From NCBI GenBank assembly GCA_016783485.1, contig JADHWM010000003.1:1-59314 (forward strand): DNA of 59,314 nucleotides, written 5' to 3'. Numbering within the stretch: the stretch's first letter is position 1; the number at the start of each line of letters is the position of its first letter. The stretch comes from Candidatus Bathyarchaeota archaeon. Lineage in GTDB: Archaea; Thermoproteota; Bathyarchaeia; TCS64. The translations under genes and the position numbers were made by a program. The notes under the pieces are model-generated. The model had not been told where the DNA came from and did not search any database. It worked only from the letters and a program-made list of their open reading frames with translations. This document shows, one piece after another, positions 1 through 59,314 of the stretch.

Positions 1-240
1 GATCCTCCGGGCCAGCTCTATCCCGTCCAGACCGGCCATCTGGAAATCGGACACGATGCAGTCATAGGTCACGCTCTCGAGCCGTTCCAGGGCGTCCTCG
101 GGTGAGGCCACAGATTCAATGGCTAGGTCTTCATCCGCCATCTCCAGGAACGCCTTGGCGTAATCCAGGTGGGTCGCCTCGTCGTCGACGTGGAGGACAC
201 GGATCTTGCTGGGTCTGGGAGATGGCTCTGGCTGCACCAT
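1..240 (-). CDS. Response-regulator receiver-domain protein (N-terminal part; runs off the window edge)
   Basis: Manual translation from ATG at 240 gives MVQPEPSPRPSKIRVLHVDDE...YDCIVSDFQMAGLDGIELARRI, which has the VDDE acidic pocket and the D-x-x-M-x-x-x-DG phosphoacceptor motif. Not in the ORF track. Confidence 0.9.
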   Translation of the reverse strand, partial: MVQPEPSPRPSKIRVLHVDDEATHLDYAKAFLEMADEDLAIESVASPEDALERLESVTYDCIVSDFQMAGLDGIELARRI

Positions 241-410
241 GGCTGACAAGTAGAATTTCTTTACCCCGTCTATATACATTCTTACAGAACGCGATATACT
301 CCCAAAGCGCGAGTTGGCACATGGTTCTGGGGCTTCGCCGAGAGAGTGGGGATATTCTTGCCGTGTCCCCCCCTGAAAAATATTAAAAACATGAAAAACG
401 GGTTCAACCC

Positions 411-1772
411 ATGCCCGAATTTTCAGAGATACTCGACAACATCCCCGACAGGGAGAGATACTACACCGTAGACGAGCTCCACCGGAGGACCCTGGATCTG
501 GCGAGCGAGTACCCCGACAAGGTGGAACTCCTGGACCTCGGACCGTCCACCGAGGGGGAGACCATCGAGTGCCTCAAGATAGGGGATGGGAGATACAACG
601 CCCTGGTCCACGGCTTCCCCAACAGCGAGGAGCCCTACGGCGGCAACGTGCTGGACAACTTCTCCAGGGCCCTGGTGGAGAACGACGATATCCGGGAGGC
701 CCTCGACTACACATGGTATCTCGTGAAGTGCAGCGACCCCGACGCCGCCCGAAGGAACGAAGGGTTTCACAAGGGGCCCCTCACGCCCCTCAACTTCAGC
801 CTCAACTACTACAGGACCCCCTACAGCATCACCCCCGACGGCTGCTTCCCCATCAGGTTCGGCCCCCTGGACCTGAACAGCCCCGTCCCGGAGACCCGGG
901 CCCTCATGAAGGTCCTGGACCGGGTGAAGGTCCACCTCATCAGCGCCCTCCACATGATGAAGTGGGGGGGCATCAGCTACATGGTGCCCTTCCCGTGCAC
1001 CGGACTCTACGCGGACCTCCAGAACAACGCCCGAAGGTTCAACGTATTCCCCCGGAAGAGGCCGGGGACGATGCTGGCCCCGGGGATCATGCACGCGGAG
1101 TACCTGACCCCGGCCCGGAACTGGGTGAGGCATCATGCGGTGGGGAACACCAACATCGAGCCCATCCAGGGCTGCGACGCCTACGAGTACGCCCAGGTGC
1201 TGAACCCCGACGCGTTCATCATCATCCCGGAGTGCTGCATCTGGTACGAGCCCCGGATGCTGGACGACCGTGTCAGCGAGTCCACCCTGGGGGAGGCTTT
1301 CCAGTACGGGAACGAGGTGACCAACCGGGCGAACAGCTTCCTCCTGGACGTCTGGGGGAGGGCGCTGCCCCACATGGTGACTGAGACCCCGTACAGGTTC
1401 ATGGTGGAGGACTACATGGAGCCCCTCATCAGTAAGTACACCAACGTGAGCAACCCCCCCTTCAAGTTCGACGCCAGGGTCCACGCCCGGAAGGCCACCG
1501 TGGCCGAGAAGATCGGGATCGAGGGGCACGACGACATCTACAGGATGTTCAAGCTGGGGGGGCTGAGGAGGGCCCTGGACGAGGAGTTCGAGGCCACCGG
1601 GAGCCCTGAGGTGGAGGCGCTGAGGGACGAGGCCCACGCCGAGCTGCTGGAGTACGACGGCTTCCTCCATGCGAATTACGATGTTGTGAACCATCCCATC
1701 AGGAATCTGGTGGGGATGAGCACAGGATGCCTCATGCACAGCGCCCTCTACGCTAAGACCCTCCAGCGGTAA
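411..1772 (+). CDS. M14 family zinc carboxypeptidase-like protein
   Basis: 453 aa with LGPSTEGETI, PNSEEPYG, DPD..RRNE, PETRALM and SALH motifs typical of M14 peptidases. Confidence 0.75.
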   Translation: MPEFSEILDNIPDRERYYTVDELHRRTLDLASEYPDKVELLDLGPSTEGETIECLKIGDGRYNALVHGFPNSEEPYGGNVLDNFSRALVENDDIREALDYTWYLVKCSDPDAARRNEGFHKGPLTPLNFSLNYYRTPYSITPDGCFPIRFGPLDLNSPVPETRALMKVLDRVKVHLISALHMMKWGGISYMVPFPCTGLYADLQNNARRFNVFPRKRPGTMLAPGIMHAEYLTPARNWVRHHAVGNTNIEPIQGCDAYEYAQVLNPDAFIIIPECCIWYEPRMLDDRVSESTLGEAFQYGNEVTNRANSFLLDVWGRALPHMVTETPYRFMVEDYMEPLISKYTNVSNPPFKFDARVHARKATVAEKIGIEGHDDIYRMFKLGGLRRALDEEFEATGSPEVEALRDEAHAELLEYDGFLHANYDVVNHPIRNLVGMSTGCLMHSALYAKTLQR

Positions 1773-1987
1773 TTCCGGGTTTATACCTTTTTTGGGAAAA
1801 TAGTGCGCACGTTATCTCCGGAGATGTTCCATACTTTCTCCTCCGCCTCGGCTGCGCGCTCTGCGGCCTCTCGCGCGATCAGGGTGAAGTGAAGAACAGA
1901 GTGTGGGGGGGACGGGGATCAATGTTGCGGGCGCGGAACTGTTCCAGGGAGTATTCAGGGTTTTTGATGTTCTCTTCAGCGATTCTC

Positions 1988-3184
1988 TCATGGTTGTGGT
2001 TCCTTGGCTAGGAAAAATAGGATGAGCATCGCCATGAGCATCATCGCCCCGTGGGAGAAGCCCATGGCCTGGTACCCTGAGAGGAGAACTATCAGGCCGC
2101 CCAGCCCCGTGCCCAGCACGCCTCCGAGGCTGAATGTGGCCTGGCTGAGAGACATCACCGTTCCCCTGAACCTTGGCACCTGCTCAAGCGTGAGGGCGTT
2201 CGCCGCGGTGAAGACGATGGCCGAGAAGGTGCTCCCCAGGAACCTGGCCCCCGTGGAGAGCCAGAGGTTCGGGATGTTGAGGTAGGCGAAGATGGACAGG
2301 GCGGCCAGGGCGGCGGGCCAGAGCATCGTGGTCTTCCTTCCGAACCGGGAGACGAGGCGTCCGCAGATGCGGGTCCCCGAGATGAAGCAGACCGAGGAGC
2401 CTATGACGAGGAGGGAGGCCTGGGCCGTCGAGAGGCCGAACTGCTCCCTGTAGTAGGAGGGGGCGTAGGAGACCATCGCCATGTATGCAGCGGAGATGAA
2501 GGCAGTGCCAGCTAGGCATGCGACCGCAGAAGTGTTCGTGAGGACTCCCTTGAAGCCCTCCATGAGGCCCGCCCCCTCTCCTCGTTCTCCCTTGTTTTCT
2601 TGTCCCGACGGCACGAACCTGACCGCGAGGAACAGTCCCAGCATGGAGACCGGCAGCACGAACCAGAGGAAAGACCCTCGCCAGCCCACGAATCCGGAGA
2701 TGTATCCTATAATCGGGGCCCCTACGAGGTGGGCGCCCGACATGCCGGCGATGATCCAGCTGAGGGCGTTGGCCCTCTGCTCGGGGGGAAAGTGCTCGGC
2801 AACCAGTGTGAAGGCCATCGGCCCTACGAGGGACCCCGCCATCCCCGTCAGAGCGTAGACGGCGAGGAGCACCGTGAAGCTGGGGGCCAGTATGCAGCCG
2901 GCCGTCGAGGCTACGAGAAGGCCAAGCCCCCCGATGAGCAGGGATTTGGGTCTGAAACGGAGGCTGAGGGCGCTGATAAGGAGGGCGGACAAGACCCCGA
3001 CGATGGAGGCCGCCGTCCCCACCTGCCCTGTGACGCCGACCGCCTGTCCGAAGGATTCGCCTATATCGATGAGGAGGAGGCCGGTCACGATGCCCGGGGG
3101 CATCGTGGCGAAACGGGAGATCACCAGGGACGGGAGGACCATCCGCCCCGGGTTTCCGACCGTTTCGGCCTCAGCGTCGCCCAT
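1988..3184 (-). CDS. MFS transporter
   Basis: 398 aa with about 12 hydrophobic segments and the MFS loop motifs GRLVSRFGRK and PEQRANA. Confidence 0.9.
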   Translation of the reverse strand: MGDAEAETVGNPGRMVLPSLVISRFATMPPGIVTGLLLIDIGESFGQAVGVTGQVGTAASIVGVLSALLISALSLRFRPKSLLIGGLGLLVASTAGCILAPSFTVLLAVYALTGMAGSLVGPMAFTLVAEHFPPEQRANALSWIIAGMSGAHLVGAPIIGYISGFVGWRGSFLWFVLPVSMLGLFLAVRFVPSGQENKGERGEGAGLMEGFKGVLTNTSAVACLAGTAFISAAYMAMVSYAPSYYREQFGLSTAQASLLVIGSSVCFISGTRICGRLVSRFGRKTTMLWPAALAALSIFAYLNIPNLWLSTGARFLGSTFSAIVFTAANALTLEQVPRFRGTVMSLSQATFSLGGVLGTGLGGLIVLLSGYQAMGFSHGAMMLMAMLILFFLAKEPQP

Positions 3185-3291
3185 TCAATTCACCGGCTCC
3201 ATTTTCTCGCTGCTGTGCGTGTTAAAGCCTCAGGTTCTATCCATTATTTATAATGCAGGCTGCCCGCGGGGAGACGTGGTTGACGCCTTCT

Positions 3292-3825
3292 CTATGAGCT
3301 GAAGTAGCCGTCGGCGTCGGTCGTCTCCGGCGGCAGGCCCCTCTCGACCCTCATCTTGGATTCCTCGCCTGCCAGGTACTCGAACCACATCCACCAGTCG
3401 GGGTTGTCGTATCTTTTCCTCTGCTCCTCGATCACGGGCCTCCACTTGCGCCACTGCATGGATGCCCCCAATCCCTGCAGCAGGTGGTAGACGGAGTCCC
3501 GGTCGATGAGCCCCCGGTGCAGGTGGTAGCCGATCCCGTCCAGGTATGTCCACAGGCGGTAGCGTTTGGTGTAGTTGTCCCGGTTCACCGAGGAGTCGTA
3601 TTTCCTCAGGAAATCGTCGTAGTCGGTATATTCGGCCTCGAGGAGTTCGGTGTAGTCGTTGAGCCACTCCTTGGTGAGCAGGTTCTCCCTCAGCTGCATC
3701 AGCGTCTGCGTCCTCCTGGCCTTGTTCGCGTTCCGTATGGTCAAAATGTAGTATGATAATCCCGCGAGGACCCCGAAGATGGCCACAACGTCCCGGGTCA
3801 TCTGCAGTGTGACTGGATCAATCAT
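3292..3825 (-). CDS. Membrane-anchored hypothetical protein (DUF4760-like)
   Basis: N-terminal TM helix followed by a helical domain with YLDGIG..LHRGLID and WFEYL motifs. Confidence 0.65.
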   Translation of the reverse strand: MIDPVTLQMTRDVVAIFGVLAGLSYYILTIRNANKARRTQTLMQLRENLLTKEWLNDYTELLEAEYTDYDDFLRKYDSSVNRDNYTKRYRLWTYLDGIGYHLHRGLIDRDSVYHLLQGLGASMQWRKWRPVIEEQRKRYDNPDWWMWFEYLAGEESKMRVERGLPPETTDADGYFSS

Positions 3826-3907
3826 CCTAGATCGAAGATTATGAGGTTGAACTGCGGAAAAGAGTATGGGGGAAGGATGAAAGGTGAAGTGAGGGTAACA
3901 TTATGGA

Positions 3908-4525
3908 TTATAACGTCCATCCGAGTAGCTTAACCGCTTGAATTATGTCTTCCTTGATCATGCGTCTCTTACTTCGTTCAATAAAAAAGGCTGGACCCGC
4001 TTGAAGATACGAAGGAAACACACGGATCTCCCCGTAATAATACTCGTCTCCCCTGATCTTATACGTAGAACCGACTGGAATCACTCGTTCTCCCAGTCGC
4101 CGTTTAGCGATATAGTTGACCGCTTTGATGGCGAAATCACCCATGAGCATGATCACCTTGACGTTGGGGAAAAGGGCCAGTTCTCCTTCGAGGCGATGCG
4201 AGCAGTTCTTTATGGTTGCCGCTTTTACGGTGTATCCCTGTTTTCCGCATTTAATCGCTGTTGTGAAGTAGACTCCTCTCTCGACTAGGTCATTTATTGA
4301 TTCTACTTGGATTCCTGCGTCTTTGAATGCTTGGACTGTGGTTTGGCTGAAAAGGGATTCTTTTCCAGAGTAGTAATAGTCGGTGTGTTCGTGTGGGGCT
4401 GCTTCGGAGACCATGATCATCTGGATGGTTTCTGGGATTATCTCCGCTTGAGGTATGATGTACTTTGAATTGTCTACGTCTAGACATGGGAAAGTGGTGC
4501 AGCTTATGTGTTCACCCGGCTTCAT
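3908..4525 (-). CDS. Uracil-DNA glycosylase superfamily protein
   Basis: IMVSEAAP, YFTTAIKC, CSHRLEGEL, VIMLMG and VFPSY motifs match the UDG-like fold. Lower GC than the flanking genes. Confidence 0.8.
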   Translation of the reverse strand: MKPGEHISCTTFPCLDVDNSKYIIPQAEIIPETIQMIMVSEAAPHEHTDYYYSGKESLFSQTTVQAFKDAGIQVESINDLVERGVYFTTAIKCGKQGYTVKAATIKNCSHRLEGELALFPNVKVIMLMGDFAIKAVNYIAKRRLGERVIPVGSTYKIRGDEYYYGEIRVFPSYLQAGPAFFIERSKRRMIKEDIIQAVKLLGWTL

Positions 4526-4581
4526 AGAAAATCCTCAGGTACAGTTACGGTGAGGTGAGCATAAGATTGTTGGATTCAAAG

Positions 4582-4690
4582 TTTGGACCGTCAAAAACGT
4601 TATAGACGTAAAGGATCAGTTGTCACTCAAGGTTCTATTGGTTAACTGGTGGAGTCCTAGCCCCGAGGTGGGGGGCTATACAAATACCAA
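4582..4690 (+). repeat. Conserved upstream element, copy 1 (BRE/TATA plus hairpin leader)
   Basis: TTTGGACCGTCAAAAACGTTATAGAC..AAGGATCAGTTG..TCAAGGTTC..CCTAGCCCCGAGGTGGGGGGCTATACAA, homologous to the copies at 5067, 5882 and 6519. Confidence 0.9.
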
Positions 4691-4711
4691 GATAGAAAGG
4701 AGACATGAAAC

Positions 4712-5011
4712 ATGAAGGTTGTAAAATACTATGAATTTGCCGTAGAGGATCAAGATGAGATGTTTGAAAAATGGGGAAAGTATCTAGAAAAAAGTGCCAA
4801 GACGCCTGAGAAATATCCAACGTATATTTTTGGACCATCTGCGCTCGCCAAAGTTGGTGAATATATGAAAGGTATCTCGATAATGGAAGTTGACAATGAA
4901 GAGCAACTGATAAACTATTTACTCGAACTCTCACCCCCGCTCAAGGCCAAGTTTGAGCTCTTGTATGATGGCGGAAAGTACGTTCAAGCCTATATGACGA
5001 GGAAGAAATAG
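4712..5011 (+). CDS. Small hypothetical protein, DUF3303/GYD-like dimeric alpha+beta barrel
   Basis: 99 aa with an AGGAG SD upstream; beta-alpha-beta pattern KGISIMEVDNEEQL. Confidence 0.7.
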   Translation: MKVVKYYEFAVEDQDEMFEKWGKYLEKSAKTPEKYPTYIFGPSALAKVGEYMKGISIMEVDNEEQLINYLLELSPPLKAKFELLYDGGKYVQAYMTRKK

Positions 5012-5034
5012 CTTGAAGAGTCAATGGATACTAT

Positions 5035-5063
5035 CCCCATCTTTTTTCTTGAAACCCCTCAGA
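5035..5063. repeat. Conserved downstream element, copy a (truncated, left arm only)
   Basis: CCCCATCTTTTTTCTTGAAACCCCTCAGA. Confidence 0.75.
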
Positions 5064-5066
5064 ACT

Positions 5067-5173
5067 TTTAGACTATCCAAAATGTTTTAGACCTGAAGGA
5101 TCCGTTGACATTCACGGTTCTACTGGCTAACGGTTGAACCTAGCCCCGAGTTGGGGGGCTATACAAGTACCAA
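5067..5173 (+). repeat. Conserved upstream element, copy 2
   Basis: TTTAGACTATCCAAAATGTTTTAGACCTGAAGGATCCGTTG..GGTTC..GAACCTAGCCCCGAGTTGGGGGGCTATACAAGTACCAA. Confidence 0.9.
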
Positions 5174-5196
5174 AGGAGATGAGAAGTGAAACACAG

Positions 5197-5460
5197 ATGA
5201 CTATAGCACAATATTATTTCGACTGGAAGGGACCAAGAGACACAGTGAAGGAATACGGAGAGAAACTAGTAAAAGCCTGTGAGAAAACAGGAACCAAGTT
5301 CCATGGTATTTATGGACCCGGTCAGGACAAATGGAACTTTGTTGCTATGATAGAGGCAGAAGACATGCAAGAATGTATGAAGCCATTTCAAGAAGCTGGT
5401 GGTATGCCTGAAAACATGCCTCACTTCATCGTGAAGTTCTTCAATAAAGTCTACCCCTAA
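5197..5460 (+). CDS. Small hypothetical protein, GYD/DUF3303-like
   Basis: MTIAQYYFDWKGP...FHGIYGP..KWNFVAMIEAED. The ORF-track start at 5134 lies inside the repeat; ATG 5179 is an alternative start. Confidence 0.7.
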   Translation: MTIAQYYFDWKGPRDTVKEYGEKLVKACEKTGTKFHGIYGPGQDKWNFVAMIEAEDMQECMKPFQEAGGMPENMPHFIVKFFNKVYP

Positions 5461-5484
5461 ATATTCAATAACCTCCTTCCAGAA

Positions 5485-5527
5485 CCCCCCCTCTTTTTTC
5501 TTGAAACCACTCAGATGCTGATTCTAA
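5485..5527. repeat. Conserved downstream element, copy b
   Basis: CCCCCCCTCTTTTTTCTTGAAACCACTCAGATGCTGATTCTAA. Confidence 0.85.
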
Positions 5528-5600
5528 GGATGATTACGAGGAGTTCCATAGTTAGTTGTATATAATTCAATGAGGATTTCTTGAATGAGGAGGCCCATGG

Positions 5601-5837
5601 TTGTCAGTTAAAGACCGGATGGAGGACATGCTGAATGCGATCGAAGAGGCTGGCAGCGATGGTGTTGAGATGAAGGATCTGGTGAAGAATTACTATGAGA
5701 AATGGGGATTCAGGCTGTCTACCATCAAGGGTTATGTTCATGATCTCGAGGAGCTTGAGAAGGTCAGGATTGTGGGGACGAGGATCTACCATGCCAGCTT
5801 TGAACCTCCAAGGGGATTGGTTCGTTCCACCAGATAG
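5601..5837 (+). CDS. Small putative winged-helix DNA-binding protein
   Basis: 78 aa with three predicted helices then a beta hairpin (STIKGYVHDLEELEKVRIVGTRIY); GAGGAGG SD and a TATATAA box upstream. Confidence 0.6.
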   Translation: MSVKDRMEDMLNAIEEAGSDGVEMKDLVKNYYEKWGFRLSTIKGYVHDLEELEKVRIVGTRIYHASFEPPRGLVRSTR

Positions 5838-5881
5838 TAGTGGGTTTCACGACACTAACATTGTTTCACATATAATCTTGT

Positions 5882-5968
5882 TTTGACTCTCAAAAACGTT
5901 ATAGACCCGAAGGATCAGGTGAAGTTCAAGGTTCTACTATGGTAGTGGAACCTAGCTCCAATGGGGAG
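5882..5968 (+). repeat. Conserved upstream element, copy 3
   Basis: TTTGACTCTCAAAAACGTTATAGACCCGAAGGATCAGGTGAAGTTCAAGGTTCTACTATGGTAGTGGAACCTAG. Confidence 0.9.
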
Positions 5969-5973
5969 ATTAT

Positions 5974-6354
5974 TTGGTTAAAGTGAATGGAAAAAAAGTG
6001 GAGTGGGATAGAGCACCGAATTTTGTGAATGATGTTCAGAGAAAGGTGCTCTGGAAGGACGAGAAAACAGGAGCTTTGTTCGCTATCTATAGAATCCCGA
6101 AGGGTCTCGACTCTAAAGAACAGTTTCCTCATAGCCATCCCCTTGCGAATCAATTTAGGTTTAACATTTCTGGAGAAATGGAGATGCCTAATGGCACAAT
6201 AATATCATTTTCAGAAGACGATTACGGATTCAATTATTGTCCTAAAAACGAGGAACATGGCGCTGTACCAAAGGGGGTCAAAGTCCACAAGGACTGGATT
6301 TACCTCCACTACTTTGATGGACCCGATGATTGGGATGACTCTGATAGGGACTAG
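5974..6354 (+). CDS. Cupin-fold protein (ChrR-like)
   Basis: W...RKVLWKDEKTG, PHSHP, ISGEM and P..EEH cupin motifs; TTG start after GGAG. Confidence 0.7.
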   Translation: MVKVNGKKVEWDRAPNFVNDVQRKVLWKDEKTGALFAIYRIPKGLDSKEQFPHSHPLANQFRFNISGEMEMPNGTIISFSEDDYGFNYCPKNEEHGAVPKGVKVHKDWIYLHYFDGPDDWDDSDRD

Positions 6355-6406
6355 CCGGTTATTCATGAGACTTTTTCTTCATAAATCATCAATGGACTCC
6401 TGCTAG

Positions 6407-6475
6407 CCCCTAATCCTCGTTCTTTTTCTTTAAACCACTCCTATGCTGAATCTAGTGAAGAATAGATCATTGGGG
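6407..6475. repeat. Conserved downstream element, copy c (full imperfect palindrome)
   Basis: CCCCTAAT..TCTTTTTCTTTAAACCACTCCTATGCTGAATCTAGTGAAGAATAGATCATTGGGG. Confidence 0.85.
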
Positions 6476-6518
6476 ATGAATGAGGTATTATACTTACCAC
6501 AATGCTTGCATATCTCAT

Positions 6519-6591
6519 TTTGACTGTCCAAAACGTTATAGACAGGAAGGATCAGGTGAAGTTCAAGGTTCCGCTGAGATAATGGAACCTG
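6519..6591 (+). repeat. Conserved upstream element, copy 4
   Basis: TTTGACTGTCCAAAACGTTATAGACAGGAAGGATCAGGTGAAGTTCAAGGTTCCGCTGAGATAATGGAACCTG. Confidence 0.9.
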
Positions 6592-6609
6592 GATCAGAGG
6601 TTGAAGAAA

Positions 6610-6870
6610 ATGCCTGAAATGAAATATTTCATCGTATACGCAAACTGGAAACCAGAAATTCAAGGACTAGACAGCGTGAAGGAAGCCATGGAGAAATACA
6701 CGAAAGTAATCGAAGAGGCTGGATGCAAAGTGAAGCTCTGGGGTTCAGCTCTGGGTGTTCCAGAGACTGCGCTAATCGTCATAAAAGGCAGTCCTGAAAA
6801 CTACTTGAAATTACTCCCACTACAGGCACCGTATACGAACACAAGAACCCATGTAGTGCTAACGTTCTAA
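6610..6870 (+). CDS. Small hypothetical protein (GYD-like); paralog of 56167-56436
   Basis: MPEMKYFIVY...G.PE..IKGS...P..TRT pattern shared with the 56 kb ORF. Confidence 0.7.
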   Translation: MPEMKYFIVYANWKPEIQGLDSVKEAMEKYTKVIEEAGCKVKLWGSALGVPETALIVIKGSPENYLKLLPLQAPYTNTRTHVVLTF

Positions 6871-6880
6871 ACAAAAGACT

Positions 6881-6936
6881 CCCCTTTTTTATGAAATCAC
6901 TCAGATGCTGATTCTAGTGAAGAAAAGAGTATGGGG
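6881..6936. repeat. Conserved downstream element, copy d (full imperfect palindrome)
   Basis: CCCCTTTTTTATGAAATCACTCAGATGCTGATTCTAGTGAAGAAAAGAGTATGGGG. Confidence 0.85.
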
Positions 6937-6959
6937 ACAGGCATCCACCCGTGAACCCT

Positions 6960-7310
6960 CCCCAAACAACCCTAAACACCAAAACAACCCACAAAACAAA
7001 CCCTGATAGAGGGGGGGAGGGGGGGGGTCATGCATCGGAACCTGAATAATCAATCCCTAGACGAAAGGAACCTGAAACCCCTCCCGATCACCATCGAATC
7101 ATGTCAAAAGGAGCACTTATACATACCCAAAAAACGCCCCACCAGAGGAGGCTCCTCCACAAGCCACAGAGGCTCCATTCATGCAACCCAGAAGCTATCA
7201 AGAACCAAACAACAACAAAACAAACCAGAAAAAACCCCCCAAAACCAAAAATAACCCACAAAACACCCCTAACCACACCACCCACCCCAGGAAAAAAATC
7301 CACCACATAA
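6960..7310. other. Low-complexity A/C-rich tract containing a G7-A-G9 run
   Basis: Stretches such as AAACAACCCTAAACACCAAAACAACCC; G-run at 7011-7027; GGAACCTGAA at 7037 and 7067. Confidence 0.8.
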
Positions 7311-7314
7311 AAAG

Positions 7315-7389
7315 TGGGCCGGGCCGGATTCGAACCGGCGGCTTCCGCCTCGTAAAGGCGGCGTCCTAACCAGGCTGGACCACCGGCCC
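7315..7389 (-). tRNA. tRNA-Val (anticodon TAC), intronless, CCA not encoded
   Basis: Reverse complement GGGCCGGTGGTCCAGCCTGGTTAGGACGCCGCCTTTACGAGGCGGAAGCCGCCGGTTCGAATCCGGCCCGGCCCA folds as a cloverleaf with anticodon loop TTTACGA and T-loop TTCGAAT. Confidence 0.97.
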
Positions 7390-7421
7390 CCAGATACAAC
7401 ACCCGCAACCCAAATATACAA

Positions 7422-7949
7422 CTATCGAGAACCCAGCATCCCCACGATCTCCCCGTGGAGCGCCCACATACGCGCCACCGCCGGGTGGTCCTCCCCCAGC
7501 TCCTCCGCCATTCTCCCTACCGTCACACCGAACTCCACCTCCCCCGCCCCCTCAGCCAGTTTATCAGCGTAGCACACCAGCTTCTCCTCCAACGAGTCAG
7601 GCACATACACGCCCACGGGTAACCCCAGCTCCAACGCCTCATCCGCCGGGATGCCCGCCCCCACATGCCTCTCGATGATCCTTACCACGGCCAACGGGAG
7701 CCCCAGCCCCCTCGCCAACTCCCCCCCCACAGCCCCATGCCCGATGCCATGAGTGACGCTCCTACCCAGATCATGGAGCAACGCCCCCGCCTCCACCAAA
7801 GCGAGATCCACATCGAACCCCGCATCGACAAGCTCACCCCCGATCCGAGCAGCCAACCCCGCCACATTCACACAGTGACGGACAACCCCCCGACTGCACC
7901 CAGCATCCCTAAGAATCCCCAGGGCCTCACCCCGCCCCGGGAGGCTCAA
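7422..7949 (-). CDS. HD/HDIG-domain phosphohydrolase (TIGR00295-like)
   Basis: HC..V, LLHDLG, H...G, ERHVGAG and EEKLVCYADK motifs. Confidence 0.9.
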   Translation of the reverse strand: MSLPGRGEALGILRDAGCSRGVVRHCVNVAGLAARIGGELVDAGFDVDLALVEAGALLHDLGRSVTHGIGHGAVGGELARGLGLPLAVVRIIERHVGAGIPADEALELGLPVGVYVPDSLEEKLVCYADKLAEGAGEVEFGVTVGRMAEELGEDHPAVARMWALHGEIVGMLGSR

Positions 7950-8464
7950 GCCTCGAGCTCTCCCTCGATCTCCTCGATCTTTCCCTCGAGGAAATCAATG
8001 TAAACCTCATTATCCACCGGCTTAAGGGGCTCCCCGCAAACCGGACAATTAAACACCATATCCATGGCCTCCTCGAAAGTGATCCGGGGGCACTCCCCCG
8101 ACCCACAACGATAGAACTCGTGATCCAGCTCATGCCTCAGCCTCGTCTTCAGCTTCCTCAGGATCTTACCCTTCATCCCCGTAATGAAAGCCTCGATCAA
8201 CTCCTGCTGGAGCCTCCACTGAAAAATGAACCAACCAGTATCTTTATCCCTGAACCGCCTAGACGTCACCAGGCTGTGATTATAGAACCGGTAAAGGATC
8301 TTCCTAACCTCGTTTATCTGTATCTCCGTCTGCTCTGCGATCTCCTCCACCGTGATCTCATTCACACTCCTGATCGCATCTATTATCATGACCCCCTCCT
8401 CCCCCCCGAGGATCAACGCGATCTGGTCCACGGTCTCATCGCTGACATTACTATACAAGCTCAT
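7946..8464 (-). CDS. tfe: Transcription initiation factor E (TFE)
   Basis: Winged helix (NEVRKILY, RDKDTGWFIFQW) plus zinc ribbon (C..C, FEEAM...FNCPVCG). Confidence 0.95.
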   Translation of the reverse strand: MSLYSNVSDETVDQIALILGGEEGVMIIDAIRSVNEITVEEIAEQTEIQINEVRKILYRFYNHSLVTSRRFRDKDTGWFIFQWRLQQELIEAFITGMKGKILRKLKTRLRHELDHEFYRCGSGECPRITFEEAMDMVFNCPVCGEPLKPVDNEVYIDFLEGKIEEIEGELEA

Positions 8465-8512
8465 GACTCTTCCCGGATTCCACTATAATAGCCACATCGC
8501 CGGACTTAAAGC

Positions 8513-9034
8513 TTAAACCCCGGCCTCGACCCGCTTCCCCCTGGCCTGGGGGACCACCCTCTTCCTCGCCCCCTGGAACGAAATCCCCGGCTCCTTCCCC
8601 TCCCGGAGCTCGTGGAGGAACACCGCCAATGCGCTCACCTCCGAATGGGGCTGAGAAGTCACGCCCACATTCCAATCCACCATACCAAATATCTCCCCCG
8701 GCACTTTCGCGCCCCCAACGACCACAAGGAGATCCGAACCCTCCCCCCTGATCTCGGGGATCACCTCCTGAACCGGGAGCCCATACATGGTGAGATGAAC
8801 GACCCGCCCTCTCCACCCAGAGATCACGCTCCTCCACCTCTCGGAGAACTCGAAAGTGAAAGGCCCCCCCCACTCCGAGACAACCCTACCGATCGACTCC
8901 TCTAGGCCCGGGTCCCTATCCCCCGTATAGGTGGCTCCCGAGGCCCCGAAAGCCCGAGCCGCCAAGACCACGTGGGTGCTCAGCCGCTTATCCCTGGAGG
9001 GGCGATGCCCGAGGCGGAGGACGTGCACATCCAT
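8513..9034 (-). CDS. trm56: tRNA (cytidine56-2'-O)-methyltransferase
   Basis: VLRLGHRP.RDKR.STH, HLTMYG, VVVGGAKVP and QPHSEV..LAVFL signatures. Confidence 0.95.
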   Translation of the reverse strand: MDVHVLRLGHRPSRDKRLSTHVVLAARAFGASGATYTGDRDPGLEESIGRVVSEWGGPFTFEFSERWRSVISGWRGRVVHLTMYGLPVQEVIPEIRGEGSDLLVVVGGAKVPGEIFGMVDWNVGVTSQPHSEVSALAVFLHELREGKEPGISFQGARKRVVPQARGKRVEAGV

Positions 9035-9129
9035 ACCGTGGGAAAGGAGCCGAGGGACCTAAGCCTTTTCGGTCCCAGCAAGCGACCACACCGTTAAATC
9101 CCTGAAGGACCAAACTCACCGTCGATCCC

Positions 9130-9744
9130 ATGGCCGCGCGAGACGAGGAGATACCGAGCCTCCCACTCCACACCCGGAGGAGAGTCCTCGGCTACCTCGT
9201 GCCCCTCCTCAGCTTCCCCATCCTCATCTGGAAGGCCTACTCCATCTCCCTCATCCTATCCCAACCCAGCCCCCAGCTGGTCGGCCCGGAGCTCCTCAAC
9301 GACCTCATCACTATCTCATTCAGCCTCGTGCTCCTCCTCCTCATCCCCCACCACAGCCCCCTCTACACCAACCGCTGCTGGCTGACCCCCAAAGGCCTCA
9401 AGATCACCCGCACCCTCAAAGGAACCAAGATCCTCCCATACGACACGATAGACCGACTGGAACTCTTCATCCGAGACGAGAGACAGGGGAAACCCTCCAA
9501 GGAAGCCCTCCAATACGCGAGGGACCACGTCAACGATCTCCGGAAAACCGGATTCAAATTCATCGACTACACAAACAACGAGACCAAGATAGCCCTCATC
9601 TACACCGGAGAAAAGATCTACATGATCACCCCCGCCAACCCCAAGGCATTCGCCCAGAAACTAGGGAACCGTATCAGGAAACTCGGCGTCAAGACAGTCA
9701 CCCTCACCCCGAAGGGAACTCGCGTCAAAGAGGGCGCCCCGTGA
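9130..9744 (+). CDS. Hypothetical membrane protein (2 TM helices plus PH-like soluble domain)
   Basis: 204 aa with two hydrophobic helices and a YMITPANP motif. Confidence 0.65.
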   Translation: MAARDEEIPSLPLHTRRRVLGYLVPLLSFPILIWKAYSISLILSQPSPQLVGPELLNDLITISFSLVLLLLIPHHSPLYTNRCWLTPKGLKITRTLKGTKILPYDTIDRLELFIRDERQGKPSKEALQYARDHVNDLRKTGFKFIDYTNNETKIALIYTGEKIYMITPANPKAFAQKLGNRIRKLGVKTVTLTPKGTRVKEGAP

Positions 9745-9793
9745 AGCCTTGGGCCAGCAAAGGATATAGCGCAGAACACAACTCTGCTGAACC

Positions 9794-10480
9794 ATGACAA
9801 CCCCGATAGAATACCCCTTCATCCTGGTCAACCTCAAGACCTACGAGGAAAGCCTGGGACCCAAAGCAGTGGCCCTAGCATCCATCGCGAGGGAGATCTC
9901 CCAGCAGACCGGCGTCTGCATCGCAGTCGCCCCCCAGACCGTCGACCTCAGCCCCGTCATCAAAGCCGTTAAAATCCCCGTCTTCGCCCAGCACATAGAC
10001 CCCGTGGGATACGGCCGCTTCACGGGCCACGTCCTACCGGAGGCCATAGCCGGAGCCGGATGCGTGGGGACGCTGATCAACCACTCGGAGAGACGGCTCC
10101 CCCTGGAGGCCATCGAGGCCACGGTGAAAAGGGCGAAGGAGGCCGGCCTATTCCAGGTGGTCTGCGTCGACTCGGTGGAAACCGGGCGATCCGTCGCCCC
10201 CTACTCCCCCGACGTCATCGCGATAGAGCCCCCTGAGCTCATCGGATCCGGGATACCCGTCTCCAAGGCGAGGCCCGAGGTCGTCTCGGGATCCGTGGAT
10301 GAATGCAGAAAGGTCAACCCCGACGTCAACGTCCTCTGCGGGGCAGGCATCACCAGCGGAGAGGACGTCTCGGCAGCCCTGAGACTCGGCTCCGCCGGGG
10401 TCCTCGTCGCCAGCGGAGTCGTGAAGGCTGCGGACCCCAGGGCGAAGCTCCTGGACCTGGCCCAGGCGATGAGTGAGTAA
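9794..10480 (+). CDS. tpiA: Triosephosphate isomerase (archaeal type)
   Basis: NLKTY, NHSE, IEPPELIG, CGAGI and GVLVASG motifs. Confidence 0.97.
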   Translation: MTTPIEYPFILVNLKTYEESLGPKAVALASIAREISQQTGVCIAVAPQTVDLSPVIKAVKIPVFAQHIDPVGYGRFTGHVLPEAIAGAGCVGTLINHSERRLPLEAIEATVKRAKEAGLFQVVCVDSVETGRSVAPYSPDVIAIEPPELIGSGIPVSKARPEVVSGSVDECRKVNPDVNVLCGAGITSGEDVSAALRLGSAGVLVASGVVKAADPRAKLLDLAQAMSE

Positions 10481-10485
10481 CCCCC

Positions 10486-11847
10486 CTACTTCAGGGATTC
10501 CACTACAGACTCGATGAGCGACTTATGCTCCTCGACGAGGGCCTCAACCCTCTCAGGGCTCCCGGCCTCGGCGTAGATCCTGAAAATGGGCTCCGTCCCG
10601 CTGGGCCTGAACAGCACCCAGCTCTCATCGTCGTAGATCAGCTTCACGCCGTCGATGGTCTCCACCCGCGGCGCATCCACCCTCCCCCGGAGAGCCTCCA
10701 AAACCGCCTCCTTCAGCTCCTCGGGGCACGAGATCCGGTCTTTAAGCTGAGAGTACTGGGGCAGCTCCCCGAAGAGCTGCGAGAGGGGCTTACCCGTCTC
10801 GGCCATGACCTCCATGATCAACGCCAGCGCCATGGAGCCGTCCCGGACCTGGAGATGGGGGCCATACATGATCCCCCCGTTCTCCTCCCCCCCGAAGGGT
10901 ATCCCCTCCTCGACCATCCTCCGTGAGACCACGACGCTCCCCACCCGGGTCCACACCACGCTCCCCCCCGCCCCCGACACCACCTCCTCCAGAGCCCTGG
11001 ACGAGTTCACGGGGGAAGCCACCCGCCCCCCGGGATTCTTCAGGATAAACTCCCTCGCCAAAAGCGCGAAGGAACGGTCCCCCCAGTGAACCTCCCCCCG
11101 CTCATCCACGAATATGGAGCGATCCCCATCCCCATCATAGGCCACGCCTAGATCGGCCCCCGAGGCCCTCACGAGAGCCTGCAACGTCCCAAGATTATCC
11201 GGCCTGGGCTCGGAGACCCGGTTCGGGAAGCTACCGTCCACATCGACATTCACCGTATAGACCTCCCCCGCCAGAGCCCGGGCGATCCCAGGGGCAGATA
11301 ATGCGGCGACGCCGTTACCCGGATCGACTGCGACCTTCAGCCTCGCATCCCGGACTCTCCCGATGTCCACATGGGAGATAACGGCTTCCTGATACGCCTC
11401 GAGGGCCTCAAGCTGATGCACGGTTCCGATCCCATCCCACGGCGAGAGTTCGGGGCCATCCCCGAAAAAGATCTCCTCGATCTCAGCCTCCTGACCCCTG
11501 GAGGCCTCCACCCCATCAGCGGCGATCACCTTCATCCCGTTAAACTCCGGCGGATTATGCGAGGCGGTGATCATGACCCCCGCGTTCAGCCCGTTTCTCC
11601 TCACGGCATGCTGGAGGGCCGGAGTGGGCAGCATCCCGGTGTCGTGTACGCTGCACCCGACGGAGAGGAGACCGCACACGGCGGCGTCCCGGAACATGGG
11701 GCTCGTGATCCTCCCATCCCTCCCGACGGCGACGCTCCCCCCGAAATATGCGCCGATGGAGGCGGCGAGCCTCGTGACCAGCTCCACCGTCAGCTCCCTG
11801 TTAGCGACTCCCCGGACCCCGTTCGTGCCGAAGAGGCGCCCCATCAC
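10486..11847 (-). CDS. Phosphohexomutase (phosphoglucosamine mutase/PMM/PGM)
   Basis: FGTNGVRG, TASHNP, DGDGDR, GEENG and RPSGTEP motifs. Confidence 0.95.
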   Translation of the reverse strand: MMGRLFGTNGVRGVANRELTVELVTRLAASIGAYFGGSVAVGRDGRITSPMFRDAAVCGLLSVGCSVHDTGMLPTPALQHAVRRNGLNAGVMITASHNPPEFNGMKVIAADGVEASRGQEAEIEEIFFGDGPELSPWDGIGTVHQLEALEAYQEAVISHVDIGRVRDARLKVAVDPGNGVAALSAPGIARALAGEVYTVNVDVDGSFPNRVSEPRPDNLGTLQALVRASGADLGVAYDGDGDRSIFVDERGEVHWGDRSFALLAREFILKNPGGRVASPVNSSRALEEVVSGAGGSVVWTRVGSVVVSRRMVEEGIPFGGEENGGIMYGPHLQVRDGSMALALIMEVMAETGKPLSQLFGELPQYSQLKDRISCPEELKEAVLEALRGRVDAPRVETIDGVKLIYDDESWVLFRPSGTEPIFRIYAEAGSPERVEALVEEHKSLIESVVESLK

Positions 11848-12935
11848 ATCACCTGGCGGGGCTGGAGAATGCTCTCGCTCACCGTCTTAGAGGGGCAGAT
11901 GGTGACCCCCTCCGTTATCGTGACCCCATCGGTGATGGTGGCATAGTCCCCGATGAGGCTCCCAGACTCCACCTTTACCCACTTCTCGATGCTCGCGTTC
12001 TCCCCGATGATAGCGTTCCTCACCGAGGAGTAATCCCCGATGGACGCCCCAGGGAAGATAATGGAGTTCTCGATCCTGCACCCCTCCCCGACATGGACAT
12101 GGTCGGAGATCGAAGCGTTCGGCCCGATAACAGAATGAGCCCCCACGTTGACACTCGCACCCAAATATGTTGGCTCCAGAATCTTCGCGGTCTCATGGAC
12201 CACGCGATCCTCACCCATATCCTCGCGGGTGAGTCTTTCGAGGATGTGTCGGTTCGCCTCGAGGTACGCTTCGGGGACCCCGACGTCGAGCCAGAGGCCG
12301 TGGACCTCGTAGCCGTAAAGCTTTCCCTGATTTGCGAGGATCGGGAACACCTCTTTTTCCGTGGAGACCTTCCTCCCGTCCGGGATGTAATCCAGAACCT
12401 CCTTATCGAAGACATAGATTCCAGCATTGATGAGGTTGCTCGGGGCTGTCCCAAACTCCGGCTTCTCGACGAACCTCGCGACCCTGCCGTCGCCGTCGAG
12501 CTCGACAGCCCCATACCGGGTTGGGTCTGGCACCCGGACGAGGGCGATGGTTGCTATCCCCCCGTTGGATTTGTGGAACTCCACGAGGCGCCTGTAGTCG
12601 ATGTCCGAAATGATGTCGCCGTTGAGGATCAGGAAAGGCTCGCCGTCTACGAGGTGCTCCTGGGCCTTCTTGATGGGACCCCCTGTTCCTAGGGGCCTCC
12701 CTTCCCGAGAGTAAATGATACCCAGGTCGAACTTCGTTGGGCCAAAATATCTCACCAGCGCCTCAGCCATGTAGTTAACGGCTAGGACGACGGTGTCCAC
12801 CCCCCCCTCGGAGAGGTTCTTCATCGTCCAGTCCAGCATGGCCTGATTGGCCAGCGGGAAAAGCATCTTGGGGCGGGTGCAACTCAGAGGCCTAAGCCTT
12901 GTGCCGAACCCTCCTGCTAAAACGAGGGCCTTCAT
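11844..12935 (-). CDS. NDP-sugar synthase (mannose-1-phosphate guanylyltransferase-like) with left-handed beta-helix C-terminus
   Basis: LAGGFGTRLRPL, FVEKP and hexapeptide repeats. Confidence 0.92.
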   Translation of the reverse strand: MKALVLAGGFGTRLRPLSCTRPKMLFPLANQAMLDWTMKNLSEGGVDTVVLAVNYMAEALVRYFGPTKFDLGIIYSREGRPLGTGGPIKKAQEHLVDGEPFLILNGDIISDIDYRRLVEFHKSNGGIATIALVRVPDPTRYGAVELDGDGRVARFVEKPEFGTAPSNLINAGIYVFDKEVLDYIPDGRKVSTEKEVFPILANQGKLYGYEVHGLWLDVGVPEAYLEANRHILERLTREDMGEDRVVHETAKILEPTYLGASVNVGAHSVIGPNASISDHVHVGEGCRIENSIIFPGASIGDYSSVRNAIIGENASIEKWVKVESGSLIGDYATITDGVTITEGVTICPSKTVSESILQPRQVM

Positions 12936-12996
12936 CTATAGATCGATTCTATCATGACACGGAACCGTTTATGAACGTTTTGCGGGCTAGTAACGG

Positions 12997-13761
12997 CTAG
13001 CTGCTGTATTTCAGCATCCTGTCGAGCTTCTCGTGCTCGAACCGCTCGTAGCGCTCCAAGGAACCTAGATCGTACCAGAACGCCTTGCTCACATATGCGC
13101 CGACTGGCTTTCCCTTCTCGATGAGGTATGGGACCAAGTCGCCCATGATATCGAAAGAGCCATCATCCTCCCCTTTGTGCATCTCATTCATCTCCTTGAC
13201 GACCGATCCGCTGATCACAAGGATACCGACGCTCACAGGGTCCTCTATTTCCGGCTTCTCGTGGAACCTCTTGATGAATCCGTTCTCAATATCTGCCGTC
13301 CCGACCCTGATGCGGAATCCGCGGGCCAAGGCCACGGTCGCTGCGGCGCCCGATTCGATGTGCTGTGAAACCATCTTCTTCAAGTCGAAGTCTGAGAGAA
13401 TGTCGCCGTAATAGACTAGAAGATAATCGTCGCTGCTGATGATCCCCTGCCTGTACGCGTTCACGATGGCGCCGGCGCTCCCCTTGAAACCGGGCTCGTC
13501 GAGGACGTAGTGGACCTTTACACCGAATCTGCTGCCGTCATCGAAGTAGTTCTGGATCTGCTGGTGCTTGTAGCCCACGAGGAGCACTAGGTCGCGTATC
13601 TCGTGATGGGCGAAGAGACGGACAATGTAGTCGAGGACTGGCTTCTCGTCCTCACCGACGGGGATCATGCATTTCTGGAGGTAGTATGTGAGGGGGCGGA
13701 ACCGTGTCCCTTGGCCCCCGGCCAAGATCACCCCTCGGATCTTGGGCTCACCCATTTTCAT
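12997..13761 (-). CDS. Sugar-phosphate nucleotidyltransferase
   Basis: ILAGGQGTRFRPL, YGDIL, FHEKP and WYDLG motifs; ATG 13761 overlaps the upstream stop. Confidence 0.9.
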   Translation of the reverse strand: MKMGEPKIRGVILAGGQGTRFRPLTYYLQKCMIPVGEDEKPVLDYIVRLFAHHEIRDLVLLVGYKHQQIQNYFDDGSRFGVKVHYVLDEPGFKGSAGAIVNAYRQGIISSDDYLLVYYGDILSDFDLKKMVSQHIESGAAATVALARGFRIRVGTADIENGFIKRFHEKPEIEDPVSVGILVISGSVVKEMNEMHKGEDDGSFDIMGDLVPYLIEKGKPVGAYVSKAFWYDLGSLERYERFEHEKLDRMLKYSS

Positions 13762-13955
13762 CCCTCCCAAGCGGCTGTCATGATCCCGCCGGCGAGGGCG
13801 ACGAGGATGCCGACGGGGGCGAAGATGCCCGGGTCGATGGCTCCCACATCTGCTTGCATCGAGTAGAATGTGATGACGAGCCCGAGGGCCAGCAGCATGA
13901 CTCCGAACACGTTCACAGCGAGCTTCGAGATGGAAAGCCCTTCATCCCCCGACAT
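13758..13955 (-). CDS. Small two-TM membrane protein
   Basis: 65 aa with two hydrophobic helices; ATGA overlap with the downstream gene. Confidence 0.7.
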   Translation of the reverse strand: MSGDEGLSISKLAVNVFGVMLLALGLVITFYSMQADVGAIDPGIFAPVGILVALAGGIMTAAWEG

Positions 13956-14004
13956 AGATCTTTCACCTGTTACATCCCGTAGGCTAATATAAAATTAAGG
14001 CGGA

Positions 14005-15096
14005 TCAGAGGCTCTCCAGCTTCTCCGGGAGATACTCGTCGACGATGTAGGTGAGCCCCAGAGCACTGAAGGCCTCGAGCTCCGCCTTCTTCCCCATCTT
14101 TAGGAAGATGTCGATCTCCCTCTGCCAGAGCTCGTCGACGTATCGGGGATCGTCTTTGATCTCTTTGAGCCTCTTCAGGTCCTGCTCCGTCAGGTTCTCC
14201 GTGGGCAGTTTATACTTCAGGACATCGGTGCCCCAGACTCCTATCCACTTGGCATCGGGGGTGGTGAGTCCCCTGAGGTGAGCTGCGACGGCTGAGCCGG
14301 AGATGATGACCATCGCGATGTGTAATCCCCACGGGTCCCCGTCGGTGAAGATGTAGATGGGGAGCCCCATGTCCTTGTTCAGCCGTCGAATCACCATGCG
14401 GGCGGAGCGGCTGGGGATCCCCTCCGTCTGTATGAGTATGGCGTTATGCTTCTCGTGGACCTTCTCCTCGACGAACCGGGAGAACATGGCGTCCTTCTCG
14501 ATGACGATGACCTTGTCCGCTGTCGTGTCGACTAATTTAGAGCTTGTGAGGCTGCGACCAATGGGCGCCCCATCGGGGTTGTCTGTGAGATTCTTCATCC
14601 GCCCCTCATAAGCGGGTGGGAATGTATACTCGATGTTAAGGTCTCCGAAGATGGCGCCCCTATCCTTGGGGTAGATGTTCATGGACTCCCGGGGCGTGTT
14701 CAGGGCGACCTCGAGGTCGGTGATGGTGTAGTCCGACTCCGTCTGGCCTGTGAACTCGATGTCCCTCTGGCCCCTTGCGGAGTAGTACACCTCCCTGAGG
14801 GTGCTGGTCTTCTTGAGGCGGACGAGCTCCCTGGCGAACCATGCGGTCCATAAGAACTGGGTGAAGGGTCGGATGTTACGGACATTCCTGCTGTGCCGGC
14901 GCACCGTCCTGTCGCCGAGGATGAACTGGCGGAGCTCGTCGTCGTAGTTGATGTTGTCGGAACTCCTGCTCTGCATCATGATCCAGGGGAACTCCCGGTT
15001 CTGGATCTGCTCGTAGATGAGGGAGCCCAGCTGCTTGAGGCTGGTCTCCGTGGCCTCCCTCCGCCGCTCTGTCTCATTTATCACGCTATCCGTCAA
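14005..15096 (-). CDS. top6A: DNA topoisomerase VI subunit A
   Basis: TLREVYY (catalytic Tyr), IEKDA and TOPRIM DGDPWG motifs; adjacent to top6B. Confidence 0.96.
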   Translation of the reverse strand: MTDSVINETERRREATETSLKQLGSLIYEQIQNREFPWIMMQSRSSDNINYDDELRQFILGDRTVRRHSRNVRNIRPFTQFLWTAWFARELVRLKKTSTLREVYYSARGQRDIEFTGQTESDYTITDLEVALNTPRESMNIYPKDRGAIFGDLNIEYTFPPAYEGRMKNLTDNPDGAPIGRSLTSSKLVDTTADKVIVIEKDAMFSRFVEEKVHEKHNAILIQTEGIPSRSARMVIRRLNKDMGLPIYIFTDGDPWGLHIAMVIISGSAVAAHLRGLTTPDAKWIGVWGTDVLKYKLPTENLTEQDLKRLKEIKDDPRYVDELWQREIDIFLKMGKKAELEAFSALGLTYIVDEYLPEKLESL

Positions 15097-16660
15097 TTGT
15101 GGGGACCTCCTTGATTTTCTGCTCCACCTCCGGGATGGCTCTGCTTACTGCGGTGAGGAGGGGCTCGATGTCCGGGAGTATCTCCTTGTCGGACAGCTTC
15201 GTGGAGAACTCTGCTATCTTGGGGAGATATTTGGCGAATATGTCCAGCCTCCGCCGCTCCCTGGCTATCCTGATGCTGCGGGAGATGAATAACCTCAGGC
15301 TCCGGGCCGATGTCCTGATCACGTTGGTGAGCTCCTTCTCCACCTCGGGCTGGTCGGCCATGTACTCCTTCCCGACGGTCTTGTAGGGGATCTTCGTGGA
15401 GCATACATGGACGACGACCACCATGGGGGTGTCGCTGGAGACGTTGTAGGTGTCCCAGTGGATGTTCTTGTTGACGACCTTCCAGACGACCCCGCTCGAC
15501 TCGTCGAAGAGGAGGGGTATTCTATTGGCGAACCTTATGATTGTGGTGCCCGTCTTGAACTGTTTCCTGATGGAGGGCCCCGTGGCGATGGCGGCCTCTA
15601 CGATGAAGGGGAATCCAAGATAGGTGGAGGGTTTCCTTGAGACCACTTTGAGGAAGTCGTGCTCCGTGAGGCCTAGTTCCTTCCTTATACCTTTCTCGAG
15701 GAGCTCCTCTCCTATTGGTGAGAGGCAAGTCGCGTCGGGGCGCTTGAAATCCTTGAACTCCCTTGCAGCCCGGACGAGGGTGACTATATCCTCCGGTTTC
15801 ATAGAGCTGGGCCTCGTCCTGTTCCCAATCTCCGCTGATTTCAGGAAATTATCAGCGGTTTTGGAGCCCACCCCTTGGAAATGCTCCGTCATGAACTCCT
15901 TCATGGACTTCGCCTTGGTGATCGAGACTAGCCTGCGGAAGTTCTCCACGTCGATCCCGTGTGGGTGAGGCTTCACAGCCTGGGGCAGCGGGGGCATCAT
16001 ATCGGTTCCCCTCTCGAAGCGGAACAGCCGCCCCACTGGATCCACGAAGGTCAGGTCGGCGTAAGGGCTCACCATCGCCGTCTGCTTCAGATAATCCAGG
16101 AGGCGGCTCTTGATCCTGCTGTAGTCGCCCTCCATCTGGAGGTGGACCACGGTGCCCCTCCAGCCTTTCTTGTTTCCCAGTACCTTGTGCTTGAGGATCA
16201 TGGGCTCGTTGCGCTCGATGTCGATCATCATTGTGAACTCGTGGATGTCGCCACCGGTGCTCGAGGTGATCGTGACGGGTTGATGGGTCGTGATCTGCCC
16301 GTAGAGGATAGTGATAGTGCCCCCGAGGCCGAAGGTACCCCTCGACTGTTGGAGGGTGTACTTTGAACCATAGAATACCCGGCAGAAAGCTGAGGGGATC
16401 TGGTCCGGTGGTAGGCCAGTGCCATTATCCTCGATCCTCATGATGTATGTGCTCGTGTCCCCCTCGGAGGAAGAAACCTCCGTGAGCCTCAGGAATATGT
16501 CTGGTGGAACCCTCTGTCTCTCGCAGGCGTCCAGCGAGTTCTCGAGGAGTTCCCTAACCGCTGCGTATACTGCTCTGCTAGGGTTGCTGAATCCCGCGAT
16601 TTCCCTGTTCCTGTAGAAAAAGTCCGAGGGGCTAATCGACTGGTAGACTATCTCCGTCAT
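15086..16660 (-). CDS. top6B: DNA topoisomerase VI subunit B
   Basis: GHKL ATPase motifs ELLENSLDA, EDNGTG and SRGTFGLG; RFANRIPLL. Confidence 0.97.
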   Translation of the reverse strand: MTEIVYQSISPSDFFYRNREIAGFSNPSRAVYAAVRELLENSLDACERQRVPPDIFLRLTEVSSSEGDTSTYIMRIEDNGTGLPPDQIPSAFCRVFYGSKYTLQQSRGTFGLGGTITILYGQITTHQPVTITSSTGGDIHEFTMMIDIERNEPMILKHKVLGNKKGWRGTVVHLQMEGDYSRIKSRLLDYLKQTAMVSPYADLTFVDPVGRLFRFERGTDMMPPLPQAVKPHPHGIDVENFRRLVSITKAKSMKEFMTEHFQGVGSKTADNFLKSAEIGNRTRPSSMKPEDIVTLVRAAREFKDFKRPDATCLSPIGEELLEKGIRKELGLTEHDFLKVVSRKPSTYLGFPFIVEAAIATGPSIRKQFKTGTTIIRFANRIPLLFDESSGVVWKVVNKNIHWDTYNVSSDTPMVVVVHVCSTKIPYKTVGKEYMADQPEVEKELTNVIRTSARSLRLFISRSIRIARERRRLDIFAKYLPKIAEFSTKLSDKEILPDIEPLLTAVSRAIPEVEQKIKEVPTIDG

Positions 16661-17250
16661 CTTTTTCTCAAGTCCGCCTTCTGCCCGGGGCTCTCATACC
16701 AGAGTTCGCCCCTATCTTTTTTCATTTTCCTTCGCCACGCGTAGAGGTAGTTCCACACGGTCTTGTGGAATGAGCCCTGGATGAGCTTCATGAGGGCCTC
16801 CCGGGCCGCCTCGAGGCCCTCGGGGTTCCCGATGTAGGCGACAGTACCCCCGTAGACGCTTATCCGGGTCTCCGTGATCTCCTCGATGAGCTCCCGGGAA
16901 CGCCCGTTCTTCCCTATAATTCTGCCCTTCACCCTCGCGATGGCGTTCTTCGAGTCGCCGACGTACTCGCCGAGATCGATGATGTGGAGGTCAAAGTCCT
17001 CCTTGGCCAGGATCTCCGCTCGCTGGGGGCTGAAGCCCCTCCCGATAGCCTTCACGACGTTCCGGACCGTGAAGATGGCTGTGACGTCCCTGTTCCCGGG
17101 GTTGAGGGTGATCTCGACGGATCCCGACTCGCTTTCGACCTCTATGGTGACGCCGAAGTAGCTCTCTATCCTCCTCTTGGCATTCCCCTTGGGACCAATT
17201 AGGGCGCCGACCCGATCCCGGGGGATCTTAAGATAGGTCTTCTGACTCAC
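16657..17250 (-). CDS. KH-domain pre-rRNA processing protein (Dim2/Pno1-like)
   Basis: LIGPKG, KAIGRGF and GRIIGKNG motifs; lies between rio1 and top6B. Confidence 0.92.
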   Translation of the reverse strand: MSQKTYLKIPRDRVGALIGPKGNAKRRIESYFGVTIEVESESGSVEITLNPGNRDVTAIFTVRNVVKAIGRGFSPQRAEILAKEDFDLHIIDLGEYVGDSKNAIARVKGRIIGKNGRSRELIEEITETRISVYGGTVAYIGNPEGLEAAREALMKLIQGSFHKTVWNYLYAWRRKMKKDRGELWYESPGQKADLRKR

Positions 17251-18088
17251 CCTTCACCCACGTCTCCACGTCCTCGGAATCGACGACATCCACTCCGAGC
17301 CGGTTGAAATAAGCGTTTATGTTGGATATATCCCGTTTCAGGAGGGGCCCTGCCAAGGGGTGCTCTATGAGGAGGGCCTGAGAGACGTCGAAGATGACTG
17401 GAGCCTCCTCCCAGACCATGATGTTGTACTCGCTCAGGTCGCCGTGGACCACGCCGGCCTTCGTGTAGAGGAGCCTCGCCTCGTCGAGGGTCTTGAGGTA
17501 GAACGCCTCGGGGTCCTCGGGGTCGATCTCCCTGAGCAGGGGGGCGGGGACACCGTCGTCCCCGATGAAGGACATTACGAGGATGTTCCTGTTGAACGCT
17601 AAGGCCTTGGGGCTGTTTACCCCCGCCTGCTCCGCGAGCTGGAGGTTCTTGAACTCCTTCTGAGTCCAGGTGTAGACTATCCCTCGAGGAGTTTTCCTTA
17701 TCCGTTTGAACCTTCGGTCGCCCTCGATGTACTTGAGCATCCCTCTCCGGAAGTCCGCCGTGGTCGTGTAGTAGATCTTGATGGCCAGCTCCTCGTCTTC
17801 GGGTCCGATGCCCCAGTAGACCCGAGCCTCTTTCCCAGCTTTGATGACTCCTTCGATGTCCTTGATTTTTCCTTGGCGTATGAGCTTGTCGATGCCCTCG
17901 ACGGTGAGGTGGTCGAAGACCTCCTCCATGACATTGTAGTTCTCCTGCCGTTTAGTGAGCATGTGGTCTCTCTCCTCCATGCTCCTCTCGGCTGCCTCGG
18001 CCTTCTTATCCGTGCGCTCTCGATCTGACACTTGTCTATGCCTGCCTGGTCTCCGTCCTCTTCTCGCATTGGTCGTCGAAAGAGACAA
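17228..18088 (-). CDS. rio1: RIO1 serine/threonine kinase (true start possibly GTG 18031)
   Basis: GKEARVY, AIKIY, KEFKNL, HGDLSEYN and IFDVSQ motifs. Confidence 0.93.
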   Translation of the reverse strand: MSLSTTNARRGRRPGRHRQVSDRERTDKKAEAAERSMEERDHMLTKRQENYNVMEEVFDHLTVEGIDKLIRQGKIKDIEGVIKAGKEARVYWGIGPEDEELAIKIYYTTTADFRRGMLKYIEGDRRFKRIRKTPRGIVYTWTQKEFKNLQLAEQAGVNSPKALAFNRNILVMSFIGDDGVPAPLLREIDPEDPEAFYLKTLDEARLLYTKAGVVHGDLSEYNIMVWEEAPVIFDVSQALLIEHPLAGPLLKRDISNINAYFNRLGVDVVDSEDVETWVKGESEDLS

Positions 18089-18296
18089 GGACGATGTCCC
18101 CGAGTTTGCTCACTCGGATTGGTTTACCCCTTGTCCTCCTTTTATCCCTTTATAGAGTGATCCGAATCTTAAAAATCATTTCCATGCCGATTTGGCTCTA
18201 AAACCGATTTTTACCTCAATATCTCTAAAACCGCTCCTAAAATCACCTTATTTCCTAGATAAAATGGAAATATTATCATTTTCCGGGGTTCCTTAT

Positions 18297-18983
18297 TCAC
18301 AAATCGATGGGAACCCTGCTCCCAAGGAACACTCCGTCAAAGTCCACCCGGGAAGAATACGCGTAGACCTCGACACCCTTCCTATTGGCCTCTTTAAGGT
18401 TCGCAGCGAAATCGGGGGCTGTCTCTGTATTGGGCCTGAAGCTGTTCGCATCAGGCCGTTGGATGAGGAAGAATACAGCTGACCTACCCTGCGTGAGGCC
18501 CCTGGTCAGAGTCAGGAGATGGCGGCTTCCTCTCTTGGTGGGGGCGTCTGGGAAGAGAGCGACGCCGTCCCTGATGAGGGTGCACGACTTCACCTCAAGG
18601 AAGAGCTTCCCTGAATCACTTTCGAGGAGAAAGTCGAGGCGTGACTCGCCGAAAGTGTACTCTGCTTTTTTGATACGAAAGTCTTTGAATGGTTCGATGT
18701 TGCCTCTGTCGACTGCCTCGTGGACTAGCTTGTTCGGGACATTGGAGTCGACGCTCACCAGGGTCCCCTGGTGGTCAACGAGAGTGAGGTTGTACTGGGT
18801 CTTCCTGGTATCTGATTGCACTGGTATGAGGTAGACCCGGGCGCCATGATAAAGGAGTTCCTTCATCCTGCCGGGATTCGGGATGAAGCAGGGGGTCTCA
18901 ACGCCATCCACGAGGACCACCCCGAGGAACCGGTTGGGCCTAGACTGGAAAACCGCCGGCACGAGGCGCCCACTGAACCTCAT
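18297..18983 (-). CDS. sfsA: SfsA DNA/RNA nuclease family protein
   Basis: RPNRF, PNPGRM, SRLDF, EVKSCTL and FPDAPT.RG motifs. Confidence 0.93.
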   Translation of the reverse strand: MRFSGRLVPAVFQSRPNRFLGVVLVDGVETPCFIPNPGRMKELLYHGARVYLIPVQSDTRKTQYNLTLVDHQGTLVSVDSNVPNKLVHEAVDRGNIEPFKDFRIKKAEYTFGESRLDFLLESDSGKLFLEVKSCTLIRDGVALFPDAPTKRGSRHLLTLTRGLTQGRSAVFFLIQRPDANSFRPNTETAPDFAANLKEANRKGVEVYAYSSRVDFDGVFLGSRVPIDL

Positions 18984-18992
18984 ATCGTGGCC

Positions 18993-19784
18993 CTACCCCA
19001 GGGTCTTCAGGATCTCCTCGAGGGTCCACTGGCTCGAAGCGGCCACGAGCTTCAGCGTAGTCTCCCTGGTGAGCTCCAGGTCGTCTTCCGTAGCGCCCTC
19101 TGTGACATATGCTCCCCCGGCCTCCCTGAGGATGAGGAGCCCCGCTGCGACATCGGTGATCCTAAGCTTCCCTCTAACGTCGACGTGGGCGTCCACGATT
19201 CCCGAGGCGAGGTGGCACAGAGCGAGGGCGGAGGATCCCGTCTGGCGGAGGTGCCCTGCGCTCGCTATCAACTGTTTGACCCTATCGACGGGGGCGCCCT
19301 TGCTGATATCCAGGGAGACGAGGGCCTCTTTCACGAGCTTCGATTTGGAGGGGGCGATGCGTTTCCCCGTCCTCCATGCTCCTCTATTCCTTTCGGCCCT
19401 GTAGACATCCCCGGAATATAGATCTTTGATGAGGCCTAACGTCACCCCCGACATGCGGGGTGTCTCCGAGAGAGCCATGCTGGTGCAGGCGAAGGGGATG
19501 CCTCTCGCCAGGTTGGTGGTCCCGTCGACGGGGTCGACGACGAGCACGGGGCCCTGCTCCCCGATTTCGTAATCGCCTTCCTCGCTCACGACCCGAACTG
19601 GAAAACCGGCATCGCTGAGAGTCTCCCTGATCGCCTGCTGGGCTTCTGAGTCTAGGAGTTTTTTGAGACCGTCGGCGTCAAGGGAGGCCCTGCTCAGGAG
19701 GGCTTTCCTGACATTTGTGCGGACGTTCTCCGCGGCCTCAAGCAGGACGGGAGTCCACCGAGCGCTTAAGATGGGTTGAACCAT
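18993..19784 (-). CDS. Inositol monophosphatase/FBPase family protein
   Basis: SEE, DPVDGTTN and DVAAG motifs. Confidence 0.9.
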   Translation of the reverse strand: MVQPILSARWTPVLLEAAENVRTNVRKALLSRASLDADGLKKLLDSEAQQAIRETLSDAGFPVRVVSEEGDYEIGEQGPVLVVDPVDGTTNLARGIPFACTSMALSETPRMSGVTLGLIKDLYSGDVYRAERNRGAWRTGKRIAPSKSKLVKEALVSLDISKGAPVDRVKQLIASAGHLRQTGSSALALCHLASGIVDAHVDVRGKLRITDVAAGLLILREAGGAYVTEGATEDDLELTRETTLKLVAASSQWTLEEILKTLG

Positions 19785-19892
19785 TCTCTCTCATCAAATG
19801 TTATCCTCATGGTTAACATTTTTGAGCCTAACAATTCTTTCGAAGAAAGCATGATTCGGGGTAAGGCACAGAGGGTCAAAGAGCTATATCCG

Positions 19893-20786
19893 TTAGAATG
19901 AGACCATAGATTTATAGAGATTGTACCGTCCCTCGATATCCTCGATGGTCAGGGGCAGGAACCTCTCAATGCTGAACTCCTCAACGGCGAATGAGCCCAT
20001 CACGTTCCCGTAGACCACGGCCTCCCTCATGACGGACTCGTCTAGACTCCCGCTCCGGGCCAGGTGACCCATGAATCCCCCTGCGAAGCAGTCACCCGCC
20101 CCCGTGGGATCCGTGATCTTCTCCAAGGGATAGCCACACGTGGGGAAGACCTTTTCCCGGGTGAAGAGGATGGCCCCGTGTTCCCCTTTCTTTACGACGA
20201 TAAACCTCGGGCCCCAATCGAGGATCTCCTTGGCTCCCGTGATTATGTTTGGGGCCTGGCATAGCTGCCTCACCTCGTTGTCGTTTAGGACCATGCCGTC
20301 GACCCTGGAGATGACCTCGATGAGCCCCTCCCTATCGGTGTTGATCCAGTATTCTATGGTGTCCGCAATGGTGAGGCGGGGACCGTCCACCTGGTCGAGG
20401 ACGCTGAGCTGCTGCTGGGGACCCACGTTACCCAGGTAGAGGAACTCCGCATCCTTGTACTCCTCGGGCACTACGGGGTCCCAGCCTCCGAAGACGTTCA
20501 GCTCCGTGGCGATTGAGGTCCGGGCCCCCAGGTCGAATCCGAAGCTCGAGACGTAGTGGAAGCTCTTCCCCTTCTCGACCACGAGTCCTGCGAGGTCTAG
20601 CCTGTCCCTGAAGATGTTCATGTACTCCTCTGGGAAATCGTCCCCCACGATCCCGATGAGGCCCGACTCGGCGAAGAAGCTCGCGGCGATGCTGGAGTAG
20701 GTCCCCGAGCCCCCGACCAGCTTGGATACGCTCTTGAAGGGGGTCTCGGTGGTGTCGAGGCCGACGGTGCCAAGGTTGACGATCAT
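19893..20786 (-). CDS. PfkB family sugar/nucleoside kinase
   Basis: GGSG and DPTGAGDCFAGG motifs. Confidence 0.92.
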   Translation of the reverse strand: MIVNLGTVGLDTTETPFKSVSKLVGGSGTYSSIAASFFAESGLIGIVGDDFPEEYMNIFRDRLDLAGLVVEKGKSFHYVSSFGFDLGARTSIATELNVFGGWDPVVPEEYKDAEFLYLGNVGPQQQLSVLDQVDGPRLTIADTIEYWINTDREGLIEVISRVDGMVLNDNEVRQLCQAPNIITGAKEILDWGPRFIVVKKGEHGAILFTREKVFPTCGYPLEKITDPTGAGDCFAGGFMGHLARSGSLDESVMREAVVYGNVMGSFAVEEFSIERFLPLTIEDIEGRYNLYKSMVSF

Positions 20787-20854
20787 TCAACCACTGGGGG
20801 AAATGATGGGCGGTTCCCCTTATTATTTTACCCAATTTTCAATGGGTTTAACGG

Positions 20855-22009
20855 TCAATCGCCGGCGTAACTGAATTCGCCTAGCCTGCTCGTTATCTTG
20901 AGGGAGTTGCCTTTCTCGCTCTTCTCGCAGTGTCCGATGATCTGGACGCCTATCCCGAAGCTCTCAGCGATGCGAATCACGTCCTGGGCTGCCTCGGGTT
21001 CCACTATGAACTCGATGCCTATCCCCATGTTGAAGTCCTCGTACATTTCCCTCCACTCCACCCGTCCCTCCTTTTGGATGAGGTGGAAGACTGGGTCGGG
21101 CTCGGGCAGGGCGTCCTTGACATAACGCACTCCTTTCCCGAGGCCGAGGCACTTCGTCTGGCCTCCACCCGTGTTGTGGACCATGCCGTGAACCGAGTCC
21201 CCGACGCCTTCCAAGACCTTCGCTGCGATAGGGGCGAATATCCTGGTGGGCGACGTCAGGGCTTCACCGACAGTCATCCCGAGCCCATCCGGGCGATCCT
21301 CGTAACCGTAACTCCCCGTGAATCTCGCCCTGTCTGGGTGAGCGAGCTCGGGATATCTTTCTAGGTATTCTCCGCGCATCAGGCAGTTCCTTGCGAGGGT
21401 GTGACCGTTGCACATTATCCCGCTGTTCGCCTCCTCCTCGTAGCCGACCTTTCCGCCGCTCCGCAGGCCGACTATCACGTCCCCGGGGGAGATCTCGTAG
21501 CCAGTCACAACTTTGTCAAGTTCTACCCTAGCAAAGAGAGCCCCGCATACGTCCAGGGTCTTCATCTGGTCGGGGAGGTCTGCGGTCTCTCCACCCCCGA
21601 ATAAAACGGGCAGCCCGTTCTCCTCGAGCATCTTGAACGTATCCGCGAATCCCTGGGAGAGGGCCGCGAGCATCTCCACCCTGTCGATGAGAAGGGTGTT
21701 GTACGCTATGTAGTCTATGAAGGATATGGCTTCAGCCCCGACGCAGATGACGTCGTCGATGTTCATTGCGACGGCGTCCTGGGCCAGCCCTTTGAACCAT
21801 GAGGGATCCCCCGACTCTTTGTAGCAGAGGTAGCTCATGATGGGTTTGCTCCCCGCAGAGTCCGCGTGGGAGACGAGGCCCATACTCGGGTTCGTGGGGT
21901 CCCGGGTGATGACGCAGAAGGCTCCCGGGTAGAGGTTGTCCACGACGCCTTTGAACGCCTGGATGCCCTCCTTCTTCACGTCGACGCCGAGGGCTTTGTA
22001 TCGGGACAT
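20855..22009 (-). CDS. purM: Phosphoribosylformylglycinamidine cyclo-ligase (AIR synthase)
   Basis: Y..LGVD, HADSAGSK, AMNIDD, GGETA, HNTGGG and FNMG motifs. Confidence 0.9.
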   Translation of the reverse strand: MSRYKALGVDVKKEGIQAFKGVVDNLYPGAFCVITRDPTNPSMGLVSHADSAGSKPIMSYLCYKESGDPSWFKGLAQDAVAMNIDDVICVGAEAISFIDYIAYNTLLIDRVEMLAALSQGFADTFKMLEENGLPVLFGGGETADLPDQMKTLDVCGALFARVELDKVVTGYEISPGDVIVGLRSGGKVGYEEEANSGIMCNGHTLARNCLMRGEYLERYPELAHPDRARFTGSYGYEDRPDGLGMTVGEALTSPTRIFAPIAAKVLEGVGDSVHGMVHNTGGGQTKCLGLGKGVRYVKDALPEPDPVFHLIQKEGRVEWREMYEDFNMGIGIEFIVEPEAAQDVIRIAESFGIGVQIIGHCEKSEKGNSLKITSRLGEFSYAGD

Positions 22010-22065
22010 CTCGGCGAAAATATGGAGTCACTCATCTTAAAGTTATGGACGAGGCTAGAGCAGTC

Positions 22066-23634
22066 TCAGGGGTGGGAGATGGATCCTATCTGGTCGACGA
22101 TAGCCTCTTGGAGCCTGATATAGTCGCCGTCGCTTATCCAGCCTCCCCGCCGGAGCCTCGTGAGCCCGAGCATCATCTGGTCCACCGCCTCCCTGCTCCG
22201 GAACAGGTTCAGCCTCTCCGCCTCCTGGCGGTATGCCCGGCCCACCTGGTTATCCCTCCCGAGGCTCCTCACAGCCCTCTCCAGGAACCGATCCGAGAAC
22301 CCCCCCACGGGCCTGATCAGCATGTTCACCTTACTCTCGAGATCGTCCGCTAGCATCCGCCTGAACCTCGAGAATAGGCCGGGGCTGCCCACCACTTCCA
22401 CCGGGGGATAGAAGTCGAACCTCTTCCGACCGAAGTGGAAGACGTAGAAGGGTATGTTTATCTCGAGGTCTCCCTCGTCCAGCTCTACCTTGTATTTGTC
22501 GAGGGACTTGAGCTTGTTTCTCTTTCTCCGGCTGAGGGCATCGATCTGACCCGAGATCGCCTTTGCTTCGGCCAGTATCTCCGCTTCGAGGGATTGGATC
22601 TCCTCGAGCCTGTCCCGAGTCTGGGCTCGTTCATCCGCCAGCTTCTCCTCGTCGCCCCTCAGCTCGGCGTCGAACTGGACCCTCAGGACCTTGATCTCGG
22701 CGTCCCTCTTCCCCTCGAGGCTCTTCACCGCTTTCTCGAGCTCCCCGAACTTTTTCTTGAGCTCCCTCAGGGCCTTCTCGGAATCAAGCGTCCCTTTGTC
22801 ATCCGTTGATTTCAGTTGGTCCACCCTTTTCTCCGCCCGGGTGAGCTTCCTCTTGCGCTTGGTCCGCTCCTCCCTCAGTGGGCCCGTCTGCCTCTTGTAG
22901 GATGAGCGGACACGGGTGATTTCCCTGTCCAACTTCTTCTTGAGCCCACCCCTCTTCTTCTCGAGGGCTCCTTTCAGGCGTTCCTGGATCTTTAGGCTGC
23001 CATCCTTGATGTTCAGGGACTCTTCCTTCAGCACTTTCCGGGCTGTGTCCAGGGATTCTTGGAGACCCTTCTTGGCATTCTCTAGGGTTTTCTGGTCCTC
23101 CTCGAGAGTTTTATGGAGCCTTATAAGGGAGTCCAACACAGCTTTGACCTCCGCGTCTTCGAGGATCGGGTTGAAGATAATGGAATTAACATCGGACTCT
23201 GGCTCCATGGTCCTTTCGAGCAGCCCGTTTATTTCCCCGAGCTTCGGAGGCTGGGCCACAAGCCCGGTGAACGTCAGGGTCTCCTGCCCCGTGAAATCCT
23301 TGAAATGACCTGAGAGCCCCTTGAGCCCTTTGAGATAGTTCTCGGGCTCCACCGAGACCTTGTCAACAGCCTTGATGAAGGGCTCCACGTCCGGGATGAG
23401 TTTGTACCTGAGGCTGGTCTTGTGGAGCCCGAGGAGATCGACCATCACCGATCCCCCATCGTATCGCTTGAAGAGAAGTGGATAGGTCGCGAAGGAGGCA
23501 GCCTCCAGGACCCCCGTCCCTCTCCGGGAGTCCCCCACTATGAAGAGTGAGGCGAGCTCGAGCTCTTTGGTGAAAGGTTGGCCTCTGCTGCCGTCATCTA
23601 AGACATATGGGACAGTCAGTCTCTTCGAGCTCAT
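22066..23634 (-). CDS. Hypothetical protein with a long central coiled coil
   Basis: 522 aa with a long K/E/R/L-rich helical middle section flanked by globular ends. Confidence 0.7.
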   Translation of the reverse strand: MSSKRLTVPYVLDDGSRGQPFTKELELASLFIVGDSRRGTGVLEAASFATYPLLFKRYDGGSVMVDLLGLHKTSLRYKLIPDVEPFIKAVDKVSVEPENYLKGLKGLSGHFKDFTGQETLTFTGLVAQPPKLGEINGLLERTMEPESDVNSIIFNPILEDAEVKAVLDSLIRLHKTLEEDQKTLENAKKGLQESLDTARKVLKEESLNIKDGSLKIQERLKGALEKKRGGLKKKLDREITRVRSSYKRQTGPLREERTKRKRKLTRAEKRVDQLKSTDDKGTLDSEKALRELKKKFGELEKAVKSLEGKRDAEIKVLRVQFDAELRGDEEKLADERAQTRDRLEEIQSLEAEILAEAKAISGQIDALSRRKRNKLKSLDKYKVELDEGDLEINIPFYVFHFGRKRFDFYPPVEVVGSPGLFSRFRRMLADDLESKVNMLIRPVGGFSDRFLERAVRSLGRDNQVGRAYRQEAERLNLFRSREAVDQMMLGLTRLRRGGWISDGDYIRLQEAIVDQIGSISHP

Positions 23635-23692
23635 GGGACCCTCCCTAACCTAGATTACACTCTCGCCTAAAAAAATACGGTATTCTATCCCG

Positions 23693-24757
23693 TCAACGGA
23701 ATTCCCAATATTCTCGGAGGTGTCTCTTAACGTCCCCGATGATTCTCTCGGTCTCCTTGAGCACGGCCTCGGAGCTTATCGGGGGCGGAGCCAACTCTAC
23801 ACTCGGATTCTCCTCGCCCATCGCCCCGGTGAGGAGTGAGAGCCACCCTTCGGCGACGGTGGCCGGGTTGTAGCCGCTGCAGCAGAGGTCGACGACGCCG
23901 CAACCAGCCTCCTCCGCTGCCTGGGACGCGGCCTTCCCGATTGTCCAGAGCCCTTGGAAGGTCAAGATGAGGCTCCCGAGGCCGTCCATGAAGTGGGGGT
24001 CTGTGCCCCCGTTTCTGATGATCGCCTGGGGCTTGAACTCACATGCTAGGGGTTTGAAGACCTCCTCGAGGAACAGTGCCATGCAGCGGTCACCTGCGCC
24101 CGGAGGGAGTGGCACGTTCACCGTGAATCCAGCACCTTTACCCTCCCCGATCTGTTCGATGAAGCCCGTTCCAGGGTAGATGGTGAGGGGGTTCTGGTGC
24201 ACCGAGACGAATAGGATCCGGGAGTCCTCATAGAAGATGTCCATGGTGCCGTTCCCAGCGTGGACATCGGAGTCGAGGATGAGCACCCTCTCCAGGCCGT
24301 GGCGCTCGATGAGGCTCTGAGCGCAAACAGCGACGTCGTTGAAGACGCAGAAACCTCCCCCGTATCTCCGCCCAGCGTGGTGGAGCCCCCCGCCGACACC
24401 GAACCCTATCTCGGCGGCTCCCGTGGCGACTAGTTCCCCGGCCAGCACGGATCCCCCGACGATGAGACGCGCCGCCTCCACTATGGACGGGCTGAGGGGG
24501 GTGTCGCCCGACAGCGGGATGTAGTGTCCGCTTCGATTCTCAACTTCCCTGATGTAGGACTCTGGATGGATCAGCTCCAGAAGCTCATCGCCGGCGGGTT
24601 CGGGCTCCAAGACGGAGACTCTCGGATCGTTTAGAAAACCATGGGTCTCCAGGAGGCTCATGAACTTAGGGAACCTGTCGCTCCTGAAGGGATGGCCTGG
24701 GCCGAAGTCGTATCCGGAGATCCCCTCATGGTAAACCACGGCGACCGGTTCCATCAA
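23693..24757 (-). CDS. Histone deacetylase family protein (AcuC-like)
   Basis: GHP, GGLHHA, GFCVFND, DSDVHAGNGT and YPGTG motifs. Confidence 0.93.
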   Translation of the reverse strand: MMEPVAVVYHEGISGYDFGPGHPFRSDRFPKFMSLLETHGFLNDPRVSVLEPEPAGDELLELIHPESYIREVENRSGHYIPLSGDTPLSPSIVEAARLIVGGSVLAGELVATGAAEIGFGVGGGLHHAGRRYGGGFCVFNDVAVCAQSLIERHGLERVLILDSDVHAGNGTMDIFYEDSRILFVSVHQNPLTIYPGTGFIEQIGEGKGAGFTVNVPLPPGAGDRCMALFLEEVFKPLACEFKPQAIIRNGGTDPHFMDGLGSLILTFQGLWTIGKAASQAAEEAGCGVVDLCCSGYNPATVAEGWLSLLTGAMGEENPSVELAPPPISSEAVLKETERIIGDVKRHLREYWEFR

Positions 24758-24837
24758 GCTTCACCCGATGCATCATTACTCTCGATCGGGAAAGATAAGG
24801 GGATATCCCTGACCGCTTCGATGGCGCTCGCTGCGGG

Positions 24838-26370
24838 TTATTCAATGATGATTCTCTCGAGGCGGGTCTGATTCACCACGTAGATCCGGATGCCGTGCAC
24901 CTCCTCCTTTAGTAACAGCAGGTCAGGATATTCCCGGCTCACCACCGCCCAGACGGGGTGGGATCGGCTTCCGCAGTGGAGCCACAGGGTCACGTTGTAC
25001 CTGGCAAACCATCTGGCGTATCTCGCGGGGTCGGTCACTCCGTAGTAGTGGGGGGCATAATGATTACTCAGGAGATCCTCGGGGCTTACACCCCACATTG
25101 AGACGAGCCTATAGTTCGCCGTTGGATGGTCGCAGACGATGGTCCCGTTAACGTAGTGGCTTGATGCCGCATCCGCGACATCGAAGATGTCGAGGGTCTC
25201 GCCCTGAAAAGTCCCGTAGGCGGGGAGGATGGCGTTCATGGTTATCAGTTCTAGCACCAAAACCGCGACTGTAAGGGGGATCCACCTGGCATGGCTCCGG
25301 GACACCCTCAACTCCACTCTATAGATGAGATAGGCGAGGAGCACTGATCCCACCGCAGCCAGGGGCAGGCTCATCCTGAGCATGTAAAGGAGATGCTTCG
25401 GATCCCCCGGGTAGTACGTGATGAAGATGGGCCCGAACACCACCGCGGATATGAGGAAGAAGAGGAAGAGATGGTATCTCCTCCATCGGCGCCGAACCAT
25501 GTGGGCAAAGGAGCCTGAGAGGGCGACGGCCGAGCCCAGGAGGAGCTGGCCCGTGGCCTTCCCGGGCCAGGCGCGCAGCTTGTCTCCCAGCCACATCGTC
25601 ATGAGGCGGGGGAGGGGTAGGCCCAGCCCTCGCTGGGTCCAGCCTCCGAAGACGCTGAAGAGGCTCCAGTAGAGGGGATAAATGGCGTTAGAGGTCCAGT
25701 GCCTGAACAGGAAGCAGAAGAGGCTCATGACTATGAGCCAGCTGAGGGCGAAGGCTTGGATCCTCTGAGAGGCCCTCTCGATCGCGACGGCCCCGGCGAC
25801 GAATATCAGGGAGACGAGCCAATACTCGGTCCTAGACTGCGCCGCGAGGGCGAGGAACAGCCCCGACCAGCCGGGCTTGGTGTTGAAGAGGGCGAGGGAT
25901 AGGAGGGCGAAGAACAGGGCGAGGGGTTCCTGGAGGGCGACGATGTCGAATATCCCGGCCACGGGGTATAGGGCGTAGATCAGGCCGGCGGAGAGCCCGA
26001 CTCTCCAGTAAAAGTTGTCCCGCCCGATGATGTAGATCAGGTACGTGTTCGCTCCGGCGAGAATGATGTTCAGTATTCGGTAGGGCAGGATGGAGGCTGT
26101 AGACATCACCCCTAGGAGGAGGGTCTGAACCAAGTGGGGTACGACCCCCCAGTAGTACTCGCACCCGTTGAGGTCCCAGAGCCTCCCCCTCTGGAGGCCG
26201 ATCTTGAGCGTCATGTAGGATATCTGCCAGTGGTGGTAAGAATCGGAGTTCCAGTCGACGGGGATGGAGGCCCAGACGAGGATGCGCGGTATGAAGGCGA
26301 TCAGGGAGAAGAAGATGTACGTGTATCTGGGGTTCGAAAGGATTGGGTAGAGGCGTTCGTCGAACCCCAT
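24838..26370 (-). CDS. Polytopic membrane protein, GT-C/PMT-like glycosyltransferase
   Basis: Many TM helices, an acidic first loop (DWNSDSY), and QEPL and SRTE motifs. Confidence 0.65.
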   Translation of the reverse strand: MGFDERLYPILSNPRYTYIFFSLIAFIPRILVWASIPVDWNSDSYHHWQISYMTLKIGLQRGRLWDLNGCEYYWGVVPHLVQTLLLGVMSTASILPYRILNIILAGANTYLIYIIGRDNFYWRVGLSAGLIYALYPVAGIFDIVALQEPLALFFALLSLALFNTKPGWSGLFLALAAQSRTEYWLVSLIFVAGAVAIERASQRIQAFALSWLIVMSLFCFLFRHWTSNAIYPLYWSLFSVFGGWTQRGLGLPLPRLMTMWLGDKLRAWPGKATGQLLLGSAVALSGSFAHMVRRRWRRYHLFLFFLISAVVFGPIFITYYPGDPKHLLYMLRMSLPLAAVGSVLLAYLIYRVELRVSRSHARWIPLTVAVLVLELITMNAILPAYGTFQGETLDIFDVADAASSHYVNGTIVCDHPTANYRLVSMWGVSPEDLLSNHYAPHYYGVTDPARYARWFARYNVTLWLHCGSRSHPVWAVVSREYPDLLLLKEEVHGIRIYVVNQTRLERIIIE

Positions 26371-26427
26371 CGCATACTGTCATATATTTTTGAATGTTAT
26401 TAAGGTGCTCTTTAGCTCGCGCCTGCG

Positions 26428-26683
26428 AGCGGGGGCAGTTCCTCGTTGCCACCGGGGGTGGGGGTATCTGGCTCATAAGGGGGCCCTGAAAGAGTGGCGT
26501 CTTAGGGCGGATGACTCCTCTGGGAGCCTTCCTGAGCGGAAACTTGTACGAAAATGATAGCTCTTCGCCCTGACTCGTCCTTTCATGGGCTCCCCTCGTC
26601 ATGAGCGTCGCTTTCATAGTTATCGTCGAGGAGCCTGAACCGAGGGAAATCTGGCGTCGTAGCCTGTTCAGAGAGCTTCCGCT
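26428..26683 (+). ncRNA. Candidate structured non-coding RNA (about 256 nt, rod-like), family not recognised
   Basis: Nested helices 26428-36/26675-83, 26439-45/26641-47, 26471-76/26601-06, 26478-92/26580-96 and 26502-11/26564-73. G-U pairs favour the + strand. TTATTAAG lies at 26397, about 30 nt upstream. Confidence 0.55.
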
Positions 26684-26725
26684 AGCGTTGAGAAATTAAA
26701 AAATTAGAGTTCTGATAATAATATA

Positions 26726-27106
26726 TCAGGAAATGGCCAGCTTGAGGGCTTCCTTTGTCTCCGCTGGAAAGTCCTTCATAAGGCTAGATATCACGGTCTG
26801 CGCGACGTACTTTTTGAAAGAAGTCTCGTTCAGCTTTGGCCTGTAGACCCTGTGGTAACCGCCCTTGCCTGTCCGCTCATCGTAATCGAGGACGCCCTCG
26901 TCCACCATTGCGTTGAGGAAGTTGATTATGGACGCGCGGCTGATTGTCTTACCCACAAGCCTGTCGTTGACGTGGCTCCAGACCTCTCTCGAGATGGCGC
27001 CCTCCTCGTTTCTTTCCCAGACGAACCTCAAGGCTTCTTCCTGGTAGTCACGGAAGACCTTTGAGAGACCGTCGCTCGCCGGATTAAATATCAGTGTCAT
27101 ATTCAA
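26726..27106 (-). CDS. Winged-helix transcriptional regulator (BlaI/MecI/CopY-like)
   Basis: LRFVW, SREVW, SRASIINFLN.MVDEGVL and GKGGYHRVYRP motifs. Confidence 0.8.
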   Translation of the reverse strand: MNMTLIFNPASDGLSKVFRDYQEEALRFVWERNEEGAISREVWSHVNDRLVGKTISRASIINFLNAMVDEGVLDYDERTGKGGYHRVYRPKLNETSFKKYVAQTVISSLMKDFPAETKEALKLAIS

Positions 27107-27390
27107 GTCACCGAATGTCTGCTCATCGTTGGGGTTTAAATATAAACGTTTTGTATGAGATAACTGATATTTTCTACTCTTTGTAAAAAACTATTATTTT
27201 TTTTACATTTTTCTTGCATAGGAGTGGTTTTATATCTTAAATATGAAAGTAAAGATTAAAAAAACGGCATTCCCAAGATTCCGACGTTTTAATGAAATAT
27301 TAATATAATGATGCCGGCCCCTCATCCGGTGGTTTTCCGCACATCGAGGAACGGGGTGGGGTTATCGTGATCGTTAACCTTTCCCAACAG

Positions 27391-28248
27391 TCACGGGGGC
27401 GTAAGCGGATCGATGTTATCGGTTGCTATGGAGCGGAGCATCTCCTGGGGGATCTTGAGGTCTTCGTGGGTCGCATACCTGTTGATGTTCAACATCATAT
27501 CCATGTAGGGTCTCTGGCGGACCCCCGGGTAGTCTGTCCCAAATATGAGCTTGTTGATGACTCCGAGGTTGAGGGCGGTGAGGAGGTCTTTCCAGAGCAT
27601 GAAGGGATAGCTCGGATGGTTGATGTTCCCGTAGGGCCAGCTTATATCACACCAAACGTTGGCGTGTTTCCGGGCGACATAGAGGGTCTCGTCCACCCTG
27701 GGATAGCCGAGGTGGGCGAGGACGATCTTGAGTTCGGGGAAGCTGTAAGCGACCTCGTCGATGAGGGCTGGATCCGAGTGTTTCAGCAGGTCCCCGGGGT
27801 CGGGCATCCCCGCGTGGTGGAACATGATGGGCATCCCGATGCCCGAGGCGGCCTCGTAGACCGGGAAGACGTCCGGATCGTTCACGAAGTATCCGTCGGT
27901 GGTGGGATAGAGCTTGAGCCCAAAGAGTCCGAGTTCCCCCCTCTGCTTCAGGACCTCGTCCCCTGACCCCCCGTGTGTGGGATTGACGTAGCCGAACCCG
28001 ATGAGCCTGTCGGAGGCCCGGGAGACGAAGGCTGAAACCTGTTCCGGGGATGTCCGTTTGTCGGATAAGACGACGGCTTTCTGGAACCCCGCCTCATCGA
28101 GGTCGGCGAGGAACTCCTCCAGGGTGACTGAGACGACGGTCGGGTTCTCGATGTCTGCGTACTCCGTCATGGAGATGTGGCAGTGATAGTCCACCCTTGG
28201 GGAATCATTGCTGGTTGCAGGCTTGTCTGCCTGCCTTGTAAGAGTCAA
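27391..28248 (-). CDS. Amidohydrolase_2 family protein
   Basis: DYHCH, GLKLYP, LAHLG and FGTDYP motifs. Confidence 0.9.
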   Translation of the reverse strand: MTLTRQADKPATSNDSPRVDYHCHISMTEYADIENPTVVSVTLEEFLADLDEAGFQKAVVLSDKRTSPEQVSAFVSRASDRLIGFGYVNPTHGGSGDEVLKQRGELGLFGLKLYPTTDGYFVNDPDVFPVYEAASGIGMPIMFHHAGMPDPGDLLKHSDPALIDEVAYSFPELKIVLAHLGYPRVDETLYVARKHANVWCDISWPYGNINHPSYPFMLWKDLLTALNLGVINKLIFGTDYPGVRQRPYMDMMLNINRYATHEDLKIPQEMLRSIATDNIDPLTPP

Positions 28249-28397
28249 ACTTGTTCATCCTAGCTAGATGAAAACGTGGCTTAAGGATTTTGAGGGTCTG
28301 AGGCGACTTCTTCCGTCCTTCGGAATATACTATTAACTTGGCAATTAGTGAGCTTTTTCTTCTCTTTTCCTCTTTTTATAAAACAAAACGTATAAAT

Positions 28398-28443
28398 ATT
28401 AGGCTGGACTAAACCTGTTGGTACGGATTTAGGTAAACCTAAA
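28398..28443. promoter_or_regulatory. Two DtxR/MntR-like operator palindromes upstream of the FTR1 gene
   Basis: TTTAGGTAAACCTAAA (28428-43, 7-bp inverted arms) and ATTAGGCTGGACTAAA (28398-413), just downstream of TATAAA at 28391. Confidence 0.7.
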
Positions 28444-28445
28444 AA

Positions 28446-29318
28446 GTGATTCAAATGTTCGAAGGACTGATTCCTAGCCTACTCATCACGTTCAGGGAGG
28501 CTCTCGAGGCTGCGCTGATCGTGGCGATCATGGTCACCTACCTCAAGAAGGTGGGGAAAGGCGAGCTGACCCGTTACGCTTACATGGGCTCCGGGGCGGC
28601 CGTGGCGATAAGCCTCGTCCTGGGCGTCGCGATTCAGATGGTCTACGGCGGGATGAGCAAGGTTGCCGCCGAGCTCTTCGAGGGGGTCGCATCTCTGACC
28701 GCGGTGGCCGTTCTCACATACATGATCTTCTGGATGACCGAGCACTCGAAGAACATCCGGGGGGAGCTCCAGGACAAGATCGACGTCGCCGTGAGCCAGG
28801 GGGAGCTCTACAGCGTCGCCTCCCTCGCGTTCGTGGCGGTCTTCCGGGAGGGGCTAGAGACCGTGCTCTTCCTCACCACTACGTTCTTCCAGGACGCGGC
28901 GGGGACAATCATAGGCGTTGTAGTTGGCGCTGCGATAGTGCTTGTGCTGGCGGTGCTCCTGATGAGGGGGAGCTACCGGCTGGACATCAAGAAGTTCTTC
29001 GGGTACACCAGTGTCATCCTCATCGTCTTCTCGGCGGGGCTCGCAGGATACGGGGTCCACGAGCTCATCGAGGCCGGGGAGAACCTTGGTCACGACTTCG
29101 GCGTTCTCGGTGAGAAGCCATTCGACATCAACCCGCCGGTGAATCCCGACGGGACCTACCCCGTCCTCCATGAGAAGGGGGTCGCGGGCTCGATTCTGAA
29201 GGCGCTGGTAGGCTACGACGGGAACCCGGAGTGGTTCAGGATCATCGTCTACTTGGGCTACTGGCTCGTCGTAGGATCATACGTCTTCAGGACCTACGGT
29301 AAGCCCAGGGATATCTAG
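28446..29318 (+). CDS. FTR1/EfeU family iron permease
   Basis: Two REXXE motifs (REALE, REGLE) in a multi-TM protein. Confidence 0.93.
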   Translation: MIQMFEGLIPSLLITFREALEAALIVAIMVTYLKKVGKGELTRYAYMGSGAAVAISLVLGVAIQMVYGGMSKVAAELFEGVASLTAVAVLTYMIFWMTEHSKNIRGELQDKIDVAVSQGELYSVASLAFVAVFREGLETVLFLTTTFFQDAAGTIIGVVVGAAIVLVLAVLLMRGSYRLDIKKFFGYTSVILIVFSAGLAGYGVHELIEAGENLGHDFGVLGEKPFDINPPVNPDGTYPVLHEKGVAGSILKALVGYDGNPEWFRIIVYLGYWLVVGSYVFRTYGKPRDI

Positions 29319-30601
29319 GCCGCATCGGTGAACTGGGGGAGGAGGTCTGCGTGGGCCTCCATGAGGGCTTTGAACGCCTTTTTACCCGCCTCCAGGTCGT
29401 GGACCACGGGGTCAGCGAGGATAGCCTGGAGGGCGAGGTCATTGTCTCCGTGAACCCCGGCCTCGACAACGAGGTCAGTGACCAGGGTCTGGATGTTGCA
29501 CAGGGCGGCGAGGCCCTCGGGGAGCTCACCGACGCCGATGGGGTTTATGCCGCTGCTGTCGACGAAGGCCGGGGTCTCGACGATGGCCCCGTCGAGGAGG
29601 TTGGGGATCTGGCCGTCGTTGGGGAGATTGGCCTGGAGCTCCGTGTGGCGGCTGTTGGAGACGATTCCCCCGATGATGTGCATCATCCTCTCCCCTGAAA
29701 ACCTGCCCTTGACGTCGAGGGGCTCATCACCCTTGATGATTCCGTTGATCTTCCTCCAGTTCCTCTCCCCGTGCTCCTCCATCCTATCGATCCAGTTGAA
29801 GCCCCGGGCCTCATCGGGGCAGGCCTGCCAGGCGTAGGCGAGGTACTCCCCGGCGTGGTTGTCGTCGGTGCTGGGGTAGAGCCCGAACTTATTGTACAAG
29901 GCCCTGCAGAGGGGCTGGAACCCCGGGGTCTTCTCGAGGGCATCGTCGAGGAGGGGGTAGGCGTCGTCGCCGTTGGTGAGCCGGAGGTGCTTGAACCAGC
30001 TGAAGTGGTTGAGCCCGGCGGAGACTCCGTCGAGGAGGCTCTTAGGGACGCCTATGATCTTCGAGAGGCGTTCGAGCTGCCCCTCCACCTCGTGGCAGAG
30101 TCCCACGACCTTGATGTCGGTGTAGCGGTCGATGGCAAGGCAGAGGCGGGGAACCGGATTGGTATAGTTGAGGAGGAGGGCATCGGGGCAGCAGTCCTCC
30201 ATGTCAGAGCAGATGGCGAGGACGGGAGGGATGTTCCTCATGGTGTGGAAGAGGCCCCCCGGACCCCCGTTCTCACCGATCACCTGCTTGATCCCGAGGT
30301 TGAAGGGGATCTCCCAGTCCATGCGCCAACGGTTCATCCTGTCCACTGCGATGGAGAGGACGACAAAGTCGGCGTCCGCGAGGGCGTCCTCCCTGTCGGC
30401 GGTCCACTCCACCTCGATCCCGCTCCCTGTGACCTCGACGATCCTCTCTGCGAGGGAGCCCATCTTCTCAAGCTTCGCCTCGTCGATGTCGTAGAGGATC
30501 AGGTTGGCTCTGCAGAGGGCCTCGATATTGGAGGCGTCGAGGACGGAGTTGTATCCGAAGACGCTGCTCCCTGCCCCGATGAGGACTATGCGGGGGGTCA
30601 T
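29315..30601 (-). CDS. Glycoside hydrolase family 4 (alpha-galactosidase/glucosidase)
   Basis: IGAGS, ENGGPGG, NYTNP, GLCH and GLNH motifs. Confidence 0.92.
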   Translation of the reverse strand: MTPRIVLIGAGSSVFGYNSVLDASNIEALCRANLILYDIDEAKLEKMGSLAERIVEVTGSGIEVEWTADREDALADADFVVLSIAVDRMNRWRMDWEIPFNLGIKQVIGENGGPGGLFHTMRNIPPVLAICSDMEDCCPDALLLNYTNPVPRLCLAIDRYTDIKVVGLCHEVEGQLERLSKIIGVPKSLLDGVSAGLNHFSWFKHLRLTNGDDAYPLLDDALEKTPGFQPLCRALYNKFGLYPSTDDNHAGEYLAYAWQACPDEARGFNWIDRMEEHGERNWRKINGIIKGDEPLDVKGRFSGERMMHIIGGIVSNSRHTELQANLPNDGQIPNLLDGAIVETPAFVDSSGINPIGVGELPEGLAALCNIQTLVTDLVVEAGVHGDNDLALQAILADPVVHDLEAGKKAFKALMEAHADLLPQFTDAA

Positions 30602-30647
30602 GAAGATCAGGTAGTGGGTAAATCTAGGCCATAAAACGTTTGAGGAG

Positions 30648-31226
30648 TCAGAAGAGCTCGATGCCGAGGAAGGCGTTGGCTAGGAAGATGATGCCGAAGA
30701 GGATGAACAGTGCGGCGGCGACGTATCTCAGGTAGCGCTCCGGGACGAGCTTCATCAATCCTTTACCTATGACCACCCCGCTCCCGGTGATGAGGGCGGC
30801 CCCCAGAAGGATACCAAGGAACACCATGCCGGGGTTCCCGTATCGGGCGGCGAGGACGAAGGAGGCGAACTGGGTCTTATCCCCGAGCTCCATGAGGGAG
30901 ACGAGGCTGAACGCCGATGCGAGGGCACCCCTCCCGGACTCCTCGACCTCATCCCCGTCGTCCTCTCCCCTGAGGGTCAGCACCCCGAAGATGAGGAACA
31001 GCCCCCCTGAGATCACGTTGATCCAGAAGGAGGGTATCAGGTCGGCTATGAAGCCCCCCACCAACACGCTGGCCCCGTCCACCACGGCGAAGGCCCCGAG
31101 GGCCCCGGCGAAGACGAGGAGGGGCTTGTGCTTCATGGATAGTGTGATGACGGCGATGTGGGTCTTATCCCCGAACTCCATGAGGGAGAAGAGGGTGAAA
31201 GAGGCGATGAGGGGCGTCAGGTCCAT
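30648..31226 (-). CDS. TMEM165/GDT1 (UPF0016) cation transporter
   Basis: Two E-x-GDKT motifs; start taken at ATG 31226. Confidence 0.92.
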   Translation of the reverse strand: MDLTPLIASFTLFSLMEFGDKTHIAVITLSMKHKPLLVFAGALGAFAVVDGASVLVGGFIADLIPSFWINVISGGLFLIFGVLTLRGEDDGDEVEESGRGALASAFSLVSLMELGDKTQFASFVLAARYGNPGMVFLGILLGAALITGSGVVIGKGLMKLVPERYLRYVAAALFILFGIIFLANAFLGIELF

Positions 31227-31362
31227 TTCCCTGTGACGGGGGATGCATCGAATAAAATTCTTTTGCACCCGATGAATGCACTCGCATATATTGTCAAACA
31301 GATTCGTTGCGTGGGTCTCAGAGAGAATAAACCCGGATTTTCGTTAAAATGAATGCCGGAGG

Positions 31363-31518
31363 CTACCGATTGTTCTCACCGGGGATTAGGACACCGCAGT
31401 AGAGGCACACCACAGTCCTGGGGACGACGTGGTCGCAAGCTTCACACAGGTAAAGTGCCTCGTGGATAGGCTTCGTCACATCGATGTTTTCCAGGAGAGC
31501 CTCTTGGGCCATGGGCAT
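31363..31518 (-). CDS. Small Cys4 zinc-finger protein (51 aa)
   Basis: MPMAQEALLENIDVTKPIHEALYLCEACDHVVPRTVVCLYCGVLIPGENNR, with a TTTTATAA box just upstream. Below the ORF-track cutoff. Confidence 0.6.
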   Translation of the reverse strand: MPMAQEALLENIDVTKPIHEALYLCEACDHVVPRTVVCLYCGVLIPGENNR

Positions 31519-31673
31519 CGGGTGAAATCCTCATCCGGTGTTATAAAAGGATCGCAGGCCCCGGGGCGGGAGAGGCGACTGAAAGTGTAAGGCCGATGTT
31601 CATCTGCGTTTGTGCTTCACAGTGACGGCTACGCAGCCAATTCTTATATGGGAACTCGAGTTGAATTGGAAAC

Positions 31674-32486
31674 ATGAGGCCCCAACCCATCTACACCCCG
31701 AAGGGGGACGCGCAGATGCGGGTGGCCTGCTTCGTCTCAGGCTCGGGGACCAACGCGAGGCGGATCATCGAGAGGTCCCTCGAAGAGGACTCCCGCTACG
31801 AGGTCTCCCTGATCTTCACGGACGTCCGGGACGACGTCCTCCGGAAGAGCGGGGAGAAACGGTGCAGGGCCAAGGACATCGCAGACGAGTATGGCATATC
31901 CTACGTGTGTGAGGACATCCGGGACTTTTACAGAGAACGGGGGGTGAAGAGGACCGACCTCAGCCTCCGCCCCGAGTTCGACCGCCTCGTCGTCGAGAAG
32001 TTGGCCCCCCACGGGGTCGATCTCGTCGCCCTCGCGGGCTACATGAGCATCACCACGCGTCCCCTCCTCGACGCCTACCAGGGGAAGATGGTTAACGTGC
32101 ATCCCGCGGACCTCTCCATCATGGAGGGGAACGAGCGGAAGTACGTCGGGATCCACGTGGTGAGGGACGCCATCCTCGCCGGGGAACGCGCGCTCAGGGC
32201 CAGCACCCATGTGGTCCGGGAGAAGGTGGACCACGGGGAGGTCCTCGTCGTCTCCGAGCCCGTTCCCGTCAGTCTACCGGAGGGCGTCGTCCTGGACGAG
32301 CTAGCTCAGGATAAGAAGCTCCTCGGGGCTATCGTCGATGAGCACCAGGAACGGCTGAAGAAACGGGGGGACTGGGTGATCTTTCCATTGACGATCCAGA
32401 TGATAGCTGAGGGAAGATTCGCCCTCGACGGAGCCGGAGGCGTATGCGTCGATGGGGCTCCCGCTCCCGGGGGATACAGGCTCTAG
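31674..32486 (+). CDS. purN: Phosphoribosylglycinamide formyltransferase
   Basis: VSGSGTN, LAGYM, NVHPA and H...VDHG motifs. Confidence 0.85.
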   Translation: MRPQPIYTPKGDAQMRVACFVSGSGTNARRIIERSLEEDSRYEVSLIFTDVRDDVLRKSGEKRCRAKDIADEYGISYVCEDIRDFYRERGVKRTDLSLRPEFDRLVVEKLAPHGVDLVALAGYMSITTRPLLDAYQGKMVNVHPADLSIMEGNERKYVGIHVVRDAILAGERALRASTHVVREKVDHGEVLVVSEPVPVSLPEGVVLDELAQDKKLLGAIVDEHQERLKKRGDWVIFPLTIQMIAEGRFALDGAGGVCVDGAPAPGGYRL

Positions 32487-32572
32487 GGCTACGGGAGGGC
32501 TTTCCCGATCTTCTCGGCTATTCCGGGGGTAGCTCTCAGACAGCCTGAAATAAAGTATCAGTTGATAGGATT

Positions 32573-33670
32573 ATGAGAGCTTGGGTTGTGAATCCTGTGA
32601 GCGGATCCTATTATCCAACGAGTTGGGATGACTGGGAGACCCGGCGCCCCGAGGAGCTGGGCCTGGACTCGGCGATGGTGGATGAGGCGATCCACTACGC
32701 CTCGGATCACGAGACACCTTTCGCCAGGGATCTGGCGAGACGCATCGCGACCTCCGTGGCGGGGAAGAAGTGCGACGACGGGGAGGTCCTGGGGCCGACG
32801 AGGCCGCGGGGCGGAGTCAACGGCCTCGTGCTGAAGGACGGTTACATCGTGGCCGAGTGGGGGGAGACTAGGCGTGTGGACATGACTTTCAGCGTATCCA
32901 AGAGCTACCTCTCCACGTGCGCGGGCCTTGCCCTGGATGACGGCCTCATCAGGGATGTTCATGACCCTGTGGGGCTCTACGTGAAGGAGGGGCACTTCGA
33001 CTCCCCTCACAACTCCAAGATCACATGGCATCACCTCCTCCAGCAGACCAACGAGTGGGACGGCACCCTCTGGGACAAGCACTACTCGGCTGGGAACACC
33101 GACGACGTCCTCCTCGAGCCCAAGGAGCCCGGCACCTACTACGAGTACAACGACGTCCGGGTCAACCTGACCGCCCTCTCCCTCCTCAATGTCTGGAGGA
33201 GGCCCCTCCCCCGTGTGTTGAAGGAGCGGGTCATGGATCCCATAGGGGCATCCTCGACGTGGAGGTGGCATGGTTACAGGAACTCTTGGGTCGTCATGGA
33301 CGGCCTCAGGGTGCAGTCGGTGAGCGGAGGAGGCCACTGGGGCGGAGGGATGCACATCTGCTCCAGGGACCAGGCCCTCTTCGGGCTCCTCTTCCTCCGC
33401 AGAGGCAGGTGGCTGGACCGGCAGCTCATCTCCGAGAGATGGATCGATATGGCCACCGCTCCTGGTGATGTGAACCCCGTTTATGGGTACATGTGGTGGA
33501 TGAACCACGAGCGCTGGCCCAGCGGCCCCGAGTCGGCGTTCAGCGCCATCGGCGCCGGGGGCAACTACGTTTGGTGCGACCCGGAACACGACCTGGTGAT
33601 CGTGACCAGGTGGATAGACCCCCCGGAGATCGATGGGGTCGTCGAGCGTGTGCTCTCCGGGTTGAAGTAG
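32573..33670 (+). CDS. Serine hydrolase, beta-lactamase class C-like family
   Basis: FSVSKS (SxxK), YEYND and YGYMWW motifs. Confidence 0.88.
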   Translation: MRAWVVNPVSGSYYPTSWDDWETRRPEELGLDSAMVDEAIHYASDHETPFARDLARRIATSVAGKKCDDGEVLGPTRPRGGVNGLVLKDGYIVAEWGETRRVDMTFSVSKSYLSTCAGLALDDGLIRDVHDPVGLYVKEGHFDSPHNSKITWHHLLQQTNEWDGTLWDKHYSAGNTDDVLLEPKEPGTYYEYNDVRVNLTALSLLNVWRRPLPRVLKERVMDPIGASSTWRWHGYRNSWVVMDGLRVQSVSGGGHWGGGMHICSRDQALFGLLFLRRGRWLDRQLISERWIDMATAPGDVNPVYGYMWWMNHERWPSGPESAFSAIGAGGNYVWCDPEHDLVIVTRWIDPPEIDGVVERVLSGLK

Positions 33671-33673
33671 GGG

Positions 33674-34612
33674 TCACTGGCGGGAGAAGAACTCCATCTG
33701 GTAGGAGTCCTCGTCGAGGACCCCGAGCCTCTTCATGGTGACCCTCAGGGTGGCCGTGTTCTCCTTGCTGAACTCCTGGAGGGGCTTCCGGGGCTTCCCC
33801 ACGTTCGCCCCCACCATGTTCAGGGCGGCCTTGAGGGGCACGGGGTTCGTCTCGGCGTACATCATCCGCATCAGCGGGAAGTAGGTGAAGAATGTCTCCC
33901 GGGACTTCACAACGTCTTCAAAGTTCTCCCAGGGCTTCGAGATGACCGCGAGCTCCCGGGGGGCGATGGAGCCCGTCACGTTGCTGGTGCCCTTCCCCCC
34001 TGATGCGAGCACCGGGAAGATGAGGGCGTACGTGGGGCAGTCGCAGCAGAGAACGTTGAGCCTGCCCCGGGTGAGCTCCACGACCCTGAGGACCCCGTAG
34101 GGGTTGGGCCCCGCCTCCTTGAGGGCCACGATGTTCTCCAGATGAGCAAGACGGGCCACGGTCTCCGCCTCCACGTTCACCCCCGTCCTAGAGGGGTTGT
34201 TGTAGATCACCAAGGGTAGGTCCACCGCCTCGGCGACGTCCTTGAAGTACCTGTAGAGGGCGTCCTGGCTCGGCCTGATGTAGCCTGGTTGGACGATGAG
34301 CCCCCCGTCTGCTCCGGCGTCCTTGGCGTACCGGGCGTTCTCGATAGTCTGCTTGGTGGTGGACGCCGAGACCCCGACTAGGGCGGGGACCCTGCCCTTC
34401 GCCGCGGCGAGGGATTCGTCGATGATCTTGGTCCTCTCGTCTGGGCTCAGGAGGGTCGCCTCGCTGGTGGAGCCGAGGAGGAGTATCCCGTCGCTCCCGT
34501 TCTCCACCTGGAAGTCGACGAGGCTCCGTAGGATGTCGTAGTCTACCTCGTCGTCATCGTTGAAGGGGGTGACCAGGGCGGGCCAGGATCCCGCGACGTC
34601 GAGCTTCTTCAT
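33674..34612 (-). CDS. Dihydrodipicolinate synthase (DapA) family aldolase
   Basis: ALVTPF, GSTSE, YNNPSRTG, LKEA and NPVPLK motifs. Confidence 0.88.
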   Translation of the reverse strand: MKKLDVAGSWPALVTPFNDDDEVDYDILRSLVDFQVENGSDGILLLGSTSEATLLSPDERTKIIDESLAAAKGRVPALVGVSASTTKQTIENARYAKDAGADGGLIVQPGYIRPSQDALYRYFKDVAEAVDLPLVIYNNPSRTGVNVEAETVARLAHLENIVALKEAGPNPYGVLRVVELTRGRLNVLCCDCPTYALIFPVLASGGKGTSNVTGSIAPRELAVISKPWENFEDVVKSRETFFTYFPLMRMMYAETNPVPLKAALNMVGANVGKPRKPLQEFSKENTATLRVTMKRLGVLDEDSYQMEFFSRQ

Positions 34613-34638
34613 ACCGGTCTATTGGGTGCCCGGATGGA

Positions 34639-35541
34639 TTAGGATTTTCCTTTCAGGAAGCCTGGCTCGAGGTAGGCTGGATCGGGATATTTGTAGAAGC
34701 CCTTCCCGGTCTTGACTCCCAGCTCCCCCCGCTCGATCATCTCCAGGAGCATTTTGGGCGGGGCATCCCTATCCGCCCCGGACTCCTCGTAGTAGACCAT
34801 CTCGATGTCCCGGATCACGTCGAGGCCCACGCGGTCCATCATCCCGAAGGGGCCGTAGGGGGTCTCGTAGAGGGTCATCCAGGCCCTGTCCACGTCCTGG
34901 AAGCTTGCGACGCCCTGGTCCACGAGGTGGAGGCACTCCCGCTTGATGGCCCTCCAGACCCTGTTGAAGATGAACCCGGTGCTCTTCCTGAGGACCATGA
35001 GGGGTGTGATCCCGATGGAGACCATGAACTCCCGCACCCTCTCCAGGGTTTCGTCGCTGGTCCCCGTCCCCCGCATCAGCTCCACGATGCTCCTCCTCCA
35101 CGGCGTATTGTAGAAGTGGGTGTTGAGCACCCTGTCTAGGCGCCGGGTGGCGTCCTCTATCTTGGAGATGCGGATGGATGAGCTGTTCGTCGCGAGGATG
35201 GTGGCGTCGTCGCAGACGCTGTCGAGCTGGGCGAAGACCTCCCGCTTGAGATCAAGGCGCTCTGGGACAGCCTCTATGACGAGGTCGACTCCATCGACGG
35301 CCTCGGCCAAGTCGTCGTGAAAGGAGACTTGGCTCAGGGTGGCCTCGACTTCTTCGGGTGTGATTTTTTCCTCGCTCGTCCAGGTTTTGAGCTCGTGCCG
35401 GATGTGTTCGGAGGCTCTCTCCAGGGCTTCCTCGGATATGTCGAATAGCCTCACGGGGATCCCGTGGCTTGCGCACTGGAGGCTTATCTGCCATCCCAGG
35501 AAGCCGGCCCCGCAGAGGCACACGCTCTCGATGGGCTCCAT
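34639..35541 (-). CDS. 3-hydroxyacyl-CoA dehydrogenase family protein
   Basis: GAGFLG, IEAVPE..LK, TNSSS, GFIFNR and GVKTGKGFY motifs. Confidence 0.92.
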   Translation of the reverse strand: MEPIESVCLCGAGFLGWQISLQCASHGIPVRLFDISEEALERASEHIRHELKTWTSEEKITPEEVEATLSQVSFHDDLAEAVDGVDLVIEAVPERLDLKREVFAQLDSVCDDATILATNSSSIRISKIEDATRRLDRVLNTHFYNTPWRRSIVELMRGTGTSDETLERVREFMVSIGITPLMVLRKSTGFIFNRVWRAIKRECLHLVDQGVASFQDVDRAWMTLYETPYGPFGMMDRVGLDVIRDIEMVYYEESGADRDAPPKMLLEMIERGELGVKTGKGFYKYPDPAYLEPGFLKGKS

Positions 35542-35643
35542 GGGACAACCTACGTCTCCCTATTGTTTATGTCTTGAGAGATGGTGAGCCCTGGATAGGT
35601 GAAATAAAAAAAGGAAAATAAAATTTACGGAAAGTTTGTAGAT

Positions 35644-38013
35644 TTACGGAAAGTTTGCCATAATGTCGTCGATTGCTGTACCGAGAGTTGCGGAATAGTC
35701 GCTCCCACCCTCGATAAGGTATCCGCCCATGTTTGTGTGCTGGTTGAAGGCTGCTAGTCCATTGGCGTCATCTGCTGTGATCAGTTTAGCTCTGTGGCAT
35801 CCGCCACATGCTCTCGCAGCAGGACCGGTGATATATACCGGCAAGTCGCCGATGTTTCTGTCTTCAACTGAATCAGTGCCAGACAAAGCGCCAGGTAGCG
35901 ACTTTGACTGATCCGGCACCTCGTATGTGCCTTCAATGTGGCATGACTCGCAGTTTGTAATTCCATGTGTGGGATACGGGAATCCGATGTGATGCTCATA
36001 GTGCAAGGCTTCGACTTCATCCTCGAAATCGATGTCGCCGATATCGAACGCCTGCATCGAGTGTATGGCATGGACGTAGGAGTCGATGGATCTCGACTGG
36101 AGTTCCAGGTGAGAGCCGCCGCTCAACGTTACGTGGCACAGCCTGCAGACAACGATACTCCCGCCTCTATCCGGCGAGTGGTAGTTCGTTGCTAGCGCGT
36201 CATGGCAGTTTTCACATTTCTCAACGTCCACGATGGGGCTGAAGTAGTCATCATCGAAGTCATTAGCAGTTAAGTCAAAGGTTCGGGAAGGAGCGTCGAG
36301 TGAAACCTCTTCGTCCTCCGCATCATACAGCATCGGTATTATTCCGATTTCCAGTCTCTTTATAGTACCATCAGCGATCAGGTCAGCCCATTCTGTCAAG
36401 TCATGCGTAACCGTCCATGCACCTGCGGCTTCCGATATGGTCTCGAAGTAGGCATGTTCGGTGCCAACTTCATATGCCCCTTTGGGTAAGTCACCGTCAG
36501 AGCGCGAAATTACACCATTGCCACTGCTGTCATAACGGTCGTGTCCATTGACGATGAAGTCTTTTGTGTCGTAGCCATAGAGGCCTATCAACACCTCTGG
36601 CACGATATCCGCTGAATCAAGCCCCCCGGCAGTTCCGGATGCACTGAGTTCAATGGTAAGTTCGTTGCCCGTTATAGATGCATCATCGATTGTGACGACT
36701 ATGGCGTCAGAGTACTTCAGACCCTCCTCGGCGTAGATCATCGTGTCATAACCGGGGTGAATGTCTTCGAAGTCCCCGAAAGCGCTTCCATCACTATGGC
36801 AGGCTGCACAATCTACAGTCTCTAAGACCATTTCGCCATGAATTGCTGCGGGCAGTAAGGTTGCTAATCCCGTCTCGGCAGTACCATACTCTTCGGAGCC
36901 AGTCACTGGGTGACAGCTCTTGCAAGTAGGCCCATTAAAGTTATCTTCCGTCAATATGACGTCAAGTTTGCCTTCGTGGCAGACTATACAGTTTGACATT
37001 GACTGAGGATATGGGAACTCCATGGCGTGAGACATGTGCACGTCGTTCATTAGTGTCGGTGCGTATTCTAACGAGGCTAGCTGCTCAGCTGTAAAGATAG
37101 ATGTGTCCTCGTCCGAACCATACCATTCAATCGCCTTTACAGGATCATCGACCAAAAGCTGCCATTCGTAGTGACCGCCTTCAGTGTTCTCCATGTGGCA
37201 GGCTTTGCACATGATGAAATCAGTTGTGGGATCATCGTTAACCTGGGTGACATAGTAGCCGTGCTTTAGGAATGGTACCGAGTGGCATTTCTCACAGCCA
37301 TCAACGTTGGCTGCAGAAACTTCATCAATGCCGTCTCCAGTTTCAAGCAGGCCTCCGATTGGATATTTGGCTTGCTGGACGCGAGAATTAGGCAATCTGG
37401 CGACGCCTCCATCATAACCGTATACCATGATGGCGCCATCCATATCGTCTAAACTGCTAGCTAACCTGGAGTCGTCACTGGTCAGGGTACTCGTGACCAC
37501 ACCAGTGGTGCTGTCAAAGGTCATATCCCCAGTCAGGGCCATTCTATCATCAGCCGGCTCGTACTGGAAAGCGGTCCCTGTCCACGGCACAAAGTACATG
37601 CGCACTCTGTCTGCGTCGGCGGGATCAAAAGGTTCACCATTCATTTCCATTACGAAAGTTATGACGTGCGTGCTTGGAGCTACATATTCGTAAGCCAAGT
37701 CTTCAACGGTAATTACGCCAACCTGATTCAATTCATCATAGGCGTCCTGGTGATCTGCACCAGCGGTTTCATGACAAACGACACAGGATTCTGGTTGGGC
37801 AGTAGGTGTATATGAGACTCCTGGGGGTCCAGCTGGACCAGTAGCACCGGTTGCACCCGCGGCGCCAGCGGCACCCGCGGCACCATCAGCACCATCGGCA
37901 CCCGCGGGACCAACAGGTCCTTGGGGCCCCGGACTAAGTACTCCGTATCCGATTGCTAGTATTGCTATTACGATTGCTGCAATTGCTAGTGTTTTGGAAT
38001 CAACATTACTCAA
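35644..38013 (-). CDS. Decaheme c-type cytochrome, OmcA/MtrC-like, with N-terminal TM anchor and collagen-like linker
   Basis: Ten CxxCH motifs (CVVCH, CEKCH, CKACH, CIVCH, CKSCH, CAACH, CENCH, CRLCH, CESCH, CGGCH) and a (Gly-X-Y) repeat after a TM helix. Likely start is TTG 38013, downstream of a TTTATA box; the ORF track starts at 38085. Confidence 0.9.
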   Translation of the reverse strand: MSNVDSKTLAIAAIVIAILAIGYGVLSPGPQGPVGPAGADGADGAAGAAGAAGATGATGPAGPPGVSYTPTAQPESCVVCHETAGADHQDAYDELNQVGVITVEDLAYEYVAPSTHVITFVMEMNGEPFDPADADRVRMYFVPWTGTAFQYEPADDRMALTGDMTFDSTTGVVTSTLTSDDSRLASSLDDMDGAIMVYGYDGGVARLPNSRVQQAKYPIGGLLETGDGIDEVSAANVDGCEKCHSVPFLKHGYYVTQVNDDPTTDFIMCKACHMENTEGGHYEWQLLVDDPVKAIEWYGSDEDTSIFTAEQLASLEYAPTLMNDVHMSHAMEFPYPQSMSNCIVCHEGKLDVILTEDNFNGPTCKSCHPVTGSEEYGTAETGLATLLPAAIHGEMVLETVDCAACHSDGSAFGDFEDIHPGYDTMIYAEEGLKYSDAIVVTIDDASITGNELTIELSASGTAGGLDSADIVPEVLIGLYGYDTKDFIVNGHDRYDSSGNGVISRSDGDLPKGAYEVGTEHAYFETISEAAGAWTVTHDLTEWADLIADGTIKRLEIGIIPMLYDAEDEEVSLDAPSRTFDLTANDFDDDYFSPIVDVEKCENCHDALATNYHSPDRGGSIVVCRLCHVTLSGGSHLELQSRSIDSYVHAIHSMQAFDIGDIDFEDEVEALHYEHHIGFPYPTHGITNCESCHIEGTYEVPDQSKSLPGALSGTDSVEDRNIGDLPVYITGPAARACGGCHRAKLITADDANGLAAFNQHTNMGGYLIEGGSDYSATLGTAIDDIMANFP

Positions 38014-38284
38014 TGTAATCGAGACAAAAGGTTCAACTTGAGTATAAATGTCTTGTTTCCGAATCCCATTGGTGAAAGAACCCATTGTTGCTGTTTTCGC
38101 AAGGATTAAGGAATTGTTATGATGTCTATGATAATAATTCGCTCCAAATACGATATATTCTGATTGTTAAATGCCAAGTAATTTTCCTTCAAAGAAAAAA
38201 GAAAAGGCCATCGTATTATAACAAAATGCATCTCTGAGGGCCACTCCAAGTCGACTATAGGCTCTCTCGCGTAATCCTCAGAAT

Positions 38285-38737
38285 CTACGCTGAGATCTTT
38301 GCCACGATCGCCTCGGTCAGTCTCTTCACATCATCGACCCTGAGCTCGAGCAGTCTATCCCTCGTGCCACCCCCGCAGTAGACCGTCTCGAAGCCAACGA
38401 GGGCCTCGTCTACGATGACCTTCATCGGGGTCTTATGGCCTATGGTTGGGGTCCCCCCGGGGGGGTAGCCGCTGATGGCCTCCGTCTCCGAGAAGGGCAT
38501 GAGCCTGACGTTCTTGGTGCCCAGGGCCTTGGCCGCAGCCTTGAGATCGACCCTACTGTCCCCGGGGACGACGAGGAGGGCGTATCCCCCTTCCCGGGTC
38601 TTGGAGACGAGGTTCTTGGTGATCCTGTGGAGGTCGATGCCCGTGGCCTTGGAGGCGTCCGCGGTGTGCACTGTCTCCGATTTCTCGATGAACCTGTGCC
38701 AGATCCCGTTCTCTTCCAGATAGGCCTCGAGATCCGT
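38285..38737 (-). CDS. YbaK/EbsC aminoacyl-tRNA deacylase family protein (apparent ACG start)
   Basis: KNLV, GYPPGGTPTIG and CGGG motifs. The frame extends upstream of GTG 38671 as xDLEAYLEENGIWHRFIEK. Confidence 0.88.
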   Translation of the reverse strand, partial: TDLEAYLEENGIWHRFIEKSETVHTADASKATGIDLHRITKNLVSKTREGGYALLVVPGDSRVDLKAAAKALGTKNVRLMPFSETEAISGYPPGGTPTIGHKTPMKVIVDEALVGFETVYCGGGTRDRLLELRVDDVKRLTEAIVAKISA

Positions 38738-38741
38738 GGGG

Positions 38742-39665
38742 CTACGCCTCCCTATGGATGGGGGCGGTCATGCAGTGGGGGCCTCCCCCTCCGATGCTGA
38801 GCTGGCTCCCGGGGATCCCGATGACGTCGAAGCCCCGTTCCTCGAGGATCCCCATGATCCTCTCGTTCCACTCGTAGCTGACGCACTTGCCCCCGCCAAG
38901 ACCCACGATGTTGGTCCCGAACATCCGGACCTCGGTGTCGTTGGCGTAGATGAGTTCCAGGCCCTTCCCCGTGAGGTAGTCCTCGAGGAACTGGAGCCTG
39001 ACGCCTTCGCCATCGTAGACGTAGCTGGGGAAGAGGCCGAGGCTGCCCTTATGGAACAGGGCGAGGTCGGGAGACATCACCATGAGGGCGCCGTCGAGGT
39101 GGACCCTGAAGCTGGGCAGGGGCACCGCCACGAACTCCTTCACCGCCTCCCCCAGCATCCTCTCCCTGACCTGCTCGACGCCCACCTCGTTGGAGCGGGT
39201 CCCGTAGCCCATCATCACCGTCTCCTCGTCGAGCCAGACGAAGTCGCCCCCCTCCACGAGACCGGGGGGCGTCACCTTTAGAGCAACTGGAATCCCAAGC
39301 TCCTCCATCGCCTTCTCGGTGAGGAGGGGCTCAGGAAACCGGGGCTGGTAGGTCATCCTGAGGATCATGGCCCCCAGGTTGTTAATGGCGATGACATCCC
39401 GGGTGTAGACGAGGTTGGGGAGCCTAACGGCGATCCGCCTGTGGTCCTCGTCGAGGAGGTCCCCCAAGAGGGCGACCTCGATCCCCTCCCCTTTGAGGGC
39501 ATCGGTGAAGGCGTCGTGCTCCCGCTGGAACTCCTTCCAGTAGACGACGTCCCTGAAGAGGTAGGCGTCCTTGTTTCCGGGCGTGATGAGCTTCAGCTCC
39601 TCTGTGGGGCGGTGCATCAGCACCTTCCTGAGCCTGCCGTACTCGGTCTGAGCGCCAAAATCCAT
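38742..39665 (-). CDS. Amidinotransferase/arginine deiminase superfamily protein
   Basis: EYGRLRKVLMHRP, YTRD, EGGD, HLD and GGPHCMT motifs. Confidence 0.92.
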   Translation of the reverse strand: MDFGAQTEYGRLRKVLMHRPTEELKLITPGNKDAYLFRDVVYWKEFQREHDAFTDALKGEGIEVALLGDLLDEDHRRIAVRLPNLVYTRDVIAINNLGAMILRMTYQPRFPEPLLTEKAMEELGIPVALKVTPPGLVEGGDFVWLDEETVMMGYGTRSNEVGVEQVRERMLGEAVKEFVAVPLPSFRVHLDGALMVMSPDLALFHKGSLGLFPSYVYDGEGVRLQFLEDYLTGKGLELIYANDTEVRMFGTNIVGLGGGKCVSYEWNERIMGILEERGFDVIGIPGSQLSIGGGGPHCMTAPIHREA

Positions 39666-39725
39666 TCCTGATCCCTAGGGTTAAGGATGGCGGGTGATTA
39701 AATCGTTTTCCAACAACCTCGACAT

Positions 39726-40050
39726 GAACAAAGGACGCGAGAAACGGCGACGAATCCTCGTCTCAAACTCGTCTTTGTTTCCGCTAATGTATCACTTTAC
39801 GTTCAAGGGGGGCCTCGTCACCGTTACCGGTGAAAAAGCCCGGGGAAAGACTTGAGGCGCCTCCACCGGGGGCTCGGGGGCGACATACTGGGGCTCCACG
39901 ACCCCCTGGGGTTCTATGAGCCCCCAGAAGCTGTCGCGGGTATCGGAGTATATCCCCCTAGTCTCGCCTAGGAATCCCCTGAAGTATAGGGGACCTGCGG
40001 AACCATCGGATCCGCGATGCCGTGAATCGTTTCTCCGTTCCTTTCTTTCG
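39726..40050 (+). ncRNA. Candidate structured non-coding RNA (about 325 nt), family not recognised, strand uncertain
   Basis: Terminal pairing 39730-46/40028-44, several GC-rich hairpins and a possible pseudoknot; ATTAAAT at 39697 and a pyrimidine tract at 40039-61. Confidence 0.5.
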
Positions 40051-40182
40051 TTCTTCCTTGTCAAAACGCCCACATCCATATTCAAACGAGTGTTTCAATA
40101 GGAAAAGGGATGTATAATATAAAGATATTGCTTGCATGCACAAACCTTTTTATACTTTTTAAATGAGTTTTAACATATTGCA

Positions 40183-40770
40183 ATGAAGGCTATGAAAGTC
40201 GTTAACGATCCTGAAGAGTTCCAGCTTTTAGCAGATGGCACCCGCAGAAAGATCATCTTCCTCCTGAGGGCCACCGAGATGACGGTCAGCCAGATCGCTT
40301 CAACCCTCGGGGTCACCCCCCAGGCGATCTACCACCACATCAAGAAGCTCCAGAACGCGGATCTGGTCATCGTGGAGCGAGAGGAGCGGGTGGGCCATCT
40401 CATCGAGAGCTACTACAGGGCCACCGCTGAGGCGTTCCTGTGCAGCGTCGGGGTCACCCCCAGCGGCAGGGAGTTCTTCGAGAAGCAGACCAAGACGACC
40501 CTCGACGCCCTCGTCAAGATCGGCTTCAAACTGGAGTACGACGAGGACGACATTCAGTCCCTCATCGAGAAACAGGACGAGCTCCTCAAATGCTGCAGCG
40601 AGAAGGACTTCGAGGAGAACCTGACGGACACTCTGGACGACCTCGACAACAACACTCTAGCGTTCGTCAAGGACTTTGGGAAGCTGCTTGCGATGACGGA
40701 TGAAGAATTCGAAAAGCATCAGCAGCTGAATAGAGAGTTCAGAGACGCGTTAAAGTCTCTGGAAAAATAA
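40183..40770 (+). CDS. ArsR-like HTH transcriptional regulator
   Basis: LADGTRRKI, TVSQIA..LGVTPQAIYHHIKKL and ESYY motifs. Confidence 0.88.
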   Translation: MKAMKVVNDPEEFQLLADGTRRKIIFLLRATEMTVSQIASTLGVTPQAIYHHIKKLQNADLVIVEREERVGHLIESYYRATAEAFLCSVGVTPSGREFFEKQTKTTLDALVKIGFKLEYDEDDIQSLIEKQDELLKCCSEKDFEENLTDTLDDLDNNTLAFVKDFGKLLAMTDEEFEKHQQLNREFRDALKSLEK

Positions 40771-40796
40771 GAAAAAATTTGTAACTCGGACTCAGC

Positions 40797-41591
40797 CTAG
40801 AGAGGCTTGAACGCCTCGACCTCGGCGCTGTACACGATACCCATGAAGCCCCTCTTGTCGACGATCCTCACGTTCTCGAAGCCAGCGCTCTTGATCTTCC
40901 CCGTGTATTCGTTAACGTCGAGGGCTCCCGAGACGCACGCGGCCCAGGCATCGGGGTCGTTCCTGATGGACTCGGGGAGCGCTCCGTCGGTTACGATGTC
41001 GGAGACCATGATCCTCCCCCCGGGCTTGAGCACCCTGTACGCCTCTCTGAAGACCTTGTCCTTGTCGGGGGCGAGGTTGATGACGCAGTTGCTGATGATT
41101 ACGTCGATGGTTCCATCCTCCACGGGGAGGTCCTCGATGTCCCCCTTCCTGAACTCGACGTTCTCGAATCCGAGCTCGTCGGCGTTCTTGGTCGCGAGGT
41201 CCAGCATCTCCTGGGTCATGTCGACGCCGATGGCCTTCCCGGTGGGCCCCACCCTCTTGGCGGCGATGAAGACGTCGATGCCTCCTCCGGAGCCCAGGTC
41301 CAGGACGACCTCGCCCTCCTTGAGGCCCGCTAGGGCCGTGGGGTTCCCGCATCCCGCGCTGGCCATCTGGGCTGCGTCCGGGAGGTCGCTGAGCTCGTCC
41401 AAGGCGTACCCGATCTTCTGGGCGTAGTCCCCGGCGGAGGTTGGCCCGCAGCATGAGGCCGCGCTGGGGGCGCAGCAACTCGCGGTCGTGCTGGGGGCGC
41501 AGCAGCTCACGATCGTGGTGGCTTGCGCCCTCTTGGCTACCTCCGAGTAGTGTTCTCTCACGTTTTCTTTGATCGTTTCGCTTTCAGGCAT
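40797..41591 (-). CDS. arsM: Arsenite S-adenosylmethyltransferase
   Basis: [25 protein letters not shown] and W.ACVSGAL motifs; N-terminal SCC repeats. Confidence 0.92.
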
Positions 41592-41604
41592 TCAATCACC
41601 ATAT

Positions 41605-41660
41605 TATTGGATATCCGATAGTATTGTCGGGAATGATTTAAATGTATTGGTTCTCCAATA
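41605..41660. promoter_or_regulatory. Two TATTGG-N4-CCRATA operators flanking a bidirectional ATTTAAAT box
   Basis: TATTGGATATCCGATA (41605-20) and TATTGGTTCTCCAATA (41645-60) lie between the divergent arsM and padR genes. Confidence 0.7.
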
Positions 41661-41663
41661 TGA

Positions 41664-42029
41664 TTGACCATGTCCGAGGACTGCTGCGAGAGCACCAAGG
41701 CTCCCCCCAGCTGCTGCGACATGAGGGGGCTCCTCTCGTTCAGCATCCTCTGGCTCCTCACCAAGAGGGACATGTACGGCCAGGAGCTCGCCAACGAACT
41801 CGCCCAGCGTAGGGGCACACGACCCAACCCGGGCACGTTGTACCCTGCTCTCGCAGAGCTCGAGAAGAGAGGAAACGTGGAGACCCGGAGAGAGGGCCGG
41901 AAGAAGACCTACAGCCTCACCGAGCAGGGCAGAGAGAGCGCCAGGGTCTCCTGCGAATACTTTTGCAGGGCCTACGGGGAGATCTTCCAGGAGTACGGCT
42001 CCGAGCAGAAGGCCAATGTAGTGCCGTAG
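41664..42029 (+). CDS. PadR family regulator with Cys-rich N-terminus
   Basis: MYGQEL, PGTLYPAL..LE and RKKTYSLTEQG motifs; CC...CC at the N-terminus and CxxxC at the C-terminus. Confidence 0.9.
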   Translation: MTMSEDCCESTKAPPSCCDMRGLLSFSILWLLTKRDMYGQELANELAQRRGTRPNPGTLYPALAELEKRGNVETRREGRKKTYSLTEQGRESARVSCEYFCRAYGEIFQEYGSEQKANVVP

Positions 42030-42123
42030 GTCCGTAGCCTATAATTCTACGTTCCTTACTGAGGCCAGCGTCGGCTATCGGACAAGGCTTATCAGGAGTT
42101 CTGCGAAGACAATCAGGGTTACT

Positions 42124-42243
42124 ATGAGCGGACGCACAGTGACCTGCCCCTCCTGCGGCTACACCGCCAGAGTCAGAGCCAGATCCGGGAAGACAGAGCT
42201 CAGATGCCCCCAATGCCAGAAAGACTTCTCCATCTGGGCGTGA
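42124..42243 (+). CDS. Small zinc-ribbon protein (39 aa)
   Basis: MSGRTVTCPSCGYTARVRARSGKTELRCPQCQKDFSIWA, with two CPxC knuckles. Below the ORF-track cutoff. Confidence 0.65.
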   Translation: MSGRTVTCPSCGYTARVRARSGKTELRCPQCQKDFSIWA

Positions 42244-42373
42244 AAAGCACCAAGTCGCCCGGCATCCATGGATCTCCGTATTAACCATCTAAACAAGCGG
42301 TGTTTTTCACTTTCTGGCTGGGTTCCGTGAAAAACGTTTTCTGGGTGGTCCGGGAGACTGTAAGGCGGTCAAT

Positions 42374-43807
42374 TTGGTCGACTTACTGATCACTGGCGGT
42401 GTCGTCGTCACGATGGGCCTTGGTCGAAGGGTCATCGATGATGGAGGGGTCGCATTAGAGGGGAGCCACATTCTCGATGTGGACACCTCAGCCGAGCTGA
42501 CATCCCGATACAAGGCGAAGAGAGTCATCGATGCCACCCACAAGATCGTGATGCCCGGCCTCTTTGACGGCCACAGCCACGCGGGCCACGGCCTCCTCAA
42601 GAGCCTCGGCTATCACAACCAGCTCTGGTACAAGGCGTGCGAACAGATCTACGCTGAGGGCTCCCCCCCGGGGTTCTGGCGCGCCGAGGCTCTCCTCACC
42701 TCTCTGGAGCGCCTCAGGTTCGGGGTCACGTGCAGCCTCACCTTCCTAGGGGGCGGGGACAGCGTGATGAGGACCGACGACCCGGTCTACGGTGTGAGCC
42801 ACTGCGAGGCCGTAGAGGATGTGGGGATCAGAGAGTTCCTCGCTGTGGGCCCCCGGAGGCCCCCTTTCCCCCGGAAGTACTCCCGTTGGGACGGGGCGAC
42901 CAAGACGGATTTAATGGTCTCCTTCGAGGACCAGCTGGCGACGAGCAGGGCGCTCATCGAGGGCTGGGACGGAGGGGCCGACGGCAGGGTCCGGATCGCA
43001 ATGATGCTCCCCACGTCTCACCCCGAGCATGGAGGCTTCACAGGGGAGGAGCTCGAGGAGCTCAAGTACATGGCGGGGGCCGTCCGGAGGCTCTCCAAGG
43101 AGAAACGCGTTCTCTTCACCCAGGACGGCCACACCAAGGGCACCGTGAAGTTCGCCCACGAGGAGCTGGGCCTCCTAGGCCCCGACGCCCTCCTGAGCCA
43201 CTCCACCGACCTTACCGACGAGGAGATAGAGCTCTGCAGGAAGACCGGCACTCGGATAGTCCACAACCCCAGCGCCGTCGCCTCGATGACCGCCCGGTGC
43301 CCCGTCCCCGAGCTCCTCGACGCGGGGGTCACCGTGATGCTGGGCTCTGACGCCTCGGCCCCCGACAGGAGCTTCGACATGTTCCGCCACATGTTCCAAT
43401 GCATGAGGTACCACAGGCGCCACTACAGGGACGACAGGGTCCTCCCCCCGGGGAAGGTCCTGGAGATGGCGACCGTCGACGCCGCGAAGGCGATGGGCCT
43501 AGGGAATGAACTAGGCTCTCTGGAGCCCGGGAAGAGGGCCGACGTCATCCTGGTGGACGCCCGTAAGCCCCACATGTACCCCCTGAACATGGCTGCGGAT
43601 CGAGTCGCCTACTACGCCAACGGGAACGACGTGGACACGGTCATCGTGGACGGGGAGGTCCTCATGGAGGGCTGCGAGGTGAAGACCGTCGACGTCGACG
43701 AGGTCCTGGACCTGGCCCAGGAGGAGGCTGAGGCCATGATCGACAGGAACGGTCTCCGGCACCTCATGGACTACACCGAGGGGTACTGGGGCCGGAGCAG
43801 GTACTGA
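42374..43807 (+). CDS. Metal-dependent amidohydrolase (MTA/SAH-deaminase-like)
   Basis: MPGLFDGHSH, HNP, LGSD and GSLEPGKRAD motifs. Confidence 0.9.
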   Translation: MVDLLITGGVVVTMGLGRRVIDDGGVALEGSHILDVDTSAELTSRYKAKRVIDATHKIVMPGLFDGHSHAGHGLLKSLGYHNQLWYKACEQIYAEGSPPGFWRAEALLTSLERLRFGVTCSLTFLGGGDSVMRTDDPVYGVSHCEAVEDVGIREFLAVGPRRPPFPRKYSRWDGATKTDLMVSFEDQLATSRALIEGWDGGADGRVRIAMMLPTSHPEHGGFTGEELEELKYMAGAVRRLSKEKRVLFTQDGHTKGTVKFAHEELGLLGPDALLSHSTDLTDEEIELCRKTGTRIVHNPSAVASMTARCPVPELLDAGVTVMLGSDASAPDRSFDMFRHMFQCMRYHRRHYRDDRVLPPGKVLEMATVDAAKAMGLGNELGSLEPGKRADVILVDARKPHMYPLNMAADRVAYYANGNDVDTVIVDGEVLMEGCEVKTVDVDEVLDLAQEEAEAMIDRNGLRHLMDYTEGYWGRSRY

Positions 43808-43816
43808 GGTGAAGGG

Positions 43817-44332
43817 ATGGAGAAGACCCTGAGCTCACGGCTCCTACACGAGGGGGGGAACTTCGACTTCCTCGTCGACGAGGTGGAGCTCCCCAACGGC
43901 CACGTCACCCAGAGGGACATCGTCCGCCACCCCGGAGCAGTGGCCATCGTCCCAATACTCGGCGACGGTAGGGTCGCGCTCATCAGGCAGTTCCGATACG
44001 CAACCGGGAAGACGCTCCTCGAGATCCCCGCGGGGACCCTGGAGCGGGGGGAGCCGCCCCTAGAGTGCGCTGCGAGGGAGCTGAGGGAGGAGACCGGCTA
44101 CGAGGCCGAGGAGCTCGAACCCCTCCTCAGCTGCTTCATGGCCCCGGGATACAGCGACGAGGTGATCCATTTCTTCGTGGCGAGGGGCCTAAGGGCCGTG
44201 GGGGACGACCCCGAGATCGACGAGGAGATAACCCTGGAGCTCCACAGCCTCGAGGAGGTCCGGAGGATGATCGAGGAGAACGTCATCGAGGACGCCAAGA
44301 CCATCGTGGGCATTCTCTCCCTGAAAGGGTGA
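43817..44332 (+). CDS. NUDIX hydrolase (ADP-ribose pyrophosphatase-like)
   Basis: Nudix box GTLERGE...AARELREETGY; QFRY and DAKT motifs. Confidence 0.93.
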   Translation: MEKTLSSRLLHEGGNFDFLVDEVELPNGHVTQRDIVRHPGAVAIVPILGDGRVALIRQFRYATGKTLLEIPAGTLERGEPPLECAARELREETGYEAEELEPLLSCFMAPGYSDEVIHFFVARGLRAVGDDPEIDEEITLELHSLEEVRRMIEENVIEDAKTIVGILSLKG

Positions 44333-44461
44333 GCCATGGGGCGGCAGAACAGTATAGTGCCAAGGGAGTCCTCAGAGGGGCGAGCCATATGCTTCGACCA
44401 TTCCCTTTTATTCGTGTATAAACCAAGCCTTCCTGATCCAGAGAAAGGGGAGAACTGCGCT

Positions 44462-45574
44462 GTGAAGATCGGAGTCACATGTTATCCCACCGTGGGGGGC
44501 AGCGGCATCCTCGCGACCCGCCTCGGCGTCGAGTTCGCTAAGAGGGGCCACGAGGTCCACTTCGTCACCTACGAGAGGCCCGTGGCGATTCAGGGCGGCG
44601 ACCCCGAGAATGTCCACGTCCACCTCGTCTCCGTCCTCGAGTACCCCCTCTTCAAGTATCCCCCATACACCATCGCCCTCGCCTCGGAGATGTTCAGGGT
44701 CTCGGAGCAGCAGGACCTCGACGTACTCCACGTCCACTACTCGATCCCCCACTCCACGGCGGCCCACCTTGCCCGTCAGATGACCGGGGTCCCCTACGTG
44801 GTAACCCTCCACGGCTCCGACGTCACCATTCTCGGGAGCGATCCGTCGTACCTCCCGGTGAACACCCACACCATCGAGGAGGCGGACGCCGTCACCGCCG
44901 TCTCCCGGTTCATGGCCGACGAGGCCTACGCTAGGCTCGGGCTCAAGAAGAAGATCAGCGTCATCCCCAACTTCGTCGACGCCGACACCTTCGCTCCGAC
45001 CCCCTGCGATGAGACTGACTTACGCAACGGAAGGGACGTGGTGATAACCCATATCTCCAACTTCCGGCCGGTGAAACGGGTCCACGACCTCGTCTACGCG
45101 ATGAAGATGGTCTCGAGGAAGGCCCCGGGGGCCAGGCTCATGCTGGTGGGGGACGGCCCCGACAGGATCAGCGTCGAGAGGCTCGTGAAGCGCCTCGGTC
45201 TCGAGGAGCACGTGATGCTCACCGGGTTCAGGAGCGACGTCGCGAACGTGCTCAACTGCAGCGACGTGGTGGTCCTGTGCAGCGAGACTGAGAGCGCGCC
45301 CCTCACCCTCCTGGAGGGGATGAGCAGCGGGCTCCCCGTGGTCGCGACGAGGGTGGGCGGGATACCGGAGATCGTGGACGACGGGGTCAACGGATTCCTG
45401 GTGCAGTCGAAGAACCCCGAAGCGATAGCTGAAAGGATCTTGGATCTAAATGCAGACCCCAAGTTGAGGCGTCGCCTTGGGGAAGCGGCGAGGAAAACCG
45501 TCTTGGAGAGGTACACCGCCGAGAAGGTCGTGGGGCAGTACCTCGAGATCTACGAGAATGTGACCCGCGGTTAG
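44462..45574 (+). CDS. bshA: N-acetylglucosaminyl-L-malate synthase BshA (GT4)
   Basis: KIGVTCYPTVGGSG, YPLFKYPPY, HVHYSIPH, TLHGSD and HISNFRPVKR signatures; GTG start at 44462. Confidence 0.9.
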   Translation: MKIGVTCYPTVGGSGILATRLGVEFAKRGHEVHFVTYERPVAIQGGDPENVHVHLVSVLEYPLFKYPPYTIALASEMFRVSEQQDLDVLHVHYSIPHSTAAHLARQMTGVPYVVTLHGSDVTILGSDPSYLPVNTHTIEEADAVTAVSRFMADEAYARLGLKKKISVIPNFVDADTFAPTPCDETDLRNGRDVVITHISNFRPVKRVHDLVYAMKMVSRKAPGARLMLVGDGPDRISVERLVKRLGLEEHVMLTGFRSDVANVLNCSDVVVLCSETESAPLTLLEGMSSGLPVVATRVGGIPEIVDDGVNGFLVQSKNPEAIAERILDLNADPKLRRRLGEAARKTVLERYTAEKVVGQYLEIYENVTRG

Positions 45575-47325
45575 AGGTTTACGTAGAACATCGAAGAGTT
45601 CGGGGTGTTCTCGCTGTACTGGCGGAGGAAGACTCCCATGAGGTCCCCGACCCCGGCCACCGTCGCGACGTCGAGCCATGCCCAACTGACCTCCTGGCCG
45701 AAGCGCTCGGGGCTGAATTTGCCCAGGGCGGAGGACATGTAGAGTTCTATCTCCTGGGCCTGCGTCTGCTTTCTACGCATCTCCTGTATCAGCGTCTTCC
45801 TGTCCCCGGGTTTCCTCAGGCTACCCTTGATATCCTCGATCTCAGCCTTGAGCCCGGAGAGCGTGTCTTCGAGCATCCCCGCTGTCGCCTCGATGCATCC
45901 CCGGATGGCTATGTGGGCTCCCCTCAGCCCATCGGGGTCGCCAGAGTTCCTCGCCTCGACCCAGCTGCTCAGGGCTTCGAAGAGGCCGCCATCGGTGAGG
46001 CAGCAGCATCCCCGGGACATCAGGGTTTGGGCATAGCTGTCGTTCCAGGGAGTGTTGTAGAAGAGCCGGGTGTACCTCAAGAAGACCGGGAAGGGCAGGC
46101 TGAGGGCCCTGGCGCCGGGGATAACCTCGGCGTAGTAACTCGTCTCCCCAGGCCCCCCAACGTGGGCGAGCACCGGGACCACGGAGTCGACGATGATCTG
46201 GCGGGAGTCGACCCTCGGTGAGATGTTCTCTACGATATCGGTGAGGTCGGGGCTTCCGGCGTCGAAGGTGAACTCGTGGACCGCGCCGCACCGAGGGCAC
46301 TTCCCAGACACGCTGGCCGTGGCAGAGCCCGCCTCCCGACTGTATTTGAGTTCGACCCGGGACCCGTTGCATCCTGATGCCTGGCATTCGAGGAAGAAGG
46401 GGACATAATCGGGCTCCCTGAGGCCGATCCCAGCTCTGTGGCCTGAGGCCTCGACGAGTTCAGCCGCCAGGTTGGTCGCCTCGATGAATCTCTCCCGGTT
46501 GGTATCCACGAGTAGGAGCTCGTACCCCGACTGGAACAGCCTGCGGGAGCCGGGCATCGAGAAGGGCAGAATGGGGACTCCGAGGTCCGACTCCAAGTTG
46601 ATGAGGGTGCCGATGGTCTTGGTGGACCAGTCCGAAACGTTCTCAGTCGAGTAGTAGGCGCCCTTCAGAATGGTGATCGCGTGCTCCAGATTGAGGAGCT
46701 CCCTGTCCCTGACATGGGGGTCGGCGTCCCTGAGGAGGCCCTTGTAGTTTCCCCGTAGATTCTCCAGGGCCTTGACGAGCCAGGGCTCGGGGGGGTTGGG
46801 GAGCTCGTAGATGGGTACGCTCTCGTACTCGGGACCCGCGGGGTAGCTGAAGAGGAGGCCCCTGGGGGAGGGGCTGGGGACCCGGGTGTTGAGGAGCTCG
46901 GCCTGGACGCCGTCGTAGTCGGCGACGAAGAAGAGGGGGGCATAGCCCTCTCCGCCGAGGCCGCTCAGGCTGCTGATGTAGGCGATCTTGTTGAGGATGA
47001 GGCTGGATCCCCCGAGGGCGTAGGGCTGCTGCCCCGTCTCGATGGCTCCCCGGTCGAGGCGGTCGATGTTCTCGGAGGCCTTCGAGGTGAGGACTCCGAG
47101 CCCCCTCATGTTGGCCTTCATCGACTTCTTGAGGTCCTCGATCTCGTCGGGAGCTGAACCGTACGCCTCCCTGATCCCCCCCAAGAGCTTATAGGCCTCC
47201 CCCATGGTGGCGGGTATGCGCCCCCAGAGCTCCGTCGCCGTCTCCCCCCGGGACCCGCTCTCAACATAGTCCGTGTAGAGCCTGTGAGCGGGGGGGCTGC
47301 TCTCTTGCTGCGTCAAATCGACCAC
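45571..47325 (-). CDS. bshC: Bacillithiol biosynthesis BshC-like protein (divergent)
   Basis: TGQQP..GG...K, PLFFVADYD and P.V..R...PVLAHVGGPGETSYY motifs, plus a C-terminal coiled coil ending in ER; adjacent to bshA. Confidence 0.75.
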   Translation of the reverse strand: MVDLTQQESSPPAHRLYTDYVESGSRGETATELWGRIPATMGEAYKLLGGIREAYGSAPDEIEDLKKSMKANMRGLGVLTSKASENIDRLDRGAIETGQQPYALGGSSLILNKIAYISSLSGLGGEGYAPLFFVADYDGVQAELLNTRVPSPSPRGLLFSYPAGPEYESVPIYELPNPPEPWLVKALENLRGNYKGLLRDADPHVRDRELLNLEHAITILKGAYYSTENVSDWSTKTIGTLINLESDLGVPILPFSMPGSRRLFQSGYELLLVDTNRERFIEATNLAAELVEASGHRAGIGLREPDYVPFFLECQASGCNGSRVELKYSREAGSATASVSGKCPRCGAVHEFTFDAGSPDLTDIVENISPRVDSRQIIVDSVVPVLAHVGGPGETSYYAEVIPGARALSLPFPVFLRYTRLFYNTPWNDSYAQTLMSRGCCCLTDGGLFEALSSWVEARNSGDPDGLRGAHIAIRGCIEATAGMLEDTLSGLKAEIEDIKGSLRKPGDRKTLIQEMRRKQTQAQEIELYMSSALGKFSPERFGQEVSWAWLDVATVAGVGDLMGVFLRQYSENTPNSSMFYVNL

Positions 47326-47384
47326 AAATCTAGTGCTGACGGCTGATCATCCCTTCCCGGCCTAAAAATCCTTGTGGAGGAGGA

Positions 47385-48338
47385 TCAACCGAGCTTCAGG
47401 AGCCTCGCGGCGTTCCCGTAGAATATCTTCTCGATGCTCTCCTCGTCGAGGCCGATGGCGCGGCAGGCCTCGAGCTGCTTCACGAGGTAGATCTCGCTGA
47501 ATCCTCGGGGGAAGTAGCTGGAGTCGGTGGCGAAGATGAGCCTCTCGGGGCCCACTGTCTCGGTGGCCTTCTTGAAGAGCTTCTCGAGGTCGAGCTCGTA
47601 GGGTAGCCAGCGCATCCACTGGTTGGATCCCGAGGTGTCGATGAGGACGTTGGGGCAGCTCCAGCAGAGCTGGAGGAGCTCCCGGATGTATCCGGAGCCG
47701 AAGTGGGGGACCACGAAGTTCAGGCGGGGGAACATCTTGGCGGGCTCCCAGAGGCTGAGGGGGTTCATGTTCCTCAGGTCGTATGATGGGCCGCCCCCGC
47801 CCCCCAGGACCCCGAAGTGGATCACCACGGGGACGCCGAGCTTCTCGCAGGCCTCCCAGACGGGGTATCCGGCCTCGTCGTCGATGGGTCGGGTCTGGCT
47901 CGATGCGATGACCTTGTATCCTTTGAGGCCGAGCTCTTTGACCGCCCGCTCAACCTCCTCCCCGGCCCCCTCCTCGAAGAGGGCGTGGTGGGCGAACCCT
48001 GTGAACCTGTCGAGGTGCGTCTCGACGACCTTGGCGAGGTTGTCGTTTCCCCCTCCCGTGACGAAGTTGATCACATTGACGCCCTTGGAGTCGATGTCGG
48101 CGACCCACCGTTCGGCCTGCTCCTCGTCGGAGCGGTCCCGGGCCTCGGGGGGCTCGAACTCCCATCGTTTCCGCCACTCGTCCCTGTACTTCCTGGACTG
48201 CTCGATGAAGATTCCCATCCTCTCCTCGCCGTATTTGCCGACGAGCCTCTGCCTCCAGCCGCTTCTGCCGTACCAGTTGGCCGTGGGGAAGTGGGCGTGG
48301 AAATCGATGACCTTGATGCCGTGCTTCGTTTCGCTCAC
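47385..48338 (-). CDS. Amidohydrolase_2 family protein
   Basis: DFHAH, IHFG, VPHFG, DTSGS and FATDS motifs. Confidence 0.88.
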   Translation of the reverse strand: MSETKHGIKVIDFHAHFPTANWYGRSGWRQRLVGKYGEERMGIFIEQSRKYRDEWRKRWEFEPPEARDRSDEEQAERWVADIDSKGVNVINFVTGGGNDNLAKVVETHLDRFTGFAHHALFEEGAGEEVERAVKELGLKGYKVIASSQTRPIDDEAGYPVWEACEKLGVPVVIHFGVLGGGGGPSYDLRNMNPLSLWEPAKMFPRLNFVVPHFGSGYIRELLQLCWSCPNVLIDTSGSNQWMRWLPYELDLEKLFKKATETVGPERLIFATDSSYFPRGFSEIYLVKQLEACRAIGLDEESIEKIFYGNAARLLKLG

Positions 48339-48404
48339 CCGTAATGGAATACCTCACATTTAGCGAGGCCTTTAACCTTATCTCCCATGCACGGGATTTG
48401 TGGA

Positions 48405-49076
48405 TTATAACAGGGACCTGGTCGCCTTCTCCGGGAAGAAGGGGCTGTTCTTTGCGAGGGGCTCCACGAGGAACGCCTCGGCGTACCCGCAGCCCCCCTG
48501 GGTCCCCCTGAGCTCCGCCTTCTTCTCCATGAAATCCTGGTAGTACCCCCACTGGAACTTCGCGAGCTGTGACGCATACGCCCCGATGGCGGCCTCCTTC
48601 CTAGGCCAAACATCGGAGACGTCGACGAAGACGTGGGGGCTGGGGATGAGGGTGTTCACCTCCATGAGCAGGAGCCTCTCCACGACCCAGGCATCTTCGT
48701 AGATCGTCGCGTGGCCCGCCCACTCCACCGCCTCCTTGACGAGCTCGTGGGCGGCCCTGTGCTCCCGGTGGTAGTCGAAGGGGAGGTGGGTGATGACGAC
48801 GCTGGGCCGCCTGTCCACGATGACGTCCGAGACCCTCCGGATGAGCTCCGATGTGGGGTCGATGCTCCCCTCGGGGAAGATGATGGGCTCCTCGATCCCC
48901 AGGGCCTCAGCTGCCCGCCTCAGCTCGGGGCCCCGCTCCGCGTCCGAGCATGTGAGGCTCAGGGCTCCCACCCTGTGCCCCGCCTCCGCATGGAGGGCGA
49001 GGGTACCCCCGCACCCGAAGGTCTCGTCGTCGGGGTGAGCGAAGATCGCCAGGATTCCTCCGGACATCTCAGTCAA
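48405..49076 (-). CDS. PIG-L family deacetylase (BshB-like)
   Basis: AHPDDE, HREH, YASQ and YAEAF motifs; clustered with bshA and bshC. Confidence 0.85.
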   Translation of the reverse strand: MTEMSGGILAIFAHPDDETFGCGGTLALHAEAGHRVGALSLTCSDAERGPELRRAAEALGIEEPIIFPEGSIDPTSELIRRVSDVIVDRRPSVVITHLPFDYHREHRAAHELVKEAVEWAGHATIYEDAWVVERLLLMEVNTLIPSPHVFVDVSDVWPRKEAAIGAYASQLAKFQWGYYQDFMEKKAELRGTQGGCGYAEAFLVEPLAKNSPFFPEKATRSLL

Positions 49077-49130
49077 CGGTATTCCCGTCTGCCCGGAGCT
49101 TAAAAGGGGTTTCCGAGGGAGTGTAGGTGG

Positions 49131-49679
49131 CTACTCGAGGAACGTGGCGACCTCGTGGACTCCCTTCTTGGGGGGAACGCGGCCCTCGATGTCTGTGTAT
49201 CCAACAGCGACCGCCGCGACCATCTTCCAGGGAACCCCCGCGTACTTCGTGAGGGCTTCCGGGGCATAGAACACGTCCGCGATCCAGAGACTCCCAAGCC
49301 CCAGATCGAAGGCCCGAAGGAGCATGTTCTGGATCGCGGCGGCGACGCTGTGGACCTCGGAGTCCCAGCCCTCCTCCCCGGCGTTCCAGACCATGATCAC
49401 CACGGGGGCCTGCTCCATGACGCCGCAGGACCAGGTGGCGGAGCCCGACTCCTCGAACCCGTGCTTCTCGATGAACACGTCGAGGGCCCCACGGAAGGCG
49501 TCGGTGAGCCCCTTCTTAGCGGCCCCGGTGTAAACAGTGAACCTCCACTGCTGCCCGTTCTTCGCCGAAGGAGCCCAGGTACCGGCTTCGATGATCTCCT
49601 CGATGAGCTCCCGGGGAACGGGGGTATCTTTGTACTCCCGGATGCTCCGCCTCCCCTTGATGGCCTCGATCAACTCCAT
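49131..49679 (-). CDS. Nitroreductase family protein
   Basis: RRSIREY, APSAKNGQQW and QNMLL...GLGS motifs. Confidence 0.92.
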   Translation of the reverse strand: MELIEAIKGRRSIREYKDTPVPRELIEEIIEAGTWAPSAKNGQQWRFTVYTGAAKKGLTDAFRGALDVFIEKHGFEESGSATWSCGVMEQAPVVIMVWNAGEEGWDSEVHSVAAAIQNMLLRAFDLGLGSLWIADVFYAPEALTKYAGVPWKMVAAVAVGYTDIEGRVPPKKGVHEVATFLE

Positions 49680-49751
49680 TGCAGTCGCAACGGTAGGGGA
49701 ACGGTGGGTGTAAAAATATTATGGGAAACGGACGCCCACTGACCGCAGCAG

Positions 49752-50762
49752 CTAGACCCAGCCCGTCTCGTCGCCGATCTTCAGGAGCGTGTAGAGTCTG
49801 TCCCCCGGGTAGACCACTCTCCTCGGGAACATCGAGTGGACCACACCTGTGACGGGGGCGGTTATCTCGGCCAGGACTGATCCGTCGAGGTCCGTGATCC
49901 TGCCGATAACCTCTCCCACCTCGGGGATGTCTCCCTGGTCGGCTACGGCGGTGAAGACCCCGGCGACTGGCGCAGTGACCCCCCGCCACTCCATGTCCAG
50001 GAACCTCTGCCACTCGGGCTTCTTGAGCTCGCCTTCGAGCATTCCGAAGTGCTTGAGGAGGTTCACGGTCCCGTCGACGTGGGCCATCACGAACTCTTCT
50101 AGAGGCTGGGTGCGGTATCCGAGGCCCGCCTCGCTGATGATAGAGGCTGTCCCCGCGGCCACCGCCTCGTAGATGAGTGTGCCGGGGCTGGTGTGGCCGA
50201 TCTCCGGGGTGCCCGGGAGGACATACCTTAGCCCGAAGGCCTCCGCCATGGCCTCGCTGGTCTCGTCGATGGGCTTCCCTATTTTGAGGTAGATGGTGTG
50301 GTCGAGGTGGCTCTCGGGGAGGTCGCCTCCCCGGAAGTCGACGTGGTAGTCCGCCTCTTTGACGAGCTGGAATAGGGTGTGGGCGACAGCGCGTGTAGGA
50401 GTACCGTTCGGGTCCCCGGGGAATACTGCGTTTATGTTGAGGCCATCGAAGGGTGTGACGCTGCTCCGGAGGTTGAGCCAGCGGGTTCGGAACCTGAAGA
50501 CGGGCATGTTCACCACGGGGACCGTGATGAATCGGCCCTTGAGCCCCTCCGGCTCGATGAGCCGGTAGAGCCTGGACGCCGCCTCGACTCCGCAGTATTC
50601 GGTCGGGTAGAGGCCCCCTGTCACGATAAGGGTGGGCCCGGGCTCTCCGCCGTTTACGACGCCGACGGGCATCTCAACCTTCGCTGCTAGGTTGTCCAGC
50701 ACATTGACGTATCCGAAGTCCTTACTCCCGGGTTCCACTTCGAGGGGCTTGAAGTCTCCCAT
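49752..50762 (-). CDS. Succinylglutamate desuccinylase/aspartoacylase (M14) homolog with substituted Zn ligands
   Basis: GGLYPTEYCG, N.VFPG and DFRGGD motifs; C-terminal AP..G barrel. Confidence 0.8.
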   Translation of the reverse strand: MGDFKPLEVEPGSKDFGYVNVLDNLAAKVEMPVGVVNGGEPGPTLIVTGGLYPTEYCGVEAASRLYRLIEPEGLKGRFITVPVVNMPVFRFRTRWLNLRSSVTPFDGLNINAVFPGDPNGTPTRAVAHTLFQLVKEADYHVDFRGGDLPESHLDHTIYLKIGKPIDETSEAMAEAFGLRYVLPGTPEIGHTSPGTLIYEAVAAGTASIISEAGLGYRTQPLEEFVMAHVDGTVNLLKHFGMLEGELKKPEWQRFLDMEWRGVTAPVAGVFTAVADQGDIPEVGEVIGRITDLDGSVLAEITAPVTGVVHSMFPRRVVYPGDRLYTLLKIGDETGWV

Positions 50763-50763
50763 C

Positions 50764-51762
50764 CTAGCTGATCTCCCGGATGTCCTTCCCTATCTCATAG
50801 GTGACATCCCCCTCCCAGATAGCGGGGCTCGTCACCATGTGGATGACCCCGTCGGTGGGGACCGCGATCTCCTCCAGGGTCTCCCCCCAGAGGTCCTTGA
50901 TGACCCCGAGCACGTCGCCCTCCTCCACCATGTCCCCGGCCCGCACGTTGCTGATGAAGAATCCCCCGCGCTCGGCGTATAGGTGGTAGGGGCTGTAGAG
51001 CTTGGCCCTCGGCGGGACCTCGGGCTCCCCGGGGAGCATCTCCAGCTTCTTCATCACGTTGTAGATGCCCTTGATGACCCCCTCGACGATGTCGCTCTGG
51101 CAACGCCCCATCCCCCCGGCCTCGGTGCCCACCGTCATGGGGAACTCGAGGCTGGTGCCGCTCTTCCTGGGGGGGCTCTCCCTGATCCACTCGTAACCGA
51201 AGGCCCTGCAGAGGGCGAGGTTCTCGGCGTCGTATGCTGCGTCGCCTTTCTGGCGGTACATGGTGCCTGTGAGGAGGTCTTCCTCGAGGTCTCCTCCGTG
51301 GAGATTGAGCCTGTAGTCTCCCTGGCTGAGGACCTCGCGGTGGAATGTGGTGGCGACCTGGTAGGTGATCTTGGGAACGCCGCTGCCTCCCCGGGGTATC
51401 TCCTCGACGTAGTGGCCTGTGAGGTCCCTGTAGTCGACGGGGTTGCCGTGCATCCAGCGGGCCTCGAAGGCGAGGGTGTTCACCATGGGGACGATGATGA
51501 CCTTACCGTTCACATCTGCTGGGTCGAGATCTCTCATCACCGTGAGTGTGGCCGCGGGGCCGTTGTACTCGGAGCCATGCTCCCCTCCGTTGATGACGAG
51601 GGTGGGGCCGTCCCCGGATCCGTTCACCAGGGTCAGCGGGATCCTGTGGGGGCCTGCGGGTTTCTCCGAGATATTCAGGTATCCCTGCTTCTTGGTGCCC
51701 TTCGGGGCTACAAGGTCTTGGACTTTTAGAATGTCGGACAAAGTTATCGAACCTGATATCAT
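50764..51762 (-). CDS. Succinylglutamate desuccinylase/aspartoacylase (M14) family protein
   Basis: GGEHGSEYNG, NLHGGD and EAGG motifs. Confidence 0.85.
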   Translation of the reverse strand: MISGSITLSDILKVQDLVAPKGTKKQGYLNISEKPAGPHRIPLTLVNGSGDGPTLVINGGEHGSEYNGPAATLTVMRDLDPADVNGKVIIVPMVNTLAFEARWMHGNPVDYRDLTGHYVEEIPRGGSGVPKITYQVATTFHREVLSQGDYRLNLHGGDLEEDLLTGTMYRQKGDAAYDAENLALCRAFGYEWIRESPPRKSGTSLEFPMTVGTEAGGMGRCQSDIVEGVIKGIYNVMKKLEMLPGEPEVPPRAKLYSPYHLYAERGGFFISNVRAGDMVEEGDVLGVIKDLWGETLEEIAVPTDGVIHMVTSPAIWEGDVTYEIGKDIREIS

Positions 51763-51850
51763 TGCCCCGTTTGCTGCATAAGTCTTTCATCCTGCCCCGG
51801 GAAGCAACGGTTATTACCCTTGTGGGATGTCAGCCCTCTGTGGGACCTGC

Positions 51851-52750
51851 ATGAGGAGGCTCGAGGGAAAGGTTGTACTGGTCACCGGCTCCGGGAGGGG
51901 TTTCGGTCGCTCCATGGCCCTGGCATTTGGCCTAGAGGGGGCGAAGGTCGTCTGCGTGGCGAGGACCGTCTCAGATCTAGAAGGGACCCGGGACCTGCTG
52001 CTTTCATCCGGGGGCGATGCGGAGGTCTTGCGGGTGGACCTCGTCGTCCCGGAGGAGATCGATTCCCTGAGAGAGGCGGTGGAGGAGGGCTTCGGGGGCC
52101 TCGACGTCCTCGTGAACAACGCCGCTACGAGCCCCTGGAAGACCCTGGACGAGACGACCGTGGAGGACTGGGACAGGACCCTCGGGGTGAACCTCCGGGC
52201 GCCCTTCCTCCTCGCGAAGGCGTTCAAGGGCTCCATGGCGGCCCGGGGCGGGGGAAGCATCATCAACGTCACCTCCCGGTCGGCGGAGATGGGCTTCGTC
52301 GCCGAGGTCGGCTACTGTCCCTCCAAGTACGGGCTGGAGGGGCTCACCCAGTGCCTCGCGCTGGAGCTGAGGCCCCTCGACATCGCCGTGAACAGCCTCA
52401 ACGTCTCGACACCCGAGGGTAGGAGGCTCAAGCCGACGGAGCTTACCCTCCGTGAGGCCGCTGAGATCCCCGAGGCGGAGAGGTCCGGGTTCGCCAGCGA
52501 GGCGGAGATGGTTGAGGCTTTCACGGATGCCTGGACCTTCCTAGCATTGCAGAGGGGGAGCGGTGTCACAGGGCAGAGGCTCAGCACGAAGGGCCTAGCG
52601 GAGGAGTTGGATAGGGATGGGTGGGATGGCGTCGAGGAGAGGCTGAGGGGCAGGCTGACCAAGGCCGTCTATCAGCCCTACGGTTTCCCCCGGAAGGTCC
52701 GCTATCAGACCCCCGGCGGGGGCTGGGACGAGCTGGTTTTTGAGCCCTAG
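51851..52750 (+). CDS. SDR family oxidoreductase
   Basis: TGSGRGFG, NNAA and YCPSK motifs; start taken at ATG 51851. Confidence 0.92.
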   Translation: MRRLEGKVVLVTGSGRGFGRSMALAFGLEGAKVVCVARTVSDLEGTRDLLLSSGGDAEVLRVDLVVPEEIDSLREAVEEGFGGLDVLVNNAATSPWKTLDETTVEDWDRTLGVNLRAPFLLAKAFKGSMAARGGGSIINVTSRSAEMGFVAEVGYCPSKYGLEGLTQCLALELRPLDIAVNSLNVSTPEGRRLKPTELTLREAAEIPEAERSGFASEAEMVEAFTDAWTFLALQRGSGVTGQRLSTKGLAEELDRDGWDGVEERLRGRLTKAVYQPYGFPRKVRYQTPGGGWDELVFEP

Positions 52751-53778
52751 CCCTCGAGCTCGCTCTCAATCCCCGAGACGGTATCCTCGAAACCGGGGTC
52801 GTCCGCGAGGTTCGATGTCCTGAGGGCGATCCCTTCGAGCCCCGAGGGACTCAAATCCCGGCTTTTCGCGACTTTAAACTGCTCATGCTCCCAGACGGTT
52901 CTCTCCATGATCCTTTCCACTCCATGGAGGCGCATGAGGGCGACTGAGACGGCGTCGGAGGCGACCCTGCTCCCGCTCGCGATGATGATCCCGGGCGCCG
53001 CGGCCTTCCTAGGTGTGAGTTTCTTGTCGACGAGGATCTTGGTGGCGTCTGCGACTACGAGATCGGCGGAGTAGGCGAGATTGAGGTCCACCATCTTCTC
53101 ATGGAAGGCGTGCCCATTGTGGAGCCACTCCCGACCCATCGAGTCGAGCATTCCCACGGCGAGCTTGAGGCTGATGGTGAAGGTGGCGTTGCTATGAGGC
53201 CTCATTATAGGGGTGAGGATCACCCTCTCGGCATCGTAGACCCGTCGGGGAATCTTGATGCCCTCGGGCCACGATGCTGCCTCGGGGGGCTTCACGGTGA
53301 CCCACTCGTCCTCCTCGAAGAAGCAGACCCCTAAGCCCAAATCCTCGACGACCTCCAGCATCCCCAGGTTCTCCAAGGTGTGGCGGGTGGGGAGTCCTCT
53401 CGCCCTCCCGGAGGTCTCCCCGAGGACGATCTTTCCTGCCGGCACTCCCGCCCCTAGGAGGCCGTTGGCGATGGCTCTGAATGTTTCCGGGTGGGTGTCC
53501 CGGGGATAGGGGTCGTCGGTGTTGCAGTTGGGCTTGATGAGGAACTTCCCTCGGGCGCCCTCGACGATGGGCCCCAGCCCCCCGAGTAGGGAGGTCGCCT
53601 CGCTTATCCCGCAGGACCTGTCGTCCGACCTGACGATCGCCACTAAGGCCTTCCCATTCTCGGTGTACGCGTTGGCTCTCAAAGGCTTGTAAGGCATAGT
53701 TGGGCCCCATGGCGGGTCTTTGAGGAGCCGGTTGTAGAGGGCCATCGAGCCCTCGTTGTTAACCTCCATATTGGACAA
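52747..53778 (-). CDS. DUF362 domain protein
   Basis: LIKPN, THP, H...FTISLK..G and VASD motifs. Confidence 0.8.
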   Translation of the reverse strand: MSNMEVNNEGSMALYNRLLKDPPWGPTMPYKPLRANAYTENGKALVAIVRSDDRSCGISEATSLLGGLGPIVEGARGKFLIKPNCNTDDPYPRDTHPETFRAIANGLLGAGVPAGKIVLGETSGRARGLPTRHTLENLGMLEVVEDLGLGVCFFEEDEWVTVKPPEAASWPEGIKIPRRVYDAERVILTPIMRPHSNATFTISLKLAVGMLDSMGREWLHNGHAFHEKMVDLNLAYSADLVVADATKILVDKKLTPRKAAAPGIIIASGSRVASDAVSVALMRLHGVERIMERTVWEHEQFKVAKSRDLSPSGLEGIALRTSNLADDPGFEDTVSGIESELEG

Positions 53779-53865
53779 TTCTTCGGGTTGAGCCCGGATA
53801 TAGTTTTCTGGTTAGTGTATTTGGAGTGTAGAAAAAATCCGAGGATGAAATAGGAGGAAATAGTG

Positions 53866-55836
53866 CTATTTCAGGTATCTGTCGAACCATCGGACGATGT
53901 GCTGCAGCCGCTCCCTCCTGTGCTTGGGCTTCCCGTCCCTGGAGAGGCCGTGGGGCTCGTCGGGGAACCTGACGAACTCGGTGGTTCTCCCCAGCTTCTT
54001 GAGGGCGATATAGAGCTGCTCCCCCTGCTCCATGGGGCAGCGGTGGTCCTCCTCGCTGTGGATGATGAGCATCGGCGTCACCATGTTCTTGACATAGGTT
54101 ATCGGCGACTTTTCCATGCAGAGCTTCGGGTCGTCCCAGGGATCCTTCCCGTTCACCAGCTCGTGGGTGGGCAGGGTCATCCATCCGATGTCGCTGGTCC
54201 CGTGGAAGCTGTACCAGTTGCTGATGCTCCTCATGGTGATCGCCGCCTTGTACCTGTCGGTGTGGCCCACGATCCAGTTGGTCATGAAGCCCCCGTAGCT
54301 GCCCCCGAGGACCCCGAACCTCTCCGGGTCGACGAAGCCGTAGTTCTCGATGACGTGGTCCGTGGCTTCCATGATATCCATGTAGTCCCTCTCCCCCCAG
54401 GCCCCAGAGATGAGCCCGGCGAACTGCTCACCGTAGCCGATGCTGGCCCGGGGATTGGTGTAGACGACGACGTACCCGTGGTCGGCGAGGACCTGGAACT
54501 CGTGACAAGCGGAGTCCAGTTTGAAGCCGTAGGCCCCCCGGGGGCCCCCGTGGATCTGGATGCACGCAGGGTACTTCTCCCCCTCGCGGAATCCCCGGGG
54601 CTTCACGATCCAGCCCTGGACCTCGACGCCATCGCTCGCGATGAACCAGAACTCCTCTGGGGGGCTGATCCTGAGCTTCCTCAGGAGGCCCTTGTTCATC
54701 TCGGTGAGTTTCCTCTGCTCCGCGTCCAGGATGAAGAGCTCGGCGGGGGTCACCGCGTCCGACGCGTTGAAGGCGATCTTCGTTCCCGAATCGTCCAGGC
54801 TGAAGGAACCGATATCGATCTCCCCCTCCGTGACCGGAGCCACTCCTCCGTCCAGGCCGATCCTGTGAAGGTGGGTGGTCCCGTGGTGGGGGAACAGGGC
54901 GTAGATATGACCAGAGTCCGGGGACCACTTCAGGTTTGGTGACCCGCCCGCGGTCCTGTCGAAGTCGCCGGTGAGGCATCTCGCGCCCCCCTCCTTCAGG
55001 TCGAGGACGTAGACCTCTATGTTCTTGTGCCAGACGAGGCCCGGGTCCTTGAGCTCTCTCCCCGAGAAGGCGATGTACCGCCCGTCGGGGGACCACTCCA
55101 GGGTTCCGATTGGCCCCTTCCCCTCCAAGAGGAGCTCCGGCTCCCCGCCCTTCGCGGGAACCGCATAGATGTTCCTGTGGAACGATTTGTCCGCGTCCTC
55201 CCCCATGATGGCGACGAAGGCGATCCTCTCAGAGTCGGGGGACCAGACAGCCGCTTCGACGTCGAAGAGGCCGTCTGTGACTTGCTTGGCCTTCCCTCCC
55301 TTGGCTGGGGCCACGAAGAGGTGGGGATACCTCCCGACGCTGAAACCCTTCCCGTCGTGCTTGTACTTCATCCTGCGGATGATCTTGACATCGCTGCCCT
55401 CGGCCTTCTCCCCCTTGAAGACGTTGGCGAGGAAGAGGATGCTCCTGCCGTCGGGGGACCAAGCGGGGTTCCGAACCGCCTCATCAACCCGGGTAACCTG
55501 CCGAGCCTCGCCACCGTCAGCGGGGATGACGAAGAGCTGGGCCTTCTTTTTCTCGTCCTCGGGGTCGCCCGGGCTGGGGCGGCTCGACGTGAAAAGGACC
55601 CTGTCCTCCTTCGGAGACCATCGGGGATTGGACGAACTCTTCTCGCCGGAGGTGAACTGAACGGGCTTCTTCGCCTCGAGGTCGAGGAGCCAGATCTGGG
55701 TGTCGTACCTGTCTTCCTCCATGTTGACTTCGGAGTATGTGAACAGGACCCTTGAGCCGTCGGGGCTGATCTGGGGGTCCCCCACAGGGGCCATGGGGAA
55801 CAGGGGCATGACTTCGATCTCTTCGAGTTTCTGCAT
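53866..55836 (-). CDS. S9 family peptidase (acylaminoacyl/dipeptidyl peptidase)
   Basis: WSPDG propeller repeats plus HGGP, GGSYGG, D.RCP and EPH motifs. Confidence 0.95.
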   Translation of the reverse strand: MQKLEEIEVMPLFPMAPVGDPQISPDGSRVLFTYSEVNMEEDRYDTQIWLLDLEAKKPVQFTSGEKSSSNPRWSPKEDRVLFTSSRPSPGDPEDEKKKAQLFVIPADGGEARQVTRVDEAVRNPAWSPDGRSILFLANVFKGEKAEGSDVKIIRRMKYKHDGKGFSVGRYPHLFVAPAKGGKAKQVTDGLFDVEAAVWSPDSERIAFVAIMGEDADKSFHRNIYAVPAKGGEPELLLEGKGPIGTLEWSPDGRYIAFSGRELKDPGLVWHKNIEVYVLDLKEGGARCLTGDFDRTAGGSPNLKWSPDSGHIYALFPHHGTTHLHRIGLDGGVAPVTEGEIDIGSFSLDDSGTKIAFNASDAVTPAELFILDAEQRKLTEMNKGLLRKLRISPPEEFWFIASDGVEVQGWIVKPRGFREGEKYPACIQIHGGPRGAYGFKLDSACHEFQVLADHGYVVVYTNPRASIGYGEQFAGLISGAWGERDYMDIMEATDHVIENYGFVDPERFGVLGGSYGGFMTNWIVGHTDRYKAAITMRSISNWYSFHGTSDIGWMTLPTHELVNGKDPWDDPKLCMEKSPITYVKNMVTPMLIIHSEEDHRCPMEQGEQLYIALKKLGRTTEFVRFPDEPHGLSRDGKPKHRRERLQHIVRWFDRYLK

Positions 55837-56166
55837 CTCAATCGTTTGGTTGTTCGGTGTGATGGACTTAAAATCTTAGCCCCTGAAACTGGAGACATCG
55901 GGGGGTTCTTCGTGATACTCGCGCGTGCTGGACTCAGGTAGGGATAGAGAGGCTGTGTGGAAAGAAGGCTTCACCCCTGACTCAAGGTCATCCCTGTCTT
56001 GTCTTCGGAGTGGCCCCTTTCACACACAAATGCGCAGAGATCGCTTTCCCCACGGTATATGAATAGTTTATTACGGAATCCGATATAGTGCGGATCTTTA
56101 TTCATCCACCATGATGAAAACTGCAATTTTTTTGCATGAAAAAAAGGGGTGAGAGGGCTATTCAGA

Positions 56167-56436
56167 TCAGAGCATGGAGAACAGGCTGACTGTCCTCGTC
56201 TTCTCGATGGGGCACTTCTGCCAGGCATCGGAGCCGATGTAGTTCTCGAAGTCGCGGTAGGATCCCTTCAGCATGAAGCAGTTTCCCTCTGGGGTTCCGA
56301 AGGGTCCCCAGGGCCCCTTCATCTTCAAGTTGTGTGCCTTGAGTGCTTCCACGAACTCGTCCCACGCCTTCTTTGCATCCTTCAGGCTCATGGTCTGTTT
56401 AGATTCTCCGTAGATCATGTAGTGCGTGAATGGCGT
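56167..56436 (-). CDS. Small hypothetical protein, paralog of 6610-6870 (apparent ACG start; first ATG at 56418)
   Basis: G.PE...KGS...P..TRT pattern; sits in an AT-rich context followed by a T-tract. Confidence 0.7.
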   Translation of the reverse strand, partial: TPFTHYMIYGESKQTMSLKDAKKAWDEFVEALKAHNLKMKGPWGPFGTPEGNCFMLKGSYRDFENYIGSDAWQKCPIEKTRTVSLFSML

Positions 56437-56602
56437 TTTTCTCTCTCCTCTGGCGTTTAACCGCCATTATATGATCCTTTTCTATACAAATTGACTTTAA
56501 ATGAAAGTTGACTCTCCCCTGCTAACATTATAGGGTAGATGTTTTTCACATGTTATAGCATCGTCTTAGCCTATCCGTGCGCGTTGAGTAACGAGCATGT
56601 GG

Positions 56603-57199
56603 TCACTCGATTGTGCTGTGTTTTTTCCTCATCGAGGCCTCGGAGACCTCGAGGCGGGCCATGAGCTCGGCGATGAGGCCGTCGAGGAAGACGGCGCAGG
56701 TGTCCTCGAAGAGGGTCCCCATGGGGGCGAGGGACTCGTGCTCCCCCAGGAGCTGGCGGCTCTGGTAGTCGCTCTCCTCCGCCACGGCCTCCCTCCCGGG
56801 CACCACCACCAAGTGGTCGGAGGTCTGGGCCAGCTCGGAGTCAGGGTAGCTGGTCACCGCGAAGATCAGGGATCCCAGCCGCTTCGCCATATTGGCGGCC
56901 GTCGTGGACATGGCGCCGCTCCCTGAGCCCGAGATGATGATGACTATGTCCCCCTCCCCGATGGCGGGGGTGATGGTCTCCCCCATGACGTAGACGTCGA
57001 TGCCCACGTGCATGAGGCGCATCGCGAAGGCCTTCCCGACGAGGCCGCTCCTCCCCGCACCCAGGACGAGGGCCTTCCTCCCATCCCTCTTAACATGCAT
57101 TAGGGTGTCCAACAATGTCTCCACTTGGCCCGGATCGATGGCGTTGATCGCCCGGTTTATCCCCCGTAGGATCTCCTCGGATGCCTCCCACCAGCTCAA
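56603..57199 (-). CDS. hxlB: 6-phospho-3-hexuloisomerase (SIS domain)
   Basis: GAGRSG..FAMRLMH, GETITP, SGSG and PMGTLFE motifs. Confidence 0.92.
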   Translation of the reverse strand: MSWWEASEEILRGINRAINAIDPGQVETLLDTLMHVKRDGRKALVLGAGRSGLVGKAFAMRLMHVGIDVYVMGETITPAIGEGDIVIIISGSGSGAMSTTAANMAKRLGSLIFAVTSYPDSELAQTSDHLVVVPGREAVAEESDYQSRQLLGEHESLAPMGTLFEDTCAVFLDGLIAELMARLEVSEASMRKKHSTIE

Positions 57200-57297
57200 A
57201 AAGCTCTCCGGAACAGGATCGGCGGACCAATTAAAAAGATGAACGACTCGCCCCCGGTTTTAAATTCAGTTGCGAGGCAGTCATCTGTGGTGATCTA

Positions 57298-57933
57298 ATG
57301 GTCGAGATTATGGATGGGATCCACTCCTTCGACTTCTCCGAGTCAAAGAACCATGGCATGGAGCTCTGGTTTCTGGATTGCCCGGAGGGCGTTGTCCTCG
57401 TCGACACCGGGATGGGGGATGAGGTCCTGGGGATGGTGGAGGCTGAGCTGGGCTCCCTGGGGAAGGGATGGGGGGACGTCAAGATTGTCCTGATCACCCA
57501 TAGGCACGGGGACCACGTAAGGAACCTCGCGAAGGTGAAGGCGCTCACCGGAGCCCCGATCTACTGCCAGGCGGAGGAGGTCCCCGCCATCAAGGAGCAG
57601 ACCGGGGTCGAGCCCGAGGGTCTAGCCCACGGGGCCAATTTACCCTACTGCGGGGGGATCGAGGTGATCCACGTGCCGGGCCACACCGAGGGGAACTGTA
57701 GCTACCTACTCAAGGAGCGGGGGATCCTCATCGCAGGGGACACCATCTTCGGGGACGAGGAGGGCAACATCAACGAGCCCCCGGAGAAGTACTGCGTCGA
57801 CGTGGAGCAGGCGACCCGGGAGCTAGAGAGGCTCCTCGCGTACGACTTCAACGCTCTAATCTACACCCACGGGAAGGACATCCTCACAGGGGCCAAGGCG
57901 AAGGTCGAGGCACTGGTGGAGCGGACTCGCTGA
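57298..57933 (+). CDS. Metallo-beta-lactamase fold hydrolase
   Basis: LVDTG, THRHGDH, PGHT and AGD motifs. Confidence 0.92.
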   Translation: MVEIMDGIHSFDFSESKNHGMELWFLDCPEGVVLVDTGMGDEVLGMVEAELGSLGKGWGDVKIVLITHRHGDHVRNLAKVKALTGAPIYCQAEEVPAIKEQTGVEPEGLAHGANLPYCGGIEVIHVPGHTEGNCSYLLKERGILIAGDTIFGDEEGNINEPPEKYCVDVEQATRELERLLAYDFNALIYTHGKDILTGAKAKVEALVERTR

Positions 57934-57981
57934 GCTTCTGTCCTTCAACAGCTTATCTCACCTTACACCTTTTTTCATGTT

Positions 57982-58295
57982 ATGTCCAAAGCGCATAAGC
58001 TGAAGATCACCGTTCTCAGGACTCTCGGGCCATCCGATGTCTTCGATGAGCTGCCGGTGAGCAGGCAGGACTGGATGGTCCCATGCACGCTGTACTAGGA
58101 GGGTTAGGAGTTCCATGTGGGTGAGGACCTTGCCATGCCCGATTGGTTCTGCCATCTGCCTGGCGCGCCATTTACCACAACGTGAAGGCTCTCGGCTACG
58201 GGGGCACGCATCCGTATCACGAAGAGGGGAACCTGGCGGTGAACTGCTGCACCGGTGAGCTGCGTCCCGTGGTCTTCAAGATCGAGAAGCTGTGA
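57982..58295 (+). pseudogene. TIGR04076-like protein pseudogene
   Basis: MSKAHKLKITV...PCTLY*EG*EF...PDWFC / frameshift / SAWRAIY...GYGG...CCTGELRPVVFKIEKL, with two TAG stops and a frameshift. Confidence 0.75.
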
Positions 58296-58304
58296 GGCAG
58301 TCTT

Positions 58305-59099
58305 CTAGAGCCCTCTTTCTTCTCTCCCTATGGGGCAAGCTCTCTGGCATGTCATGCACATGAGGCGGGTGTTCCTTGTGACCGTTGGGGAGTGCACATC
58401 GAAGACCTTCTGGAGTCCCGGTGGCCCATCCTTGATTGAGTCGTAGCTTACCTGCCCCGAGAGCAGCCCGATCCACTCGTCGTCGTGGGGCCCCGCCAGG
58501 CACCTGTTGGGGTCGACTACGTAGGGTGTGAGGGCCCCGACGGGGCAGGCCTTGACGCACTCTTCGCAGTCGCCGCAGAGGTCTCCCTCGTAGGGCTTGT
58601 CTGGTTCCAGCTCGACGTCGGTGAGGACGGCTTGGAGCCTGAGCCAGGGGCCGTACCTCGGATTGATGATGAGCGCGTTCTTCCCAAAGCCCCCGAAGCC
58701 CGCGAGCTGGGCCATCCTCTTCTTGGGGAGGAGGTCCCCCGCGATCCTCGCGGCGTGGCCCTGCCTCCTCAGCCATCTCACGAGCTTCCGGGCGTTTATC
58801 TCCATCCTCATGTACGCGTAGGCCTCGAACCTGTCCCCTTTGAAGCTGATCATCTCGCAGACGTCGTCCCAGGCGTGGTAGCCGAGGACGATCACCGACC
58901 TCGCCCCCTCCATGTAGTCCCCCGTCTTTTTCGTTTGATCGTTGATCTCCCATCCCACCCAGTAGCTGGGGACGGCGTCGAGGCTCTCCGCGGTGATCAC
59001 CCCGACCAGGTCCGCTCCGACGTCCTCCCAGGGGCTGAAGGACTGGGCGTAGGCCTTCACCCTCTCCGTGAGTTCTGTCCTCTCTGCGTCCTCGCTCAT
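58305..59099 (-). CDS. Epoxyqueuosine-reductase (QueG)-like 4Fe-4S protein
   Basis: GADLVG, ARSVIVLG, AGFG..GKN.LII.P.YG, CxxCxxCxxxCP and CxxCxxxCP motifs. Confidence 0.8.
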   Translation of the reverse strand: MSEDAERTELTERVKAYAQSFSPWEDVGADLVGVITAESLDAVPSYWVGWEINDQTKKTGDYMEGARSVIVLGYHAWDDVCEMISFKGDRFEAYAYMRMEINARKLVRWLRRQGHAARIAGDLLPKKRMAQLAGFGGFGKNALIINPRYGPWLRLQAVLTDVELEPDKPYEGDLCGDCEECVKACPVGALTPYVVDPNRCLAGPHDDEWIGLLSGQVSYDSIKDGPPGLQKVFDVHSPTVTRNTRLMCMTCQRACPIGREERGL

Positions 59100-59314
59100 G
59101 ATGATGGTGCCTCGATCAATACCGCCTCAACGAGCCTTGGATAGGTTTCCCTCGGCCCCGATTTATCATTTTCAGGCGCAGGCCCTTTCAATAATTATAG
59201 GTTTTAGGGCCGATGAGATGCTTTTCAACCAGCCGCTTCCCCCACACACGAGTAGACCAAACTCAAAACTCACATGATCGCCGTCAACAGAGAAGAACCC
59301 ATGCCTCACAGGAC

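What the first reader, a model, noticed from the sequence alone, without database searches (positions are those of the whole stretch)
4582..6936. Cassette-like array: different small genes each wrapped in the same promoter-leader and 3' element, next to a tRNA
Seen: four units of [conserved 70-110 bp upstream element]-[86-126 aa ORF]-[conserved 3' element] in an AT-richer block beside the 3' end of tRNA-Val. The non-coding flanks align readily while the ORFs do not. One ORF is a cupin and three resemble GYD/DUF3303-type barrels. Known: integrons and pdif modules build arrays of small ORFs bounded by conserved sites, and tRNA 3' ends are integration hotspots. Inference: an undescribed archaeal gene-capture or shuffling system in which each cassette carries its own expression signals. 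No recombinase is in the window. Plain tandem duplication does not easily explain the cupin cargo.
Basis: partly seen in the sequence, partly recalled or inferred. Interest (0 to 1): 0.88.

Follow-up and report, generated by a model that had tools for sequence, protein, structure and literature searches.

The report
Bathyarchaeial genes sharing promoter, leader, terminator
Four unrelated small genes in an uncultured sediment archaeon each carry the same promoter, a similar folded RNA leader (complete in two of them) and the same terminator box, which looks like a shared expression-control kit (including an undescribed RNA motif) rather than an integron-like gene-capture machine.

Summary
Window 4582-6938 holds four units of conserved 5' element, small ORF and conserved 3' element. 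The genome is a Bathyarchaeia MAG.

The 5' element is a 55-nt BRE/TATA promoter block with palindromes. It runs into a structured 5' leader of two hairpins with compensatory changes. That leader has no Rfam match. It occurs in 36 of 79 genomes of the order and 30 of 151 of the class, usually before GYD/DUF3303-like ORFs.

The 3' element is a T-run terminator plus a conserved box, a median 14 nt after the stop codon, in 27 of 79 genomes.

Cargo is diverse: 101 ORFs in 36 clusters. Unit order differs between relatives, and one slot holds three different cargos in four lineages.

No integrase, attC-like fold or tRNA att repeat was found at this array.

Verdict: these are self-contained expression units of a conserved regulon, reshuffled unit by unit, most likely by ordinary recombination. 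A dedicated capture system is unproven.

The parts
4582..4628 (+). Unit 1 promoter block: palindrome TTTGGACnGTCCAAA-like, BRE/TATA (AAAACGTTATAGAC), conserved -20 to -1 region
   Evidence: logo: conserved block of about 55 nt with sharp edges
4629..4711 (+). Unit 1 structured 5' leader: HP1, HP2 with GAGGUGG loop, conserved tail, then SD and start
   Evidence: R3 match at 4629-4695, E 1.6e-19; fold; covariation
4712..5011 (+). ORF1, 99 aa, DUF3303-like family (cargo cluster 1)
   Evidence: the window's own copy has no Pfam hit at E<=1, a cluster member hits DUF3303 at E 1.6e-8
5025..5063 (+). Unit 1 3' element, truncated: C-rich tract, T-run, start of the box, abutting the next promoter
   Evidence: (D4)
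5067..5113 (+). Unit 2 promoter block
5114..5196 (+). Unit 2 structured 5' leader (HP1 + HP2 + tail)
   Evidence: R3 match at 5114-5178, E 2.4e-14; fold
5197..5460 (+). ORF2, 87 aa, Bathyarchaeia small-protein family (cluster 6); DUF3303-like by Atlas features only
5478..5541 (+). Unit 2 3' element (T-run + conserved box)
5601..5837 (+). 78-aa winged-helix-like ORF without the 5' element; accessory passenger
   Evidence: no Pfam; 201 clusters at 74-96% identity; in 7 of 79 genomes; the winged-helix reading is by eye
5881..5927 (+). Unit 3 promoter block
5928..5973 (+). Unit 3 leader: HP1 and a shortened HP2
   Evidence: z -4.2; not matched by R3
5974..6354 (+). ORF3, 126 aa, cupin-like (cluster 4)
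   Evidence: (Cupin_7 E 4e-4, below cut-off)
6405..6477 (+). Unit 3 3' element
6518..6564 (+). Unit 4 promoter block
6565..6609 (+). Unit 4 leader: HP1 only
6610..6870 (+). ORF4, 86 aa (or 89 aa from TTG at 6601), cluster 5; GYD-like fold in the Atlas model
6869..6938 (+). Unit 4 3' element
6980..7285 (.). CA-rich dispersed repeat between the array and the tRNA
7314..7389 (-). tRNA-Val(TAC)

Best explanation
Each unit is a complete, independent transcription unit of a Bathyarchaeia gene set that shares one set of expression signals.

(1) A 55-nt promoter block. It holds an upstream palindrome, then BRE/TATA, then a conserved stretch down to the start site. This probably provides both a strong core promoter and operator sites for an unidentified regulator.

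(2) Transcription is inferred to start about 25 nt after the TATA box, at AAGG. The RNA begins with a 5'-terminal hairpin (HP1), then a second hairpin (HP2) whose invariant 7-nt loop GAGGUGG looks like a Shine-Dalgarno sequence, then a conserved single-stranded tail, then the gene's own ribosome site. My best guess is a post-transcriptional control or stability leader recognised by a protein or by the ribosome. A metabolite riboswitch is less likely.

(3) The unit ends at a C-rich tract plus T-run terminator, followed by a family-specific conserved box with a TCAG-N3-CTGA palindrome. I infer this box acts at the DNA level, as a roadblock, insulator or regulator site.

The flanks are alike because selection keeps them, not because they are recombination sites. 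Because the same 50-70-nt blocks flank every unit, whole units are gained, lost, duplicated and replaced between relatives. The most likely route is general homologous recombination, or deletion between the repeats. This produces variable low-GC arrays such as the one beside tRNA-Val.

Shown: the anatomy, the covariation, the distribution, the cargo diversity and the unit-level variation. Inferred: the start site, the roles of the leader and the 3' box, and the recombination route.
For: Promoter. The conserved block has sharp edges and position-specific variability: variable spacer positions sit between invariant ones (logo of 101 unique of 116 copies). TATA lies 25-26 nt before the first leader base. 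In other families, lineage-specific AT-rich boxes occupy the same place before the leader.

Leader.
- 83 nhmmer hits in 109 loci.
- On a MAFFT alignment of 42 distinct leaders, 92.6% of cells are paired against 42-59% when slid.
- Pair 37-50 reads UA 25, CG 9, GC 1. 0 of 500 shuffles reached the observed covariation score.
- On 21 leaders from other genera and families, 12 of 17 pairs change on both sides. This alignment is model-fitted.
- All four window leaders fold with HP1 at the 5' end.
- No Rfam match at E<=10.
- R3 matches 36 of 79 genomes of the order, 30 of 151 of the class, and 1 of 150 other genomes of the phylum.
- Downstream genes in distant families are again GYD/DUF3303-like small ORFs.

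3' element. It starts a median 14 nt after the stop codon (n=65). It is present in 27 of 79 genomes, in family f1 only. At least 21 leader-then-3'-box pairs lie on one strand within about 0.3-1.6 kb, counted by eye.

Selection rather than recency. Cargo paralogues at 24-33% amino-acid identity keep the flanks.

Unit-level change.
- G000 and G002 have syntenic flanks, but the cupin unit is replaced by a 102-aa unit exactly between the promoter/HP1 (homology ends at window 5935) and the T-run (homology resumes at 6420).
- The slot after the 78-aa gene holds three cargos in four lineages.
- Unit orders differ among contigs.
- A decayed copy of the cupin unit lies on C25.

No machinery. There is no PF00589 match on C67 and no attC-like fold.
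Against: - No RNA data. The start site, the 3' end and even transcription are inferred; no RNA holder was listed.
- The regulator or ligand is unknown. The only DNA-binding-like gene in the array is in 7 of 79 genomes, so it cannot be the general regulator.
- A 55-nt promoter kept nearly identical in front of unrelated genes is unusual for a regulon. It cannot arise by point mutation at each gene, so some transfer of flanks or cargo must have happened, and its mechanism is unknown.
- The units keep about 42-48% GC even in 58-62% GC hosts. Their distribution is patchy: the 5' element is in 7 of 79 genomes and in 1 of 32 genomes of genus g9. Both fit horizontal spread.
- The role of the 3' box is a guess. 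It shows no RNA pairing support.
- Units 3 and 4 of the window lack a full HP2.
- Many metagenome contigs are near-duplicates of each other, so copy counts are not independent events.
Confidence: 0.6

Rival explanations
1. A dedicated gene-capture or shuffling system, integron- or pdif-like in logic. The 3' box and/or promoter block would be recombination sites for a recombinase encoded elsewhere, and units would excise and insert as cassettes that bring their own expression signals.
For: - Unrelated cargo in identical frames, with 36 cargo clusters.
- Three different cargos in one slot among close relatives, with breakpoints at the elements.
- Different unit orders.
- Low-GC units in high-GC hosts.
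- Patchy distribution.
- Cargo types (small alpha/beta barrels, SnoaL, cupin, PNPOx, DUF1059) resemble what I recall of integron cassette content. This is recalled, not tested.
- One 5' element lies 0.8 kb from a 411-aa integrase in G002.
- Some metagenome contigs join a 3' box to a promoter within 6-18 nt (table 5c).
Against: - No recombinase on this contig.
- The two integrase queries found only their own gene, in 1 of 109 element-bearing loci.
- Inter-unit DNA folds no better than shuffles, with z from -2.3 to +0.8.
- The 5' and 3' consensus sequences share no significant core.
- The conserved parts map exactly onto promoter, RNA hairpins with covariation, and terminator.
- Homologous cargo in different contexts is anciently diverged, at 24-33% identity.
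- The 3'-box-to-promoter joints are what ordinary tandem arrays in other strains would give.
- Neither element was found in viral contigs.
Confidence: 0.12
2. The flanks are a mobile non-coding module (a mobile promoter or MITE-like element) that copies itself in front of and behind pre-existing genes, rather than genes moving between flanks.
For: - The promoter block has sharp edges.
- It stands before very different genes, including MFS transporters, dehydrogenases and membrane proteins.
- The 3' box also occurs after genes that lack the 5' block (C2, C97).
- The 5' and 3' elements have different taxonomic ranges.
Against: - No terminal inverted repeats or target duplications were seen by eye.
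- No transposase was found near the elements with the two integrase queries tried.
- Copy numbers are low, 1-14 per genome.
- Conservation is position-specific, as expected for binding sites and RNA pairs.
Confidence: 0.1
3. The core of the system is a metabolite-sensing riboswitch. The leader binds a small molecule and the regulon handles that molecule. The promoter and 3' box are secondary.
For: - The leader is a multi-copy, class-wide, structured 5' UTR motif before unrelated genes.
- Nucleotides in the loop and tail are invariant.
Against: - The conserved core is only one 6-bp hairpin plus a tail. HP1 varies freely in length and sequence, and there is no multi-helix junction.
- The loop is Shine-Dalgarno-like.
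- The cargo points to no shared metabolite.
Confidence: 0.1
4. Plain tandem duplication of one gene together with its flanks, followed by divergence of the coding parts.
For: - Several cargos may share a ferredoxin-like alpha/beta fold (DUF3303, GYD, ORF4).
- Duplicated units exist: cupin on C67 and C25, and two GYD copies on C54.
Against: - Cupin, SnoaL, PNPOx, MFS, 2-hydroxyacid dehydrogenase and alpha/beta hydrolase cargos are unrelated folds by their Pfam families.
- hhalign finds no relation between the window's cargo families.
Confidence: 0.03

Closest known systems
Cis-regulatory leader RNAs and riboswitch regulons (multi-copy structured 5' UTR motifs before unrelated genes)
   Same: A conserved hairpin structure with compensatory changes. 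It sits just upstream of start codons on the coding strand. There are several copies per genome before different genes, and it is spread through a whole class.
   Different: It matches no Rfam family. The core is very small, one hairpin plus a tail. It comes with an almost invariant promoter and a conserved post-terminator box, which known leader regulons (as I recall them) do not have. It is archaeal, and no ligand or protein partner is known.
Integron gene cassettes (IntI, attI, attC), including the archaeal integrons of PMC9668308 (passages read)
   Same: Arrays of small unrelated ORFs separated by conserved non-coding elements. Content differs between relatives. Cargo is of unknown function.
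   Different: No IntI. No attC-type folded site. Every unit has its own promoter-like block and terminator, whereas integron cassettes are mostly promoterless and read from Pc (stated in the abstract of PMC3001079 in the listing). The repeats here are expression signals.
pdif / Xer-dependent modules
   Same: Genes bracketed by short conserved sites and found in different contexts.
   Different: No 11-6-11 inverted-arm site was seen in either consensus by eye. The palindromes here are 7-1-7, 4-1-4 and 4-3-4. No Xer dependence could be tested. The definition of pdif sites is recalled, not checked.
Archaeal core promoter (BRE/TATA) with operator sites, and oligo-T intrinsic terminators
   Same: An AAAACG + TTATAGAC box about 25 nt before the leader start. 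A T-run a median 14 nt after the stop.
   Different: Conservation runs over about 55 nt and continues into the transcript. The terminator is followed by a 27-45-nt conserved box. The general spacing rules are recalled knowledge, and the start site is not mapped.
tRNA-targeting integrative elements and genomic islands
   Same: A low-GC block beside the 3' end of a tRNA gene. The region is variable between relatives.
   Different: No integrase in the block. No duplicated tRNA segment of 12 nt or more. The elements are not enriched near tRNAs in general.

Membership tests
Integron | Integron integrase (tyrosine recombinase) next to the array or in the genome | tested here: not met
   PF00589 search of G000 gave one match, on C81 and not on C67. 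Its paralogues are on C39, C110 and C68. The two integrase queries matched only the query's own gene, in 1 of 109 element-bearing loci. The genome is 70% complete, so absence is not proven.
Integron | attC: imperfect inverted repeat that folds as single-stranded DNA | tested here: not met
   Six inter-unit stretches folded as ssDNA gave z -0.35, 0.09, -2.31, -1.28, 0.84 and 0.13 against shuffles, with no long hairpin. No attC model was run; none is on hand.
Integron | Cassettes mostly promoterless, expressed from a common Pc | tested here: not met
   Each unit has its own BRE/TATA-like block and its own T-run.
Integron | Array of unrelated small ORFs whose content varies between relatives | tested here: met
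pdif/Xer module | 28-bp sites with two 11-bp inverted arms and a 6-bp spacer flanking each module (definition recalled) | tested here: inconclusive
   Only short palindromes (7-1-7, 4-1-4, 4-3-4) were seen, by eye, in the consensus. No formal dif model was run.
Cis-regulatory structured RNA (leader motif) | Conserved secondary structure supported by compensatory changes | tested here: met
   92.6% of cells paired against 42-59% when slid, and pair 37-50 reads UA 25, CG 9, GC 1; 12 of 17 pairs change on both sides, and 0 of 500 shuffles reach this (model-fitted alignment).
Cis-regulatory structured RNA (leader motif) | Lies in the 5' UTR, on the coding strand, directly upstream of start codons of several different genes | tested here: met
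   the start codon lies 0-20 nt after the motif in 21 of 21 distant examples.
Cis-regulatory structured RNA (leader motif) | Is transcribed and changes expression in response to a ligand or protein | not testable with these tools
   No RNA holder was listed.
Any Rfam 15 family | Match to a curated covariance model | tested here: not met
   cmscan of window 4000-7600 at E<=10 found only the tRNA and two chance-level hits elsewhere.
tRNA-integrating genomic island | Integrase plus a direct repeat of the tRNA 3' part at the far end | tested here: not met
   The longest tRNA-Val match elsewhere in the window is 11 nt, at chance level. No integrase on C67.
Archaeal promoter | BRE/TATA about 25 nt upstream of the transcription start | tested here: inconclusive
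   The sequence and the spacing to the first leader base fit. The start site itself is not mapped.

The most novel reading that the evidence does not exclude
Bathyarchaeia may possess a gene-shuffling platform of a new kind. In it, ready-made expression units (promoter, leader, ORF, terminator box) would be the mobile currency. The conserved promoter block and the post-terminator box would double as recombination sites for an as yet unseen recombinase, or for a targeted homologous-exchange process. Low-GC units would then be traded between lineages and stacked in arrays at hotspots such as tRNA 3' flanks marked by the CA-rich repeat.
Probability: 0.13. Interest if true: 0.88.

Novelty: new variant of a known kind. 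Interest (0 to 1): 0.6.

Why it matters
Few cis-regulatory RNA motifs are known in archaea (recalled), and Bathyarchaeia have no genetic system (recalled). This work gives three things.

- A class-wide structured leader with covariation that matches no Rfam family.
- An almost invariant promoter block and a terminator-associated box. Together they define a testable regulon of small proteins of unknown function (GYD, DUF3303, SnoaL, cupin, PNPOx-like).
- A natural "expression cassette" that could serve as a tool for expressing genes in, or from, this abundant sediment lineage.

The unit-by-unit replacement between close relatives also shows how repeated regulatory DNA can make a regulon modular. 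That bears on how accessory genes are wired into regulation after transfer.

Tried and rejected
- Rfam scan of 4000-7600 at E<=10: nothing but the tRNA.
- The idea that the 78-aa winged-helix-like gene is the regulon's regulator was rejected. It is in 5 of 109 element loci and 7 of 79 genomes, so it is not co-distributed with any element.
- The idea that the 5' and 3' elements share a core (TCAGATG...TTCTA) was rejected. The local alignment is no better than shuffles (fraction reaching the score 0.38 and 0.14).
- An RNA hairpin in the 3' box (CACT/AGTG) was rejected. It is 60-83% paired, and the changes break pairs rather than compensate.
- attC-like folding was rejected.
- tRNA att repeat: none found.
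- Viral contigs: 0 matches for either motif.
- Sequencing runs: no RNA holder was listed.
- The contigs laid from three studies carry the same array with 0 differences in the long pieces. They break at the repeats.
- The joints and 3'-box-to-promoter junctions seen cannot be told from tandem arrays of other strains, so they say nothing on circles. One run filed as metatranscriptomic ("probably DNA") had a 142-nt contig inside ORF2. I do not use it as evidence.
- hhalign between cargo families found no relation except between the two DUF3303 groups.
- Literature:
  - 0 papers for Bathyarchaeia+promoter+terminator+repeat, for DUF3303 and for GYD domain+archaea.
  - The 10 papers listed of 358 that held at least 3 of the terms Bathyarchaeota, RNA motif, riboswitch and leader were none on Bathyarchaeota.
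  - These four searches, plus the Rfam blank, are the basis for "not described". Supplements were closed, and data S3/S4 of PMC9668308 could bear on archaeal CALINs in this class.
Structure prediction, complex prediction and the search of protein representatives were not used.

Full report
**What is there.**
- Window 4582-6938 holds four head-to-tail units on the plus strand.
- Each unit has an upstream element (copies in register at 4576, 5061, 5875 and 6512; D1; nhmmer E 1e-19 to 1e-21).
- Each has a small ORF: 99 aa, 87 aa, 126 aa and 86-89 aa.
- Each has a downstream element (5025-5063 truncated, 5478-5541, 6405-6477, 6869-6938).
- A fifth gene, a 78-aa winged-helix-like ORF (5601-5837), sits between units 2 and 3 without the upstream element.
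- The block is 42-43% GC in a 58-64% GC neighbourhood.
- It ends at a CA-rich repeat (6980-7285) and at tRNA-Val(TAC) on the minus strand (7314-7389).
- The window is contig C67 of a 2.13-Mb, 116-contig MAG that is 70% complete.
- Record titles of matching public contigs name Candidatus Bathyarchaeota / Bathyarchaeia.

**The cargo.**
- The ORFs do not align with one another. hhalign probabilities are 0.1-24%, except 93% for two DUF3303 groups.
- ORF3 is cupin-like only below Pfam's cut-off (Cupin_7 E 4e-4).
- ORF1's family reaches DUF3303 through a relative (E 1.6e-8).
- ORF4's Atlas model is closest to GYD-domain clusters (TM 0.76-0.78). ORF2's features are nearest to Bathyarchaeota hypothetical clusters and a DUF3303 cluster. 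These are leads only.

**The 5' element is a promoter plus a structured RNA leader.**
- An anchored logo used 101 unique of 116 copies. Part of the centre is biased, because the metagenome copies were found with a pattern from it.
- The logo shows a block of about 55 nt with sharp edges. It holds a 7-1-7 palindrome (TTTGGACnGTCCAAA) overlapping AAAACG, then TTATAGAC, a variable 3-nt spacer, then AAGGATCAGnTGAnnTTCAAGGTTCTA.
- Nothing is conserved upstream of the block.
- From the TATA-like box to the AAGG is 25-26 nt. This is the usual archaeal TATA-to-start distance (recalled knowledge), so I infer the transcript starts there.
- From that point the sequence is a structured leader. HP1 is a 5'-terminal hairpin whose tip varies from 4 nt to an extra stem-loop. 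HP2 has a 6-bp stem AGCNCC/GGNGCU with an invariant loop GAGGUGG. A conserved tail follows (AUACAAGUACCAAG), then a purine-rich ribosome site and the start codon.
- On a MAFFT alignment of 42 distinct leaders, 92.6% of cells pair against 42-59% for slid partners. The fourth HP2 pair is UA in 25, CG in 9 and GC in 1. 0 of 500 shuffles reach the covariation score.
- The check was repeated on 21 leaders fetched from other genera and families. In that alignment, which is fitted to the model, 12 of 17 pairs change on both sides.
- In the window, units 1 and 2 carry the full leader (R3 E 1.6e-19 and 2.4e-14). Unit 3 has HP1 and a short HP2. Unit 4 has HP1 only.
- Rfam 15 has no match at E<=10.

**The 3' element.**
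- It consists of a C-rich tract, a T-run, a highly conserved CTTGAAACCACTCAGATGCTGATTCTA, and a weaker GTGAGGAAAAGAGTWTGGGGA (92 unique of 101 copies).
- It begins a median 14 nt after the stop codon (n=65).
- A candidate hairpin in it has no compensatory support.
- Its only symmetric feature is TCAG-N3-CTGA.
- I read the T-run as the terminator and the box as a DNA-level site. That second part is a guess.

**Distribution.**
- Own genome. There are 8 copies of the 5' element: four on C67, two on C54 before GYD genes, one on C37 before a secreted protein, and one on C25 before a cupin pseudogene. There are 8 copies of the 3' element, including copies after a 519-aa secreted protein (C97) and after an 84-aa ORF (C2).
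- Order (79 genomes). The promoter model R1 matches 7 genomes in 3 of 15 genera. The 3' model R2 matches 27 genomes in 9 of 15 genera, all in family f1. The leader model R3 matches 36 genomes in 11 of 15 genera, including 4 of 6 genomes of a second family.
- Wider. R3 matches 30 of 151 genomes of the class and 1 of 150 other genomes of the rest of the phylum.
- In distant families only HP2 plus the tail is kept. The promoter is replaced by lineage-specific AT-rich boxes at the same distance, the 3' box is missing, and the gene behind is again a GYD/DUF3303-like small ORF in most cases.
- Neither motif occurs in viral contigs.
- A 19-mer of the 3' box gave 14 genome-contig loci. By nhmmer, 12 are real and 2 are chance matches. 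Some sit in bins labelled as bacteria, probably through misbinning.

**Cargo catalogue.**
- An exact pattern from the promoter found 76 metagenome contigs.
- With the genome loci, 109 stretches were scanned, giving 136 5' hits and 137 3' hits at E<=0.01.
- After filtering (E<=1e-4, coverage of the core, one duplicate locus dropped), 125 5' copies remained. Of these, 24 had no complete ORF, mostly at contig ends, and 101 ORFs fell into 36 BLASTP clusters.
- Pfam on representatives of 20 of the 36 clusters found DUF3303, GYD, SnoaL_2, DUF4440, a cupin-like hit below cut-off, PNPOx, DUF1059, ydhR, 2-hydroxyacid dehydrogenase, alpha/beta hydrolase and MFS. Several had no hit.
- Some singleton clusters are probably spurious ORFs. 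Several contigs are near-identical copies from different samples, so the counts are not independent events.

**Are the units mobile?**
- The flanks of the locus are syntenic between G000 and its congener G002. The right side (tRNA-Val onward) is 93% identical over 6.5 kb. The left side continues on contig C99.
- The region in between differs. G000 has unit 1, unit 2, the 78-aa gene, the cupin unit and the ORF4 unit. G002 has L35Ae, the 78-aa gene, a 102-aa unit, the ORF4 unit and an unrelated cupin on the other strand.
- Homology stops inside the promoter/HP1 (window 5935) and resumes at the T-run (6420). So exactly one cargo with its ribosome site has been exchanged or differentially lost.
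- Two further contigs show the same slot with the 102-aa unit (L092) and with a third small ORF (L065).
- Unit orders differ among contigs.
- The units are about 42-48% GC in both low-GC and high-GC hosts.

**Evidence against recent cassette traffic.**
- Homologous cargo in different contexts is only 24-33% identical in protein yet keeps the flanks.
- tRNAs are not enriched near the elements (8 of 108 loci).
- In other genera the tRNA-Val flank holds no elements within the 1.5 kb fetched.

**No capture machinery found.**
- PF00589 has one match in G000, on C81.
- Two integrases used as queries matched none of the element-bearing loci except the query's own gene on L021. There a 411-aa integrase lies 0.8 kb from a 5' element.
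- Inter-unit DNA does not fold like attC.
- There is no tRNA-derived repeat.
- The 5' and 3' consensus sequences share no significant core.
- The archaeal integrons described in PMC9668308 (passages read) use attC sites and IntI. This array meets neither feature.

**Conclusion.**
The flanks are expression signals under strong selection: a promoter with operator-like palindromes, an undescribed structured leader that is class-wide, and a terminator with a family-specific box. The array is a cluster of independent transcription units of that regulon. Because identical 50-70-nt blocks bracket every unit, units are lost, duplicated and swapped as wholes. I attribute this to general recombination, as an inference. 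The integron-like reading keeps a probability of roughly 0.12-0.13. What would move it is a fixed crossover point, circular intermediates, or a co-distributed recombinase.

**Limits.**
- There are no RNA data.
- The MAG is incomplete.
- Model searches over more than 40 genomes used strict filters.
- The search of earlier findings and paper supplements were closed.

Noticed in passing
window 6980-7285 (core 6980-7145); also G000 C15, C19, C32, C42, C44, C55, C59, C63, C64, C7, C81, C84, C89, C90, C97, C111: A CA-rich dispersed repeat with at least 19 copies at E<=1e-8, many of them at contig ends. Five copies lie 38-113 nt beyond the 3' end of a tRNA gene, in one orientation. The side away from the tRNA is usually low-GC (0.40-0.49) and the tRNA side 0.58-0.62, so the repeat may mark borders of low-GC islands. 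It has no Rfam match.
   Followed up: partly
window 5601-5837: A 78-aa winged-helix-like protein (fold judged by eye) of a very conserved family: 201 clusters at 74-96% identity, no Pfam family, all 'hypothetical'. It is present in only 7 of 79 genomes of the order.
   Followed up: partly
G000 C25:6614-7065 (L015): A second copy of the cupin unit, 84% identical in the coding part, with an in-frame stop and most of the leader deleted. Homology to unit 3 starts at the left edge of the promoter block and ends at the stop codon.
   Followed up: yes
G000 C54:43162-46751 (L014): A second low-GC island with two GYD genes behind the same promoter. One appears truncated (70 aa). GNAT-like and ArsR-like genes lie beside them; those two names are by eye.
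   Followed up: partly
G002 C13:134045-136144 (L021 4048-6144): A 5' element and leader lie before a 39-aa ORF. They are followed by a convergent nitroreductase-like gene and a 411-aa tyrosine-recombinase-like gene near the contig end. This is the only recombinase seen near an element.
   Followed up: partly
L002 2380-2919 (-), G002: A 179-aa ORF whose C-terminal half looks like RNA polymerase subunit H/Rpb5, with an N-terminal extension, next to an L35Ae-like gene. Both readings are by eye and were not tested.
   Followed up: no
L032, L034, L036, L037 (genome contigs): The Bathyarchaeia 3' box (50-60 nt matches) sits on contigs binned as Krumholzibacteriaceae, Dehalococcoidia, Patescibacteria and Aerophobetes. 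Misbinned archaeal contigs are the likely explanation.
   Followed up: no
G265:C56:5607-5666: The single leader match (E 6.6e-9) outside the class among 150 other genomes of the phylum. It was not inspected.
   Followed up: no
window 3292-4525 (-): The low-GC block also holds a DUF4760 protein and a uracil-DNA-glycosylase-superfamily protein upstream of the array. Neither has the elements.
   Followed up: no

Follow-up and report, generated by a model that had tools for sequence, protein, structure and literature searches.

MtrC, MtrF, OmcA and UndA of Shewanella are decahaem cytochromes tethered at the cell surface, and MtrC-type proteins and Mtr-type conduits run in both directions. In their structures (PDB 4LM8, 6QYC, 3PMQ, 4LMH, 3UCP), two β-rich domains alternate with two multihaem domains, and the ten CxxCH haems are of the bis-His type. 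A CX8-15C disulfide is conserved in all clades and tied to flavin binding, according to the MtrC structure paper (PMC4486940). Thermincola OcwA and Carboxydothermus OmhA are reported to be exposed terminal multihaem reductases that work with no outer membrane and no porin-cytochrome complex (PMC6703420, PMC7829351). OmhA and OcwA each have their own clade, and the available portion of that account mentions no collagen-like spacer (PMC7829351). Full-text literature searches yielded neither a link between Bathyarchaeia and MtrC-type cytochromes nor a collagen-like spacer on a multihaem cytochrome.

Here, we describe a decahaem cytochrome gene of a Candidatus Bathyarchaeota archaeon, located in a 59,314-nucleotide stretch of DNA that was analysed as a whole and is referred to as the window. 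With a probability of roughly 60%, the gene encodes an exported ten-haem c-type cytochrome with the MtrC/OmcA fold, which is membrane-tethered, passes electrons outward and was acquired horizontally.

Architecture of the decahaem protein

The gene is located on the minus strand (35644..38013, stop codon at 35644-35646) and encodes 789 amino acids from a TTG codon at 38013. An in-frame ATG at 38085 gives an alternative reading frame (35644..38085, minus strand) of 813 amino acids. TTG is probably the start of the gene, since the N-termini of homologues begin at that point, the database copy of the protein has 789 residues, and a paralogous anchor cassette on contig C110 of the same genome has the same TTG start. 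A TATA-like hexamer read from the sequence (38043..38048, minus strand), 30-35 nt upstream of the TTG, is a putative archaeal promoter element, and the gene of an 8-haem cytochrome on contig C110 has a TATA-like hexamer at the same distance from its start. At the other end of the gene, the last 16 nt are repeated 3 nt downstream, beside a T-rich tract (35623..35657, minus strand).

Ten CxxCH motifs, predicted to attach haems, are located at residues 101, then 264, 293, 366, 388 and 426, and then 624, 647, 712 and 760 (numbering of the 813-residue form). This is the 1 + 5 + 4 order with two spacers that the initial annotation of the sequence had read; the haem-free spacers are about 160 and 195 residues long. 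All 20 cysteines of the protein fall within CxxCH motifs. The VH.IH-type and YP...NCxxCH motifs reported earlier are seen in the translation as VHAIH and two copies of FPYP...NCxxCH. The very acidic composition also holds, with 132 Asp and Glu versus 33 Lys and Arg residues and a pI of 4.15, which ranks the protein among the 2.5% most acidic when 1065 long open reading frames of the genome, called crudely, are compared.

An AlphaFold2 model of the protein, built without haems, has a pLDDT of 91.3 and a pTM of 0.84. The best 15 Foldseek matches in the PDB are all MtrC, OmcA, UndA or MtrF, with E-values from 2.6e-17 to 5.1e-13. VIA-align superimposes model residues 97/99..785 on MtrC residues 45/47..630/652, with Z-scores of 11.3-13.1 over 488-539 residues, and identity within the structural alignments to the MtrC group is 12-17%. 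The initial annotation had proposed an MtrC/OmcA-like decahaem protein and named an unrelated fold as grounds for rejecting it. The strong matches of the model are solely to MtrC, OmcA, MtrF and UndA, and the model displays the four-domain alternation of β-rich and multihaem domains of the MtrC fold. The suggested profile search was borne out in part: the Pfam family of MtrC/MtrF domains II and IV, PF22113, matches two stretches with 86.7 bits against a gathering score of 30, whereas TIGR03507 matches residues 353-793 with 122.3 bits, under its cut-off of 209.3.

Haem motif 1 (CVVCH, residues 77-81 of the 789-residue form; 37771..37785, minus strand) precedes the first β-rich domain and is followed by a nearly invariant histidine at residue 88. 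The first haem-free β-rich domain (residues about 97-235; 37309..37725, minus strand), delimited by modelled secondary structure, corresponds to MtrC domain I. The complete pentahaem domain with haems 2-6 (residues about 240-420; 36754..37296, minus strand) matches positions 6-175 of the 176 in PF22113, and model residues 97..420 align to MtrC domains I and II (entry 9eov) with a Z-score of 11.4. The second haem-free β-rich domain (residues about 425-590; 36244..36741, minus strand) is the counterpart of MtrC domain III. It has no cysteine, and the CX8-15C disulfide of domain III is therefore absent; an alignment of 144 family members has no conserved cysteine outside the motifs. The C-terminal tetrahaem domain with haems 7-10 (residues about 596-789; 35647..36228, minus strand) matches PF22113 positions 3-132 of 176, and by its sequence appears to be a pentahaem domain minus its last haem motif.

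The order along the sequence is thus one haem, β, five haems, β, four haems, and not the β, five haems, β, five haems of MtrC. Motif 1 does not belong to the region in collinear alignment with MtrC, and the structural alignment stops at about MtrC residue 630-652. Profile matches of motif 1 are weak, at 4.1 bits for MtrC haem 10 and 6.3-7.1 bits for haem 5 plus domain III. Besides His88, five extra histidines are conserved in the middle domain, with its five motifs, and six in the C-terminal domain, with its four. Most likely, the N-terminal haem 1 fills the vacant place in the C-terminal haem domain once the protein is folded. As part of the overall reading given above, and with the same likelihood, we consider the cytochrome body to be a haem-order variant of MtrC, in which the C-terminal haem peptide of MtrC is located at the N-terminus.

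A membrane anchor and a collagen-like spacer

The N-terminus forms a predicted signal-anchor transmembrane helix (residues about 8-26 of the 789-residue form; 37936..37992, minus strand) with a hydropathy of 2.55 over 19 residues. This hydrophobic stretch ahead of the Gly-X-Y triplets agrees with the transmembrane anchor noted initially, and the AlphaFold2 model has a matching helix at residues 6-26. Inspection of the anchor sequence found no cysteine, lipobox or obvious cleavage site. A lipoprotein signal peptide does not fit, as no cysteine precedes haem motif 1 and the 19-residue hydrophobic helix is found in its place. A class III (pilin-type) signal peptide was set aside by eye, since the Lys/Arg-Gly/Ala cleavage motif is absent.

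The helix is followed by a collagen-like spacer (residues 29-67, or 53-91 in the 813-residue form; 37813..37929, minus strand). The run was first put at about 12 Gly-X-Y triplets; its collagen-like character stands, and the count is 13 consecutive triplets. Pfam Collagen (PF01391) matches the spacer with 27.8 bits, only just above the gathering cut-off of 27.2, and the NCBIfam models of SclB, SclA and Lcl match weakly (E-values of 2e-4 to 4e-3) and within the repeat alone. The underlying DNA contains 9- and 27-bp tandem repeats at 37853-37916. The spacer has low pLDDT in the monomer model. A three-copy prediction of residues 1-240, made with no control runs, scored 0.29, the mark being 0.32, and carries no weight for or against a trimer. 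The rise of a collagen triple helix is about 0.29 nm per residue, and the 39 residues of the spacer would accordingly span about 11 nm if triple-helical.

The anchor belongs to a cassette (37914..38020, minus strand) that extends from 7 nt upstream of the TTG to 100 nt into the gene. On contig C110, the gene of the 8-haem cytochrome starts with a closely similar cassette, with 97 of 107 nt identical (91%). Beyond the cassette the two genes are unrelated.

The decahaem family is large and mostly bacterial, with members in Chloroflexota and Planctomycetota. Five or more Gly-X-Y triplets occur in 38 of the 70 full-length members, 32 of which have a lipobox-like cysteine, while the other six are archaeal and helix-anchored. 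A lipobox is found in six of the 32 members without triplets, and none of the six Planctomycetota members with cleavable signal peptides has triplets. The spacer is almost confined to membrane-tethered members. The glycine periodicity is uninterrupted over 5-27 triplets in the 38 proteins, and their 441 triplets have proline in 68% of X and 7% of Y positions and alanine in 61% of Y positions. On the family tree of 70 members, presence and absence of the spacer switch at least 15 times.

Phylogeny, one of the checks proposed initially, gave a divided result. Bathyarchaeota rows take three positions on the free family tree, and holding the five rows together, a group named after the tree had been seen, costs 84.9 log-likelihood units. 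The AU test nevertheless does not reject a single clade (p 0.1), and several independent archaeal acquisitions were not retained.

Insertion into an archaeal genome

The contig carrying the decahaem gene is assigned to an archaeon by two further genes on it, those for topoisomerase VI subunit B, with 552.6 bits against a cut-off of 274, and for the universal archaeal KH protein arCOG04150, with 191.6 bits against 114.2. The neighbours of the gene encode a β-lactamase-fold hydrolase, a DHDPS-family protein, a 3-hydroxyacyl-CoA dehydrogenase and a tRNA-editing domain protein, and further an arginine-deiminase-like protein, an ArsR-type regulator and a methyltransferase. Consistent with the initial reading, porin, quinol oxidase and ccm genes are not among the identified neighbours, and no genes of an MtrA/MtrB porin-cytochrome conduit were found within the window. 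The ArsR-type and methyltransferase genes were considered as functional partners and dismissed, since both are conserved in the closest relative, G002, which has no cytochrome.

The decahaem gene, its upstream region and 29 bp past the stop codon form an extra segment of 2593 bp (35615..38207, no strand assigned). None of the four same-genus genomes has the segment at the syntenic site, where all of them keep both flanks. An A-rich imperfect direct repeat of 14 bp precedes it (35601..35614), with 12 of 14 positions identical to the right copy (38194..38207), which, in comparison with G002, bounds the segment; neither repeat copy is assigned a strand. G002, at 88-94% nucleotide identity, has a clean junction with a single copy of the repeat. 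DNA contigs of two sequencing runs from different studies span both insertion junctions with no differences. Together with the shared flanks, these contigs contradict a chimeric assembly, the objection raised at the outset. Sequence comparison thus shows a recent, strain-specific insertion of a single gene.

The GC content of the gene lies below that of its surroundings, as had been noticed, with about 51% in the gene versus about 63% in the flanks. Along the window it drops from 0.63 at 33-35 kb to 0.51-0.52 at 36-38 kb and returns to 0.61 at 39-40 kb, and the gene as a whole has 0.514 versus 0.582 for the genome.

RNA contigs from two metatranscriptome samples of one study cover positions 35628-37945/37971 at 99% identity or more. 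They terminate at 35628 in both samples, and in neither do they cover the flanks on either side. Their 5' stop at 37945-37971 carries no information on the start of the transcript, since the Gly-X-Y repeat in which they end also interrupts contigs assembled from DNA (37934-37988). The gene is apparently transcribed, and the expression data called for earlier place it in RNA libraries. Such contigs cannot prove transcription in this host, as a nearly identical copy carried by a different organism would produce them too.

Electron-transfer genes elsewhere in the genome

The genome is 70% complete, with 3.3% contamination. The lack of a haem c maturation system would have counted against the cytochrome according to the initial annotation. 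Contig C86, the edges of which are syntenic with same-genus genomes, encodes CcmF (PF16327, 151 bits; PF01578, 124 bits), CcmH, CcmE, CcmC and an ABC ATPase. With a haem lyase and haem-handling proteins encoded, the host is predicted to be equipped for System I (Ccm) maturation. A haem o synthase gene above the cut-off (255 bits versus 210) is located beside the ccm genes. The same contig carries a module in which an 11-haem protein is accompanied by NrfD and by a DsrO-like TAT-FeS protein (213 bits, cut-off 200), as well as 12- and 6-haem cytochromes and a pair of Rieske protein and cytochrome b.

Quinol-oxidase-type genes are present elsewhere in the genome, away from the decahaem locus. The proposed check for quinone genes came out negative, with no match to an MqnA/MqnD-type menaquinone gene in the 70%-complete genome. 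Searches of the same incomplete sequence for haem-copper oxidase subunit I and for MtrB/PioB (PF11854) gave no match either. No match to CcmF_C was found in G002 (96% complete). The decahaem trait is an accessory one and could be poorly integrated.

Proposed route of electrons

We propose that the signal-anchor helix tethers the exported cytochrome to the cytoplasmic membrane, with the (Gly-X-Y)13 collagen-like segment as a spacer. Electrons would exit the membrane through the NrfD, FeS and 11-haem module, perhaps also through the Rieske and cytochrome b pair. A spacer of 11 nm would keep the cytochrome far from membrane donors, so that intermediates are required; the small 12- and 6-haem cytochromes may relay electrons in the space outside the membrane. 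The stalked decahaem protein would then receive them and hand them to insoluble or polymeric acceptors, such as Fe/Mn oxides and humic matter, or to a partner cell. No other multihaem reading frame occurs at five of six archaeal loci, within flanks of up to about 6 kb, and since the gene is an orphan at these loci, no conserved partner backs the proposed chain. Horizontal acquisition as a self-contained single-gene insertion is argued by the mainly bacterial family and by the insertion in this strain, and the anchor-and-stalk end is presumably a host-type cassette, common to another cytochrome of the same genome.

Electrons might also flow the opposite way, from Fe(II) minerals, reduced humics, a syntrophic partner or a cathodic surface through the decahaem protein into the Rieske/cytochrome b and NrfD modules. 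The genome has the Rieske/cytochrome b pair and the haem o synthase, which are usually part of higher-potential chains, and Mtr-type conduits are reversible. In a Shewanella mutant lacking mtrC and omcA, an archaeal tetrahaem cytochrome is reported to have rescued the uptake of electrons but not their export (PMC11176372). Such uptake is nonetheless unlikely, as no haem-copper oxidase subunit I, and hence no terminal oxidase, was found in the 70%-complete genome. It is less probable still that the protein acts on soluble substrates (chelated metals, flavins, oxyanions such as arsenate and selenite, or sulfur species) or stores electrons just outside the membrane, making no contact with solids. 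MtrC is reported to catalyse reactions of environmental substrates (PMC12304082), and ArsR-type and ArsM-like genes are located 2-3.5 kb from the decahaem gene; however, the retention of the ArsR and methyltransferase genes in the cytochrome-free relative speaks against this role, and a long spacer on a membrane tether is best explained by outward reach. A recently acquired passenger gene with no role in the host would be absent from all four congeners, lowered in GC and orphaned from partner genes, as this one is. The intact frame of 789 codons, with ten motifs and the conserved histidines retained, the host-type anchor cassette, the occurrence in RNA libraries without flanks and the haem maturation genes of the genome make this most improbable.

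The form of the spacer divides the readings further. The Gly-X-Y run may be a monomeric, extended spacer generated by slippage, and the cytochrome a tethered monomer. The run is Ala-rich (position X reads PPPAAAAAAAPPV), it is built of the tandem repeats described above, and it has only 13 triplets and no recognisable trimerisation domain; the many state changes on the tree are expected of a labile low-complexity linker. On the other hand, the glycine periodicity stays unbroken across the 38 members, proline at X and alanine at Y are strongly preferred, as in bacterial collagen-like proteins, and the Pfam Collagen score is just above its cut-off. We give a monomeric spacer a little less than an even chance. 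A true triple helix is a more doubtful proposition; it would carry three MtrC-type bodies with 30 haems on an 11-nm stalk, a trimeric bouquet held in the membrane by three helices. If it exists, it would provide a porin-free electron route across archaeal and monoderm envelopes that replaces MtrAB, and the end made of helix and collagen-like run would be a portable cassette for display, which Bathyarchaeia join to cytochromes imported from bacteria. Members of the sediment Bathyarchaeia could then respire minerals or humic matter or wire themselves to partners.

The preferred reading of a tethered, electron-exporting cytochrome bears on the Bathyarchaeia, which are widespread and very abundant archaea of sediments and whose energy metabolism is still debated. 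The genome encodes the remaining parts of a plausible electron-export chain, and the results suggest that some Bathyarchaeia exchange electrons with extracellular material. Two strains at about 90% nucleotide identity, with the decahaem gene as the sole difference at the locus, offer a natural experiment. A bacterial electron-export protein appears to have been refitted to an archaeal envelope, with a cassette of helix and spacer taking the place of a cleavable or lipid-anchor signal. Should the function be confirmed, part of the Bathyarchaeia would gain mineral or humic respiration, or electrical syntrophy, through a porin-independent design for extracellular electron transfer.

Comparison with known systems

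The archaeal protein resembles MtrC, MtrF, OmcA and UndA in its ten CxxCH motifs, predicted to be of the bis-His type, in the alternation of two β-rich with two multihaem domains, and in its tether, with surface exposure predicted. It differs from MtrC in the arrangement of its haems (1 + 5 + 4 versus 5 + 5), in the missing CX8-15C disulfide, and in having a helix and collagen-like spacer in place of a lipobox. The host is archaeal, and an MtrB-type porin was not found in its 70%-complete genome. OcwA and OmhA have folds and families unrelated to the archaeal protein, which shares with them the predicted role of an exposed terminal reductase without an outer membrane or a porin-cytochrome complex.

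Scl1 and Scl2 of Streptococcus and Lcl of Legionella likewise use Gly-X-Y repeats with proline favoured at X as a stalk from an anchor to a globular head. Their repeats are far longer and their LPXTG anchor is C-terminal, whereas the archaeal protein has 13 N-terminal triplets behind a membrane helix and a cytochrome as its head. The lipoprotein decahaem proteins of Chloroflexota belong to the same family, with 49-64% identity to Chloroflexota loci, and share the 1 + 5 + 4 order and the Gly-X-Y spacer between tether and haem 1. All 30 Gly-X-Y-bearing Chloroflexota members have a lipobox cysteine, unlike the archaeal forms with their uncleaved helix; the copy described here is further set apart by being datable as a strain-level insertion and by an anchor cassette common to a second cytochrome. 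The helix-anchored form in an archaeon is new relative to these systems, as are the insertion of a single gene that can be dated and the anchor cassette common to two cytochromes.

Gene and protein anatomy

The decahaem cytochrome gene lies on the minus strand in a single open frame (35644-38085; 813 codons if an ATG is taken as the start). The better start is a TTG in the same frame at 38013, which yields a 789-residue cytochrome, because close homologues begin at the same point, the identical database protein has 789 amino acids, a second cytochrome gene of genome G000, on contig C110, has the same TTG within a common cassette, and a TATA-like hexamer is positioned 30-35 nt upstream in both genes. 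The hexamer is a putative archaeal promoter element.

The decahaem protein starts with a hydrophobic helix of about 19 residues, followed by 13 uninterrupted Gly-X-Y triplets. Ten CxxCH motifs, which contain all 20 cysteines, are laid out as 1 / 5 / 4, and the haem groups are separated by two haem-free β-rich stretches. The pI of 4.15 places the protein among the most acidic 2.5% of 1065 long ORFs of the genome, as delimited by crude calling. The gene has a GC content of 0.514, below the 0.582 of the whole genome and the roughly 0.63 of its flanks. The helix anchor, the triplets, the 1+5+4 haems, the acidity and the low GC content had all been noted in the initial annotation, and each was borne out. 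Fewer than ten motifs are present in 31 of the 120 listed homologues (e.g. P0005, P0008 and P0010), many of them called from an internal methionine right after haem motif 1 (about 685-690 aa), which suggests that public gene calls for the family systematically misplace the start or reflect truncated contigs.

Collagen-like spacer and anchor cassette

At least five Gly-X-Y triplets precede haem 1 in 38 of 70 full-length family members. A lipobox-like cysteine is present in 32 of these 38, including all 30 Chloroflexota among them; the other six are archaeal, with a helix and no cysteine. The lipobox occurs in only 6 of the 32 members without triplets. Triplets are missing from all six Planctomycetota, among them the bacteria most closely related to the archaeal clade, and their signal peptides are of the ordinary kind. 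The spacer trait underwent at least 15 state changes on the family tree. Since the spacer co-occurs with a tether (lipobox cysteine or helix), its association with permanent membrane attachment supports a putative stand-off function.

The Gly-X-Y runs comprise 5-27 triplets (median 11) and end a median of 11 residues ahead of the first haem cysteine. Across 441 triplets, proline occupies 68% of X and 7% of Y positions, and alanine 61% of Y positions. This periodicity and position preference fit a collagen helix. A monomeric extended linker is a serious rival, as the run of the window gene is Ala-rich and slippage-built; it is the family-wide periodicity and X/Y preference that speak for the collagen helix instead. 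Searches of freely accessible article texts returned no publication on collagen-like spacers on multihaem cytochromes, and none linking Bathyarchaeia to MtrC-type cytochromes.

The first 100 nt of the gene together with 7 nt upstream are identical at 97 of 107 positions to the start of the second stalked cytochrome gene (C110 23469-25805, minus strand; locus L023 7470-9806). The two genes are unlike beyond this cassette, and their upstream regions differ. The same helix anchor recurs in the 778-residue C110 protein, along with 13 Gly-X-Y triplets, eight CxxCH motifs and a CarboxypepD_reg-like domain. Its gene has a TTG start and a low GC content (0.523), and nothing in the four same-genus genomes matched it at the DNA level. 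Genes for a 2-haem TAT protein and a 12-haem cytochrome are also located on C110. The helix-plus-triplets end recurs on small proteins of relatives G013 (L009, 225 aa) and G030 (L011, 219 aa), which have a helix anchor, 8-11 triplets, and three CxxCH motifs, and make up a further type of stalked cytochrome within the archaeal family; it is also found on haem-free proteins of G031, G042 and G002. Because the cassette is common to the C110 gene and similar ends occur on other proteins of relatives, the anchor and spacer look like a display module of the host that was fused to a cytochrome body of foreign origin. At about 17420-17580 (L023 about 1420-1580), C110 contains a repeat of about 100-160 bp with dozens of sites in G002 at 70-84% identity, which suggests a small family of repeats scattered through genomes of the genus.

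Probable strain-specific insertion

Genome G000 comprises 2.13 Mb in 116 contigs and is an estimated 70% complete and 3.3% contaminated. Its contig C67, the window, has marker genes for topoisomerase VI subunit B and a universal archaeal KH protein above cut-off, and Topo VI A, Rio1, aTrm56-like and TFE-alpha-like genes below it. Positions 4000-7000 form a 3-kb stretch of 43-44% GC (contig about 60%) with short ORFs only, adjoin the sole tRNA gene (tRNA-Val, 7314-7389), and may be a remnant of an integrated element.

We compared an 18-kb stretch around the cytochrome gene with four same-genus genomes. In all four, the genes on either side are kept in the same order, with no cytochrome gene at this site. 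In the closest relative, G002 (88-94% nucleotide identity), the flanks are directly joined. The extra segment in G000 is 2593 bp long (35615-38207). An A-rich direct repeat of 14 bp, whose copies agree at 12 of 14 positions, marks its two boundaries; G002 has a single copy. The insertion site holds about 90 bp in G001, 139 bp in G004, and 267 bp in G003. Three other stretches are also missing from G002 at syntenic sites (32537-33683, 39713-40450 and 42368-43817); they include a β-lactamase-fold hydrolase gene (32573-33670) and a 477-aa ORF (42374-43807).

The absence of the gene from this site in all four congeners, together with its lower GC content, makes a gain in the G000 lineage the simplest reading, although repeat-mediated deletion may instead have removed the gene from the other congeners. 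The final 16 nt of the gene are duplicated 3 nt downstream (35623-35657), just within the inserted segment, and may have been left behind by the recombination event through which the gene arrived. An assembly chimera, which the initial annotation had raised as a concern, is unlikely, because DNA contigs of two runs from different studies bridge both gene junctions without differences (from 35000 into the gene, and 37959-38800); they break solely within the Gly-X-Y repeat. Either run may be the assembly source, leaving at most one independent. At least 99% of sampled words were present in DNA runs of three studies, and 86% in one run of a fourth.

Protein family and origin

A word-indexed search identified 1441 proteins at E ≤1e-3 among 7999 scored candidates, with identities of 58-86% for the 119 matches listed, the query excluded. 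An exhaustive search of 50%-identity representatives returned 805 proteins, 169 of them with E ≤1e-30. Relatives are encoded by 319 of 404 candidate stretches in species-representative genomes. The best 80 loci include 69 full-length ones with ten motifs; 11 that are partial, stop-containing or short of motifs were left out. The 69 loci belong to Chloroflexota (54), Planctomycetota (6), Bathyarchaeota (4), and five other labels (one each).

Only three of 60 relatives of G000 have a homologue of the cytochrome body or start: G034 has a full-length copy (70% identity), G009 matches residues 21-324 (80%) up to a 100-N gap, and G025 has, at the end of a contig, an N-terminal fragment that lies about 4 kb away from the CcmF gene of that genome. 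Six further relatives match the anchor and spacer alone. In a quick, unrooted maximum-likelihood tree of 75 rows, calculated without the anchor and spacer and subject to possible binning errors, the window protein falls in a fully supported clade with two Bathyarchaeota loci in all and five unlabelled metagenome proteins with archaeal-type N-termini. This clade is nested within a Phycisphaerae/Sedimentisphaerales grade (supports along the grade 100, 99, 80 and 100), which lies inside a Chloroflexota-dominated tree. Given this nesting, the gene is likely to have originated in bacteria and to have spread among Bathyarchaeia later. A single Bathyarchaeota clade was not rejected by the AU test (p-AU 0.1). 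Five of the six archaeal loci examined have no other multihaem ORF within the stored flanks of up to about 6 kb; the decahaem gene behaves as a stand-alone unit there too.

Cytochrome machinery and apparent transcription

Annotation of the neighbours agrees with the earlier statement that no porin, quinol oxidase or ccm gene lies beside the cytochrome. The possibility that the genome has no haem c maturation system was not borne out, as contig C86 encodes CcmF, CcmH, an ABC ATPase, CcmE and CcmC. It also encodes 12-haem and 6-haem cytochromes, a Rieske protein and cytochrome b, as well as an 11-haem cytochrome accompanied by a DsrO-like FeS protein that has a TAT signal (above cut-off) and by a membrane protein of the NrfD family. 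Despite a haem o synthase on C86 (locus L022 8387-9253; 255 bits, cut-off 210), haem-copper oxidase subunit I was not found in the 70%-complete genome. The ccm/multihaem block spans about 18 kb (C86 about 13660-31900; L022 about 660-18900). It is an accessory island of the genus, since its edges directly adjoin in G004 and on contig C156 of G001, and much of it is kept in synteny in G003. CcmF_C was found in only 8 of 61 genomes searched, G000 included, all of the same family and G002 not among them; c-type cytochromes are thus a patchy, accessory trait in this archaeal family.

Four metatranscriptome runs of one study contain 56-59% of the words of a 3.8-kb stretch. The two runs whose contigs were aligned to the stretch gave matches of at least 99% identity over 35628-37945 and 35628-37971, corresponding to the gene without its repeat-rich 5' end. 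The contigs of both samples end 16 nt beyond the stop codon, beside a T-rich tract, and no RNA-library contig of the two runs covers either flank. These assembled contigs, all from one study, suggest rather than prove a transcript; the uncovered flanks argue against plain DNA carry-over.

The best-supported reading, to which we assign a probability of about 0.6, is a membrane-tethered, outward-held MtrC-type electron conduit. Electrons would pass from the NrfD/FeS/11-haem module and small cytochromes to the decahaem, which, held outward on its membrane tether, would deliver them to extracellular solids, humic matter or partners.

Comparison with MtrC

Pfam matched MtrC/MtrF domain II/IV (PF22113) twice (86.7 bits), generic multihaem models, and Collagen just over cut-off. 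The NCBIfam OmcA/MtrC model matched residues 353-793 at 122.3 bits, under its cut-off of 209.3. An AlphaFold2 model built from 144 family sequences is confident except in the spacer (pLDDT 91.3, pTM 0.84). The top 15 Foldseek hits in the PDB are exclusively the Shewanella outer-surface cytochromes MtrC, OmcA, UndA or MtrF (E 2.6e-17 to 5.1e-13), followed by unrelated β-sandwich proteins (TM 0.1). VIA-align gave Z scores of 11.3-13.1 over 488-539 residues of MtrC-type structures, with model residues 97/99 to 785 collinear with MtrC 45/47 to 630/652. Both comparisons of the predicted model agree on the MtrC-like fold claimed initially and speak against an unrelated one.

Unlike in MtrC, the N-terminal haem peptide (residues about 70-96, pLDDT >90) falls outside the collinear alignment, which stops right where MtrC has its tenth motif. 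Of the 176 positions in the Pfam profile, the C-terminal haem domain spans only 3-132, against 6-175 for the middle domain. Across the aligned family, five further histidines are conserved alongside the five motifs of the middle domain, and six alongside the four motifs of the C-terminal domain; one more, nearly invariant histidine comes after the N-terminal motif. The N-terminal peptide probably provides the fifth haem of the C-terminal domain, so that one haem peptide would have been shifted in the manner of a circular permutation. Motif 1 gave weak profile matches to the haem-10 and haem-5 motifs of MtrC.

The structural study of MtrC describes its domain-III disulfide as conserved across all Shewanella clades and tied to flavin binding (PMC4486940). 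The decahaem has no cysteine beyond its haem motifs and therefore lacks this disulfide. The archaeal protein is also missing the lipobox of MtrC, and no MtrB-type porin was found in the incomplete (70%) genome. Four defining features of the curated OmcA/MtrC family were absent when tested, and we therefore do not place the decahaem in that family, yet it would resemble MtrC in its working.
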